NCBI GenBank assembly: GCA_001643675.2
Contig: LSRY02000003.1
Location: 868,001 to 932,000 of the forward strand
Reading direction: 5' to 3'
Length of the DNA stretch: 64,000 nt
DNA from: Monocercomonoides exilis PA203
Lineage: Eukaryota; Protista; Preaxostyla
The number at the start of each line of letters is the position of its first letter. The first letter of the stretch is position 1. The notes under the pieces were generated by a model that was given only the letters and a program-made list of their open reading frames with translations, searched no databases and was not told the DNA's origin. Below are positions 1 through 64,000 of this stretch, piece after piece. Position numbers and translations under genes: made by a program.

Positions 1-159
1 GCTTTGGATGGCATTCTTTGAATCTGCTAAACAGTCAAAGCATTGATTCAATAGATTCAATCTTTTCCAATCATTATCTGCATATTTGTCTATCTTCTCT
101 TTTCCTTTATCTTCATACAACTTATCATAAGCTGTTTTTTTTGATCAGCTTTGGCTTTG

Positions 160-1551
160 TGTTTTCCTTGCAAATGCAGAAAATATACGATGATTTAACT
201 GATTTGAGGGATGAGCCTTTCCATTTGTCAAAAAAATTATCCATTGCTCCTGAGATCTGTTCGACAGAAGCATCCGCTATTGCCTCTTTCGACACATTTG
301 TTGCTGAGATCGATGATAATTAGAGAAGATTAAAGATTGTTCCATCAAGAGGCGGCTGAAGTGAATGAAAATCACAAGAAGTCGAAACTGAGGGAGCAAC
401 AGACGCTTCGAATAATATGTTGTGGTGGTGACGGATCGGGGCGTTGTTTTTGTGTACGATATGATGCTTTTGGCAATGCTTTCTGTTCCGCTGGTGGAAC
501 CGCTTCCGTCGCTTTCAGTGTCGGTGGACACGAAGTCGGGGAGCAAGCGGATCTTTGCAGCGGCAGATGTGAATGCTTTCCCGTCGATCTACGATCTGTT
601 TGACCCGTCGCTGCAAATATGGCGATCGCAACAGTCGAGGCGTGTGGAGGTGAAGCTGGACGAGGAAGTGATGGGGCGAGGGGTTGCAGTGTGTGAAGTC
701 GGGGAGATTGTGGAGAAGGTGCTAGAGGCAGCGGGGCTGAGGATGGAGGATGTGGTTGTGTCTCCAGCAACGATTGCGCTGGCTGTGCTGGAGGAGCGCG
801 AAGAGGAGGAGGCAAAGATGGAGGGAGAGGGGAAGGTGATTGCAATGAGGAGAAAGGCTGGTGTCCGACAGTGCACAGAGAGTTTGCGGAGAGAATCAAA
901 GAGAACATGAGGAAGCTGGAAGAAGTGACGGTGCCGCTGGTTGTGGAGGCGCTTGGTCTGGCTTGGCTGAGGTTTGTGAAGGCAGAGGCTGAGGTGGAAA
1001 AGTTGCATTCAGTGGAATCAGAAGTGTGCAGTTCTTCTCCGTCTGATGGCATTCAACAGGAGATTTCAAAAGCAATAGAAGCAGCAGATGGGTCTTTGTG
1101 CATAACTTCAGATGGAAGAGATAATAATGTATAAAAATATGATGAACAGATAGAAATGTCAATGAATGAATTAGGGATGAATGAGGAGTCAAGGAGAAAG
1201 GGTGGTTCTATTGATTTGGAGAAGGAAGAGGAAGAGGAAGAGGAGAAGTGAGAAGAAGAAGAAGAGGGACAGACACTTGACGAGGAATTGCCACATTTGA
1301 AGTTTTTGAGGCTGATTGACGAGAGTGCATATGTGAAATGGTAGGACGATCTTGTGATGATGACCGTGATGTGGCAGCTGGTGGATCTGTGTGACGGGCA
1401 GGAGCTGATTGTGATGAAGCCAGTTGTGGAAAGGATGATACAGCCGGATGGGACGATGAGCATCAAGTTCATTGGGGAGAGGCTGTTTGTGAGGAGAGAG
1501 AAGAGAAGAGAACGGTGTGGAGGTGTGTATTTGGCATCGGATGGGGCATAG
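160..1551 (+). pseudogene. Degraded gene remnant, unknown product
   Basis: GC-richer, coding-like stretch split into overlapping ORF pieces in different frames (422-910, 871-1134, 1354-1551), with in-frame stops between them. No domain recognised. Confidence 0.35.
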
Positions 1552-4500
1552 CTGCTTTAAAAAAACAGATCCAGTAAAAAGCGATGAAATAAAAAAAAAA
1601 AGAAGACGGAAACCAAAGAAAGAATGAGATGAATGAACAAGCAACAAAGAAATGTTCTGCAAAAAGGAATCAAATGTTTTTGCAAAATGAAAATATTAAC
1701 TGATTAGACAAAGTGAAAAACACATATGAATTTCATTATTTTTTTTTATATCTTTATTTGAAAAATAATAATAATTACTCAAGTTGTGCTTATCAAAATA
1801 AATACAAATATTTTGATATTTATCTTCAATTACCAGTTTTTATCTCATTTTCGAATTTTTTCTCCATTATTTATTTAATATGACAAATATAAGAATGTTA
1901 TTGTATTATTCCAAAAGAAATCCTTTCAAGACATTAAAGACTTTCATTTCCAAATTGATAATGTGGAATTGAAAATAGTTGATTTGGTAGTAATGAAAAT
2001 AATCAACTTCAAAAGAATATATGTGAATAAATATTATTTCACATGTTGTTTTTTCTATCTATCTTTTAAATTATTCAATTATCTTTCTTTTTTCTTTTCT
2101 CTGTTGTTTCCTTTAATCGTTTCTCAAATTCCACTCTCAACTCAAATTTCGTATCCAAATTTCTTCTTTCTTTTTTCAAAAAACCCTCTTTCATTTTCTC
2201 TATTCCATTTCTTTTCCGAATCCTTTCTCAAAACACGCTCTTCATTCTCTTTATCTTTCTAATTTTTGCTTCTGCTTTATCTCTTAAGAGATGCTCTTTT
2301 TCTTCATTTTCCTCTTTATCCCCGATTCCGATTATGAATGCAAAGTGATCCAATCGATTGAAGCAATGATGATGATGAAGTGTATGTTGAGGAAATTGTT
2401 GTGTGAAATGTTGCTGATGTATTTAAAGATGAAGAAGATGATGATAATGGTGAATGGATTGAATGAGACGATTGAAGGTTGAAAATTGAGAAGACGAATG
2501 AAAATTAATGTCAACGGAGAAATTCATTGAAATTCTCTTCTTTTGGTTTTTGTCTTCTTCTGGCTAATAATATCATTTGTATTCATAACAATTTCAATTT
2601 GATTCTTTCTCTCTTTCCAACAAAAAATAGGAAATATTGAGCTTTCCCTTTTTCATTCCATCTCTTCTTCTTTAACTTCCCCTCTTTCACAAAAAATCTT
2701 CTTTCCTCAAAAATAATTCTTCGCCAAAGCACAATGAAAACCATCTTCGATTTATGTTTAATTTCATCAATCTTCATTTCATTTTTCTTCCTTGCTTCTC
2801 TTCTTCTTCAAAGCCATCTAATCCCTGATTCCTTCAGCAGTATGAATAAATCAAAATAATAATAATTACTGAAAAAACTTCTAACCAAAAATATTCCTAT
2901 ATAGAAAATTATATTTATATTTTATTCCATTTGCAACTGTTTTCTTCAATTCAATTTCATTATCCCAGCCTTTTTCATGTTTATCCAGTTAATTCTTCAA
3001 TTGACCTTCCAAATCCATTCATCCTGGGCACTTTCCATATGAACTTGCTGTCTAAACCTGAAGGGCTGCCTGCATAACGAGATATCAAACTTTCATTCAT
3101 TTCCATCTCCGATCCTGAAAAAAATATAAAACCTATCAATCGGCAAATTTTTAATGATGCAAACCAAACAACTTTCCTTTAATGAAAGCTTATAATTGAA
3201 AAGAAAAAAATATTTCTCAGAATAAATATAATAAGAATAATGGTTTATTTTTTTGGAACTGAACCAATAACAAAGTCATTTGTCAAGTTTAAAATAGCTG
3301 AATAAATTTTATGAAAAAATGTCCATGATTAAAAGCCTTTTTGAATAAAGATATAAAAAAAAACATTCCGACGTGAAAAAATACTGATGACTGACGTAAC
3401 CATCGATTTTTCGATCCGTCACCAAGGCTTAAGCAAAACAAAGATTAATATCAATAATATTTCACGATTTCATAATTTTTTTTAATTTCATTTATGAAAA
3501 CTTTTTTAAAATGGATTGATTTTTTTGTCAGTCAAAAAGATCATTTTAGAAATTAAACTGTCCTATCAATTCCTTCCATATGTCTGTCCTCTTTCGAATG
3601 CAATTTAACTTGCATGGATTGAGAAACTTCATCTGTTTTGCCCCCCCAACAATTAATTTGTTTTTCCCTCACTTTGGCAAATACGAGAATTGTGACTATA
3701 CCTGTGCAATACATTTTGCAGTTTATTGCAGATATTGACCACATTAAAAAAATGGAAAAGGAAAAATAAAACATGTGTTTGTTGTTCTTTTTTAAAGGTC
3801 ACAAATGTTTTATAACTGAGATTAAAAATATGTTCATTGTTTGGTCATTTTTTGCAATTTTTTCATCAAACTTTTCTGCAATGGACACATACTCACATCA
3901 AATAGGTTCAAATTTTATGATTTTCAAAATGATAAAGTTTGATGAATGAATTGAAAAAATCGGAATAAAAAATTATCAATTTTATAAACCCAAGATATTT
4001 GACATATGCGACTTTCCAAAAAGAATAATCCATATAAATGTGTGATCATTTTTGTTATCATTAAATTTAATGGAGTGTGGATAATATTCAAAATATTTTT
4101 TTCTTTAAAAAGAAGTTTTTCATTCAAATGGTAAACGTTGTGCTATTGTCTTAAAAGCTAATGTGAGAGATCGACGAAAGACATGCTTTTTTTTTTCAAG
4201 TAATATGTTTTTGCTTCTTGGTGGAAACAAAGAAACATTCAAATCAAACTTTATAAAGGAAATTTTTGATAAAAAATTGACGTTTTAATAATCGATTTGG
4301 GGGAAATTTTGGACTTTCAAGCTTTTTTTGCTCAAAGCACAAAAAAATTGTTTCACTAATAACTTTTCTCAACTTTCTCAGATTTCAAAATGAATAGGAT
4401 TCTCATTTCCATTAACAGGTATCAATGATATCACAACACAATGATTTGTTTTTTCACACGTATTTTAATATATAAACCCATTTTTTCCATATTTTTCGAT

Positions 4501-5362
4501 CGCTGAAAGTCTATAAAAAGTGCATAAATTTTCAATAAAAATGCCTGAAGTGAAATATTTTCCCCCATTTGTCAAAGTTTTTTTTCATTCGTTTCATAGG
4601 AAGTTCACATTATATAAATATTCACATATTTTGCGAATAACTTTTTTAGAAATATTTCACATTAAAAAAGTGAAATGAATAAAGTCAATATTTTTGTCTC
4701 TCAAAATTTTTTGATTGAGAATTTTCTTTGAATAATGATAAATTGATACAAAGAAGTTATATTCCATTCGAAGATCATTTTTTCATAAATGTTTTCTGAA
4801 GCATCGTTATTTTAAATAATTTTCTTTTCCAATTTTTATTTTTTTAACAAAGAAACAAAATATTAAACAAATTGTTTCCTTTTAAATAATTAAACAAATA
4901 TTCATTTCAAAATCAAGCTGAGTTCTTGCATGCATTAAAAAAAACTTAATCGACATCTTGTTCCGAATTTTTTCTTTTGTTTTTTCAAAATTCATCAAAA
5001 AATTTTACACACACACACACACAAAAAAAAAAAAAAAATAATTTCAGAAATTTACTTGGAATTATTGAGTGGAACAATATTTGTAAAGCACAATATTCCT
5101 ATCAAATGGGACGATATTTTTTGCTTCATGAATTTTGTTCCACTCTGTTCTTTCAAAGATTTTTTTCGACTTCTTTATATTTTCATATTTAATATTGCAC
5201 TGGAATGTCAGAATTATAATTATGCAATTGCAGAAAAATTTTGGAACATATCATTGAATTTTTCATAAATGCGAGAATCCTGTTTCAAATAAAATATATA
5301 TTCCCATAATAATATTAAAGACAGTTTTGATACAACAAAATAATTATTTTAATAAAAAAACA

Positions 5363-8300
5363 ATGATGGATGACAAAACACTTAATCAAGCAGCGATTTC
5401 ATTGAAAAGAGATATTATGGATCCATTCAATACAGTTGTTGTTGCTCCATCAATCGAATCAGTTGAGGTAAATTATTATTTTCATTATTCTTTTTCAACT
5501 GATTTTATTCATAATAATTTGAATTTTTGCATTTGTCAATGCATTGTTTGTGACATATTTAGTTCACGCCGCTTCTGGAAGTTACTCATGCAGAATATCC
5601 TGAATTTTCTCAAACAAATTCAATTTCACACAATGAAAAAAATGGTTGCTATAAGGAAGAGAATTTTCAATTGACCGAAGAGCACAATGAGTTACACACA
5701 AATAAATCTGATGACATTTCAAAAGGTTTTTCTTCAGAAATTATTCCGCTGAACAAAAGTTTTAACAAAAAAAATTTTTTATTTCTTTTCATTTGAATAA
5801 AAAAAAGAATATTTATCTGTTCGACTTTCATTTTCTTCGATCATTTCTAATCTTTCTGCTTTTTTAACATCAATTGGACCGTCGTTCCTTTCTTTACTGA
5901 ATGATAAGCAGCTTTCAATTTTCACATCTTTACAGGAACAAAAGTTATTGAGAGAACAGTTGAAACTTCTTGAGCGTAAGTTAAAGCAAAATGGGAATTT
6001 TTCCAAGTGGTTAGAAACACGAAATATGCCATTTGAAGCAGCAGAGGAGCGCTGGAATTCAGAGGGAAAGAAAAAGAAAATTGGGAATTTAATAGAAAAA
6101 GAAAATGAGATTAAGAATTTAGAAGAAAAAAGAAGGAATGAAATTGACTCGATTAAAAATGAATGGATGGAAATGGGAAGACGATTCGTCGAGAATTATG
6201 TCTGCGAAATAAAAGAAAAAGAGAAAGGAGAGGAAACAATTAAAAATGAAAAGAAAGCTGAAAATGAAAACGAGCAAATAAAGAAAACAGCACACAAGGA
6301 AGCATCAACTTCAATAGAAAAACAAGATGTTTGGACACAGTTTATCAGCGCCAATCCTTTGATTATGACTTCTGTTGAATCTGTTTGCTTTCAAGAATGG
6401 GATTCTCTTTTGCTCAAATCTGAACAGATCGCAAAAGAAAAAGCGAGTAAAATGAAAGAAGATAAAAGAAAAGAAGAGTTTTACAGCAAAAAGACGGAAG
6501 AAAGACACGTTTTGTCAGAAGTGTTAGAAAAGCAGATTGAAGAAAAGGAAGGGAAAACTTATTCAAAATTTGATTTGAGTGACGAAAACAGGATGAATCT
6601 GAAGAAAGAAGTGCTTTTGGAGATGAAGAAAGAGGAAACTGAAGATGTTATCAAAGAAATCAACAAAAGACGCTTGACTCAAAAAGCGAAACAGAGACAA
6701 GAAGCGAATGATGTGCTAACTCCAAATAAAGGCATCAAGTTCAAAGAAGGAATTCAAAACACAGTTTCTTCTTCAGCTTCACCCACAAAGACCTCGTCGT
6801 CGCAGAAGGGCAGTTCATTCATTCGCCAGCTGCGCGAAGAAAAAGCGCGGGAGCAAAAGAAGAAAGAGGAAATCAAAGAAAGAATGAAGAGAAGAACAGA
6901 ATATGGACACATTACACGGCTGACGATGGCAATCACCACGTCTTCGTCTTTGACTTCGTCTTCGTCTTCGTCTTCGCTGGGTGCAGATCCAGTGCCAGCC
7001 ATAAACACATTCTATTCTGCTATCCCAGTTCCTCCTTCTCCATCGCTCTGCTCAATTTCATCGAATTCTTCAAGGGCTTCTGCGAAAGATAGAAAGCATC
7101 AGCCAATTCCTTCAACAACAGCAACGATATCTTCTTCTTCTTCTTCTTCTTCTTCTTCTTCTGATACTTCAGATTCACCTCTTCCAGTTCTCAAAGAGGC
7201 TCTTCACAAATCTCAACAGTCACAATTCCAACAAAATTCTTCATCAAAACCAAACACCAATGCACCAATTCTCATTTCGAACACATCGAACACTTCGAAC
7301 ATTTCAAACACATCAGGCATTTCATCATCATCATCATCATCATCAACACCCCAACCATCACAACCATTGCAGCCATCGCAATCAGCTCAGCAAATTCAGC
7401 TTTTGGCACAAAAACAGCACACTTCGCCAGCTGTTGTGTCGAAAGTGTGTTCAACCGTTGGTCTTATTCGGAAGCTGGAGAGAGAGCAGAAGATGCGGCA
7501 GAAGAAGAGAGACGAGGAAAACCTGAGGAAAGCAGGCAGGCTGATGAGGAGGATTGAGGCGATAGAGGAAGAAAAGACGAAGATGGAGCAGGAAAGAAAA
7601 GAGAAGGAAGAGAAAGAGAAGGAAGAGAGGAAAAAGGAAGTGATGAGGACAATCGAAGAGAGAAGAAAGAAGATTTTGTGGCTGAAGAACAGAGAGACAG
7701 AAAGAAAGGGGCAAAGTCCAATAGCGAAGAGAAGAATAGGTGAAGAAGAAGAAGAGGAAGAAGAAGAAAAGGGAAAGGAAGGAGAAAGAGAAAGAAGAGA
7801 AGAGAAAGCAAGCGGAGTGAAAAGCAGCCCGCACAAACTGCTTCCGCTTTATGTTCGGAAAGAGCAAGAATTCGCCGAAAGAGAGAGAAAGATGAAGGAA
7901 GAAGAAGAAATGAGGGTGGAGCAGCTGCTGAATGCGAAGAACTCGATGAACTTTGCGCTGCATGCGCCGTCTGCCCTTCCTCCGAAACACGAATCGCTCA
8001 TTCTGAAGAGAATGCAGCCGAAAGGAAAGATCACAGGAGATGCGAAGAGAACAAGGAAAACGGGAGTGTTTGAGCCAAATGAGCAATTCAATGGAAGTGC
8101 AAGTAATGTGTCGAATTTGCATTCAACTCATTCCTCGAATAACTCTGTGGAGCTGAATGAAAGTGCTGTTGTGTCAACATCTCCTTATTTGTCATCGTCG
8201 TCGTCATCATCATCTTCTTCTTCTTCTTTATCATCCTCTTCCTCTTCCTCTTCAATTGATTCATCTCAGCAACCACGCATTTCCTTCTATTCCCACAAGC

Positions 8301-10501
8301 CATCGCGACAAGTTCTGCATTCAAATCCCAAACAGAAACTGCAAACGACTAAAGAAAATAAAAATCTTGAACCTCGGCAGTCAGCGATATCTTATTCAAT
8401 CAGTTCGAATAAAACAGCAGATGAAAAAGAAGAAAAATTGCAGATTCAGCAAATATCACTTTCAGGGTCTGTTGAGCAGAGAAAACGGAAAAACGAGGTA
8501 AAAACAAAAATGAATGAATATGGATATGAAAAGAGAGAGGAAAAGGAAGAGGAGGAAGAGGAAAAGGAAGATGATGAAGATGATGAAGATGTAAATGAAG
8601 AGGAAGAGGAAGAGGAAGAAACAGAGGAAGATGGAGCAGATGATGAAATTGAGGAGGAAGAAAATGAGGAAGATGAACAACAAGGAGAAGAAGAGAGAAT
8701 GGAAAAAGAATCAAGTACAGGTGAAAAACAAGAAAATGAAGAAGAAGAAGAATGCAGGCAAGGTGAAATAAATGACATTGCATCTATTCAAAAAGCAGCT
8801 GAAAATGAATTTGATGAGCTGAAAATACAAAAAATCAAACCAATTTTGATCAAAAAGGAGGTGAAAAATAAAGATTTTTCTTTGAAATCACCAAAAACAC
8901 TGATATCACCAAAATCACCGAAATCGCCAAAAACCGAACGAAAAGCAAATGATTTGAGCAATCGAGATGGACAGACAGAAAGAAAGAGCTTGAAAAATCA
9001 GAAAGAGGAAAACGAGAATATTGAAGAAGTTTTGTGTGGGTGGGAAGAGAATGAAAGGGAAGAATACGAAAATTATGGAAGTGAACAAAAAGGCGAGGAG
9101 GAAGAGGAGAAGGAAGAGGAAGAGGAAGATAAAGAAGAGGAAGATGATGAAGAGGAGGAGGAGAAGGAAGAGGATATAGAGGAAAATAAAGAAGAAGAAG
9201 TGGTAAATGATCAAAGTGAAGAAGTTAAAGATGGTTTTGAAGAAAATGAATTCAAAGGAAATGAACTTCAAAAGCAAGTTGAAGTTGAAGAAAAAGAAGA
9301 GAGAAAGGAAGATCAAACAGGACTAAATCAGCCAGAGGAAGAAGCGAAGAATGATGAAGATGTTGAAGAAGAAAAAGAGGTGGAAGGAAAGGAAGAAGAA
9401 TCTGAAGACGAAAAAGATGAAAAAGAGGAAGAGAGAAAAGAAGAAGGAATTGAAGAAGAGGCAGCAAAAGAAGAGGGGAATGAGAAAGAGGAAGAGGAGG
9501 AGGAGGAAGAAGAAGAGAAAGAAGAGAAAGAAGAAAGCAAAGAAGAAATTGAAGAAGTGGCAAATAGAATTAGCAAAATTCTTGAAGGATCGAAAATGAA
9601 AGAGAAGAAAAGGAAAGAAGAGCTTGAAAGACACAAGAAAGAGAAGGAAGAGAAGCAAAAAGAGTATTTATTGGAAGATGATGAAGAAGAGGAAGTGGAA
9701 GAGGAACAGGAAGAGAAAGAGAGAAAAGAAGAGAAAGAAGAAAAGAAGGAAAGAGATGAGATGAAGGAAGAAGAAGAAGAGGCAACAAAAGAAGATGATA
9801 ATAAAACCGAAGTGAATGAAGAAGTGAATGCGGAACAGAAAGAAAAAGAAGAAGAAGAAGGCAAAGAAAACGTTGCAAAAGATACAATAGATACAAAAGA
9901 TGTGAAAGAGGAAAAAGAAGGAGAAGAATGTGGTAGAGATGAAAAGGAAAAGAGAGAAGAAAATGAAGAAAAAGAGAAAGCTGTTGAAGAGACAAGTGAT
10001 AAAAAAGAAGAAATAAAAGAAGAAGAGAAAGAAGAACAAAAAACTGAAGAACAAAAAGAAGAAGAAAAAGTTGAAGCGAATGAAGAAAATACATCAGAAT
10101 TAGAACAGGACGAAGAGAAAGAACAGAAACAAGATGAAGAAAAGGAAAAAGCCAAAGAAGAAGAGAAAGAAGAGAAAGAGGAGGAGAAAGATAGAGAAGA
10201 AAGTGCAGATTCTTTCCTGGTTGAAAACGATGAAGAGAATACTGAAGCGTTGGAAGAAAAGAATGAAGAGAAAGAATTTGAAGAAGAAAGCGAAAGTGAA
10301 GAGGGAGATAATGCGAGCGAAGAAGTTGAATCTGAAGCGGAAAAAGGAACAGAAGAAGGAAATGATTCAAAAGAAGAAGAGAGAAAGGAGAATAGAGAAG
10401 ACCACGAAGAAGGAAAAGAAGATTCTGAAGCCAAGAAAGACAATTATGAGGAAGAGATAGAAGAGGAGGAGGAAGAAGAAGAAAATAATAAAGAAAAATG
10501 A
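5363..10501 (+). CDS. Large Glu/Lys-rich coiled-coil and low-complexity protein (~1664 aa), function unknown
   Basis: ATG at 5363. GT-AG introns at 5468-5562 (phase 0) and 5759-5807 (phase 1) join two upstream exons in frame to the 1517-aa ORF ending TGA at 10501. Ser-rich middle and very acidic C-terminal half. Confidence 0.8.
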
Positions 10502-10909
10502 AGCTCAATTTCCGTCGAATTTCTAATAATCATTGTTTGCAATAAAGCCAGTGAATGAAAAGAAGATTATTTTTGGGCATTCTTCAAAAGATGAGAAAGA
10601 ATCAACAAATTATTTTTTGAGCAAATTGATTGCTTTTGTCTTTGTTACAAATTTCATGTGTTGAAGAGATATTTTGTAGAAAAAAATATTTAGATTTTTA
10701 TGGTTTTTATTTGCATCGAAAATTGAAAACAATAATAATTTGAAATATTTTTACAGACTTGATCGGATTGTTTTCGTTTTTTGTAAAACTATTAACATCA
10801 TAAATAATTCAAAATGCTAATTTTTTCAATCGAATTTTCGTCAATTTTCTTTATTCATAATTGTATGTTTGTGGTTTTGTTCTGGACTTTTTGAATGAAT
10901 ATAAATAAG

Positions 10910-11645
10910 AGTCATCTTTTTAATGGGACTTTTCCTTAATTGGAACTTTTTTTGTTTTTGATTGCAAAATGCTGAGAAGTGTGAAATGGCTTTCAGCATT
11001 TGGATAGCCGATTTTAGCAAAATTGATACGATCTATTTCTGGTTTGTTTTTTTATTTTTGCTTATTATTTAACTAGGTACAGACATCGCAAAAAATACCG
11101 GACATCGCACAAAATACCTGATAAGATCGATTTCTCGATAACTGCAAGAAGAATAATTCTGACAAATTTCCTCAAAATATATCTCATCAATACAAACTCA
11201 ATTGATACACAAAACTTTCTAAGCAGCTTTATTTGTGCTCAGAAATATCAATTTTTGAAATTTCGGATAAATAGTATTTTGAGTTTCTCCGAGATTTCGA
11301 TGTATATTTTTTCTGAGCACAAATGAAGCAATTTTGAAAGTCACGTTTATCTAATGAGTTTGTATTGATGAGATATATTTTGAGGAAAATAAACAGAATT
11401 ATTCCTCTTGCAGTTATTGTGAAATCGATCTTGTCCGGTATTTTGTGCAATGTCCGGTATTTTTTGCGATGTCTGTACCTAGTTAAATAATAAGCAAAAA
11501 TAAAAAAACAAACCAGAAATAGATCGTATCAATTTTGCTAAAATCGGCTATCCAAATGCTGAAAGCCATTTCACACTTCTCAGCATTTTGCAATCAAAAA
11601 CAAAAAAAGTGCCAATTAAGGAAAAGTCCCATTAAAAAGATGACT
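10910..11645. repeat. 736-bp palindrome: 170-bp near-perfect inverted arms around a MITE
   Basis: 10910-11079 is the reverse complement of 11476-11645 with one mismatch seen. Symmetry centre at 11277/11278. Confidence 0.95.
11080..11475. mobile_element. Foldback MITE, Tc1/mariner-pogo type
   Basis: TA|CAGACATCGC...GCGATGTCTG|TA ends, long imperfect inverted arms, and a duplicated GACATCGCA(A/C)AAAATACC motif in each end. No coding capacity. Confidence 0.75.
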
Positions 11646-11649
11646 ATTA

Positions 11650-14230
11650 CCATGGGTGCTTAACCCACCCCCTGGTGCCAAACCCGCACTCTATTCATAT
11701 TTGAATGAGCTTTCAAAATACAATTCGACACTTGAATATTGAAAACTATTATAAAACAGCTAATAATGATGTCAATAATCCAAGTTTAGCTTTTGCTCAG
11801 TCTCCGTTAATTTTTGTTCTTTCAAAATTTGGCCAGTTTCTTCTTTAATACAAAGACTATATTAATCGCAACTTTTTCAGAGCTAGTGAAAATAATAAAA
11901 CAGTTCAATATTATTTGCTTTGTACATCAGATAACGAAATTTGTTAACGTTATCTTTGATTCAAAATGACAACAAAAGAAATTTTGATATGCTTGATCAC
12001 ACCCAATAAAGATGACTGAAAAACCCGAATTATCATTAACTCAGTTGCACAGAGTTCTTGCAACTGAGGGATATCGCGCATTCAAATCCCCCTCGATAAA
12101 GCTTTTCGCAATTCGACAAAGTTTTAAGTGAAATATTCAACTGCAATAAAAGCAAAAGTTGTGTCAAAAGATGCATGGAAAAGAGGAATAAGAGCGGAAA
12201 GAGCTGGCAGAGAGGCTGGAAAAAATGGGCACCCTCAGGCAATTACGAACGACCAATTGGAAGAAATTGAGAACCGGGTGCTAGTACTTTCATCAAATCA
12301 GACAATAGTTCGAATTCGCGATGTGCAAAACATGGTTTCCAATATTTATTTATTTGTTTTTGTGATATCTCTATGTTGCTAAGTGTGTGGATCTAATAGA
12401 AGAATCATCAAAACCAAAGAAAGAATTCAAAGCAATCAACAAAAAATATGCGTTCAAATTAATTCAACGAAGTGATATATTGAAGGCTGCTATCGCAAGG
12501 CATACGGATGTTGCAAAAATATCAGCGTAGTCACCAGAAAACATCAGAGGATGGTTTTGGAATTATTGAGCACTGTAAAGGAATACAATATCACAGCTGC
12601 GTATATTTTCAATTTTGATGAATCGTCAATCTCATGTGGGAAATCATCGAACAAACTGGTTTTCAGCCTTCAAAATAAAACTCCTCCAGCTGTTCCAATA
12701 CCTCCAAAAGTTTCGAATGCCACAATTTGTCTCTGCGTCTGAACTGACGGATCTTGATTGCTTTGTTTACTTCTTTGTCCTAAGAAAACACTCCCAAAAG
12801 AGTTTCGTACTCTATCATCATTTGATATCAGATATATTAATTCCTCTTCCGGGTGGATCACCTAGGAAATCTTCAAATTCATCATGATTAATTACTGGAT
12901 TCCATTAATCGTAGAGAAAGTGAAACCTACAAATTCTCATCGTGCACTTTTATTAATGGATAATCATTCAACTCACAATGACGAAATTGTAATTGAAGCA
13001 GCTAAAAAAATTTCATCATTCGGAAAAAATTCCCACCAAATATAACACATTTGCTTCAGCCGTGTGACTCATGTGTTTTTTCTTGACTGAAATCCACTTT
13101 GAGTGACAAATTTGTTATTCCTTCTCCATTTTCTCTCCCTTCTTATCGAGCCCAACTTGCAGAAATTCTCCCCGAAGCCTTGGCTACAGCTTGTGTTCCA
13201 TCAACAGTGAAGGCAGCATTCATTAAGACAGGAGTCTGGCCTGTTGCTGCAGCTCCCGTTCTCTCTCGCGTATCTGGAGCACCAATTGGAGCCTCTCCAT
13301 TGAAAGAACATCTTCCTTCTTCGTCTCAAGATTGACGCGAAGAACTTTTCGGGAACTATTCTCCAACAAAAATTCAAAGAATCCCAGCTTCATCAAAAAC
13401 ATCAGATGTTTATTCTGCAGGAAAAACAAACTCAGCAAAATCAACTTCATCGAACATACCGACATGTTCTTTTCCATCTGAAGATCACGAATTAAATTCA
13501 ACAACAATTATTGAAGATTTAGATAGCTTTGAATTGAAAAAACAACTTGAAGATGCTGAAAAGCATCTTGCATTTCTTCGATCCAAATATAAAGAAATTG
13601 AAAAAGCGAAAACTTCTTCGACTTCTTCGACTCCTTCAACATCAAAAACCAAGCATTCTCGTGAAAAATTAAACATTCTTTTGTCAAGCTCTTTTGCAAA
13701 TGAAAATAAAAGAGAAATAAAACAGAAAAAGAAAAAGAAAAAGATTATCTTTGAAATTATCAACGATGATACAAGTGGAGAAAGCTACATTGATGAAAGA
13801 AGAAAACCGGAAAAGGAGAAGCCAATTCAAAGAGCAGTTTCACCATCTTTCAGCAAAAAAGAAATTGAATATCGCGAAAAGTATTATTCTTCGTTGTCAT
13901 CGTAGTTTGTTTGTTTTATTTTTCATGGAAAAGTTTACAACTGCTGAAAGTGAAAATTAATGAAGAAGAATGAATAAGGAACTTTCTTAAAAATTGTTAT
14001 TCTTGTTATGCAGGAAACTGATGTTGTTGAAGTATTTTTTCAAAAAAAACTTCGAAACCTTTTAATCTCAAACACTAAACAATAAAACTTCTTTATTTAA
14101 TGATGTACTTGTCCTATTTTTTTTTTGCTCAACGATTAGAAATGAATAGTGACCATCAATCAAAATTTGAACTTTTAATACAATTTGTGGGAGCGGGTTT
14201 CGCATCAGGGTGCGGGTTAAGCACCCATGG
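11650..14230 (+). mobile_element. pogo/Fot-like DNA transposon, complete ends, decayed transposase
   Basis: TA target duplication at 11648-49 and 14231-32. ~38-bp TIRs starting CCATGGGTGCTTAACCC, first 17 bp perfect. Confidence 0.92.
12012..13905 (+). pseudogene. pogo-like DDE_1 transposase pseudogene
   Basis: Motifs YIFNFDES, GWIT, LLLMDNHSTH and FPPNITHLLQPCD. Intron at 12335-12383. Several stops and frameshifts; Lys-rich C-terminus. Confidence 0.9.
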
Positions 14231-14794
14231 TATTAATGTTCATTGTTCAATATTTTGCTAACAAATAAATTTTTCATTCAAATTATTTTTAATTTGATAA
14301 CGATATATTATTTTGGATTGAAAATCATTGATTAAACATCGAAATTATTTTATATAAAATTGAAAAAAAAGTTGATAAATACAGAATTTCAATTAAAGAA
14401 AAAACCAATAAAATTATTTTGATTCAAATGTTGACAATTTGAAATGTATTTTTATTGAGAATATTTTTCTTTTATTTCAAGCCATTGTTATCTTTAATTT
14501 TGACTGAAATTGTTTAATCCTCTTCTTGTTCAGAAAATTGAAAACGTTAAATATATTTAGTCTCAAATAATGATGACGTTGAAAAAACATTTCGTTTTGA
14601 ATGAATAAAACTGATTTCAAAAATTATGATTCTTAAAAGTGTTGGATTTTATATTTTTTTTATTCTTTTATATATTAAATAATTTTTATTTGTGTCAATC
14701 CCGATATAAATAAATGACGAAACATTTTGTGCAATAAAAAATAAATGATTTTTTATAATTCATTTAAATTATTGTTAGTTTTTTTCAATCATTT

Positions 14795-15001
14795 GACTGA
14801 TCCTTTTTGAAATCAAACTTTCGTTTGAGTTTTGATCAAAATTTTTATCTCAATGGGATTATCAATAAAAATGAGGTATCATAGGAACACATATTGCAAA
14901 TGATATTGCAATTGCTAAAATAAAATTTGATAAAAAAACCCATTGAGCAGAAATATACGATCAAAACTCGAACGAAAGTCTAAATTAAAAAAGGATCAGC
15001 C
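14795..15001. mobile_element. Foldback MITE, family A copy 1
   Basis: G(G/A)CTGATCCTTTTT...TTTGAGTTTTGATC is mirrored by GATCAAAACTCGAACGAAAG...AAAAAGGATCAGCC. Related copy at 40153-40365. Confidence 0.7.
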
Positions 15002-15337
15002 ATTTTAAACTTGTTGCTCTTTTTTCTTAAATATTATCATTTAACATTTTTATTTTTAATTCAAATGAGCTCCAAACATTTAGTAAACAAATTCCAAAAA
15101 AAATTTTTACTTTTCTCTGAACTTGTCAAGAGTCAATGAGAAATTGTTTCTTATTCATTTTTTAAAAATCAGAAATCTCAAAATTCACCTTTTCCATAAA
15201 TCCACATCTTGTCAAAACACACATCTCAAAAACTAACGAAGCGAATTTCAGTTTTGGTCCAAATTGAGGTAAACATGCTCAAACAACTTTCTCTCACAGT
15301 TTGTTTTCATGTTTGGAATGAACATCAAATATTCTGA

Positions 15338-18300
15338 TCATCCCTCTCCGAACATGCCTTTCATCTCATTCACTTCCATTTCCCCTTCCTTTTCACACTC
15401 CTTGCTCTCTCTGCCTTCATCCTGCTCTTCACTGCTTTCCTCAAGAATGATTGCATCTGTCATCGTCACAACAAATGTCCCAGAAGGAAACAGCCCAACC
15501 AGCTCTTTCTTCACTTCAGTGAGTGTCGGTCTTTTCGATGGCTCTGCTGACAGACACGCATTCACCATATTCTTCAATCCACTCTCTTCAATCCCCCTCT
15601 CATCCGGCTTCTCTCCATCAGCAATCTTTTGCCCTGCCACTTCCCCTTCGTATTCTCCAAACGGGATCTCGAGTGTCACACACTCCCACAGCATCATCCC
15701 GATGGAGAATGCCACTGACTTCTCCGTTGCTCCCATCTTCCTGTTCATCACCAGCTCTGGCGCCTTCCACCTCAAACACTCCTTCCACTTGTCTTCATCA
15801 TCCTCAAACGCTGATGAGGGCAGAGAATCTCTTTCATCATCATCATCATCCTCCTCACTTGCAGATGTCACAATGGTGGTTGATGAGATTGAGGATGAAT
15901 CCGAATCATTAGATGACGAGGAGCAGTCGGATTGGAGCGCAATGCAGATCACCATGTGCTCCGAGAACAGCACAATGTGCGGACTCAGCTCTCGCAAAGA
16001 GGGAAGTTCGTCTTCCTCATCTTCAAGCGAGTGCAACGCTCCATTCGCCACCCAGAACAGCATCTGCGCTCCTGTCAGCTCCCTCTCCTTCAATGTGCCA
16101 ATCGCCAGATCTTTCTTCTCATTCCTCCCATGAAGCAACATGAATAGCGAATCCCTCAGATCCACAATCAACTTTTCATAAGGTGATGAGCACGCCATTG
16201 CATCCACCAGATTCGACATGGACGATGTGGTTGGACACAGACTCTCTGTTCGAACAAACGTTGAATCTGAATCGGTTGTTGAAGTGGATGAGATGGATGG
16301 TGATGGTGTTCTGTTCCTAATCTCTTCTTCTTCATCTTTCTCCAGCATCCATTCTGGGATCTTGTCTGAATCTCTCCCCAAAATGTATTCAGTTGATCCA
16401 CTTTCAGCCAAAAGATGCTCTGATGACTCCGAATGTCCCAAGTTTTTCTCATACACCCTCTTCTTAATTCTCTCATCGTTCTTCTTTTCTGCCTCCCTCT
16501 CTGCTCTTCTCCACTGCTCTTCTGGAGACATCTCTATCGTCACCATCTCAAATGCCTTTGGATCTTTTCTGATGTTGTCATTCACAATTTCTCTCATATC
16601 TTCAGCTTCATTCTTAACCTTCCTCCATCGAACAGCCAAAACAACAATTATTGTCAGCAAAATTATGAATATGAAGCATGCAATCACAATAACAATCCAC
16701 CACGACTTCTTCTCATTTCCTCCTTCAACAATCCTTTCATCATCTTTTGGAGGAGTCATGCTTGCATTTTTCAGAATGAATGAATTTGTTGAAGAAGGAG
16801 ATTCTGCATTCCCAAACAAAATATGAACACTCACCTCTATTTCATCATTACAACTTCTGATTAGATCTTTTCCCATACTCCCTTCAATTTCTCTTTCTGA
16901 CAAAAACCTATTTGAGTCAAAATCAAAATGTTCAATCTCTTTCTCTTCTCCTTTCCTCTTCACAACTGAGAATGACAGATTGCATGGAATAAGAAGCAAT
17001 CCTTTGAATGTCAGCTTCATTCTATCTGTCTCTTCTTTTGCTTCCACACTCTCCAGCACAGGAATGAAGAATGATGAATCCCTTTCTGAAACAATCCCTT
17101 CAAAACTGCACCCATCATTCAACATCCAAAGTGATGTGTTTCTTTCCCATCCATCTCCTCCTTTCAAACTCATCACATTCAATGTTCCTGAATCTGAACA
17201 GATGATATTTCTTCTCAATGATGGATATCCTTCAATAGTTGGATAGTTATTCAAAAACTCTCCTTTCTCAATTATCACACTTCCTCCACTCATTGTTATT
17301 CCACCTTCTGGTGAATTCGAGATTGTTGAATCTTTCACTATCACAGAACTCTTCACAACATCAACAAGAGAACCATCCCATCTGCACATCTCTTCTTCTG
17401 TATTTGAATTCTTTTCATTTCTTTCCTTTGAATTTCCATCAAAAATGCAACTGTCCATTTTCACATCCAAGCAATCCTCCAGCTTTATCAACTCCCCTTT
17501 TGTGGTCTTTGTGGTTGTTTCTCCCATTGTGCAATTTGTCAACTGAATTGTCTTTTTCATTGACAAGCAAGATATTAATGATTCTTCATTTCCTTCAGCT
17601 GTGATATTTTCAGCAAGCAGTCTATCAATTTTCAATTGTCCACATTCATTTATATCAATCAGAGAAGTTTCTATTGTCGAATGGCAAATCGTTAATGAAT
17701 CAATCACTGATGGAAGTTGAGAAGAAAGATGAAATGCAGATTCTTGAAGAATGAGATTTGATATTGTGCATTCCACAAGTTGTAATTCTCCTTTTTCCAT
17801 ATTAATAATGTGAAATTGAATGTTTGCAAATTCTGAATTAATTCCTTCCATCAGTTGTTTTGTTATGAATGAACAATTCATCATTTCAAGGATTCCTCCT
17901 TCTGGTGATATCAATGATTCATGTTGAGTAATGAAATTCGAATCAAACACAAAGCTTACTCTCAGCAATGAGACTGTTCCTGTTGTTATCACCAATGCCT
18001 TTCTTGTTCTTTTAATCCCTGATTTCACTTCAACTTCACACATCTCTCTGCTCTTCGAGCTCAAGCTCATTTCCTTCAGATTTATCTCTTCTTCAATCAC
18101 ACTTTCTTCAACAATGAACATTTGACTTATGAAATCAGAAGTCATATGTATCAGCCCATGATTAATTGAATAACAAGGAAGCATGTTTGTTCCACATCTC
18201 CTCCCATTCAAACCATTCAAGCTGCTCACAATGATCGTATCACTCTGATGAATCGTCACAAAATCAATCAGATCTGTATCTTCTTTGTGTTCGCAACTAT

Positions 18301-21300
18301 CAATTCCATATATCGCATTAATTCGTGAATAGTGGCCTTCTCGAAGATCAAATTGAAATTGGGTTTCATTGATCTGTGATGTGATGTTGAAACATTCAAT
18401 GAAAACATCATTCCCCACTTTTGCTGTATTTTCATTGAATTTCATTCCCACAAATGTGAAATTCAATTCTCCTCGTTCCTTTGTTGTCAAATACACTCCT
18501 CCTCCTCTCCCTGAACTAAGACTGCAGCTGCAATGGCTAATTGTCGAGTCAATCATCTTCATCGATCCAGACGATCCCAATGTGAAGTATATTGCACCTC
18601 CTTTTTCACTTTTTTCTGCTTTGTCTTCTGTAATGTTGCTCTCCTTTACAACCAAATCAATCTTTTTCTCACTCTTTGATTCCAAAACGCTTGCTCCATT
18701 GTCACTTCTCTTCACCCCTGAAAATGATGAATTATCAATGTTGAGATTCATTTCCTCTCCTCCTTCATTAATCTTTGTTGTTGATTCAGGTCCTTTGATC
18801 AGAAGAAGGCATCCGCCTCTTTCATTCAACAATTTCACTCGAACATCCATCAAATGGACTGAAACTCCAGCATCATGAATGCCAAATATACTGTTTCCAA
18901 CATTGCATGATTCAATTGACAAATCGTTCACTTCCACACTGCCTCCAATCGCATCCACAAATACACAATCAAATCCATTGTTCACTCCTGCTTCAGAATA
19001 GAATGAACATCCACTTATCACCAAATCTCCATTTTTATTTGAAATTATCGTTTTGGCTGAGTTGTTAAATCCAGATGTCAGTTGTAATTGGATATTTGTC
19101 AATTCAAGATGAATATTATTTCCCATGAAATATTCCAGTTGACTTCCAATTGCTTTTTCAAAATTCAATTTGGCTTTTGTAGCCTCTTCTCCCATTGAAG
19201 AAGCCTTTTTGATTTGATAATTGGACATGTTATATGAATTTCGAATAGCAGTTGATCCTTCAATCTGAATTGTTTTCATATCATCTCCCGTTTCCATATT
19301 TTTCATCCCTTTCCACATTGTTTGACATGGCTCTTCCTCACTTCCACATCTTGCAACATCAAATCCTTCTGATGAGATAAATATCTCAAATGAGCTGAAT
19401 GGTATCAAAAACATGAACAAATCCTTTTCTTGATTGTTATCACTTCCAACAAACAAATTGTCATCATTTATCATTGATGAATAATCGAAGGCAAATGACT
19501 CATTTGTCACAGAAGAATTAAAATCCTTTCCCAAAATGAACGCATTCTTTCCATTGGATGCTTTGTTGTTCTCAAATGTTACGCCAGTATCAAAAATAAA
19601 TGGATTTTCATTCAAACAATTTTCACAATCCAAATACAGAAATCCACCTTTTCCATTTCTTGATGAAAGTGAGCAAGATGATGCATTTGTTGATTTAATC
19701 ACCAGTTCTTCATTTCCTTTTAATGTCACTTTTGCAACACCTCCTTCTCCACTGCTTCCAGCGTTCACAATATTTGAAAAGTTGTTGTTTTCAAACAAAA
19801 CAGAAGAAGTTATCACCAATGGAGATATGACAAACGAACAATCTGCCAATCTGCATCCTTTCAGTGTGCAACTTCCAGTGGTTGTTGTTATCAACGAGTA
19901 TTGAACCATATCTGTTGATGATTGAATCTCAAATAAACAGGTTTCAAGTTGAAGAACTCCACTCGATGAGATCAGTGTATTCATATTTGGCTCAAATTGA
20001 CTTGGAATCTGCAATTTCAATGATAGCAAGCTGAGTGATACTGTTGATGAAATAACAGATGAAGATGATGGTGAAGAATTCCCTTTGATTCTTTCATTAA
20101 ACTGAATTGGCTTGTGCTTGGTTTCATCTCCTTCATTCACACACCCATCAATCACAAGTGCATCTGCGAAAGAAAATATATCTTCAATTGTCCCTTCATC
20201 CCTCACTTTCACTTTCCTTTCTCCAACTGCTCCACTTCTGTCAATGTGGTCAATTCCACTTTTCATAGATTCACACGGGAATATTTCACTTCCACATCCC
20301 AATGTGTCATGTCCACCAGTCGATACAGACACGACCATCCACTTCAAAGAAACAAGAAACACTCGCAGATCCATTTCCCCGTAAATCTCATCTTCTCCAA
20401 CAAATGCATTTCCATCATTAGAATATCCTGAGCAATCAAATGCAAAACGCTCCGTATTCACACTGTTCACCAGATTCCCACTCTTCACAAACATATTCTT
20501 CCCTATCGTTGCTGAACATCCTGAAAACGATATCGATGAAAGCTGAAATCCTTCTTCATTTGAACTGCAATCCAGATATATCCCTCCTCCTTTTCCTCCC
20601 TCACTCAAATTCTCACAAACACAGCCAGTAAATGAACTCTCTTGAATTGTCATATATCCTCCATTCTTCAGAAAGATCTTCAGTGCTCCTCCTTCTTCAC
20701 TCTTCTCCGACAATGCCCCGTCAAATCTGCTTCCATTTATCATCATCCCAACTTCCATGCTCCCTCCAATCACGGCTGCCTCTTCACCTCCATCAATCTC
20801 CAATCTTTCCATTGCACAATTCAACAATTTCACTTTGTATTCCTGATCGTTCACATTAGCTGATGAAAGTGAAAATGAAAATAGCGAGACTGTTGATTTC
20901 ACATCTGATATCGTGACTGAGTTGAGTTCAACCATCTTCCCTGTTGATTTAATCAAGAAAAATCCAATTGTATTTTCCTTTCCTCCAACAACATTCATCG
21001 CACAATTCTTCAAGTGCAATTCGCCATTTTGAGTGCTCGATTCAATCACTGCTGAGATTGTTCTGCTGAAACTCGATGGAACAACAATCCCAATGAACTG
21101 TATTTCTGTCAGTGATTCTGATTTCAGAATACATTCGTCAGATCCACTCGCTTCTCTTTGGCATTCGATATTTACAACAACTTCCTGTTTTGCCTTTATA
21201 CACATTCCTGCCACATCCACACATCCAGTCATCAATGTGTTTGAAATAACAATAATCTCCTCTTTAACATTCAGTGTTCTCTTCAAATGCCCCATTCCAT

Positions 21301-24300
21301 AATTCACATTCAAACATGGTGCCTTTTCTATTCCACAATACACCTCCTCAACACCAGATATTCCATCCACAAATATTGTATCATCAAAGAAACCGTCAAA
21401 GAATATAAACAAATCGACATTCCAATCGCCAAATGCTTCTGTTCTGTCATGTCCAACAGCCGAATTGTCTTTCTGAGTGATGTTTCCCATGAAGGCGAAC
21501 AAGGGCTCTTTCACAGAAGCGACAAGGGATCCACACACAAAATACACATCTCTTCCGACACTCGCCTTGTTGGCTGAAAACACCACATTGGTGATGGAAA
21601 AGGAGGATTCTGACACTTGTGAGCCTTCATTGAACTCGATCATGAGAGCACCGCCTCTTCCTCCAGAACTTGTATCCTCGCTCACACAGCAGGTGGAGAA
21701 GGTGGTGTCACTCACCGAAAACGAATTGGCAGAGGCAGACGAGGCGAATGAGATGCACCCGCCATTGGTGGCAGTCTGTTGGTTTTGTGGAGCTGAGTTG
21801 ATGCTGGTGATGGTGCAGTTGGTGAGGGAGAGGGAGAGGGCAGGGGAGGTGGCAGAGGAGAGGACACAGCTGGTGGGGGTGGCAGTGGAGGTGATGTGGG
21901 TGATGCTGGAGGAGTTGAGGGTGAGGGGATTTGTGAGGGAGGTGAGGTGGAAGATGCTTTGACTGTTGAGGGTGAGACTGGTGATTGCTGTGTGGTTGAG
22001 GGCGAGGGAGCCAGCAGTGAGGAAGAAGAGGGGTGTTTTTATTGTTATGGAGGTTGTTCCGGTGATGGTGGTTGTGTTGAGGTTGAGGGAAGGGGAGTTT
22101 TGGGAGAGGTGGAAGAGGATGGGGGTGATTTGATTTGTGGAGTTGTGGGCGAGGGCGAGGGCAGAGACTGTGAGGGAGCCCTGGGTCTGTTGGAAGAGGG
22201 CAGACGAGGCAGATGGATCTGGTGAAGAAAATGTTGATATTGATGAAAATGAGGAAAGAGATGATGCTGATTGTGATGACTGCGAATATGAGTTTGATGG
22301 TTGGGGAATGCCACTGGAGGCGATGGTGGTGGCAGTTGTGCCACTTCCAGTGATTTTAGTGTCAACTGCACTGAAAGTGAGTGTTTGAGTGGGTGCAAAT
22401 GTTGAGGTGAGGAGCGTGAGGGAGGCGTCTTGGAGGAGGGAAATGAAGCCGGTGAGGGCATACTCGATAGTGGCACATGGGCTTAGGCGTGTTTTTCCGC
22501 AACCATCAACATCATTTCCGCTGTTGGCAACGATTTTGTTCTGGGCGATGAGGGGGAGCCAGCCATTGTACACAGCGTTATCAGCTGTTCCATTATAATA
22601 CACTCTTTTAGTTGGAGTTGTTGAGCCACAATTCTCAAACGGAGATTGAGTAATGGCATTACCATTGAAAAATACGTCGTTTCCTCTGCCATTAGTTGCA
22701 GTGTTGCCATCGAAGAAGCAGAATGTGATGAATTTCATTTCATTCATCCAGTTATATGTTGCATAACAGTAAATGGCAGCGCCTCCATATTTGACAGAGG
22801 CAGTTAATTTGTTGTTTATAAACTGGCAATCATTTACAATAAATTGACTTGGCTTATTGCTTGGAGGATATGAAAATGTCAGAGAACCAGCAGAATTACC
22901 ACCAGAATTTGCAATGCACTTGCATTTGGAAAACAGGAATTGAGCATCTGAGGGCATGCTATAGAGGGAAAAGTACCAACCAGTTCCGCACCAATCTGTT
23001 ATTTTACAACTTTCGACTCTGTTTTCTGAGAATGTCCAAACAGAATTAGGTTGATTGCAATACAAATAAGCAGTTCCTGCATGAGCAGCTGAACAGCTTG
23101 TGAAATTGGATTTTGCGATATCAACTTTTAACAAATAATCACAACATAAAGCTCCTCCATGATCACTTGTTGTACATTTGTGAAATGAGCAAGAAGTGAT
23201 TGTGAGATTTGCATTTGTACAAGAAACACAAAGTGCACCTCCTGCAGAAGATCCACCATTTGAATCGTTCCATTCACACCATTCAAAGCGATGACTGTTT
23301 TGATCGAATGAAGTAAGTCTTCCAGGTGATTTTCTGTGAGTTTCATTTCCTACATATACAACAGCAGCATTTGGTGAAGAGCGTGTTTGGCTGAGAAAAG
23401 AAGCGTTGAAGGCAGAGAGAGAGGTGGAGGGGCTGTTGAGGGAAGGGAGGACGGCACCATCGATGGGGTTGTGGGTGTGGAGGAAGATGGTTGAGTGGAT
23501 AGAGAGGGATGAGTGAAGAGAGAAGGAGGGGGTTGAATTGGCGTTGGTGGAAGTGGAAGTGGAAGAAGAGGAAGAAGTGGTTGAGATGAATGAATTGAGT
23601 GAGTGGGAGGGAAGGGATGGAAGGGATGGATGGGATTGGGGAGATGAGATGTTGGAGAAGAGGGTGTTTGAGAGATGGAGATGGAGGTGGATTTGGAGGT
23701 GGGGATGGGATTGGTGATGGATATGGAGAGGGGAAGGGGAAGGGGAAGAGGAAATCGAATGAGAAAGGGAAGGGGAAGGGGAAGAAAAAGAAGAGGATGA
23801 GGATGAGGATGAGAAAGATGAAGGAGAAGGGGATGGGTTAGAGAGGGAAGAAGGAGAAAAAAGGAAAGGCTGGACGAGGGAGACGAAAGAGGAGAATGAG
23901 GAGTGGGAGATGGAGAAGGAGGCAGGGATTGGGGAGTGGGTATCTGAGAGGAGATTGTTTGAGGTGGAGAAGAGGGGGAAGGAGAGGATGGCAGGTTGGT
24001 GGGTGGTGAGGGAGAAGTTTGTGAGGGCGAGGGAGGCATGGGCAGAGAGGAAAAGTGGAGATTTTGCTGCTTGGTTGACTTGGCAAGTGGAGGAGCAGAT
24101 GGTGGCAGATGAGTGGTGTTGGACCGTGAGGAGTGGACAGTCACCGAGAGGGATGATGTTGAGTTGGGTCACACACAAGGAGGTGTTGATGATTTTTAAA
24201 CTTGTTTGAATGCTGCAAATGTGATTGTCAGATGGTTTTATAACTTTTTCCAATGAATTGTTAAAATCAAAGTTGTAATCGTGATTTTTATCTGCAATGC

Positions 24301-24424
24301 TGATCTTGCCTTCCTGCATCTCCTCGTTCCATTTTTGTTGAAATTGCCTTTCTGCAATGCCTTCTCCATAATAGCAGTTAGAAACTAGCAACAAGAATGC
24401 TAAAATATTGAATGCAGCTCTCAT
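15338..24424 (-). CDS. Giant single-pass surface receptor (~3028 aa): signal peptide, GGA(I/L)/FxxN beta-helix (Pmp/pectin-lyase-like) repeats, TM helix, cytoplasmic pseudokinase
   Basis: Likely start MRAAFNILAFLLLVS at 24424. Repeated D..CG....PC modules and GGA-x/F..N motifs. TM WWIVIVIACFIFIILLTIIVVLAV. Kinase C-lobe motifs RWKAPE, SIGMMLWE..TLEIPF and P.KRP are present, but HRD and DFG are not. Confidence 0.88.
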   Translation of the reverse strand: MRAAFNILAFLLLVSNCYYGEGIAERQFQQKWNEEMQEGKISIADKNHDYNFDFNNSLEKVIKPSDNHICSIQTSLKIINTSLCVTQLNIIPLGDCPLLTVQHHSSATICSSTCQVNQAAKSPLFLSAHASLALTNFSLTTHQPAILSFPLFSTSNNLLSDTHSPIPASFSISHSSFSSFVSLVQPFLFSPSSLSNPSPSPSSFSSSSSSSSFSSPSPSLSHSISSSPSPSPLHIHHQSHPHLQIHLHLHLSNTLFSNISSPQSHPSLPSLPSHSLNSFISTTSSSSSTSTSTNANSTPSFSLHSSLSIHSTIFLHTHNPIDGAVLPSLNSPSTSLSAFNASFLSQTRSSPNAAVVYVGNETHRKSPGRLTSFDQNSHRFEWCEWNDSNGGSSAGGALCVSCTNANLTITSCSFHKCTTSDHGGALCCDYLLKVDIAKSNFTSCSAAHAGTAYLYCNQPNSVWTFSENRVESCKITDWCGTGWYFSLYSMPSDAQFLFSKCKCIANSGGNSAGSLTFSYPPSNKPSQFIVNDCQFINNKLTASVKYGGAAIYCYATYNWMNEMKFITFCFFDGNTATNGRGNDVFFNGNAITQSPFENCGSTTPTKRVYYNGTADNAVYNGWLPLIAQNKIVANSGNDVDGCGKTRLSPCATIEYALTGFISLLQDASLTLLTSTFAPTQTLTFSAVDTKITGSGTTATTIASSGIPQPSNSYSQSSQSASSLSSFSSISTFSSPDPSASSALFQQTQGSLTVSALALAHNSTNQITPILFHLSQNSPSLNLNTTTITGTTSITIKTPLFFLTAGSLALNHTAITSLTLNSQSIFHLTSLTNPLTLNSSSITHITSTATPTSCVLSSATSPALSLSLTNCTITSINSAPQNQQTATNGGCISFASSASANSFSVSDTTFSTCCVSEDTSSGGRGGALMIEFNEGSQVSESSFSITNVVFSANKASVGRDVYFVCGSLVASVKEPLFAFMGNITQKDNSAVGHDRTEAFGDWNVDLFIFFDGFFDDTIFVDGISGVEEVYCGIEKAPCLNVNYGMGHLKRTLNVKEEIIVISNTLMTGCVDVAGMCIKAKQEVVVNIECQREASGSDECILKSESLTEIQFIGIVVPSSFSRTISAVIESSTQNGELHLKNCAMNVVGGKENTIGFFLIKSTGKMVELNSVTISDVKSTVSLFSFSLSSANVNDQEYKVKLLNCAMERLEIDGGEEAAVIGGSMEVGMMINGSRFDGALSEKSEEGGALKIFLKNGGYMTIQESSFTGCVCENLSEGGKGGGIYLDCSSNEEGFQLSSISFSGCSATIGKNMFVKSGNLVNSVNTERFAFDCSGYSNDGNAFVGEDEIYGEMDLRVFLVSLKWMVVSVSTGGHDTLGCGSEIFPCESMKSGIDHIDRSGAVGERKVKVRDEGTIEDIFSFADALVIDGCVNEGDETKHKPIQFNERIKGNSSPSSSSVISSTVSLSLLSLKLQIPSQFEPNMNTLISSSGVLQLETCLFEIQSSTDMVQYSLITTTTGSCTLKGCRLADCSFVISPLVITSSVLFENNNFSNIVNAGSSGEGGVAKVTLKGNEELVIKSTNASSCSLSSRNGKGGFLYLDCENCLNENPFIFDTGVTFENNKASNGKNAFILGKDFNSSVTNESFAFDYSSMINDDNLFVGSDNNQEKDLFMFLIPFSSFEIFISSEGFDVARCGSEEEPCQTMWKGMKNMETGDDMKTIQIEGSTAIRNSYNMSNYQIKKASSMGEEATKAKLNFEKAIGSQLEYFMGNNIHLELTNIQLQLTSGFNNSAKTIISNKNGDLVISGCSFYSEAGVNNGFDCVFVDAIGGSVEVNDLSIESCNVGNSIFGIHDAGVSVHLMDVRVKLLNERGGCLLLIKGPESTTKINEGGEEMNLNIDNSSFSGVKRSDNGASVLESKSEKKIDLVVKESNITEDKAEKSEKGGAIYFTLGSSGSMKMIDSTISHCSCSLSSGRGGGVYLTTKERGELNFTFVGMKFNENTAKVGNDVFIECFNITSQINETQFQFDLREGHYSRINAIYGIDSCEHKEDTDLIDFVTIHQSDTIIVSSLNGLNGRRCGTNMLPCYSINHGLIHMTSDFISQMFIVEESVIEEEINLKEMSLSSKSREMCEVEVKSGIKRTRKALVITTGTVSLLRVSFVFDSNFITQHESLISPEGGILEMMNCSFITKQLMEGINSEFANIQFHIINMEKGELQLVECTISNLILQESAFHLSSQLPSVIDSLTICHSTIETSLIDINECGQLKIDRLLAENITAEGNEESLISCLSMKKTIQLTNCTMGETTTKTTKGELIKLEDCLDVKMDSCIFDGNSKERNEKNSNTEEEMCRWDGSLVDVVKSSVIVKDSTISNSPEGGITMSGGSVIIEKGEFLNNYPTIEGYPSLRRNIICSDSGTLNVMSLKGGDGWERNTSLWMLNDGCSFEGIVSERDSSFFIPVLESVEAKEETDRMKLTFKGLLLIPCNLSFSVVKRKGEEKEIEHFDFDSNRFLSEREIEGSMGKDLIRSCNDEIEVSVHILFGNAESPSSTNSFILKNASMTPPKDDERIVEGGNEKKSWWIVIVIACFIFIILLTIIVVLAVRWRKVKNEAEDMREIVNDNIRKDPKAFEMVTIEMSPEEQWRRAEREAEKKNDERIKKRVYEKNLGHSESSEHLLAESGSTEYILGRDSDKIPEWMLEKDEEEEIRNRTPSPSISSTSTTDSDSTFVRTESLCPTTSSMSNLVDAMACSSPYEKLIVDLRDSLFMLLHGRNEKKDLAIGTLKERELTGAQMLFWVANGALHSLEDEEDELPSLRELSPHIVLFSEHMVICIALQSDCSSSSNDSDSSSISSTTIVTSASEEDDDDDERDSLPSSAFEDDEDKWKECLRWKAPELVMNRKMGATEKSVAFSIGMMLWECVTLEIPFGEYEGEVAGQKIADGEKPDERGIEESGLKNMVNACLSAEPSKRPTLTEVKKELVGLFPSGTFVVTMTDAIILEESSEEQDEGRESKECEKEGEMEVNEMKGMFGEG

Positions 24425-25080
24425 GTTGGGGAAGTGGATCGCAATTATTGAAGATGTGGAAAAATGGTGAAATAAAAAATTCCTGCGCCCCATATTATTT
24501 TGATCTTTCAAAAAAAAATGTTTTGATTCAAAAAAAAACATCAATTTTGTTCGGCGAATGAGAAGGATAATGTGAATTATGAAAAAAAAGTCATATCGAT
24601 TGTGTATTAATACAGAAAAACTTATTGTAACATCAACCGAAGCCAAATTATTCCTTTTATTATAAAATTATTTCTCAAACAAATCAAATAACTCATTTAT
24701 TTTGAATGAATGATAATCGTTAAATTATAAACTGTTGATAAATCATTTCTGCGTTGCTTTTTATTTTGAACAGTTCTAAATTATAATTTAGAAAAAATAA
24801 TTTTTGTATTGAGATATTAAATATTTGTATTGAAAAAAAATTAAAATCATATGAATTATCATTGTGAAACCATAAAAGCTGTAATATTTTTTGGAATTTT
24901 CACTTTACAAAAATTTCTTATTTAAGAGTTCTTTGAAAAATCGAAAAGTCACGCTTTTATTGTTTATAAAATAAATACACATCGTATAATTGGTTTCATT
25001 TCACTTTTAACATTTTAACTTGAATCAGATTTGTAAATACTAATTTGAACAATTTCTTCCTTTCTTCTTTCCTCATCTTC

Positions 25081-28000
25081 CTAAATCCTTCGCTGAAGTT
25101 CTTTTAATTGGTTCACAAGTGCAATGAACGTTTTCATTTCCATTATCAACGCCTCATCGTTCATCCCATGGGCAATCATCAGCTTTTGAAATCCATAAGC
25201 AGCAGCCTTCATTCCATTAAATACATCGATCGAATATTCACTAGAGGAGCAGACTCGACATGATTGTAAAGAAATATCCAAACACTCTCCAAATTCTTCA
25301 TATGCTCCCTCTTTCTCAGATTTCGTTTCCTTTTTTATTTCAGAAACAATCAAACAATCTTTGTTTTTATCACTTTCATTTTCCGAATTTTTCTCCAATG
25401 CTTCAGTTTTTATAACTTCATCATCATACAGCCCCTTTTTCATTCTCTTCAACCTCAATCGGCATATTTCCTTCTTAACTGCAATCATCCCCAGAAACAC
25501 AAACGAAAACGCCAACGAAGAATTCGGAGGAGAAAAGGGTGTGCTGATTGACGTAAACACTCGATAATATGAGAAGATTTTCGAATAAGTCTCGTAAAGA
25601 TGCTGAATGCGGGTGTAGAGAGACAGAGGAGATGTGCTAAGCAACGAAGATTTCTGAAGCAGAACCCCAAACAGTTCACTGGATTTTTCGCTCGAAGAAG
25701 AAGAAGAAGACGAAGAAGACAATGAAGATGTTGTTGAACTGCTTTCACTTGCTTCGCTTTCTTCGGCCTTTTCATTGTTTTCTTCTTTTGCTCCTTCTTC
25801 TCTCTCCTTTCTCTTTTCAAAATGTTTCATTTCTTTCCTTTTCCTCCTCTTCTCCTTCGCCATTTCTTTCTTCCTCCTCTTTTCCTCTTTCTCCTCTTCC
25901 TCTTCAATGTTCATCTTAGTTAATCTCGCCATCACCCCCATCCCTTTGATTCTGACCTCGTTCTCCTTCCCAAGCCACCCATCCAACGAACCCAGCAGCT
26001 TTTCGCATTCTTTTATTGAGTCGGCAAGAGAAGTCGTCTCAAACTGGTCTGCCAGCGCATCGCACAAGTCGAGCTCATGTGCTGTGTGATAAAGCGACAG
26101 TAAGAAAGAAAGCAAGAAGGGGCCTGCAAGATATATATGACCTTGCTCATGAAGTATTGACGAAAGAAGAGAAGAAGAAGAGTAAGAGGAAATGGCAGAT
26201 GGTTCTGAGGTGACATCTCCAGCTCTCTCTTCTTCGTTCTTTTCGTCTCCGGATGCTTCATGCTCCTCTTTAGTTGCTTCAGATTTTTCTTTTCTTTGCT
26301 TATTTCTTCTTGAGTCTCTCCTATGCACCGAAGACGCTAAGTTAATTGCTTTCTGAGTGAACGGCTCGATCAACGAAAGCAAAAAATTGACGCGAGTCAC
26401 AAAAATCTCAGAAGGGGAATGCAAATGTGCACATTCCAAATGAGATGGGTCAGAAAAAGCTGAGTCTCTTTGGCTGTGCTGACTGTTCTTGAATCCTTTG
26501 CAATCATGTTCTGAGCGACTTGAGCTGTAATTATGCTGCTTGTGACTTCTCTCAAATTTTCTGTTTTCTTTTCGTTTTCTGTTCTCGACAAACAAGCTGT
26601 GTCCTTTGCCTTCGTGGCAAGGGTGGTCAATGGTCTCCGGATAGTGTGTCAATGCACGCATCACCTTCATCATCGCCCTTTTCCTCTCTTCAATCTTTAA
26701 TTCTGAGTGGCTTGAGCCGCTGGAAGAGCCATGAAAGTTGCGGTGGTTCTGATTGCGGTTCGAATATCTATCTTTTGATCCATTTTGCTTTTGACTGTAT
26801 GAATGAGAAGAAGATGATGATTGCAACGAGGAAGAGTCATGAGAAATTGTACTGTTCCTTGTTTCCAGTCCATCGTCTCCATTGAAGAAGAAGTCTTCAC
26901 TCCCCAAAGAAGAGGCAGCATTTTCAGCCACATTGCTCCATTTTTCCAGGTGTTGTAGCGGATGCAGCTGAGAAAGCTTTGAATAAACATTTGGATTCGA
27001 ACAAACGAAGGCAAAATGGCGTGTTTGCGAATGGCGATGAGGCAGAAATGGAAGATTTAAACAAGAATGAAATGAATTCATTGATGCTGTTTCATTTTCT
27101 TCGCTTTCGCTTTCATTCTCTTCGTAACCTTTGTTTTCTTTGTGATGACGATTCTTCTTTTCGGTTTTTCTTTTTTTATTTTCTTTTTTGTGAATTTCTT
27201 TTTCTTCTTCCTCTTCTTCATCTTCTTCATCTTCTTCATCTTCGTTCTCTTCATTTTCATTATCATCATCATCATCAACATTTCCTTTTTCTTTTTTGGG
27301 TTTATTCTCTTTTCCTGAGTTTTTGCCCATCCCAACAGTTTTCTCCCTCCTTTCGCAATTCCCACATTCAAGCATTTCTTCATTCGCTTCCTCATTCTCG
27401 TCATACGAGCACAAAACAAGAGGAAATCCACATGTCGGACATAGAAGCTGTGTCAGCCGCCTTTCAACTGACAGCTTCGGAAGATATTCTGGTGCTTGCT
27501 GCTGAGAAGATATGGCTATATTTGAGTCTGAAGAAGAAGAAGAAGAAGACTGAAATGAAGTCTTCTTTTCGCTGGACAACAGAACCGTCTGTGCGAATGT
27601 GACTGAAGGCTGGTGATCATCTTTCAAATCCTTTTCGGCTTGATCACTTTCTTTATCACTTTCGCCTTCGTCTTCTTCGCCTTCTTCTCCTTCCTCTTCT
27701 TCACCTTCCTCCTCATTTTCTTCTTCCTTCTCTTCGTCTTCATTTTCTTCCTCTTTATCTTCCTCGTCTTCTTCATTTTTATCCTCTTTGTATTTCTCCT
27801 TGCTCTTCTCCTCATCCGGAACAACTGTGTTTTTGATGCCCCACAACTTCCACCGCATAAACGCTTCATCTTGCCACCATCTCAACTCCTTCTCTTTCAA
27901 ATACTTGCGCTTCTTTTCTTTCTCTTCCTTTTCGTGCTCGACTTCATTTTCACAACTCTTCCCATCTTCTATTGCTTTTATTCCATCTCTCTTTTTCTCT

Positions 28001-29424
28001 TCTCTCTTTTTTTCCTTTTCTTCCTCCTCCTCCTCCTCCTCTTTTTCTTCTTCTTCCTTTCTCCATCCATTCCATCTCCTCTCCCACCACACACATCGCT
28101 CGCAGCTGCAAAGAAACCGATAATTTTGAAGAAGAACAGATCGTCTTTGTGTCTGTGACTGCTGCAGAGGCAAGTAATTTATGCAAATCTCTTCGTTCTT
28201 GTGGATAACTGATCTAATACACACAATGTGCACAGAAGGCGGCTTGTGAGATAAAACGCTCGTTTTGAAAGATGATCCAACGGAATTGCTTTTGCCTGAT
28301 TTGCTAATTTCACATCCTTTTGGTACAAATAACTTGATTTCGTCATCCGTAACCTCAACAGAAGCACAGTCCGTTTTCAGCTTTTTATTTCTTCTTTCAG
28401 CAAGCTTCGTCTCTCCATCTTCTTCAACTTCTCCTAAGTTGCACTGCATGTTTTCTTCCGTTCCTTCGACTGCTTTCCAACCAGCACTTCCGTGCATAAA
28501 TGCTGCCGCTGGAGCACAACTAGATGAATTGTTATCAAACCAATTTTTTAAAAAAAAAGATTTCAATGAATTTGTGATAGCATTAATATTTCATTTTTGA
28601 ATTTTAAGATGGATGATCAACATGTTTCAAATAATTAGAATTTAGAAAATTGAAAACAAAATGTCAAAATTGAAAAATTGAAATTATTCAAACCTGTGAT
28701 TAAGAAGGGAAGCTGATGGATTCACTGAAAATCCTTTATCAGGCCGAATGGTAAATGCATTTCGCTCGATGATGCACAGCAAGATCAAAATCAAATGCAC
28801 CAAATCACAAGTTGCAAGAAGTGATCCAGCTGTTGAGTTAGGATAATGTTGAGGAAGCAATGGAGGTGCAGCAAACAACGTTAAATACCTTGAAACATTA
28901 TCTTCAATAACACGAGCAATGAATCGCTTGTGAGTCGTGTCATTGTGGGTAAATTCATCGTATCCAGCCATTAAAAGGACATCAATAAAATGTGGTTCTT
29001 TTTGATAAACTTCTGGAGTGTAGGTTAGAACTTCGCTTCCAATATCTGGGACAGTTGGCTCATGCGCAACTTTTGATTTTTGTTCTTGATCAAGCAGCGT
29101 TAGAAGTCGGATGATCATTCTGGTATCAGCATCTGATTTAAGTCCCGTCCACTCCAAAAGAGTTGGACATTCAACTGAAGAATGCAATGTATCTGCTTTT
29201 TGGCATTCTTCTGAACAGTATCTCGCGAATTCGCATTTTTTGCAGATATATGGGGAAATTCCCTTTAGAGATTTAAAACATGTGTGACAATATTCTTTTG
29301 CATGGTGACCATAAACTACTGCGCTTATTGCTTTGCTTTCAATTATGTGCTCACCACTATGTATATCTCGTGTTGCAATAGCGAACCGTCCGAATGAAGG
29401 AGCAGAAATAATTTGTAAAGACAT
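25081..29424 (-). CDS. SMYD-family SET and MYND domain lysine methyltransferase (~1389 aa)
   Basis: GRFAIATRDI.SGE (N-SET) and MYND CHTC..CKKC..YCSEECQ..H..EC. Intron 28520-28693 rebuilds LLNHSCAP. EEICINYL and post-SET FLCSCERC follow, then a CPTC..CGNC zinc knuckle and long acidic inserts. Confidence 0.9.
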
Positions 29425-29786
29425 TTTTTTAATGGTTTCACGATTATAACGAATTATTTTTGTGTTTGCAATCTTCAACTTGTTAAAATAAAGATTATCG
29501 TTTGATTCAAGAAAATTTATTCTTTAATTTTTACCAAATAATATTCACAAATATTTCATATCGCAAATTGTTTTCTTTAAAAATAGTCCGTATTTTCGAA
29601 AATTTTAATGAGTGAATGTTTGTTTCAACCTCAAAGCGTTAAAATTTTCTTTTATTGTCGTTTCACTCTTTTTTGAAATAAAATAAAAACTTTCAAAAAA
29701 ATTGAAAAATAAATTATCATCTTTCCATTAATTATTTTATGTTCAATATTTCTATTTTTTATTTTCTGTTATAAATTGTTGTGTAT
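29425..29786. promoter_or_regulatory. Divergent intergenic region (probable bidirectional promoter)
   Basis: 362-bp AT-rich gap between the head-to-head ATGs at 29424 (-) and 29787 (+). No specific motif identified. Confidence 0.4.
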
Positions 29787-31818
29787 ATGTATTTATGCCT
29801 TCAAATAATAGGCTATTGTTTATTTATTTTAAGCTGCAATAGTAGTAGTTGCAGTTATTTACAAATTCACAGACATCAATCACCATTAATTTATCATGAT
29901 TCATTCACCATTTCACTACCAAAATGCTTTATCAATTCGAGTAAATTCAATTCATTTCATCTCCATAATGAATCGTGTATATTTATGAATAACGTCGAGA
30001 TTAAAAATTCTTCTATTCATTTAAATAATACCTGTTTGTTTTCAACGGAAACATATCCGAAAATTTCATTTGGAAGCTGTTCATTCGCTATCATTACGCA
30101 CTGTCATGTTTCAATGCTTGCGCAATTAACATTTCCTCAAAATTTTGATGGAAACGTCTTGTTGGCGAACTTGTCATTGAACTTAAGCAAAAAGAATTAC
30201 AGTCCTGTTTTTTCCAAGATTCCATTTTCATATTCTCCGAATAATTTGTCTAAAGGATCATTAGAAATTTCCTTTTCTAATTTTGAATCGTTTTCATTTA
30301 ACAATAATTTTTTATCTGTTTCACAGAAATTTTCATCAATATTCATTCATCACTGTTCAATAGACAATGTCACTTTCACTCATTCACCAAGCGAACCGAT
30401 ATGTATGATATCACATGAAATTATATGCGAATCATGCAAATTCAATTCAGTCAGAAGTGACGTTGATGGAGGAATTATGCAACGAGCTAACTTATTCTAT
30501 TCTTTTCTTTCGATTAAGAACACATCTTTTATCAGAAGCGCATGGGAAAAACCGACAACCGAAAAATCTACACAACCTCTACAGTTTCAGTGGGATGCAT
30601 CCGGAATGCTCTGCCAAAATGTGTTTTCTGACTGCGAGTGGCTGAAAGCAAGCTCACATGACTATGCCACCGTCTCCTGTTTGAATGAGCATCAGTCGTT
30701 GCAAGTTGCACGGTGTGTGTTTGTCCACTGTAGCGGGTGCACAGGCGGCGCTGTTCTTTCTTCTCATTCATGCAAAGTGAGCATCCAAAGAAGCAACTTC
30801 ACAAACTGCTCGACTTACTCAGGATGCGGTGGGGCGCTTCAGATTTTCTGTTCAAAAAGTCAAGGAGCCGCTGTCGAATACTGTAAATTCACTGAAAATG
30901 TAGCTTCTTCTTCTTCTTCCTCTTCTGCTCCTTCTTCGCTATCTTCATTTTCGCCATCGTCGTCATCTTCTTCAAGTTCATCCTCTTTCTATCATTCTGG
31001 TTCTCATTGTTCACTTTCTTCATCTCTTTCTTCATCTGATGCAGGCGCTGTTTATTTAAGTTTTTGTCCTCCTCCTTCTTCTTCTTCCCTTTCCCCTTCT
31101 CTATCTTCTTCTCCTTTTCACTCATATTCCACCCAAATCATCAGCTCCTGCAGTTTCAGCAACAACACAGCTTCAAACTCAGCCGGTGCTTTGCTTGTGA
31201 ATTGTCACCCTTCGACTTCGGATTCCTTCGATTCTTGTTTTTCTCTTAGAAACACCATCTTTTATGGCAATACGGCTAATGGAACAAAGCAAGGTGAAGG
31301 CGGAGGAGGGGTCTATTGCAGCATAGTAAAGCAGATAAGAAGACAAATGCCGATGTTTTTCTTCTGCTCATTTGAGAAGAACAAAGCGATATCTGGTTGT
31401 GGAGACGATGTGCTAATTGAAGGCGCATGTGAAAGGGAAGAATGGTGCAGATTGTTTGTGCCTAACGAAAAAGGAAGAATAAGATTGCATCAGAACAAGA
31501 ATGAGACTAAAAGGAAGTGCGAAGAAGTTGTTTTTGTTGCAGATAAAGACAAAAGCGAAAGAGTTGTAGAAGAAGTTGAAGAAGCAGATGAAAATCATTC
31601 AAAGTTATCATCGCCATCAACATCTACTTCTTCACATAATCGACCAAACAAAATCCACGATTTTGATACCTCTAAGAGAAGAAAAACCAACTCTGGGCCT
31701 TTTCCTGAGATCATCACGCTTCTTGTGCCAAACGAAGAGCTTCGAGCGAACCCTGATTCAGCTACTAATATCTGCAGCGCTCCTTCCTCACTCTCATTTT
31801 TGAATAAACCTTCTTCTT

Positions 31819-31850
<32 letters not shown>

Positions 31851-34800
31851 CCCTCCCCTATCTCCATCCCAGCCTCCCCCACCATCTTCATCCACTCACT
31901 TGTTGTGTGTGTTGATGGTGCCAATCCGCAGCTCACTTCTCTCTCAACACACAAGGCACAAAGCGAAGAATCCTTCATTGTTGACTCAGGCGCTTTGCTT
32001 CTCGTCTCTCTTCGGGTGTTTCTGTCTTCGCAGCATCCGCTCGCACCTCCGTTTGTTGCACTGGCGGAAGGAATGTCGTGTTCTTATCCTGTTCAGTTGT
32101 CTAAAAGAGATAAAACGGCTAATAAAGAAGGAAGAATTGAATATCATAAGTCATCTTTTAATAAATCAGCTTCTAGTTCATCCTCATCCTCATCCTCATT
32201 TTCTTCTTCTACTTCTTCTCCTTCTTCTTCCTCTTCCTCTTCCTCTGAGTTCCACCCTCACCTCGCCTCCTTCGAGTCTGTCTCTCTTGCATTTCCGCTG
32301 GACTGCTACTACAATTCTTCCCTGGTCACTCCTCTGTCCTTTGCCGGCCTCACCTCCAGCACAAAATACAAATCTCCACTCGAAATGATCGAAGCTCACT
32401 CGCATCCCATTCTCATCTGCGATGGCCTGGAAATAGCAACAGAAGAAGTCGCCTTGTCTGCTTTTGCTGTAGTTTCGTGTGGGTCGATTGTGATGGACAA
32501 TTGTTTGGTGAATGTTTCTCTACAAAATACGGCGTTTATATGCTGCTATCAGGGGTATCAGGGTGTTCCAAGTTCAAATGAATGTATCACGAAAGGAGTG
32601 AAAAATCAGAAAAATTCCAATGTTCAATCTGTTTCTACCTCTGTTGTGTATTCTGTTGAGATTGAAGGATGCAAATTTGAGCAGATTAGCTGCTCAGATG
32701 AACACGAAGATTCCACTTTGATTACAATTAGAGCACATACATACTATCCAATCGCAAATGACTGCCCTCCTTCTACTGTTAGCAATTCAGTCTTGTCAAC
32801 TGAAAGAAAAGGGCATATCGATGATGAAAGCTTCGTTTTGAATACAGCTCATCTTTCAAACTCTTCTTCTTCTGTTGTCAACGCTTCTTCAACTGCATCA
32901 TCATCTCCTTCTTCTTCTTCTTCTTCATCTTCTTCCAATCATTCTCTACCTTCAACCTCTTTTTCCTTCACTTCTTCCTCCCGTCCCATTCTCTCCTGTT
33001 CCGTAGACTATCCCCCCTCTTTCTGCTACTCATTCCTTCCTTCCCATCTCTCTTTCTTCGCCTCCAACTCCACATTCGCTCAACTCCGCAGCCACTATGC
33101 CTTTCTCGGCGGGGTCTGTGCTTTGTGGCTGGATGCCGGTGATATTCTCAGTGTAAACAACTGTTCTTTCTCTGAATGCCAATGCTCGATGGTTGGTGGG
33201 CCGTATCAGGACATGTGGGGATACGGTGGTGTGATGTTTCTGGGGTGTATCGAAGAAGATGGAGGAGGAAGTGTGATTGAGCGAAATTCGAATTCAGATA
33301 AAAAAGCAAAATTTTACAATGAGAAGGATTATGAACATGAATTGATTCAAGGAAAGGAACGCTCAAATGGAGAAGAAAAAAACAAAAAATCGTCTTCTTC
33401 TTCTTCTTCTTCTTTGAATTCTGTTGCGTATTTTATACCAAACATCCAATTTCGAAGTGTCATCTTCTCAGGCAACATGGCTACTATCGGTAATGACATC
33501 TTCATATTCTGCGAATCCGTTTCACAGCAGCTCAATTCCAATCAATTTGAACTGATTATGAACCCATCAGTTTTTGACTTCCAATCTTCAATGGCGGCTT
33601 TTGAGAGGAATGGAGTGTTTGGTGGTGATGGTGCGCCTGATGGAAGCGGAGAAGACGAGAGAGAGGCAGTTGATTTGGTGCAGCTGATTCTGTTTTTTGA
33701 ATGGCCAGTGGTTTACGTGGACAGCAATGGAGGTGTTGATGGAGGGATTTGTGGTCTTTTGGAGAGTCCGTGCAGAACGCTGAATGAAGCGCTGACGCAT
33801 CTGACGTGTGAAGAGGAGTATTGTAAGGAGATAGAGAGAACCGAAGAGAGCAGGGGAAATGGAGGAAGCAGCAAAGAGAAAGGGAAAGAAAAAGGGAATA
33901 AGAAGATTGGAAGGGAAAAGAAGGAGGACTGGAATAAATGTGTGAGAGGTGAATGTGATGGAGCAAGAAGAAAAGAAATGGAAAATACTGTTGCCGAATT
34001 TTCGTCCTGTATGATGACGTTGTATATATCTGATTATTGTTCTGTTGAGCATCCATTTGAAATGAAAGGGATAACAATTACGTCAAATCCGACTATTCCT
34101 CCATCTTCATCGTCATCGTCATCTTCATCTTCTTCAGCAAGTGCTTATGCAAAGAATAAAAATGTTCGAAAAAGCAATCAAAATAAAGAAATTGAGCAAT
34201 CAAATTCGGTTTCTTCTTCAAAAATCCTCATTCAGCCAGTCACGATCGAGCCACAAGCACAAAGGGAGATGATTATTTCAGCCTCAGGGCAATGCTTGAT
34301 TTCTAACATTGACATCAAAATCAACTTTTCTTCTGTGTCTTCGTTTGAGAACTTGATCTGTTACAATTCAGATGGACTGTTTCAAATGTCAGATGTGTCA
34401 ATCACTGAAGCAGAAGCGAATAATCAGCAACGAACAGTTTCTGCTCCGCTTATGCACATTTCTTCTAAACGTGCTGATTCTTTTCCATCTTCCTCTTCTC
34501 CATCTTCTTTATCTTCTTTTTCTGTGACTTCGTCATCTTTCTCTTCCTCCCTTCAATCTCAAAACTATGCCCGATCAGTCTTCTACACAGGATTTCTGCT
34601 CAAAATCACATCCGGAAGTGCTTCCTTTGAGCGAGTGGTCTTTTCGAACATAAAATGTGTCCATGTTCTGATTGCATCGTCTTCTGCTTCTCTTTCATTT
34701 GCTGGCTGCACTCTCAATCTCAGCTGTTTGTACGAAGGATTAACTGAAAATACACAATTATTGAATTCTTATGAAAAGGTTTATTCTTCTTCTTCTTCCC

Positions 34801-37800
34801 CTTCTTTTATGTTGACTTCTCTATCTTCTTCTTCTTCGATTCTTTCGATGCATTCGATTGTGATTGAAGATACAAACGACGTTCAGATTGACAACTGCTC
34901 TTTCATTGGAACATCTTCACAACTTTCGATGAGTTCTTCACAGTTTTCTTCCTCTTCGTCCATTTCTTCATCTTTTCCTTCTTCATTAAATTGTTTCTCT
35001 TTCACCTCCTCTTCAACATCCGACTCGTTTTCCTGCAGCTGGAACGCCTCTCTTCTCCTCCTTCACAAGTCCTCTGCGTCCATCACGAACTCTTTCTTCA
35101 GTCATTCTGCTGCCGGCGCATTGGAAGTGCGCAATTCTTCTCTTCGCATCGAAAATGACTCCTTCATCGGCAATGCGCCTTCAAAAGACGAGCAATTTGT
35201 TCTTTCCGGAGGCAGAAATTACAGTTTCACACAAAATTATCCTTCTCTCCGCAGAAACATCAAATGCTCTGGCGGCAGTGCTCTGAATGTGGAAAGCATC
35301 AATGTTGAGGAAGAAGAAGAAAAAGAAAAAGAAAAAGTGACAAGCAGCTCTTCTCTTTGGATACTCGACGAAGGCTGCACTTTCAGTGGAGTGGAAGCAG
35401 AGCTTGCTTCGTCGTATTTTGTACCTTTTCTGTCAAATGTGACTGCAACTGAAGCGGAAGACGGGCTGATCTTGCTTTTTGCGGGATCTTTGCTTGTTCC
35501 ATGTAATCTCTCTTTTGAAGTCAGCTATGCTCATCACGATGATCGTGATGGTGATGATGATTATGATGTAATGACAGAAAGATACGAATTCACGAAATTT
35601 GTGTCTGAAACCAGTGCAGAAGGGTTTGTGCCTTCCTCTTCGTCGATTCTGACATCGCTGAAAGAGCACGCATCAGTCAAGGCAACAAAGGAAGATGATA
35701 AGGAGGAGGAATCACTTGATTTGGCTGACTTATCTTCTTCTTCTTCTTTTCGTTCGTTTTCTTCTTCTTCCTCATTTTCCTCCTCTTCTTCCTCTCCTTT
35801 GCCATTTCGAAGAACATTCCGTAAATCAGTTGCAACCGCCCATGTTTCTCTTCTCTTTGGCGATCGCTCTTTTCCAGACAAATCAGTTCCAGTTGCCCTT
35901 CAACTCGCACAAACACGCAAACTTGCTAAGCAAACGTTGATATTCGTCATCTGCAGTTCAATCATTTTTGTTCTGATTTTAGCAGCCATTTTGATTTTGT
36001 CCATTGTTATACTGCGAAGGCGGAAGAAACAGAGCCGAACAGTCGAAGTGATAATAAGCAGAGAAGCAATTTCTTCTTCTTCTTCTTCTTCTCCCTCTCC
36101 TTCTGCTTCTTCTCCTGCTTTGTCTTTAACTCTTTCTTATTCAGCGGGCAAAATGCTCAGCCGCTCTTATTCTGCACCAATTCTATCAGCAAAGCCAGTC
36201 AGCTTGCTCACACGCTCTCAGTCAGCAAATGCGAAACTGACTTCTTTGAGATCTTCTTCTTCCTCTTCCTATTCTTCTTCTTCTTCTTCTTCTAATTCGA
36301 ATTATAATTCTGCTTCTGCTGCAGCTTCTGTTTATGCCTACATCTTCTCCCCTTCTTCCTCTCTTAAACAGCTCAGTAACACCACACTTTCGCCTGCCGG
36401 CAAAACCGAAGTGAACGAGCCGCTTTCTGCAGGCACCAACTCTTCTTCACCTTTCTCGCAGCGGCTGTATCCTCTTCAGTACTTCAGCGCCAATGTCTCT
36501 CTGGACACCCCTTCTTCCTCTTCACATTCACACACAAACACTCACTCACATTCACATTCACATTCACAATCTCATTCGCAATCGCAATCTCGCTCCCACT
36601 CCCACTCTCACTCCCACTCCCACTCAACTCTTCCTCTCCCTCCTCCCCCGCCTCCTCTCTTCTCCTCTCTGAACTTCTCCAATCCGAGTGTCCAAGGCAA
36701 GCCGATGTTCCAGCTGCTACCCATCTTCACCAGCAGCGCACTTCAAAGCGACGAGTTTGAGAACAGCTGCTCAGTCCAGTTCGAAGACGCACGCACATTC
36801 CACTCCCACAGCTTCTGCCCTGATGAACGCTTGTCCACCATCCCTGTGTCTCTCGGGGCTTCTTCTATGACTCCTCTTTCAACATCTTCTTCTGCTGCTA
36901 CTTATGCTTATGCTTCTTCCACTTCGCCGGAGCAACCTCTTTCTTCGCTTGCTTCATCTAATTCACGGCCGCCTGATTATAAACCTTCTCCTCTTCCTCT
37001 TCCTCTTTATTCTTCTTCTCCTTCTCCTGCTCGTTCTCTTCCTCTTCCTCCACCTTCAAACAAGCCAGTAATTTTCCCTGTTACACCTTTGCTGTTTGAC
37101 CCAGCTTGCGAAAGCACTCAAATCACACCTCTGACAACTGCAACAACTTGCACTTCTTCATCTGCCTCTTCTTCTCCATCTCTTTCACAATCACCTTCTC
37201 CTTCTCCTTCAGCTGTTTCACCATCTTCGACATCATCTTCTACCTCCGTACGATCATCATCATCTTCTTCTTCTTCTTCTTTGGATTCATCTTCTCTAAC
37301 AAGCCCCAAACGCAATCGGCATCTACCCAGATCACGCACCCACTCCCATTCTCATTACCATCACACATCCATTTGCACAACACCACGAAAAGCACAAAGA
37401 ACACAAACAATTCAAAAGACACAGAAAACTCAAAAACCACAAAGCCGCAATGAACACAAAGAGCATTCTGTTTCATTCCCTTTGTATGCAACAACGTCCA
37501 TTTCACAAGCAGCGCATTCGCCCGAGCACGATCCAGAGCACGTCAGCCAGCCGTCTCCCTCTGCAGCCTCAAACATCCATCTTTCGTCGTGCAATTTCTC
37601 CTTCCGTGTTCCGTCGACATTCACATCTTTCCCTTCGAACTTCAATTCACTCGCGCCTTCTCCTTCGGCTTCTGTTCCCAGTTTGTCTGCGGCCGAGGAG
37701 TCTGACTCAATCGACTGTTCATCGTCTTCGTTTGCTGCCTCGTCGCTGGATGTTCATTGTCAAATGGCTGACAACCACGGAACAAACAAAAACGGAGTTA

Positions 37801-38024
37801 AAACCGTTCGGTCGCTGCCACGTGGAAGAATACGGTCTTGTTCGGTTGCTTCTTCGAATTTGTCCTCCTCAACTTCTTCAATTCTGTCTTCTGTTTCATC
37901 ATCATCATCTTCTTCTTCTTCTTCTTCTTCTGAATCATCATCATCAACTTCGCAATCTTCGTCTTCTTCTTCTTCAACAGCATCAGCATCTTCTTCTTCT
38001 TCTTCTTCTTCTTCGACAACTTAG
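29787..38024 (+). CDS. Large single-pass beta-helix surface protein (~2745 aa) with Ser/Pro/His-rich disordered tail
   Basis: Hydrophobic N-terminus, GGA/F..N repeats and DGGICGLLESPCRT module. Shares YPSLRRNI.CS, LWI.DEGC.F.G and LL.PCNLSF blocks with the 15338-24424 protein. TM LIFVICSSIIFVLILAAILILSIVIL followed by RRRKK. Confidence 0.85.
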
Positions 38025-39020
38025 TCAAAAAATCTTCTAATTTATGTATGTATTAAGCAACTACACGAGATTGCGCTGAACATTTTTCTGTTCAATTCAA
38101 AAATTGAACAGTTTTATAAAGCGATCTTATCTGAAGACTGTTCTGAGTGATATGATAAGATTGAAGAGTTAATCGACTTGCAAGAAAATGAATGCATTTG
38201 GATATTCAACAGTAGGAATGAAACATGAACGATTCTATAAATAATTCAAATCGTACGAGAATACGTCAGTATTCATTTATTACGCTTGTTGTGGTTTATC
38301 CAATGCATTTTTGAAAGATATTTTTTAAAGAATTAATTGTCAAAAATGAAATCAACTCAAATTATTTTTCAATTTGGTTATCTAGAATTGAGAAAAGTTT
38401 GATATATTTTTTGTTGCTTTGTTTTTTTGTGATGTGGAAATGAAACGATTCCAATTTTTTAAAGAAGAATAATTGTTTCATCATACGTTATGTTTATTAT
38501 TATTATATGAAATGTTTTCTTAGGAATATTTGATTTTCTACAATATTATAAACCTATTGAATGACACTTTTTTGTTGAAAATTGATTTGATATTATTTCA
38601 AATCTATCTTTTTTGAAATATTTCTATTTTTGTTTACATATTTTTCTTAACAATTTCATAGCTTGTATTATTATTGGAAAACTCTTTAAAAGTTATTGTT
38701 TCATCTTTATTTTCAATCTCTTGTTCATATTTTCCATGTATTTTTTAATTTCTTTCCTTTTTTTCTTGAATTGTAATAACATCAAAAAGAAAAAGTGGAA
38801 TTTATTTATTTATATTTTCCAAGATTTTCTTATTAAATAAAATTTTTATCAGTCACTAACGATATTTTATGTATTGAACTAACTTTTCTTTTTTTGAAAT
38901 GTTTTTTAATTTATTGACTCATACACTTCCTTTATTTATTATTTTATCTTTTAAGAAAAACAGTTAAAGTTTTTTTTATTGAAAGTTGAAAATATGAAAA
39001 TGGGGCGAAATTTTTTCATT

Positions 39021-40125
39021 TGGGACAATATTTTTTGCCTTATGAATTTTGTTCCATTCTTCTCTAACATATATTTTTCTCAATTTTTGAATTTTTCTAA
39101 AATTAATAAGGCATATGATAACTTTACGTAGTCGTTGAAATGTTCACAAAATTTTTAAACATTAATAAAACGTGATTTAATAGAATATGGGTGATTATTT
39201 TTGAAATCATATCTTTATTCGGGGTGTTGATTGTTCAAAGATTGTTTGTAATTGAAAAGAGCTTTTGAATTTAAATTGAAAAATTATAACAACTGTTTTA
39301 ATATTAAGTGAATCAGCTAAAATCAATATTCAAATGTCTTTATTGAGCCTTTTCACTCTTCAGTGATAATGAATTTATGTTCAAAGGAAATGCATGAACC
39401 GAAACTTTTGAACGAAAAAATTAGATTTCAAAAATTATCTCCCATATATAAAACACGTTTAGCATCGAATTTTTGGTTTTTAATCTTACATTTTTTTGAA
39501 AAAAAAACCTAGAATAAAGATAAATATTGTGGGAGCGATCAATTTTTGAAAAATTGAATAAACAGATATTTCGCATTTAGGTTGTGTATTTAATAACGCA
39601 TTTGATAAAACGAAAGATATGTTTATAAAATTAAAATAAAAAACAAGATTTAACTTTTAAGACTTCGGAATAATGAATTTTTTAAATTTTTATTTATCAA
39701 AATAAAAAATATTTTAGGTGTTTTTAATTAAAAATAAGTTGAAAAATATTAGAAATATTCTTAAATTTTCGAACCTATTTGTTTTTTATTTATCATTTAA
39801 TATACAACATAAATAAAAATATAGATTAAAAACATATTCTCATTGAATACGTTTAGTTATCATTAGCCATTAATAACATAATTTCGGTTGATTTATAATG
39901 AAAAGATTGAAGAAAAAGTTTGGAACAAATCTCAATTTTTTTCTAAGTTGCAAAATTTTTACCACATTTGTGAAAAAAATTGTGTTTTGTTCCAAACTTT
40001 TTCTCTATCTCATCAAAATAAGTCAAACATTCCCATGCACAATAATAAAGAAAATAAAAAAATTTGTAAAAAATGATAGACAGAATTGAGTGGAACAAAA
40101 TTCATTAAGCGAAAATTTCGTTCCA
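39021..40125. mobile_element. Putative ~1.1-kb non-autonomous TIR element
   Basis: TGGGACAATATTTTTTGCCTTATGAATTTTGTTCCA at the left is inverted to TGGAACAAAATTCATTAAGCGAAAATTTCGTTCCA at the right. The same motif occurs at 5065-5150. No clear TSD. Confidence 0.5.
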
Positions 40126-40152
40126 TATGGGAAGATCATTTTAACAACAAAT

Positions 40153-40365
40153 GGCTGATCCTTTTTGTCATTATTCCTTTGTTTGAGTTTTGATCAAAAT
40201 TTTGATCTCAATGGGATTTTTTTAATTAATATCTTTCTTCAATAACAACATCATGAACAATTAGTGTTCCCTATTTCAACCAATTTTTTTTTAAAAAAAA
40301 ATCCCTTTGAAAAAAAAATTTTGATCAAAACTCAAACGAAAGTTTGTTTTCAAAAAGGATTTGCT
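40153..40365. mobile_element. Foldback MITE, family A copy 2
   Basis: GGCTGATCCTTTTTG...TTTGAGTTTTGATCAAAATTTT is mirrored at 40300-40365. Similar to 14795-15001. Confidence 0.7.
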
Positions 40366-40512
40366 ATTAATTATTTTATTCTGAAAATTATTGGCAAAAA
40401 AAAATTGTCTTTATTCCATTGAAGCAAAAGTTCCTTGTTTTGTGGAATTTCAATTTGTTGATACTTTTGTTGTTTGAAAATATGAATTTTGTTTGTGATT
40501 TCTAAATGTCAA

Positions 40513-40743
40513 AAATTTTTCGAAAAGTTCCTTTTGATTAATTTTCGGTAAAATATGAAAACTTAATATTTCCATCAAATTCTCATTCAAACTCATCAGA
40601 ATTAACCAAAATGGAAATTTTAACATTGTCAAGCATTTATATCGATACTGGTGAATTCTTGTGAGTTGGTATGAGAATTTGATGGAAATATTAAGTTTTC
40701 ATATTTTCCTGACAATTAATCAAAAGGAACTTTTCGAAAAATT
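40513..40743. mobile_element. Foldback MITE, family B copy 1
   Basis: AATTTTTCGAAAAGTTCCTTTTGATTAATT has its reverse complement at the right end; arms ~90 bp. Related to 50802-51043. Confidence 0.72.
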
Positions 40744-41099
40744 ATCAACCAATCAAAATTTATTTATTGACAAATAAATTATGTGGAAAAAAATTGTCTC
40801 TTCTTCAATTGATTTTTTTCTTTTCAGTATTTCTCAAAAAGTGAAAAAAAAAGTGTATTCCATCTTTTTCAACTTTGAAGTTTTGAATGAATAAAACCAC
40901 ATATTTTATTCTTTATAAAAGCATTTTTCAACAAAATGGTTAAGGAATATGCAAAAAAGAATAAACAAGTGAAAAATAATTTGCATACAAAAAATTAGGA
41001 AGTTGCAATTTCTTTCTTTTCTGGAAAAAAGCATCTTGAACAACTTTGACAGTTTCGAAAAAAAAATACAATTTTTTTAAAATTGAATTATACACCAAA

Positions 41100-41280
41100 A
41101 ATTATTCAAATTGAGAATTTTTGCATTCAAAAAAATAAAATTTGCATTCAAAATAATAATTTTGCAAACAAAATGAGAACTTTTGCGTTCAAAATGGAAA
41201 TTTTGCAAACGAATTAATAAATTTTTCAAACGAAATAATAATTTTTGAATTCGAATTAATAGTTGTTGAAAACCTATCAA
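41100..41280. repeat. Degenerate tandem repeat, 20-21-bp period, about 8 units
   Basis: Units resemble ATTTTTGCA(TT/AA)C(A/G)AA(A/T)TAATA, with anchor C at 41128, 41149, 41169, 41190, 41210, 41231 and 41252. Confidence 0.7.
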
Positions 41281-42404
41281 AAATTTATTCGCACTCTCAC
41301 GAAATTTTGTGAAAATCATTTTTTCCCTTTTGAATCGGAAATAATTTTGTGTTGTCATTTTTTCTTGCTCGTGAAAAAAATTTTTGTAATTTTTGGGCAT
41401 AGGTATAAATTGTACCACTTTCATTTTGGATTTTTTCAAAATTTGAATATTTTATCGTTTATCTACACAATATAACTAAGCGATTCAAGGAGGGAAATTT
41501 CGAAATTCGATCAAAATTTATCTCTTAAAAATTATAATTTTCGGCACCTATAATTTTATATTTTTGATCACATTTTATTAAAATATCAATTTCTTGGTTT
41601 GCAAAGATCAAATAAATTTGTCGATTCAATGGAACAAGAAGAAATATAACGTTTAATGTTTGTAACGAAGAATTATTGTCTATATTATTTTGTATGTTGC
41701 TAATTTTTATAGTTTCGATTATTTCGTTATTCACAAGTTTTAGCGTTATATAAGTTTTCGCTTTTGATGAATTGAATATAAAAACTTAATTGAAAGGAAT
41801 TTACATGTTTGATTAATGATTATTAATGTTAATTATGAGATTATTATTGGTATATAATCATTGTTGATTTATAAACTCTTTTTGAAACGGATTCGTTGGA
41901 ACTGGTATGAAATTCCATTTTTGAAAGGAGGAAGGAAAAGTTGGAAAGGAGCAGATGTGTATGTTAGTTGAGATTGAGGAGCAGTTGAATTTTTGGAAAG
42001 GTGAGAAAAGAAGAGGGAGATGGGGAACATTGAGGATGACGAAGCTTGTTGGAAAGAGAGAAGGAAGGTGAAGGAAATGGATCGTAAGAATTATGCTATG
42101 AACAGAGGCGATGGAACTGTCTTCGAAAATTCATAGAACATTGTTTTGTGATGTTTTTGTTTCGGATCTAGTTACGAATTTGTGAAAGTTCATTTTGAAT
42201 GAAAACATTAATTCTAACATTTTGTCATTTTAAAAGTATTCTTTTTTAGAAAAATGGAAATAAAAAGTTCAATAAATGAGCAAAGAATATTAATTAAAAG
42301 AAAAAAAGCACTTTTCGTTTTAGCAACAGCTTTTTCCAGGATCAGGTTTTGACTACGGTTCCCTTTAAGTTGGCAACTCAATCTTTGAGGAGATGCAAAT
42401 AAAT

Positions 42405-42844
42405 TGACCTTTTTTATCTCCACATCAATCATCTTTAACTGACTCAGCACCACTTCAAACACACACTTCGTCATTCCACTCCATCCTGATGTCGAAGAAT
42501 TGATCAAAATATCCTCCAGCGAAAGAGTCCCGCTCACCAGTGACACCATAAACACGCTTGGTGATGAGCTCCTTGTCGCGTTGTGATCAATCCCCACATG
42601 CCCCACATCCAGTTGACCAGAAGATATGCTGAACAACGATGTCAAAGAGGTAGAAAGCGCACTTGTCCCAATCACACTCACTGTCTTCCCTCTCCCGGTT
42701 ATTATTATCTTCTTATCCCTTACATTTATTGTTGTCCCTTCGCTCTCATGCTTCCCACTCAGCACTGTGATCGAAGAGCTCAGCTGCACCATGCTCGACT
42801 CCACCGCATGCCCCACCGTCTTGCAAGGTGCTGCCTAACTCATC
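42405..42844 (-). pseudogene. Fragment of a beta-helix surface-protein family gene, cut by the Merlin left end
   Basis: MS*AAPCKTVGHAVESS...KIIITGRGKTVSVI resembles the LSPCATIEYAL...KITGSGTTATTI module of the 15338-24424 protein. In-frame stop; upstream part missing. Confidence 0.75.
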
Positions 42845-43078
42845 GGCAAGTTACAAGTATATGGACCATGGATAAAATATTTTTTATATATTTATAACGA
42901 ACAAAATGGAATTTTAATTTATTTAAAATAAGTTATTTTTGTCGAAAAAGTGTTTTTAACAATTTTCCATTTTTCTTTTGATCAATCCCATAACATTTTC
43001 TTGTTTTTAACAGGTTTGAAATTTTTGTTTATTCGTTATTTGTGAGGATTTTGTCAAAAACCATTTGATTTTAGTTAT

Positions 43079-43971
43079 ATGCCAATTTTTCGTGATTCAA
43101 AAAAGGATATTTCTACGCTGATGAAATCCTTTTCAAACGAAGGGAAAACAATTGAATTGTTGTTATTGCACAGATTATTACCAGCAGCAAACATGTGCAC
43201 AAAATGCAAAAAGATACCAAGAATCATTTATTGTGCGAAAAATATCGTTAAATGCAAGTGCAAATGTCAAATTCTTTCAATCAGACACAATTCAATTTTT
43301 TCGAATTCGAAATTATTGATTTCCACTTATATGAAAATCATGCTGCTATGGTGGATTAATGTTGATGTGATGCGCACATCTTTTTTGACTGGAGCCAGCT
43401 GCAACACTATTTGCATTCTTTTTAATCTATTTCGCAAGGCAGCACATGAAATGATTAAAGGAAAAAACAGAAGAATTGGAGGAAATAATTACACTGTTCA
43501 AGTCGACGAAATGTTACTAAGAAGAAGAAAATATCGGAAAGAAAACCAAAAAAACAAATTTGGATAGTGTGTGGAATTGAATCAAATATCAAAAATCCCA
43601 TATCTTTTTTAAAAAATGTGGACGATAGATCATTAATATGTTTGACCGGAGTATTAAGAAGGCATATTCATGCTGGGACGACTGTGTGGAGTGATGAATG
43701 GAGAGGATACAGCAAAATAAAAAAAGAAGGGTTCAAACATTTGACAGTCAATCATAAAAAATGCTTCAAGGATAAAAAAACAAACTGCTGTACAAACGCA
43801 ATTGAAGCCTATTGGAGTCGTCTTCGCCGTTTTCTGCCTTGCACAGGTATACAAGACAAAGACATCTCTTCATATTTATCCTCGTTTTCATACAAAACAA
43901 GCACTCATCACAGATTTTGGGATTTTTGCGTTTCTTTTTCTAATTTGTTTTTGAAACATATCATCCATTAA
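43079..43971 (+). pseudogene. Merlin/ISXO2-type DDE transposase split by one -1 frameshift
   Basis: N-terminal CxxC..C zinc finger, VQVDE..RRKY, WIVCGIE, GTTVWSDEWRGY, HLTVNH and TNAIEAYWSRLR. Frame changes near 43541-43555. Confidence 0.9.
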
Positions 43972-44001
43972 ACATTTGATTAAACAATATGAAGTTTATT
44001 A

Positions 44002-45836
44002 TTATTTTTTTAACATTGAAAAGATGAACAAAGAGAAATGACTTGAAGAAGGTTGGATGAATGATTTGAAATACAAAAATTGAAAAGAAAAATGTTTCAA
44101 AAAAAGGATGGTGATGTAATATTTTTCCTTGAGAATACGATCTTCTTTTATGTTGGTTAATAAAGAGGAGTGAGTAACATATGAAGAGGATAATGAGAAG
44201 GAAGAGTTAGAAGAGGGAGAAGATGAAGAAGATGAAGAAGAAGAGGAGGAGGAAGAGGAGGAAGAGGAGGAAGAGGAGGAAGAGGAGGAAGAGGAAGATA
44301 AGGAAGAAGATGAAGAAGATGAAGGAGATGAAGAAGAAGAGGAGGAGGAAGAGGAAGAAGATGAAGAAGAGGAGGAGGAAGAAGAGGAGGAGGAAGAGGA
44401 AGAAGATGAAGAAGAAGAGGAGGAGGAAGAGGAAGAGGAAGAGGAAGAGGAAGAGGAAGAGGAAGGACGAGATGAAATGCGTTGTGTCACTGAAGATGAC
44501 AATATCGACGATGTTGATTGATTTGTGGATGATGTGAATGAAGATGTTGTGTTTGAGACATCAACAGGCTGAAGAGGAGACGAAGAAGAGGCAGAATAGA
44601 GGCGAATGCTACGAGATGTAGTTTGTGGTGAAGAGAAACAAGAAGACGAAATAGAAACAGAAGAAGTAGAAGAAGAAGGAGATGAATGTGTCCTTACAGA
44701 TTGCAGAGGAAGATGAGGAACATGTGGAGAGCTGCCTGATGAAGCAGGGCGGATATTTGAATGATGGATGGAAGAAGAAGAAGAAGGTGAAGAAAAATAG
44801 AAGATGCCAGCTTTTCCAATTCATGTAGCGAGATAGAAAAAACTGAATGCGTTCTGAATGAGAATGCACAACTAGCTCATCGGATTCGACAAATGAGTCG
44901 CTTCTTCAAAGCATTCTCAACAAATATACCAAACAGACTGCAATTTCTCTTTCGAGCTCATGTAAAGCATTGATAGGCTATGCATCATACAAGACATATG
45001 GCTGAGGTCACGAATGCCATCGTTGAATGCGATGCAAACAAGAATAATCTCAAAACTTCTGGCTCTTCTGAAAAAGGATAAAAAGGCTTCATTCAATGGT
45101 ATTCCTGTTCGTAACCAATTTGCATTTATTCAAAGAACACCTAAAAAGAAAAATGAACAAAACAAAAAAAGTCAAACCATCTTTTTTGGACATGAAATAT
45201 TTTTCCATCTCCAAGGGATTGGTAATTATAGGTCCAACTGGCTTTCTTTTTCTTAAAATCCATTGTGAAGCCAGTCATGATTTCAAATGAAAACACACAT
45301 CCTCCAAATTAACTCCTTTTCAAAGCCCAAATCAGTGTCATGTCTTCGCTGATGACTTTCCAACGGGTTTCGCGTAAATTGCAATGCGTTTGTTGAAAAG
45401 GCCTGCTGAGTGCTTCGTTCAACTCGCTTCCTCCATTGTTCAATCCACCAATTCCCTTTCCTCTTCCACAAAACCAACCTTCCACCAAAAATCACGCAAA
45501 GCAAGTCATGCACAAATGATATGCCAAGTGCACTGCACTTCCCTCGAAATAAACAATCAATGCAATTCAATCTTTCAGAAACATTCTTCTCGCTTTTTCT
45601 GCATCTTGCTTTATTCATTTTTCATTCAATATATCACAGCCAATGTCGCACCATATGTTTTGCGATACATAGCCAAGTTCAAATTTCATGCTGGTTTTCT
45701 CCACCAATTCACTTTTCGCAAGCAATCGACGCAAACAGCCACTCGCTCCTCCATCTGCATGTGAAATCTCTGTCCTTCTGCAGTGCTATGACTCGCATGG
45801 GTGCATCTGTGGCTGTGGCCTAAGCAGCTCAAACAT
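44002..45836 (-). pseudogene. Decayed intron-containing orphan gene with poly-Ser C-terminus (Merlin cargo)
   Basis: Readable frame from ATG 45836 with multiple stops, a probable intron at 45141-45177 and a frameshift near it. Continues into the poly-Ser ORF 44002-44502. Confidence 0.5.
44215..44470 (+). repeat. (GAR)n polypurine tract
   Basis: ~250 bp of GAA/GAG triplets with occasional GAT; reads as poly-Ser on the minus strand. Confidence 0.9.
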
Positions 45837-46220
45837 GTTCTGGCTGCAGCAAATAATTTATCAAAAATCTTCACTTATAAAATTATAGGTTTGCCACCCT
45901 TATTAATTTACTCCAACAAAAGAATATTTTTTAATATAAAGATTTGTTTGTTCTGACGCAAAAATAATAGATGGCAAAAGAGGTTTCGAATCCATTGTTA
46001 TTTAAATATTTATGATTTTGTGTTTTTAATTTTTTCTTTTTGCGAATGTTCAACGAATATTTCGAAAAAGAATTTATTAACTGTTATAAAATAATGTTGC
46101 GATTTCGCAGTTTCTTTATAACAAAATAATATTTCTGGGTATGCCAGAATTTATAAGAAACGAATGATAAAATGAATAAATGCTTCTTTTTTCTTTTTTG
46201 ATTTTTCAATTTTTTCAGAG

Positions 46221-47530
46221 AAACTTTCCAATTGGAACAATTCACTGGAGCCTAGAAGAAACAGAAAACAGAGGAAATGAATGAAATAGTTGATGTAATG
46301 AATTTTTATGGACTCGTATCCATTATCAACGAAGAAACATTCAACAAAATGGACAAATTGATTGAAGATAAGAAACTGTCTTTGGAGAATGTCATTTTGT
46401 TGCTGAAGCATATAGGATATTACAATGTGCTGAAAAGTATTTATCTTTATGGATTAAGAAGATCTTCGTTGAGCGATAGATTAAAAAAGATGATTATCGA
46501 TGAAGATAAGAAAAAAAGAGGAAAAAAGAGAAAATATTTATTCAGATCTTTGTGAATGTTATATGTCCTATCGTTTCATCTTCAAAACTGAAATGCTTCA
46601 CATTTGTGTGCGATGCGATCTGAAAGTAACATTGAAGAAAGAAGAAAAGGAGGAGGTTCAAAAGGATGTGGAAATGGCTTTATTGACTTTCAGGAACATT
46701 GACAATTATTCCGTGTGTGCAAGTCTATTTCATTTTTTTCATTATTGATTTATTTCATGTTTTTATTAGGTTGTGATTGAAGAGGTTAATATGAAGGAAA
46801 TGACGGAAATTTTGAAATTTAATCAGGAATATTACAACCTGACTCAACTCACCTATTACTTTGCTTGGGTTTTTTGTTACACAGATTTTACAACGACAAA
46901 AGCTTTGATGAAGTTAGCACAAATGAATTGCATTTTGCGAGAGAAGCAAGAAGGGAAATCGAAGATCTGTCAAAGCGTGTGGACTGGAAGAATAAAAAAG
47001 AGGAAATGAACAAAGAAGAAGCGAAAGAAGAATTTTCATTGATGAAATGGGTCGAAACATTAAAGATTTATTTTGACATTTGTCGAGTGAAGAATGAAGA
47101 AAATGTTAAGCTAATCAATAGCATTGTTCAGGTATATCGAGCAGCAAAAGGGAATAATGGAGTAATTTGCTTTCACTGCATTCACTCCTTGAAAAACGCA
47201 GCAAAAAATAGAGTTGTGAAAGTTGAAGATTTATGGAAAGGAGGAGCAGTTAATACTGTTTTGGAGGAGATGCAGCGGCAAACATTGAATGACAAAATTG
47301 CGTATAATGGATTTATTTTTTTCATAAATGTTTCAATTAAAATGAAAGAAAAGACGGTTAAAAAAAAGGAAAAAGTTAAAAGAAAGACATCCAAAAAGAA
47401 GATATATAATGAATGGAAGAAGAAGGATACGAAGATATCACCACAAGCTTTCATGAAGCTTAAGGGTTTTTTAAAAGTTATTATGATTGTGGTTTATCGT
47501 TGAATGTTTGTGATTATTTCGCGAATATCT
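46221..47530 (+). pseudogene. Frameshifted member of a Glu/Lys-rich helical multigene family (Merlin cargo)
   Basis: Consecutive ORF pieces in different frames (46277-46555, 46500-46748, 46773-47009, 46865-47503). The C-terminal part is homologous to the inverted fragment at 48040-48430. Confidence 0.7.
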
Positions 47531-48039
47531 GAAAAAATCAGATGCATTTCACTTTGTAACTCAAAAATCAGCAGAGCTGTGAAATAACTAACCTGTTTTC
47601 CTAATTCTCCATTATTTCGAAATGACAATTTCAGATTTGAAAGCAGAGATGCTTATTATTGAAAGTGTTTTGGATTTTTTTGTTGTTTTTTAGTTGCTTT
47701 TGTGAAAAATTTTTCATTTTATTTTATTATTTTATTCTTTCTCAAAATTAATAAAAAAATACAACAAATTTGATTCTTTTCCTGTTGATTTTACTTATCT
47801 CTTATTATAAATTATATACTTTAAAACAAATGTTCATCTTTCTTGAAAAGTATTGGTATTCTTTGAAAAAGCACTTTTATCTAATTTTGCAAATTAGAAT
47901 TCCTTTGTTTCCAGAACAAATGAGTTTTCTGCACGAAATATCATTAAAAAAGATCAAGTGAATGTTAATGCAGATAAATTATAAATACACAAAATAATAT
48001 GGATAGTCATTTATCAATTGTAATTCTCCATAAAAACCG

Positions 48040-48430
48040 TGACAAATGAAAAGGCACAATCCAGTGATGCAATCTTCGTATCATTCTTCCATCTAGTTAA
48101 ACATTTTCCTTTTCAGCTCTTTCCTTCTTTCTTCTTCTTCTTCTTCTTCTTCTTCTTCTTCTTCTTCTTCTTCTTCTTCTTCTTCTTCTTCTTCTTCTTC
48201 TTCTTCTTCTTCTTCTTCTTCTTCTTCTTCATTCTTTTCTTTCAATCTTTCCAAAACATTCACAAAAATTTCCACACATTCTTGTGCCATTTCTTCGTTC
48301 ATAGTTGTTCTCTGAATCTCCTTCAAAATAGCTCAACTGCTCCATTCCACGAAAAGTTCTCCATCTTTAAAGCAATATTATCTTCCTCCGCTTCAAATGA
48401 AATTGAGCATTTCTTCTTTCTTTCTCCGTA
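48040..48430 (-). pseudogene. C-terminal fragment of the same helical family, with a poly-Glu expansion
   Basis: EIQRTTMNEEMAQECVEIFVNV..LKEK..KRKMFN parallels EMQRQTLNDKIAYNGFIFFINV..MKEK..KKKIYN at 47265-47410. Confidence 0.7.
48129..48230 (+). repeat. Perfect (TTC)34 microsatellite
   Basis: 102 bp of uninterrupted TTC. Confidence 0.95.
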
Positions 48431-50431
48431 ATCATAACTAGATGCCAGATAAAAATTAACAATGCTGTTTGTTAGAGAAGCGGATTCTTCGTTCTATGAT
48501 TTAAGTCATTGAAAGCAATATTGATTCTTGTTTAATCCAAAGCACATTAAAGTGCGAAGAATGTTTTTTTTTCGAAAAATATACAAAATTTTCAAACCTG
48601 TTAAAAACAAGAAAATGTTATGGGATTGATCAAAAGAAAAATAAAAAATTGTTAAAAACACTTTTTCGACAAAAATAACTTATTTTAAATAAATTTATAT
48701 TCCATTTTGTTTAGTTATAAATATATAAAAAATATTTTATCCATGGTCCATACACTTGTAACTTGCCAAATTATCTTCGAATTCTTTTCATCGACTTTTT
48801 GCAACTTCCGAATATCTTCAATTTTCATCACCTTCGCAGAAATTTTAAGAAATAAAGAAGAAATATCCATTATCGTGGAAGGTCGCCGTGGGGTCGCACG
48901 CAATATCCAACGGAGCATGAACAAGAGGGATAGCTGCTATCAAAGCAAAGCGTGAAGTCGGAAAAGCTGGACGGCCAACAATAATAACCAAAAATTAACT
49001 TGAAAAGGTGGAGAATCAAACAATCGCTTTATTGTCTGAACAAAAAATTATTCGACTCAAGGATATTCAATCGATGGTTTGCAGACTTTTTTATTTTATT
49101 TATTAATTATTTTGATTATTTAGATTCAAGAAGTGATCAATACTGAAGCAGAGAATAAAGAAGTTAAAAAGAAAGTCAATTCTTAATATTCAAATGATCA
49201 TATAAAAAGAAGCTCCATTTTGAAAGCTACTGTATCAAGGCCAATGGAAATAGCAAAGATTTGTGCACAATCCCCGGAAACAACACGCGCGTGGTTCGAA
49301 AAGTTGTATGCCTTAATCACATCTAGTGAAATTAATTAAACATATATCCACAATTTCGACGAATCTTCCATCCGAGTTGGCGATGGAACTACAAAACTTG
49401 TCATTTGTTTAAAGAATCAATCACCTCCTTCTCCATCATCTTTGCCGAACACTGAAAATACAACAATTTGTGTTTTATTTGTGCAGATAAGTCACATTTG
49501 CCATTCTTTTTAATATTTCCGCAAAAAAGAAACATTCAGAATTTTCATTTCTTTCTTCGTTCAATGTGAATTATTTAGGATCCACATCCGGATGGATTTC
49601 AACGGAAATATTTCCACAAATAATGATAAAGGAGTGGATTCCTATGACAGCAGAAAAACTTAAATTGTCAACATCAAAGAAAGCACTCATTGTTTTGGAC
49701 AACTATCGAACGCATCATAATTCAAAAGTCAAAAAGTTTGCAGAACAGAACAACGTGATCATCGAATATTTTCCCCCAAATATGACACACCTCCTCCAGC
49801 CCTGTGACAATTGTGTCTTTGCCAGATTAAAACAAGCGCTCCAAAACTCTTTCGTGAGACTAGTTAATTTCTCAACTTCTTCGTTCAGAAAAGCCATGAC
49901 AGATGTTTTGCCGGAAGCTTTGCCAGCAGATACATCTCCTTCCGTTGTGAAAACAGCATTTCTGAATACAGATGTTTATTTCGTGGCTGCTGCACCTGTG
50001 CCACATTGAGTGCTCGGCGCTCCATTATCTTCAGAAAAATCGACGTCATCAGATTTATCCTCTCAAAACATGAAGAAAAGCTTATTCAAAGAATTTTCTC
50101 CAAAAGAAAATCGCCAAATGAAGGAGAAATGAAATGAAAAGCATGAGACTGAAATGAGGATACCAGAAGAAATTAAAGAAAACTGTTTTGTTTTCAAAGA
50201 AGTGAAAAAGAAGAACAGAAGGCGATTGATGAACCACTTTGTGTGAAGAAAAAGATCAAAAGACAAAGAAGAAAAAAGATAAATGATAATTTTTTGTGCG
50301 AATATGAAATATTTTGCATGTTCAATAATGAAGAAACTGAAACAAAGGATCCCACAGCTGAGCGAAGTTCGCTCAAAATGAGAATTATAGAAGATGATTC
50401 AAATGCAGAGGACACGAAAAAAACTGATAAA

Positions 50432-50672
50432 TGGGTTATTCTTTTTGAAAAGTCACAAATGTAAATATTTCATATGAACAAATATTTCATATTTTGATCA
50501 AATTTTTGTTAACATATACCAAACTTCACTAATACAGAATCTATCTCTTGATAATGACATTTCAAACATTCTTAAAAAGATTCGTGAGTGGAAATAAAAA
50601 CTTGATCAAAATATAAAATTTTTGATTTTTTTGAAAATTAAACATATGTGACTTTTCAAAAAGAATTATGCA
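50432..50672. mobile_element. Foldback MITE, family C, nested in the second pogo element
   Basis: ATTCTTTTTGAAAAGTCACAAATGT is mirrored by ACATATGTGACTTTTCAAAAAGAAT. Inner pair TATTTTGATCAA / TTGATCAAAATA. Confidence 0.65.
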
Positions 50673-50801
50673 AATAAAACCGTTTATTCATATTTAAAAA
50701 TCCGACCTAAAAGTTCAATTTTTTCTGAAATTTGTTCTTTTATCATCAAAACATTTCAAGCTATTTTTATCAATAGCTTGCAATAATAAATATGTTATAT
50801 C

Positions 50802-51043
50802 TGTCTGAATTTTTTTGAAAAGTTCCTTTTGTTAAATTTTCAAATAAAGAAAAAATTTCATATTTCAATAAAATCTCTGTTCACACTTACGAAACTTCAC
50901 AAAAACAGAAATAATACCACTGTCAAGATTTTGTTTTCATGACAGAGAAATTTGGTGAGTGGGAACAGAAATTTGATCGAAATATGAAAATTTTTCTTTA
51001 TTTGAAAATTTAACAAAAGGAACTTTTCAAAAAAATTTAGACA
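50802..51043. mobile_element. Foldback MITE, family B copy 2
   Basis: TGTCTGAATTTTTTTGAAAAGTTCCTTTTGTTAAATTTTCAAATAAAG has a near-perfect reverse complement ending at 51043. Confidence 0.78.
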
Positions 51044-51607
51044 TCTGTTTGTTTTCTATTTTTATAAACTTAAAAATTTGAAGAACGTAATTTAAATGGA
51101 ATAAAAAAGTACTATTATTCCAGAATGAAGAAAGAAATTGACATTACAGAATGTTCTCAACTTCAGGGTTTTCCACGACCTCCCGGGTTTTCCACTAAGG
51201 GTATATAATTATTTTCTCTGGAAACCCTGAAAAATAAAAAATTAATTGTCTGCTTATTCATTTTTTGAAAAGAGATTTTGTGCGCATCTCAAAAGAGAAT
51301 AAATGTTTAAATTTTTTTTTAAATTATTATTATTATTATTATTATTAAGGTTTTGATAAAATATGCGCACAATTTAATTTCAAATCTGGATGATTTACAA
51401 TCCTATCTTCGTCTTTTGAAAGAATTTTATCAAAATTCCTCCTAATAATAAAAAAAAAATTTCATTTTAATTTTGCTTGTTATTCAGAAGCAAAGGGCTT
51501 AAAAAAACCCTGAAAAGAAAGAAACAAACAAAAAGAAATGACTACATATGAAGTCGAGCTTATTTCCGAATCACAGATAAAACCAAAACATAATTGTGGT
51601 GAGAAGC

Positions 51608-52267
51608 TTAGAAGCCCCACATTCCACCTCTTCCTCCATTGATGCAGTTGTACCCTCCATTATTGACACAATTCATGCCCGCTGCATTTCCATAGCAATT
51701 TGAAGCACCTCCGTAGTTTCCTGCTCCGTACATGTTGTTGTTGGCAGCTGCAGCATTCAAGTTGGCTGCTCCATATCCATTTGTTCCAGATGCGCAACAA
51801 TCATTGATATTATGAACCAAAACTTCATTTGCATTACGGACAGCATAGTTGTTGTTTCCATAGCAGTTGGCTGCATTCACATTTGCAATGCAGTTGTTGT
51901 TATTAACACCTGCAGCTTGTTGTCCATAGGCACAGTTGTTATTTCCAGCTCCATATGCATTTGCGCAGTTTTGATTTCCATATCCAGCCATTTGGGCACC
52001 GCCGTATCCGCTTTGATATCCGAAAGGCCACATTCCACGTCCGCATCCTCCGCAGCCACCGCATCCGCCCCATCCTGGGAAGCCCCATCCGCCCATTCCG
52101 CATCCATTTCCGCATCCACCGCATCCTCCACAACCTCCACAACCTCCGCATCCTCCGCACCCACAAAGACAGTCAAAACAATCATAACTGTCATATGGGT
52201 TATAGTAGTTGAAACTATTGAAAAATTGTGCAGATGCAAGACCGAAAAGTGCAAAAATAATGCTCAT
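51608..52267 (-). CDS. Secreted Gly/Cys/Asn/Tyr-rich protein (219 aa), candidate structural or cyst-wall protein
   Basis: Single-exon ORF, ATG to TAA. Short signal peptide MSIIFALFGLASA, (CGG)n repeats, Asn/Ala/Tyr-rich core and strong GGA codon bias. Confidence 0.85.
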   Translation of the reverse strand: MSIIFALFGLASAQFFNSFNYYNPYDSYDCFDCLCGCGGCGGCGGCGGCGGCGNGCGMGGWGFPGWGGCGGCGGCGRGMWPFGYQSGYGGAQMAGYGNQNCANAYGAGNNNCAYGQQAAGVNNNNCIANVNAANCYGNNNYAVRNANEVLVHNINDCCASGTNGYGAANLNAAAANNNMYGAGNYGGASNCYGNAAGMNCVNNGGYNCINGGRGGMWGF

Positions 52268-52639
52268 TAATTATTCACAAATAATGCAGTGATTCGAACA
52301 GCAAGTGCAGTTATATATTAATTTTCCATGTCAATTTACAATCGTATCAAAAAATATGAATATCGGTTTGTTATCATTATGGGAATTTTTGAATATTTTT
52401 CAACAGAAATTTTTTGTATCCAAAAATTCTTTCTTATTGTTTTTATTGCAATTCAATGATTATTAATAATAAATAACATTGATAAATTTTCACTTTATTG
52501 ACAAATCTCTTGACTTTTATTTAGAATTGAAAACATGTAAACTTTTTTAATGGAAAGAAAAATGATGTGAATTTAAACACTATTATAGCTGTTCATCACG
52601 AAATTATTACTGATTATTCACTTTTCAATAATATCATGA

Positions 52640-54922
52640 TCATTTCCATTCTGCTCCATTTACAATAACATAGGAGTGATTTCTCTTAACCCAGGAAGAA
52701 GAAATAACAGATTCTGATGAAGAGCTTGAAGTGGAAGAAGAAGAAGAAGAAGAACTTTCAGGTGAAGAAGAAGATGATGTGTTAGACAGAGAGAAGTGAA
52801 GCGTTTTACGAGAAGAAAAGGGATTTGGCTGAGGACGAGGTCGAGTTACAAAGCAAGCTTTTCTGAAAAGAAAAGAAAAGAAAAGAAAAAAAAAATTTTT
52901 TTTTTCCATGAAAAATCCAACAGTTACAACACAATTGAAAAAAGTGTTCAGATCCATGCAAATAAATAGATAAATAAATAAAGGATATTTGTTGCTATTT
53001 ATAACTTGTACAAAAATTTTTCATCTAAAAGATTTATTTCAATTCACAACATGTTAAAACGCTCTCAATCTGATTTTCATTTCATTTCATTTCCTTTCTT
53101 TCTTTCTTTCTTTCTTATCAACTTCCATTCAATGATTCATTCTTTCCGCACAAACCTTGTCTGTAAATAGTGAATATTAGCTTTTGAATCATCCTCGTCA
53201 TTGCAAAAAGTAATTAGAACCGGAACTTTAAAGCGAAGAACTTCTTCAAAAGCTCTTTCCCATGGATCGATACACGGCTGCTCAGCAACAAACATGAAAG
53301 AGATACAAAATGCAGAAATTAATAATCATCAAAAGAAAAAAGAAAATAAAACAGATGAGTTTTACAGAAATTATTAAAATAAAAAAAAAGAATTACAAGT
53401 TCAAAATAAATACGGAATATTTACGTTATAAACAAAAAGGAGACAATTCATTTTTCCTCTTAAAACTTTTCCTTTTTGAAATTATGAAAAAAACAAAACT
53501 CAATTTCAAAATTGGATTTTTTTACCAACAAACCATTGAAAAATGTTCAGTTATTGATGGAAGATGATATTTATTAGCTTTTTTAGATAAAGTCTCAGAA
53601 GTCCCAGCCTTTTCTTTAACTTCTACATCATCCTTCACTTCATCGCATTTATCTTTCACTTCATCAATAATATTTTCTTCCTTTGAACAACTTTCACTTT
53701 CTTTAACATCTGATTGTTTTCCTTCTTCAACTGATTTTTTATCAACATCTTTATTTTCATTTATCTTCTTGCTTTCATCAACAGCTACAAAGCCAAGTCC
53801 TGGGTTAAACATAACAATCATCAACGGCTTTTCAACTTCCACATCATCATCATCATGAATACAATTATCTTTATTATCTGTTTCATTTTCCTTTTTGTTT
53901 ATATCTTCCATTTTATTGGTTCTATCTTCTTTTCCTTCACATCCCTTTCTTTCTTTCTCATCAAAACCACTATTTTGTTGTGAACATTTTTCATTAATTT
54001 TTTCACTGCCGGAAACATCTTCTTTCTTCATTCGAGCCATCGAACGTTCTCCTTCCACCCAATTTTCAAATGAATCACAAATAAACGTTGCAAATACATT
54101 CCGACTAATAAATCTAACTTTTGGCGCATGCTGTTGACTCAGTTGTGGTCCGATGACAACAAGTCCAAACATGCTTTCTGGATAAAAAGCTCCTGTATTC
54201 AAGTAACATTCGAGAAGTTGATTGTTCATTTTGATGATTGCATTGTACAAATAAGATACATTAAATTCACAATATTAGATATTTGTGAATTAAAAAAACA
54301 ATATTCAAATATTTGAAAAAGAAAGGTGTTAATGGTTGGAAAAAAAAACTTTCACACCAAGTTCAGCCCAACACTTTGCTCCAAGAATTTGATCATCCAT
54401 TTGAGCTTCCTCAACAGAAGAGTTTGCACCAACAATGTAAATGAAATTTTGGTGCTCAATTCCAGTTTTTGGTTTAATACCAATCTGTTGAAAAGCATAC
54501 AAAATTGATAGAGGATATGAAAGCCCATCTGTCAACTGCTCCACAAACGGATTCGATAATAATGTTGGAGTTATCGCTTGAGAAAATATATGCCTTTTGA
54601 AGAAGTAATCGTTCCAGTCTAGCAACGGGAAACTTTTCTTTATTTCAGAAAAATCTGAAAGCAAATTTATAATTTTGCTCCAAAAAGAAAAAAGCAAACT
54701 TATTGATTGAATTCCAGAAGCATTTAACAATCTTTGAAAAGCACATTTCGGTTTGTGATTCTTCCAATCTTGACGTTGATGCTCTCTTGAACTTAATAAA
54801 TAAAACTATCTTTAAAATGACAATCATAAAAAAAAGAAACACCAATAAGAAGCATTCCTACATGCAGAACACTGAAACTTACTTTCCTTTCCACAAACAA
54901 TGCATGACTTTTTCACTGACAT
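52640..54922 (-). CDS. MYND zinc finger plus MSS51/ZMYND15-like C-terminal domain protein (multi-exon)
   Basis: ATG at 54922. Intron 54792-54842 rebuilds CIVC..CSAC..YCSREHQRQDWKNHKPKC. Downstream motifs LSYPLS, IYIVGA, WAELG|AFYP (intron 54193-54357), VIGPQL, FNPGLG, W..PVLITF and PNPFSS. The remaining intron boundaries are less certain. Confidence 0.8.
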
Positions 54923-55045
54923 TGATTAAAAACAAAAAACAAAAATATATTTTGATCTGATGTATCCATAAATAAAATTTTTTAAAATTAAAATCCTTTG
55001 TTTATTGCTTTGCTTTTGTAAAATTGTTGTCGTTGCCATCTTGAA
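54923..55045. promoter_or_regulatory. 123-bp divergent intergenic region (probable bidirectional promoter)
   Basis: Head-to-head ATGs at 54922 (-) and 55046 (+). Confidence 0.5.
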
Positions 55046-58000
55046 ATGTTTCAATCAGCAGAGTTAATAGAATTGAAAAAGATATCTGCAACATTTCTTT
55101 CAATTCCACCGGATTTTTCTATAGAAATAATTCCAAGCATATCTTCATACGATCCTTTCGATTATTTTTTATCAGAGCCTTCGTGCATGAATTTATATCT
55201 GACTCTGCTTGAGGGATATGATTCTGTACTTGTTTCAAATGATCCCCCTCCATATGAACTTTTGGAATTGAACAAACGATATGAACCAAAAATATCTCTT
55301 TTCATCACAAAAACAAAGCAAATTTCTCTTACAAAAGATAAGATATTTAAAAACGTACAGATAATGCGTTTTGCTTCATCTGAATTAACACTTCTTCACG
55401 AATACCTTGAGCATTTTGGAAAATTTTCTCTTGATGCATTTGACCAACAAACTCAGAATACCCTTCTTTCAGAAAAATCAACGCTTGACCAAACAAAATT
55501 GAGATATTACAAAGCGTTACGGACAAAACTTCAGAAAGATACAGATATTTTCATTCAAGAACTTGAAGATGAAGCTGCAAGAATGACAGTTTACTCTTTT
55601 TAATTTTTGAAAGATTAATTTTGAAGCTGGTACATTTATTTTTCTCGAAAATCTTTTAGGGAAATGCAACGGCGCTATTTCGTCCCGAGAATTTCACAAC
55701 AGAAAGGGCAGCCCAAGTCTTAGAAGAGCAATTCCACAGTCTCGAAGAGTTGTTGATTCCGCCTTCGGATGCATTTTTCAACCGAATGCCCAACACTCTT
55801 GCGTACATAGAGTTCTGGGCAAAGCGTGCAGATGCGCTGTACCAGACGAAGGAGAACATGAAGTATCTTCTGAAGCAGAAGATGTTTCCCTCCAGGCGCG
55901 TGAAGCTGCTTCAGATGATCCACGCAGCAGGAAAGGAATACACAGCAGCAGCAACCAATGAGCGCTGTCTGTCGCTCCTTTTGCCTCAGATGAAGGCGTT
56001 CGCTTCGGCGCCGGCTGCGCTGTTCGGACAGTCTCTGGCCTCTCTCCACGCGTTCCTGAAGCTGATTATTTCTGCTGGCGAGAACACAAAAGGAGTCGTC
56101 AGGATCATCCCATTGCTTCCGCTCATTTTGCAGGACTTCATTTCGAAAGGGAAAGCGCACGTTTTGTTTGGAGGCGGTGGCGGAGGAAATTTCGACAAAA
56201 GAAGCGAAAGCAACTTGGCGGGAATGAGGGCAGAGGATAGCGAAGAAAGAAGAGATATGCACAACATGAGTGAAATGAAGGACTTTCGCAATGAATTTAC
56301 TTCATCGACTGCTGCACAGTCATCGCGAAGGAATTCCTTTTCCGACCCGTTTTCCTCGCCTTCCTTTTTTCCATCTGGCTGGTCGGCTCCTGAAACATCA
56401 TATATGTCATCATCATCTTCTTCTTCTTCGTATTCTTCTTCGCCTTCATATTCAAATTCATCGCTATCTCCTTCTGCAACATTATCGTCACCGTCTTCCT
56501 CATCTGCACTGTTAAACGAAGCAGCACATAACTCGACTTCTTTGCCAAGCCATTCTTCCTCTTCAGCAACTTCGTCAAATTTTCACCTTGAACCTTCCTA
56601 TTCTCACATGAATGCTTCGCTTTCATCCCTTTTAAAGCCATCTTTTTCTTCTTCTTCTTTTCCCGCTCCATCTCCTTCTACAAGCAAATCCTCGTTTTAT
56701 AATCATTCTCTTTCTTCTTCTCCTTCATCATCATCATCTTCTTCTTCCTCGATATCTTCTTCTTCTTCATCTTCTTCTTCCATCCTTCTTCGCATCCTCA
56801 ACACGATAGAATCCTCCAAAATCCTCAAAGAATCCATGCTCCTCTACCTCCAGCACACTCTCTCCTCTTCCTCCTTCCCTCACTTAGACTTGCTCTCTTT
56901 ATTCCAGCCACTCGAAGCCTTCATCGACCAATGCCGTGCAGTCGCTCTCCTGCACGACATGAGCACATTCGTGTCACATTTGCACGAGTTCCGCATCGGC
57001 GGCGCAAACGGGCGGGCCGCCGAGGAGCAGCTGCGGCAGATCCAGCAGCAGTTCATGTGTTTTGTCGAGTCTGTTGCAAATGATCTGCCAAACGTCTACA
57101 CCTCTGCCCACTCGTCGGCGAGGCTGAGGTCGATCTATTTGGTCTTCGAGGACACGGCAAATTCGATCGGTCAGGTGATTCTGACAGCGTTCGAAGGGCT
57201 GACGTCGCTGCAGGACATCATCTCATTACTCGCCATGATTGAGCTCAGACTGGACTACCCGAACGTGCTGATGGCGATTTTGAAGAAGATGGGGCTGATT
57301 TTCTCATTCATCGACAGAACAAGTCTGAAGATCGTGCAGGCTTACAGGCGTGTCGTGAGAGGGGTGCGAATACTTCCTTGGGCTATCCCGCTGTTCAATC
57401 AAATTCTGGCATTGAGGCAGCTGCTGTCTCAAGTTGACATTATGCTCTTCTTCTTTGAGATGGCACTTGATTTTGCAGCGCTCAGAGAGAAGAACGGTAT
57501 GTCTTCTGCTCAAAGACTGAACGCAATTGAAAGAATGCTCTCAAACTCGTCGTCTACTTCCTCACTGTCCTCCTCCGCTGTGCAGCCTTCTCCTTCTTTT
57601 CAGTCACAAACATATCAGTCATCTCGCAAACAGACACCAAACATTTCAAACATTTCAAACATATCATCCATATCATCTTCATTTCAGACACAACCTTTTT
57701 CATCATCCTCCTCCTCCTCATATTCTTCTTCTTCATCTTTATTTCCCCCTTCATCTCAATTCTCTCTTTCCACCAACACTCTTTCCTCTATCTCCACCCT
57801 CGCCTCCTCCGCAGCCACTCTCCAGTCCTTCGCCTCGCTCGTCACTGAATGGAACGCCGAAGTCACCTCCCGCCGCCAAAAGCTCCTCAAATTCCGCAAC
57901 GTTCTTGTTGCTTCCTTAGCCACCCGCAGAAACACGTGGCTCTCTCACATCGAACTGCAGCGTGCTGACCAGTTCCAGCAGCCCTGCTTCTCCCAAGCAC

Positions 58001-61000
58001 AGCCAGGGCACCCGGAATCCCTCTCTATCCCGCTCAGAGAGCATCTTTCCCTCGTCCGCTTGCTCCGCATCTCCAGAGGCTTCAACATCGTCATCTCGCG
58101 CCAGTCTGCCGCCAACCTCGCCCAGCTGCAGCGCCTGCTGATGCACCGGCAGTTCCTCGACTACTTCCTCAGCGAATACAAAAACTTCTGCCTCAAATGC
58201 AAGCCGCTCTATCAGAAGATGCTCAGCCGCAAGCTCTCTGTTGTGGAGCGCAATGTGCAGCGAGGGATTTCTCAAGTCACGTGGCAGTCCGCCGAGCTCG
58301 CCCGCTTCTCAGACAGCTGCCTCGAGTCGCTGGCAGAGCTGAAGAAGGACGTGCAGATTCTGAAGACAAACCGCGCGATTCTGAAAGGCGAGGTGGATGC
58401 GCTGGCTGCAGCGCTCGTGTTTGAGCTGCCGCGCGTCTTGCAGAAGGAGGAGGAATTTATGGCGTATATGGAGCGGGTGATGGCAAGCCGGCTGGACGAT
58501 CTGAAGGTGTTCAACGAGCGGCTTAAAAGGCTCACACAGAACATGCGCCCGGAGATGCTCCGCGCGCAGTTCGATCCAGACGGCATGGAAGAGTTCTTCT
58601 CCCGCTTCGATGCGAAGAAGATGCGGGTAACACAGAGATTTGCCGTCGAGACGCTGAAGCACGTACTTGCAAGGATCAGATCTGATGTGCCTTTAATTGA
58701 GCTTCCACTGACGATTTCAAAGGGAAAGCTGAATCTGCAGCTGAAAAGCAGCAAGCGTCTTTTACTGTCTTCTCGGTTTGCAACACCTTATTCCTCTTCA
58801 ACTGCCTTTTTTTCCGGTGGAGCACGACATGACGGAGATAGAGAACACAACAGACGCAACACCATCACTTCCACTCTAAGTTCACTGGAGCTTGAGAGAA
58901 TCGACGAGGCAATGCCAGAAAACGAGGGGAATACTGAAGGAAACAATTTAAGGAATTCAGATAAAGAAGAAAGACAAAGGAGAAACATTTACGAGGCAGA
59001 TGCACGCGAAGCAGAGAGAAATAATGGAAGCAGTAGCAACGGCAACGGCGGAGGGAGAGGAAACAACGAGATCCATCTGGTGGAGTTGTTTGACGGGCTG
59101 ATGAACTTCCTGTCCGAAATCACCGACAATGAAGAGATTGAAGAAGCGAATCAGATTGCTTCGCAGCTGTCGTCTGAGCTGATTGCATCAGAAAGGCTGT
59201 GCAATCAGTTCACCGAGAAAATGATTGTCGAATACGCCGAGCTTTGGACAAACACCTCGCAGGAGCGATTTGACAGGTTTCTGACAATTCCCGTCGTTGC
59301 TGTGAATGATGAGCCGACAGTGCCACATATCCCACCTTCGTTTGAGGAGCTGAGCGTGATCAGCACACATTTGAGTGTTGAGAAGGAGAAGTGGAATGAG
59401 AAAAACCAAATTAAAGTCGATTCTATTTCTTTGCCTTTCCTAAAGATCAAAAGTTCGCGTTATTCAAAGCAATCAACAAAGAATCCACTTGCAATGGCTC
59501 CATTAACAAACCAGTCAAATACATCTTTTATTCCTGCTTATTCAACCACATCTCTGCAAACAACTTCCTCTTCTGCTTCTGCATCACAATCTGCTTCTTC
59601 TTCCTCTTCTTCCTCTTCTTCCTCTTCTTCTTCTGCATATTCCATATCTTCATCAACCTCATCTCCATTAGGCAAAATGAATTCATTTTCCGTTCCTGCC
59701 TCAAGTGCAGGATCCAAACACCCCCCAAAACAATCAGATAGCACAGCCAACCCGCCTCTTCGCGAGTGGCTGGAGCACATCGACGCCATCAAGGAGACCA
59801 ACGACAGCATCACCAACCTTCCGCACCACATCTCGCTGGGATGGATCTGCGTAAACACCGTCACGTTCAAACGGGACATCCTCACTCGCTCGACGAAGTG
59901 GGGGCTGCCGTTCACCCAGTTTCTGATTGACGGAATTGAAAAGTCGACTGCAGAAGGCTCAAAGACACTGACGACCATTCGGTACAACTTCGACCTCACA
60001 TTCACTCACTTGACTACGATGCAGAAGATTGAGGTGATCAATGCAACGAGGAAGGCCACTGACGATGCTCCTGCTTTTGATTTGTTCTTTCAGAAGCTGC
60101 ACACTCGGCTGATGCATCTGGAGCGTTCGCTATCTGTCTGCCCGCACGAAGTGACTGCACACATTGCGAATTTTGAGAGGCAGTGGAAGACGTTCAAACA
60201 GAGTCAAGTGAAGGCATATCTTGACCACATCCAGCTTATGGAAAGGGAAGTGCTGAATGAAATATCACAGAGAGAGATCACTGCAAACGAAAAGATACAA
60301 ACACTCATTCAGATTTTGAGTGATCCTTCACAAACACCTCTGCATTCCACTACTGATTCGCTTCTTGCACTGAGTCAGATGGAAGCACTGGAATCAATGG
60401 TTGTGCAATTAGAAGGAAGAATAGATGAAATCATTGCGCTGCGGGCGAAGTTTAACAAACAAGGTAGTGAAAAACGTCCAGTGGCCATTCAGAGCTATCG
60501 GATGTTTATCAGCGCCCTCACAACTCTCTGGGAAGTGATGTTTTCGATGCGACAGTCTCTTGACGAAGGGCTGTTTTTAATGACGTGGGGAGAGTTGCTG
60601 GCATACCCAGCACAGGCAAACTACTTCGAAAAGGCGGATGAAGCAATCGATGGAATAAGAGAACAACTGAAGTCTGTTGAAGCGTATCAGTTGTTCAGCA
60701 AGCAGCTTGTTGGATACTCGAAATCGTGGAAGATTATCAATGCCATCCGCATCTCTCCAATGCAACGATGCCACTGGGAGGAGATGTTCCAGCAAATGGG
60801 GCTTCCGGACAACAAGGTGACAGAATATGTGGAAGGTGCTGTTGATGGTTCATTGCAGCTGTCTGTACTTTTTGATATATGCACTGAAGCAGTTCAGCCA
60901 GCAATTATGAAAGTGCTGGAGAAGTGCAGAAAACAGGCTGATCTCAAAGAGCAGATTGATGAAATTTTGTCGCGCTGGAATCGGATGCAGCTTCCATTCA

Positions 61001-64000
61001 CGGCAGAGTCGATGGCTGCCATGGCTTCTTATTATGCTGAGGTAGAAGACACTTCTGCATCTATTTCAATGTCATCTGCAATATCTCCAGGCAGAGAAGG
61101 AGAACTTGCCCGCGATAAACGCAAAGGAAAAGTGAGGAAAAAAGGTGCTAAAAAAGGAACGACACGCAACAGATGCCCGTTTCCAGTTGTCATCATGGAC
61201 CAATGCTCATCTCTCATTGCGCAATCAATTGCAGATTTTCATGTTTTGGCAAAGTTGTCTCTTTGCGAATATTCAAACGATGTTAGCGACGAACTGGGAG
61301 AGGCACAAGAGATGGTCACACGAGTGTCCAACTTCCTATACAATTTATTCAAAATGCACAAGTTGACTACACAGTTGCGATCAGGAATAAGATACGGTAT
61401 TTTTTCTGAAGGAGATGCATCCACCTGCAACCTGCTTGACAGAATGTCTGAGTTGGCAATGCAAATCAGGCCGATCGTCAGCACAGGCGATCCAGAAATT
61501 GGCGCAACGACGCGTATATTTCATTCTCTGTTTGATGAGATCCATTCCATCTTTGCTGAATCTCCTAACCTTCGAGGCAAAGAAATCGCATCTCAAAAGC
61601 CAAGATTCCTTGCTTTGACTGCAAGTGAGCTGATATCATACACATCATCATTTGTCGATTTCACTGTCAAATGTGTTATTCCACCAGAGATCCTTAATCG
61701 TTTTCTTCCCGGAGCACGCTCACTTGACATAGAGACATCTGAAGACGGACAGTCTCTTGTCGTAACAACTCTCACATGCACAACTGGAGAAAAGCTTTTG
61801 TTCACAGAAGACCCGCTCATCCTCAGCTCTGACATCTGGGCACTGCCAGAGCAGCTGTTTGCAACGACTTCTGTGATTATTCAAAAGCAAATTTCACTCG
61901 CTGTGGCATCGCTTAATCAGTTCAACTCATTTTTCGACTGGTTTACATCTCTTCTCATGCAGTACAATGATGTTGAGAGCTATCCGCTTCAAATTCAGGT
62001 ATTTGGGCTTACGATTCGGGTGTGGTACACAACACAATTATTGAAAGTGATCAAAGACATTCAAGAAGAGAACTGGGAAGATGTTACAAAGGACTTCACA
62101 CAGTTTCATCTGACAAACCACCGATGCCTCGCTTTTCTGATGACTCTGCAAAGAACAATCCAGCCATTTGATTCGCAGAGATTGTTTGTGACTCAACTCA
62201 TTGATTCAGTTGTGTCCGACGAAAAAGAACAGGATGTCTCTTCAAAAGAAGGCGCTGTGGAAGGTTCGTTAAATGCAGACGACGAAGAAGCTACTGCGGG
62301 TGATGGAATCAACAAACGATCCTCTCCACAAAGAGTTCTCAGAGTGTTTAGTGGCATTTCTACTCCAGCTTCATCCGAACAGATGGACGACACAACAACA
62401 GATGCTCAGAGCAGTTCAAGTAGAGATCACACAGAAGCGAAAAGTGAGAGCAAGTCAGGCAAAAGCTCCTCAAGACAACAATATGGTCAGAAGCACATGA
62501 GTGATGATGATGAAGATGATGAACAGATTTTTGAAGGTTTTGATGATTCTACACAGAACTCGGAGTACGATGAAGATGATATATCTGGCAGATCAGATAA
62601 CGATGTTGACGATGCAAGTGAAGAAAGGCACAACTCTTCAGTTGTTGGAAGCTCTTTCATGAAGCGTAAAAACGCTCAAATAGAGCTTTTCAGAACACTC
62701 GTAAAGAGACTTATCTATCTATTTTTTCTATTCTGTCTTTACGATATCGATCACTTGCGTCTTATCAAAGCTTCAGGCATCCCTCTCTCAAGAGATATTC
62801 ACACAACACATATATTCACTAATTATACAGGAGCAACATTTAACGAATCACATAGCGAGTTCAAGCCATCCGACCTAAACAACTCGCAAAAATCACTTGT
62901 AACAACATTGTCCAATAGACTTTTGTTCACATTTGACGAAGCTCAACAGAACATCTTGCTGACAGCAGCAAATACAGATCTCACACTGGATCAGAACGAC
63001 GAACGGCAGAAGTTGTGGTATGGACTTGAGTGGATCCCTTCCACAAAGGCACTACAGACGCTTCCTATTGTGTGGCCTACACAGCAGTGGAAAGACCAGT
63101 TAGTCGCCCTCACGTTTGATGCGAACCGGCCAGGCGCGACTAACAGCGGGCCTCTTGTGGTTGTCAAAGATGCACAGTATTCTCTGTGCATGGCGCACCT
63201 CAGAGACATCTCCACGCTGACGGGACACAATTTGAGGTCGTTTGAGTGCACGCCTGGAACGGACATCAACTCCATCAAGCGCTTTCTGCTTTCGATGTTT
63301 GTTGACTCCAGATTCATTGTCTTCAGCGGAATCGAGCTGTTGACTCCGTTTGTGAGGAGATCATTGGTTGATTTTCTGAAGCAGCTTTGGGACTGGCGCC
63401 GCTGCCAGGAATCGTCGCAGCCTGGTTTCGCACAGCTGAGTCTCGAAGGCCTCAGCGTTACAATTTCTGTGCCGCTTGGGAACTTTGTGGTGATTGGTGT
63501 GTATGTGTCGGAAACATCTCTCCAAAATTCACTTCCTGACGGAATCGATTCTGTTATGATGCCGATGATGATGCCAGACTTTCAAAAGAGTGATTGGCTG
63601 GCGCCTCTTTTTGCTGCGCAAGGTTTTGTGAGCTTTGCAAGTCTGTCTTTGAAAACTGACTCTTATCTTGATGCACTGAAAGAATTGCTTCTGTACGAAT
63701 TCAAAGAATCGAACGATCAAATTAATGCAAAGCTCTCTTCGTTAAGCTTTCTGGAAAGCATCACACAGTTGGCTGGTGATCGCCACAGAACATTGATTCA
63801 CTCAACTGCTGCGGCACATGGTGACAGAGGAAAGATTTACGAACGAACTTTAGCTTTTCCATTTGAATCTCACAAGCAAAGCTTTTTCATGGAGATTCAG
63901 TATTTAGAGGAGCTGACATGCCACGATGCACTGTGGGAAATAAGCGAGCAACTTTTCAGCATTTTAGCCCCACTTTCACTCATTGACCCAACGCATTCAT
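55046..64000 (+). CDS. Highly divergent dynein heavy chain-like protein, 5' part (>2900 aa, runs off the window); degenerate AAA1
   Basis: Exon 1 is 55046-55588, followed by phase-0 intron 55589-55659. The frame from 55660 was open wherever spot-checked through 64000. Tail motifs EFWAKR and LPHHISLGWICVN..K..W, linker MQRCHW..KQADLKEQIDEILSRW, and AAA1 scaffold YGLEW, FEC..D, LPD and GF..LSLK occur in dynein order. Confidence 0.82.

Follow-up and report, generated by a model that had tools for sequence, protein, structure and literature searches.

Gene organization

The window analyzed here, a 64,000-nt stretch of contig LSRY02000003.1 from Monocercomonoides exilis PA203, contains the 5′ third of a giant gene. 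The gene probably consists of two exons, a short first one and a second of 23,982 nt, separated by a 71-nt intron. The predicted gene model probably gives a product of about 8,175 residues, or roughly 0.9 MDa. The parts of the model that fall in the window are:

55046–55588, + strand: tentative exon 1 (ATG, 181 codons, ends ..EDEAARMT; the frame stops exactly at GT)
55589–55659, + strand: predicted intron, 71 nt, GT..AG, phase 0 (gtttac...ttttag)
55660–64000, + strand: exon 2, window part (2,780 of 7,994 codons), 0 stops against 254–380 in other frames
56287–56850, + strand: largest Ser-rich low-complexity tail insertion (aa 210–397), where coverage in the paralogue alignment is low

The stop-free frame opens at 55660 and runs for 7,994 codons to G000:C25:947641 (window-equivalent 79641), passing the window end by 15.6 kb. 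Over the same span each of the other five frames carries 254–380 stops. A first-pass annotation had described an uninterrupted 8.3-kb exon; the frame is indeed free of stops, but 8.3 kb is only the in-window portion of a 24-kb exon, and the frame had been missing from the list of open reading frames because it extends past the window end. The start of exon 2 coincides with that of paralogues C50 and C1, whose open frames start from the homologous Gly codon, and the public model of C50 (P0002) places an intron at the homologous site after a 68-aa exon 1. Since our exon 1 has no detectable similarity to the paralogue N-termini, its assignment follows from splice logic and the conserved intron site only. 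GC content is 32% in this tentative exon and 51% in exon 2. Low-complexity sequence such as Ser-rich insertions makes up ~18% of the protein (Ser is 14.9% of residues), and Ser-rich and other insertions bring it to nearly twice the length of a normal dynein heavy chain.

Dynein architecture

Tail, linker, and AAA1 landmarks had been read from the window in dynein order, and Pfam matches and colinear alignments to a canonical dynein profile (built from C58 and 17 full-length dyneins) agree on this order. Upstream of AAA1 the profile recovers:

57775–61011, + strand: tail-to-linker region (aa 706–1784), canonical profile E 3.5e-20, holding DHC_N1 and DHC_N2
61693–62103, + strand: linker end (aa 2012–2148), canonical profile nodes 1491–1611, E 2.4e-4

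A HMMER search of exon 2 placed both Pfam domains above their cut-offs: DHC_N1 at ORF aa 733–883 (57856–58308; E 4.5e-13, 49.1 bits, cut-off 28.3) and DHC_N2 at ORF aa 1617–1783 (60508–61008; E 3.5e-11, 43.1 bits, cut-off 31.9). The linker-end nodes correspond to C58 aa 1708–1867, the end of DHC_N2. For the tail profile, the best PDB match was a two-headed axonemal tail, that of the Chlamydomonas outer-arm beta chain (E 1.9e-10).

Eight colinear matches to the canonical profile cover the tail, linker, AAA1, AAA2, AAA3/4, stalk/MTBD, and AAA6, so that AAA2, AAA3-lid/AAA4, and the stalk/MTBD, which the first-pass annotation had proposed to look for beyond the window, are recovered there in order. 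A Pfam Dynein_AAA_lid match belongs to AAA2, which has both P-loop and lid; AAA3-lid/AAA4 was aligned profile to profile with hhalign (probability 94%), and the start (E 2.2e-9) and lid of AAA6 were matched by the canonical profile. The AAA modules found are thus AAA1, AAA2, AAA3-lid/AAA4, and AAA6, all colinear, while the hhalign profile-profile search detected neither AAA5 nor the C-terminal domain at the sequence level. Two regions, aa 3262–4192 and 4565–6497 (about 2,900 residues), are only partly interpretable.

Between them, aa 4192–4565 match the canonical stalk (E 7.5e-15). The AF2 model of this region (pLDDT 75) has two helices of ~90–100 residues on either side of six short ones, and Foldseek matched it to dynein heavy chains only (E 5e-8). 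Conservation of the stalk among paralogues is only moderate (0.20–0.25 identity fraction); from its homology and predicted fold we predict that it binds microtubules. In the Foldseek alignments of the stalk and AAA1–AAA2 models, TM-scores are low and rmsd is large, an effect of the elongated or multi-domain shape of both models. By descent the protein belongs with the dynein heavy chains, and it retains their domain order, including a coiled-coil stalk with an MTBD.

Loss of the AAA1 catalytic motifs

AAA1 has kept its AAA+ alpha/beta fold and lost its catalytic motifs:

63022–63759, + strand: degenerate AAA1 module (aa 2455–2700), hhalign probability 98.7%, E 3.8e-16, with PDB profile matches to dynein AAA1
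63148–63192, + strand: lost Walker A site in both registers, GPLVVVKD (63148–63171) or DAQYSLCM (63169–63192), against GPAGTGKT
63322–63342, + strand: lost Walker B site, FSGIELL against FDEFNRI (Asp-Glu replaced by Ser-Gly)
63490–63561, + strand: lost sensor-1 and degenerate LPDNLKALFR box, VIGVYVSETSL against ITMNPGYAGR and LPDGIDSVMM

The AF2 model has a pLDDT of 60–87 across AAA1, and the AAA1–AAA2 model matched dynein motors in Foldseek at E 1e-15. Three routes, namely HMMER with the canonical M. exilis AAA1, a PDB profile search, and hmmalign, anchor RDISTLTG..RSFEC on the canonical KDLAKAL..VFNC. All three also support the original reading of Walker A as DAQYSLCM, but hhalign profile-profile alignment prefers a register 7 residues upstream, which sets GPLVVVKD against GPAGTGKT and includes an insert of 7 residues. 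None of the paralogues conserves the Lys of that upstream register. Neither register retains the glycine-rich loop or the Lys-Thr pair, and in the AF2 model the strand GPLVVV passes almost directly into a helix without a P-loop.

The replacement of Walker B by FSGIELL was confirmed by HMMER, hmmalign, and profile-profile alignments, and the catalytic Walker B Glu is missing in all five paralogues. The sensor-1 loss also held, with TMNPGYAGR aligning to VIGVYVSETS and the sensor-1 Asn position occupied by Val or Tyr. Everything that would mark AAA1 as a functional motor site (catalytic Walker A, Walker B Asp-Glu, and sensor-1 Asn) is lost. The remnant nevertheless holds the best-conserved 100-aa block among the five M. 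exilis paralogues.

Paralogues and oxymonad relatives

The subfamily comprises the gene described here (C25), four giant M. exilis paralogues (C50, C16, C5, and C1) that are 31–40% identical, with open frames of 7,081–9,015 codons each, and seven Blattamonas nauphoetae proteins (P0003–P0009). A further relative, from a third lineage, lies on contig L042, which reads TAA/TAG as sense. AAA1 motifs are missing from 5/5 M. exilis paralogues, from those Blattamonas relatives whose AAA1 can be aligned, and from contig L042. In a dynein phylogeny, as had been proposed for this gene, the subfamily forms a clade with 100% support on a long stem.

Searching 1.84 billion representatives gave 18 matches at E ≤ 1e-10. 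Half (9) are long M. exilis or Blattamonas proteins and seven are short metagenome or Logan fragments, the other two being a Saccoglossus ciliary beta-chain fragment and a 4,262-aa dynein. Judging from these sequence matches, the giant clade with a dead AAA1 has so far been found only in oxymonads, in at least three lineages.

The claim of a selectively maintained non-motor dynein is borne out by the intact 24-kb frame, the four open paralogues, the relatives in Blattamonas and a third lineage, and the erased AAA1 common to all; stops had been named as the sign of a pseudogene, and there are none in 7,994 codons. Together these sequence comparisons support a gene that is intact and under selective maintenance.

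About nine more giant, divergent dynein-like frames, 6,360–13,776 codons long, occur in M. exilis beyond this clade. They follow the same trend and form separate clades on long stems, distinct from the C25 subfamily; Group B giants (C45, C56, C69, C41, and C14) also lack the AAA1 P-loop and Walker B.

Comparison with known dyneins

The giant shares its domain order from tail to AAA6 with canonical heavy chains, especially the two-headed axonemal ones (outer-arm beta/I1-type). At about 8,000 residues it is longer than the roughly 17 canonical chains of M. exilis, which span 4,200–5,300, and it lacks the Walker A, Walker B, and sensor-1 motifs of AAA1 as well as any P-loop in AAA3 or AAA4; its AAA5 and C-terminal domain are unrecognisable.

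Non-motile dyneins are already known, and the oxymonad giant is another case of them. DNHD1, an "orphan" heavy chain of vertebrates, is divergent and carries disordered insertions; it is functional although its AAA1 is non-catalytic (PMC11785096; Kollmar 2016, PMC5100056), and it lacks the Walker B catalytic residues (PMC11785096). The comparison with DNHD1 made at first pass holds as an analogy, with DNHD1 taken from its published description: both heavy chains have diverged, carry insertions, and have an AAA1 that is not catalytic, but the giant has also lost the entire P-loop and is nearly twice as long. The search of 1.84 billion representatives gave no evidence of orthology to DNHD1; the matches within the clade are oxymonad-only. 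DNAHX (dynein-X of sea urchin sperm) is a heavy-chain subfamily that is non-motile throughout; its AAA1 motifs are poorly conserved, and it carries multiple insertions. It is an animal offshoot of the outer-arm alpha chain and reportedly does not occur in protists (PMC11785096). The giant subfamily, with degraded AAA1 motifs and multiple insertions of its own, may be seen as a functional analogue only. DNAHX AAA1 still binds ATP, with Walker A Thr changed to Val and Walker B present (PMC11785096), whereas the AAA1 of the giant keeps neither the P-loop nor the Walker B acidic pair.

Proposed role

The protein's most likely role is a static one, as a strut, scaffold, or regulator bound to microtubules. 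We think it probable that the gene encodes an intact, maintained, motor-dead dynein acting as a microtubule-attached strut, cross-bridge, or scaffold. Such a protein would act independently of nucleotide, or at most bind it, with a tail of the axonemal two-headed type serving as an anchor and the stalk reaching out to a microtubule. It would likely sit in the flagellar apparatus or in the microtubular skeleton of oxymonads (axostyle or preaxostyle).

It is also conceivable, though unlikely, that the protein is a regulator and not a strut, a locked non-motile chain whose tail pairs with active axonemal heavy chains and which inhibits them for transport or assembly, as DNAHX does. Service in ciliary assembly or regulation by chains whose AAA1 is non-catalytic has precedents in DNAHX and DNHD1 (PMC11785096), the tail is nearest to two-headed axonemal dynein tails, which are dimerisation platforms, and the conserved AAA1 remnant could be a protein-contact surface. 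However, at least five paralogues, with some nine further giant and divergent frames that resemble heavy chains, are many for a chaperone-like role, and the stalk/MTBD is of normal length, whereas stalk insertions in DNAHX impair microtubule binding (PMC11785096).

An ATP-driven mechanoenzyme working through AAA2 or an unrecognised AAA3–AAA5 site is improbable. An intact GPAGTGKT-type AAA1 further downstream had been named as a finding that would count against a dead motor; none was found, and the only surviving P-loop, GPTGSGKA, about 300 nt beyond the window end, aligns to AAA2 by HMMER and PDB profile. This P-loop, which reads GKT or GKS in the paralogues, and the 2,900 or so partly interpretable residues favour ATP-driven activity. 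Against it, AAA2 has Ala where the Mg-coordinating Ser/Thr is expected and Gln (WIVIQ) at the residue aligned to the Walker B Asp, and the AAA4 P-loop position reads IDTDGVLM. No P-loop was found outside AAA2, the AAA3 P-loop region did not align, and GxxxxGK[ST] occurs nowhere in the 7,994 residues. It is well established that motility depends on hydrolysis at AAA1 in every dynein studied. Because the AAA1 motifs and the AAA4 P-loop are lost and only a degraded AAA2 P-loop is left, the ATP-driven power-stroke cycle cannot run; AAA2 may still bind nucleotide and so allow some nucleotide-dependent switching.

The lost catalytic motifs, together with the length and low-complexity content of the predicted protein, might suggest a decaying "ghost gene", a pseudogene that died recently, or an open frame produced by chance or artefact. 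We reject this as very improbable: there are 0 stops where about 340 would be expected from the other frames, conserved blocks recur in paralogues that are all open, and orthologues exist in Blattamonas and in a lineage whose genetic code is reassigned.

Few eukaryotic proteins are normally as conserved as dynein heavy chains, whose AAA1 site is regarded as indispensable. Here a whole clade has retained a dynein scaffold of roughly 4,000 residues, doubled its length by insertions, and erased its hydrolytic sites, and has been preserved across oxymonad lineages, even across a change of genetic code, giving an independent protist case beside the two animal non-motile dyneins. The members of the clade are candidates for the inter-microtubule bridges of oxymonad cytoskeletons, which to our knowledge have long been known and have no established molecular identity. 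A more speculative idea, possible but rather doubtful, is that oxymonads turned duplicated axonemal dyneins into a giant (0.8–1.5 MDa) ATP-independent cross-bridge family for the axostyle, preaxostyle, and pelta, with this gene encoding one bridge. If true, this would be a conversion of a motor into a structural MAP, and we know of no description of one at such scale for any cytoskeletal motor family.

The M. exilis genome paper describes only a nearly complete canonical axonemal dynein set (PMC6759080). We also checked two paralogues in the public annotation, where MONOS_11199 appears as "dynein haevy chain, unidentified" and MONOS_8071 as uncharacterized/hypothetical; one of these two models is truncated. 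At 31–40% protein identity, synonymous sites among the paralogues are saturated.

Gene structure

The dynein-like gene of Monocercomonoides exilis studied here (the C25 gene, after its contig, of which the window covers 868001-932000) had been described in the first-pass annotation as an apparently uninterrupted exon missing from the ORF track, and a six-frame scan bears this out, with a stop-free forward frame of 2,780 codons at 55660-63999 of the window. No long ORF was listed at 55660-64000 because the ORF listing leaves out frames that run past the sequence end. With the next 27 kb added, the frame extends to window-equivalent position 79641 and comprises 7,994 codons with no stops; the other five frames over the same 23,982 nt hold 254-380 stops each. 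Upstream of it lie the following predicted features:

55046-55588, forward strand: putative exon 1, ATG start, 181 codons, its end abutting a GT exactly
55589-55659, forward strand: predicted intron of 71 nt, gtttac...ttttag, after which the large frame begins in phase

The homologous Gly codon is the start of the open frames in the paralogues on contigs C50 and C1, and in the public model of the C50 paralogue (P0002) a 68-aa exon 1 is joined at precisely the homologous site. The two exons were searched as separate sequences, and no similarity between exon 1 and the paralogue N-termini was detectable. GC is 32% in putative exon 1 (GC3 23%) and 51% over the opening 600 nt of exon 2, a compositional step between the two that is unusually sharp for exons of one gene. 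Since exon 1 is far more AT-rich than exon 2, its assignment to 55046-55588 is tentative. Residues of the C25 protein are numbered below from the 7,994-codon ORF.

Dynein architecture

Pfam identifies DHC_N1 (aa 733-883, 4.5e-13) and DHC_N2 (aa 1617-1783, 3.5e-11) within the portion of the gene that the window covers and, directly past the window end, one spot matched by several P-loop families followed by Dynein_AAA_lid. When 18 full-length dyneins of canonical type were combined into a profile, it matched the C25 protein in eight places, all colinear.

Matches of the canonical dynein profile to the C25 protein (region, ORF residues, E-value)
Tail to linker, aa 706-1784, 3.5e-20
Linker end, aa 2012-2148, 2.4e-4
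AAA1, aa 2516-2677, 4.3e-3
AAA2 P-loop, aa 2836-2905, 1.6e-11
AAA2 rest and lid, aa 3004-3262, 1.7e-6
Stalk/MT region, aa 4192-4565, 7.5e-15
AAA6 start, aa 6497-6674, 2.2e-9
AAA6/lid, aa 6926-7184, 1e-4

Using hhalign, the AAA3-lid/AAA4 region was recognized at 94% probability, with IDTDGVLM at the AAA4 P-loop position, and AAA5 and the C-terminal domain were not recognizable. Fold models of AAA1-AAA2 and of the stalk were both built on 5-sequence alignments. The stalk model (pLDDT 75) places its helices 41-140 and 272-362 around six short helices, a predicted layout that follows the dynein CC1-MTBD-CC2 pattern, and its structural matches are solely to dynein heavy chains. Ser-rich low-complexity sequence makes up ~18% of the protein. 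Among solved structures, the tail profile best matches the outer-arm beta chain of Chlamydomonas (E 1.9e-10), which hints at an axonemal, two-headed ancestor.

Loss of the AAA1 catalytic site

An HMM built on the AAA1 modules of 11 canonical M. exilis chains aligns kdlakal..vvfnC opposite RDISTLTGHNLRSFEC and cfdefnri opposite VFSGIELL. The first-pass annotation had read the Walker A position as DAQYSLCM, and counting back in this alignment agrees with that register, whereas the profile-profile alignment (98.7% probability, E 3.8e-16, 233 columns) favours GPLVVVKD as the counterpart of GPAGTGKT and adds an insert of 7 residues. The Lys of the latter register is not conserved, the four close paralogues having GPCLMTED, GPMLAVEE, GPLLIADE and GPLLVIHE. 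In both registers AAA1 lacks the glycine-rich loop and the Lys-Thr pair. The proposed losses of Walker B and sensor-1 hold up as well, Asp-Glu being replaced by Ser-Gly and the sensor-1 Asn being lost. The AF2 model (pLDDT 60-87 across AAA1), which matches dynein motors at a Foldseek E of 1e-15, has the strand GPLVVV leading almost straight into the next helix.

When a profile of the five paralogues was compared to PDB sequences, the AAA1 match began immediately downstream of the P-loop in dyneins of solved structure. No intact GPAGTGKT-type AAA1 lies further downstream, as the sole P-loop of the protein, GPTGSGKA at aa 2878, lands on AAA2, and the motif GxxxxGK[ST] is absent throughout the 7,994 residues.

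Paralogues in M. exilis

Scans of the M. exilis genome with DHC_N2 and AAA_6 found ~17 heavy chains of canonical type, with frames of 4,185-5,320 codons, and at least 14 giant divergent ones, with 5,634-13,776 codons. The four close paralogues, on contigs C50, C16, C5 and C1, share 31-40% identity with the C25 gene, have open frames of 7,081-9,015 codons, and each contain one P-loop only, at AAA2. Over the full length of the protein, conservation among the paralogues is highest in the 100-residue block at aa 2501-2600, which is the core of the dead AAA1. In the tree, the C25 clade has 100% support and a long stem apart from the canonical chains, and a second dead-AAA1 clade (C45, C56, C69, C41) is separate from it.

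Two paralogues are in public databases: MONOS_8071 is labelled 'uncharacterized protein', and MONOS_11199 bears the label 'dynein haevy chain, unidentified'. The MONOS_8071 model (P0001; contig C16, 468429-491120, reverse strand) has 4,993 aa compared to a genomic open frame of 7,564 codons, and with its last 30 residues outside that frame it looks truncated or mis-spliced.

Other divergent M. exilis heavy chains form a graded AAA1 series: C43:190429 keeps all motifs, C10:186536 (9,622 codons) has both Walker motifs intact and has lost sensor-1, C91:84704 keeps Walker A as its sole motif, and C30:85738 has a degenerate GPEMHGKR. The series has the look of a step-by-step decay of AAA1 across the paralogues. 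At C51:347535-352035, an open frame of 7,931 codons has GETGTGKT-type P-loops, matches AAA_6 only weakly and gives no DHC_N2 match; it may be closer to midasin/Rea1 than to dynein.

Relatives outside M. exilis

Among 1.84 billion representatives, searched exhaustively with a profile, only 18 proteins reached E<=1e-10. Nine of them are long proteins of M. exilis or Blattamonas nauphoetae, and seven are short, unnamed fragments from metagenomes or Logan; the other two are a fragment of a Saccoglossus ciliary beta chain and an unnamed dynein of 4,262 aa. Of the seven Blattamonas proteins, six carry a single P-loop-like motif (GPTGAGKA in P0003, resembling the C25 GPTGSGKA), and P0008 has none.

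A Logan contig (L042; run SRR8661007, 11,356 nt, GC 29%) carries a 3,785-codon frame that stays open only when TAA and TAG are translated as sense codons, with 194 TAA, 39 TAG (233 together) and no TGA in frame; such a code is known for the oxymonad Streblomastix. Because these codons are read as sense, prokaryote-style gene calls on L042 are fragments of 43-101 aa. Its score against the clade HMM is 847 bits, its AAA1 is dead in the same way (GPLVSVND.., LLTGLELL), and its P-loop at AAA2 reads GPPGCGKT. L042 adds a third lineage to the clade. The dead AAA1 in M. exilis, Blattamonas and L042 argues that catalysis was lost long ago and that the proteins have been retained since.

Comparison with known dyneins and possible role

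That some heavy chains are non-motile is already established: DNHD1 is one example, along with other 'orphans' or 'ghost genes' (Kollmar 2016, PMC5100056), and DNAHX is a further one (PMC11785096). In contrast to these, the C25 clade is so far seen only in oxymonads, is nearly twice the normal length, has all catalytic motifs erased rather than partly changed, and is part of a large single-genome expansion. The M. exilis genome paper gives only a nearly complete canonical axonemal dynein set (PMC6759080), and literature searches on dyneins of oxymonads, Preaxostyla or Blattamonas gave no account of C25-clade proteins.

The C25 protein retains a dynein scaffold, with its tail and linker, remnants of the ring and a stalk/MTBD of normal length, has no hydrolytic site, and belongs to a clade under long-term purifying selection. 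A power stroke would be impossible for such a protein, and its attachment to microtubules would be static or nucleotide-binding-only. The main rival reading is a DNAHX-like regulator of other heavy chains; the most likely role, we infer, is that of a strut, cross-bridge or scaffold on microtubules, perhaps those of the axoneme or of the axostyle/preaxostyle.

Other frames in the window

Three further stop-free frames match no Pfam family at E<=0.001:

5801-10498, forward strand: 1,566 codons
25084-28590, reverse strand: 1,169 codons
29775-38021, forward strand: 2,749 codons

Giant uninterrupted genes lacking an assigned function seem common in this region. Another stop-free frame (15341-24667, reverse strand, 3,109 codons) has no Pfam match over ~2,900 residues, and its C-terminal end, aa 2958-3056, gives protein kinase domain matches (PK_Tyr_Ser-Thr, 1.5e-9).
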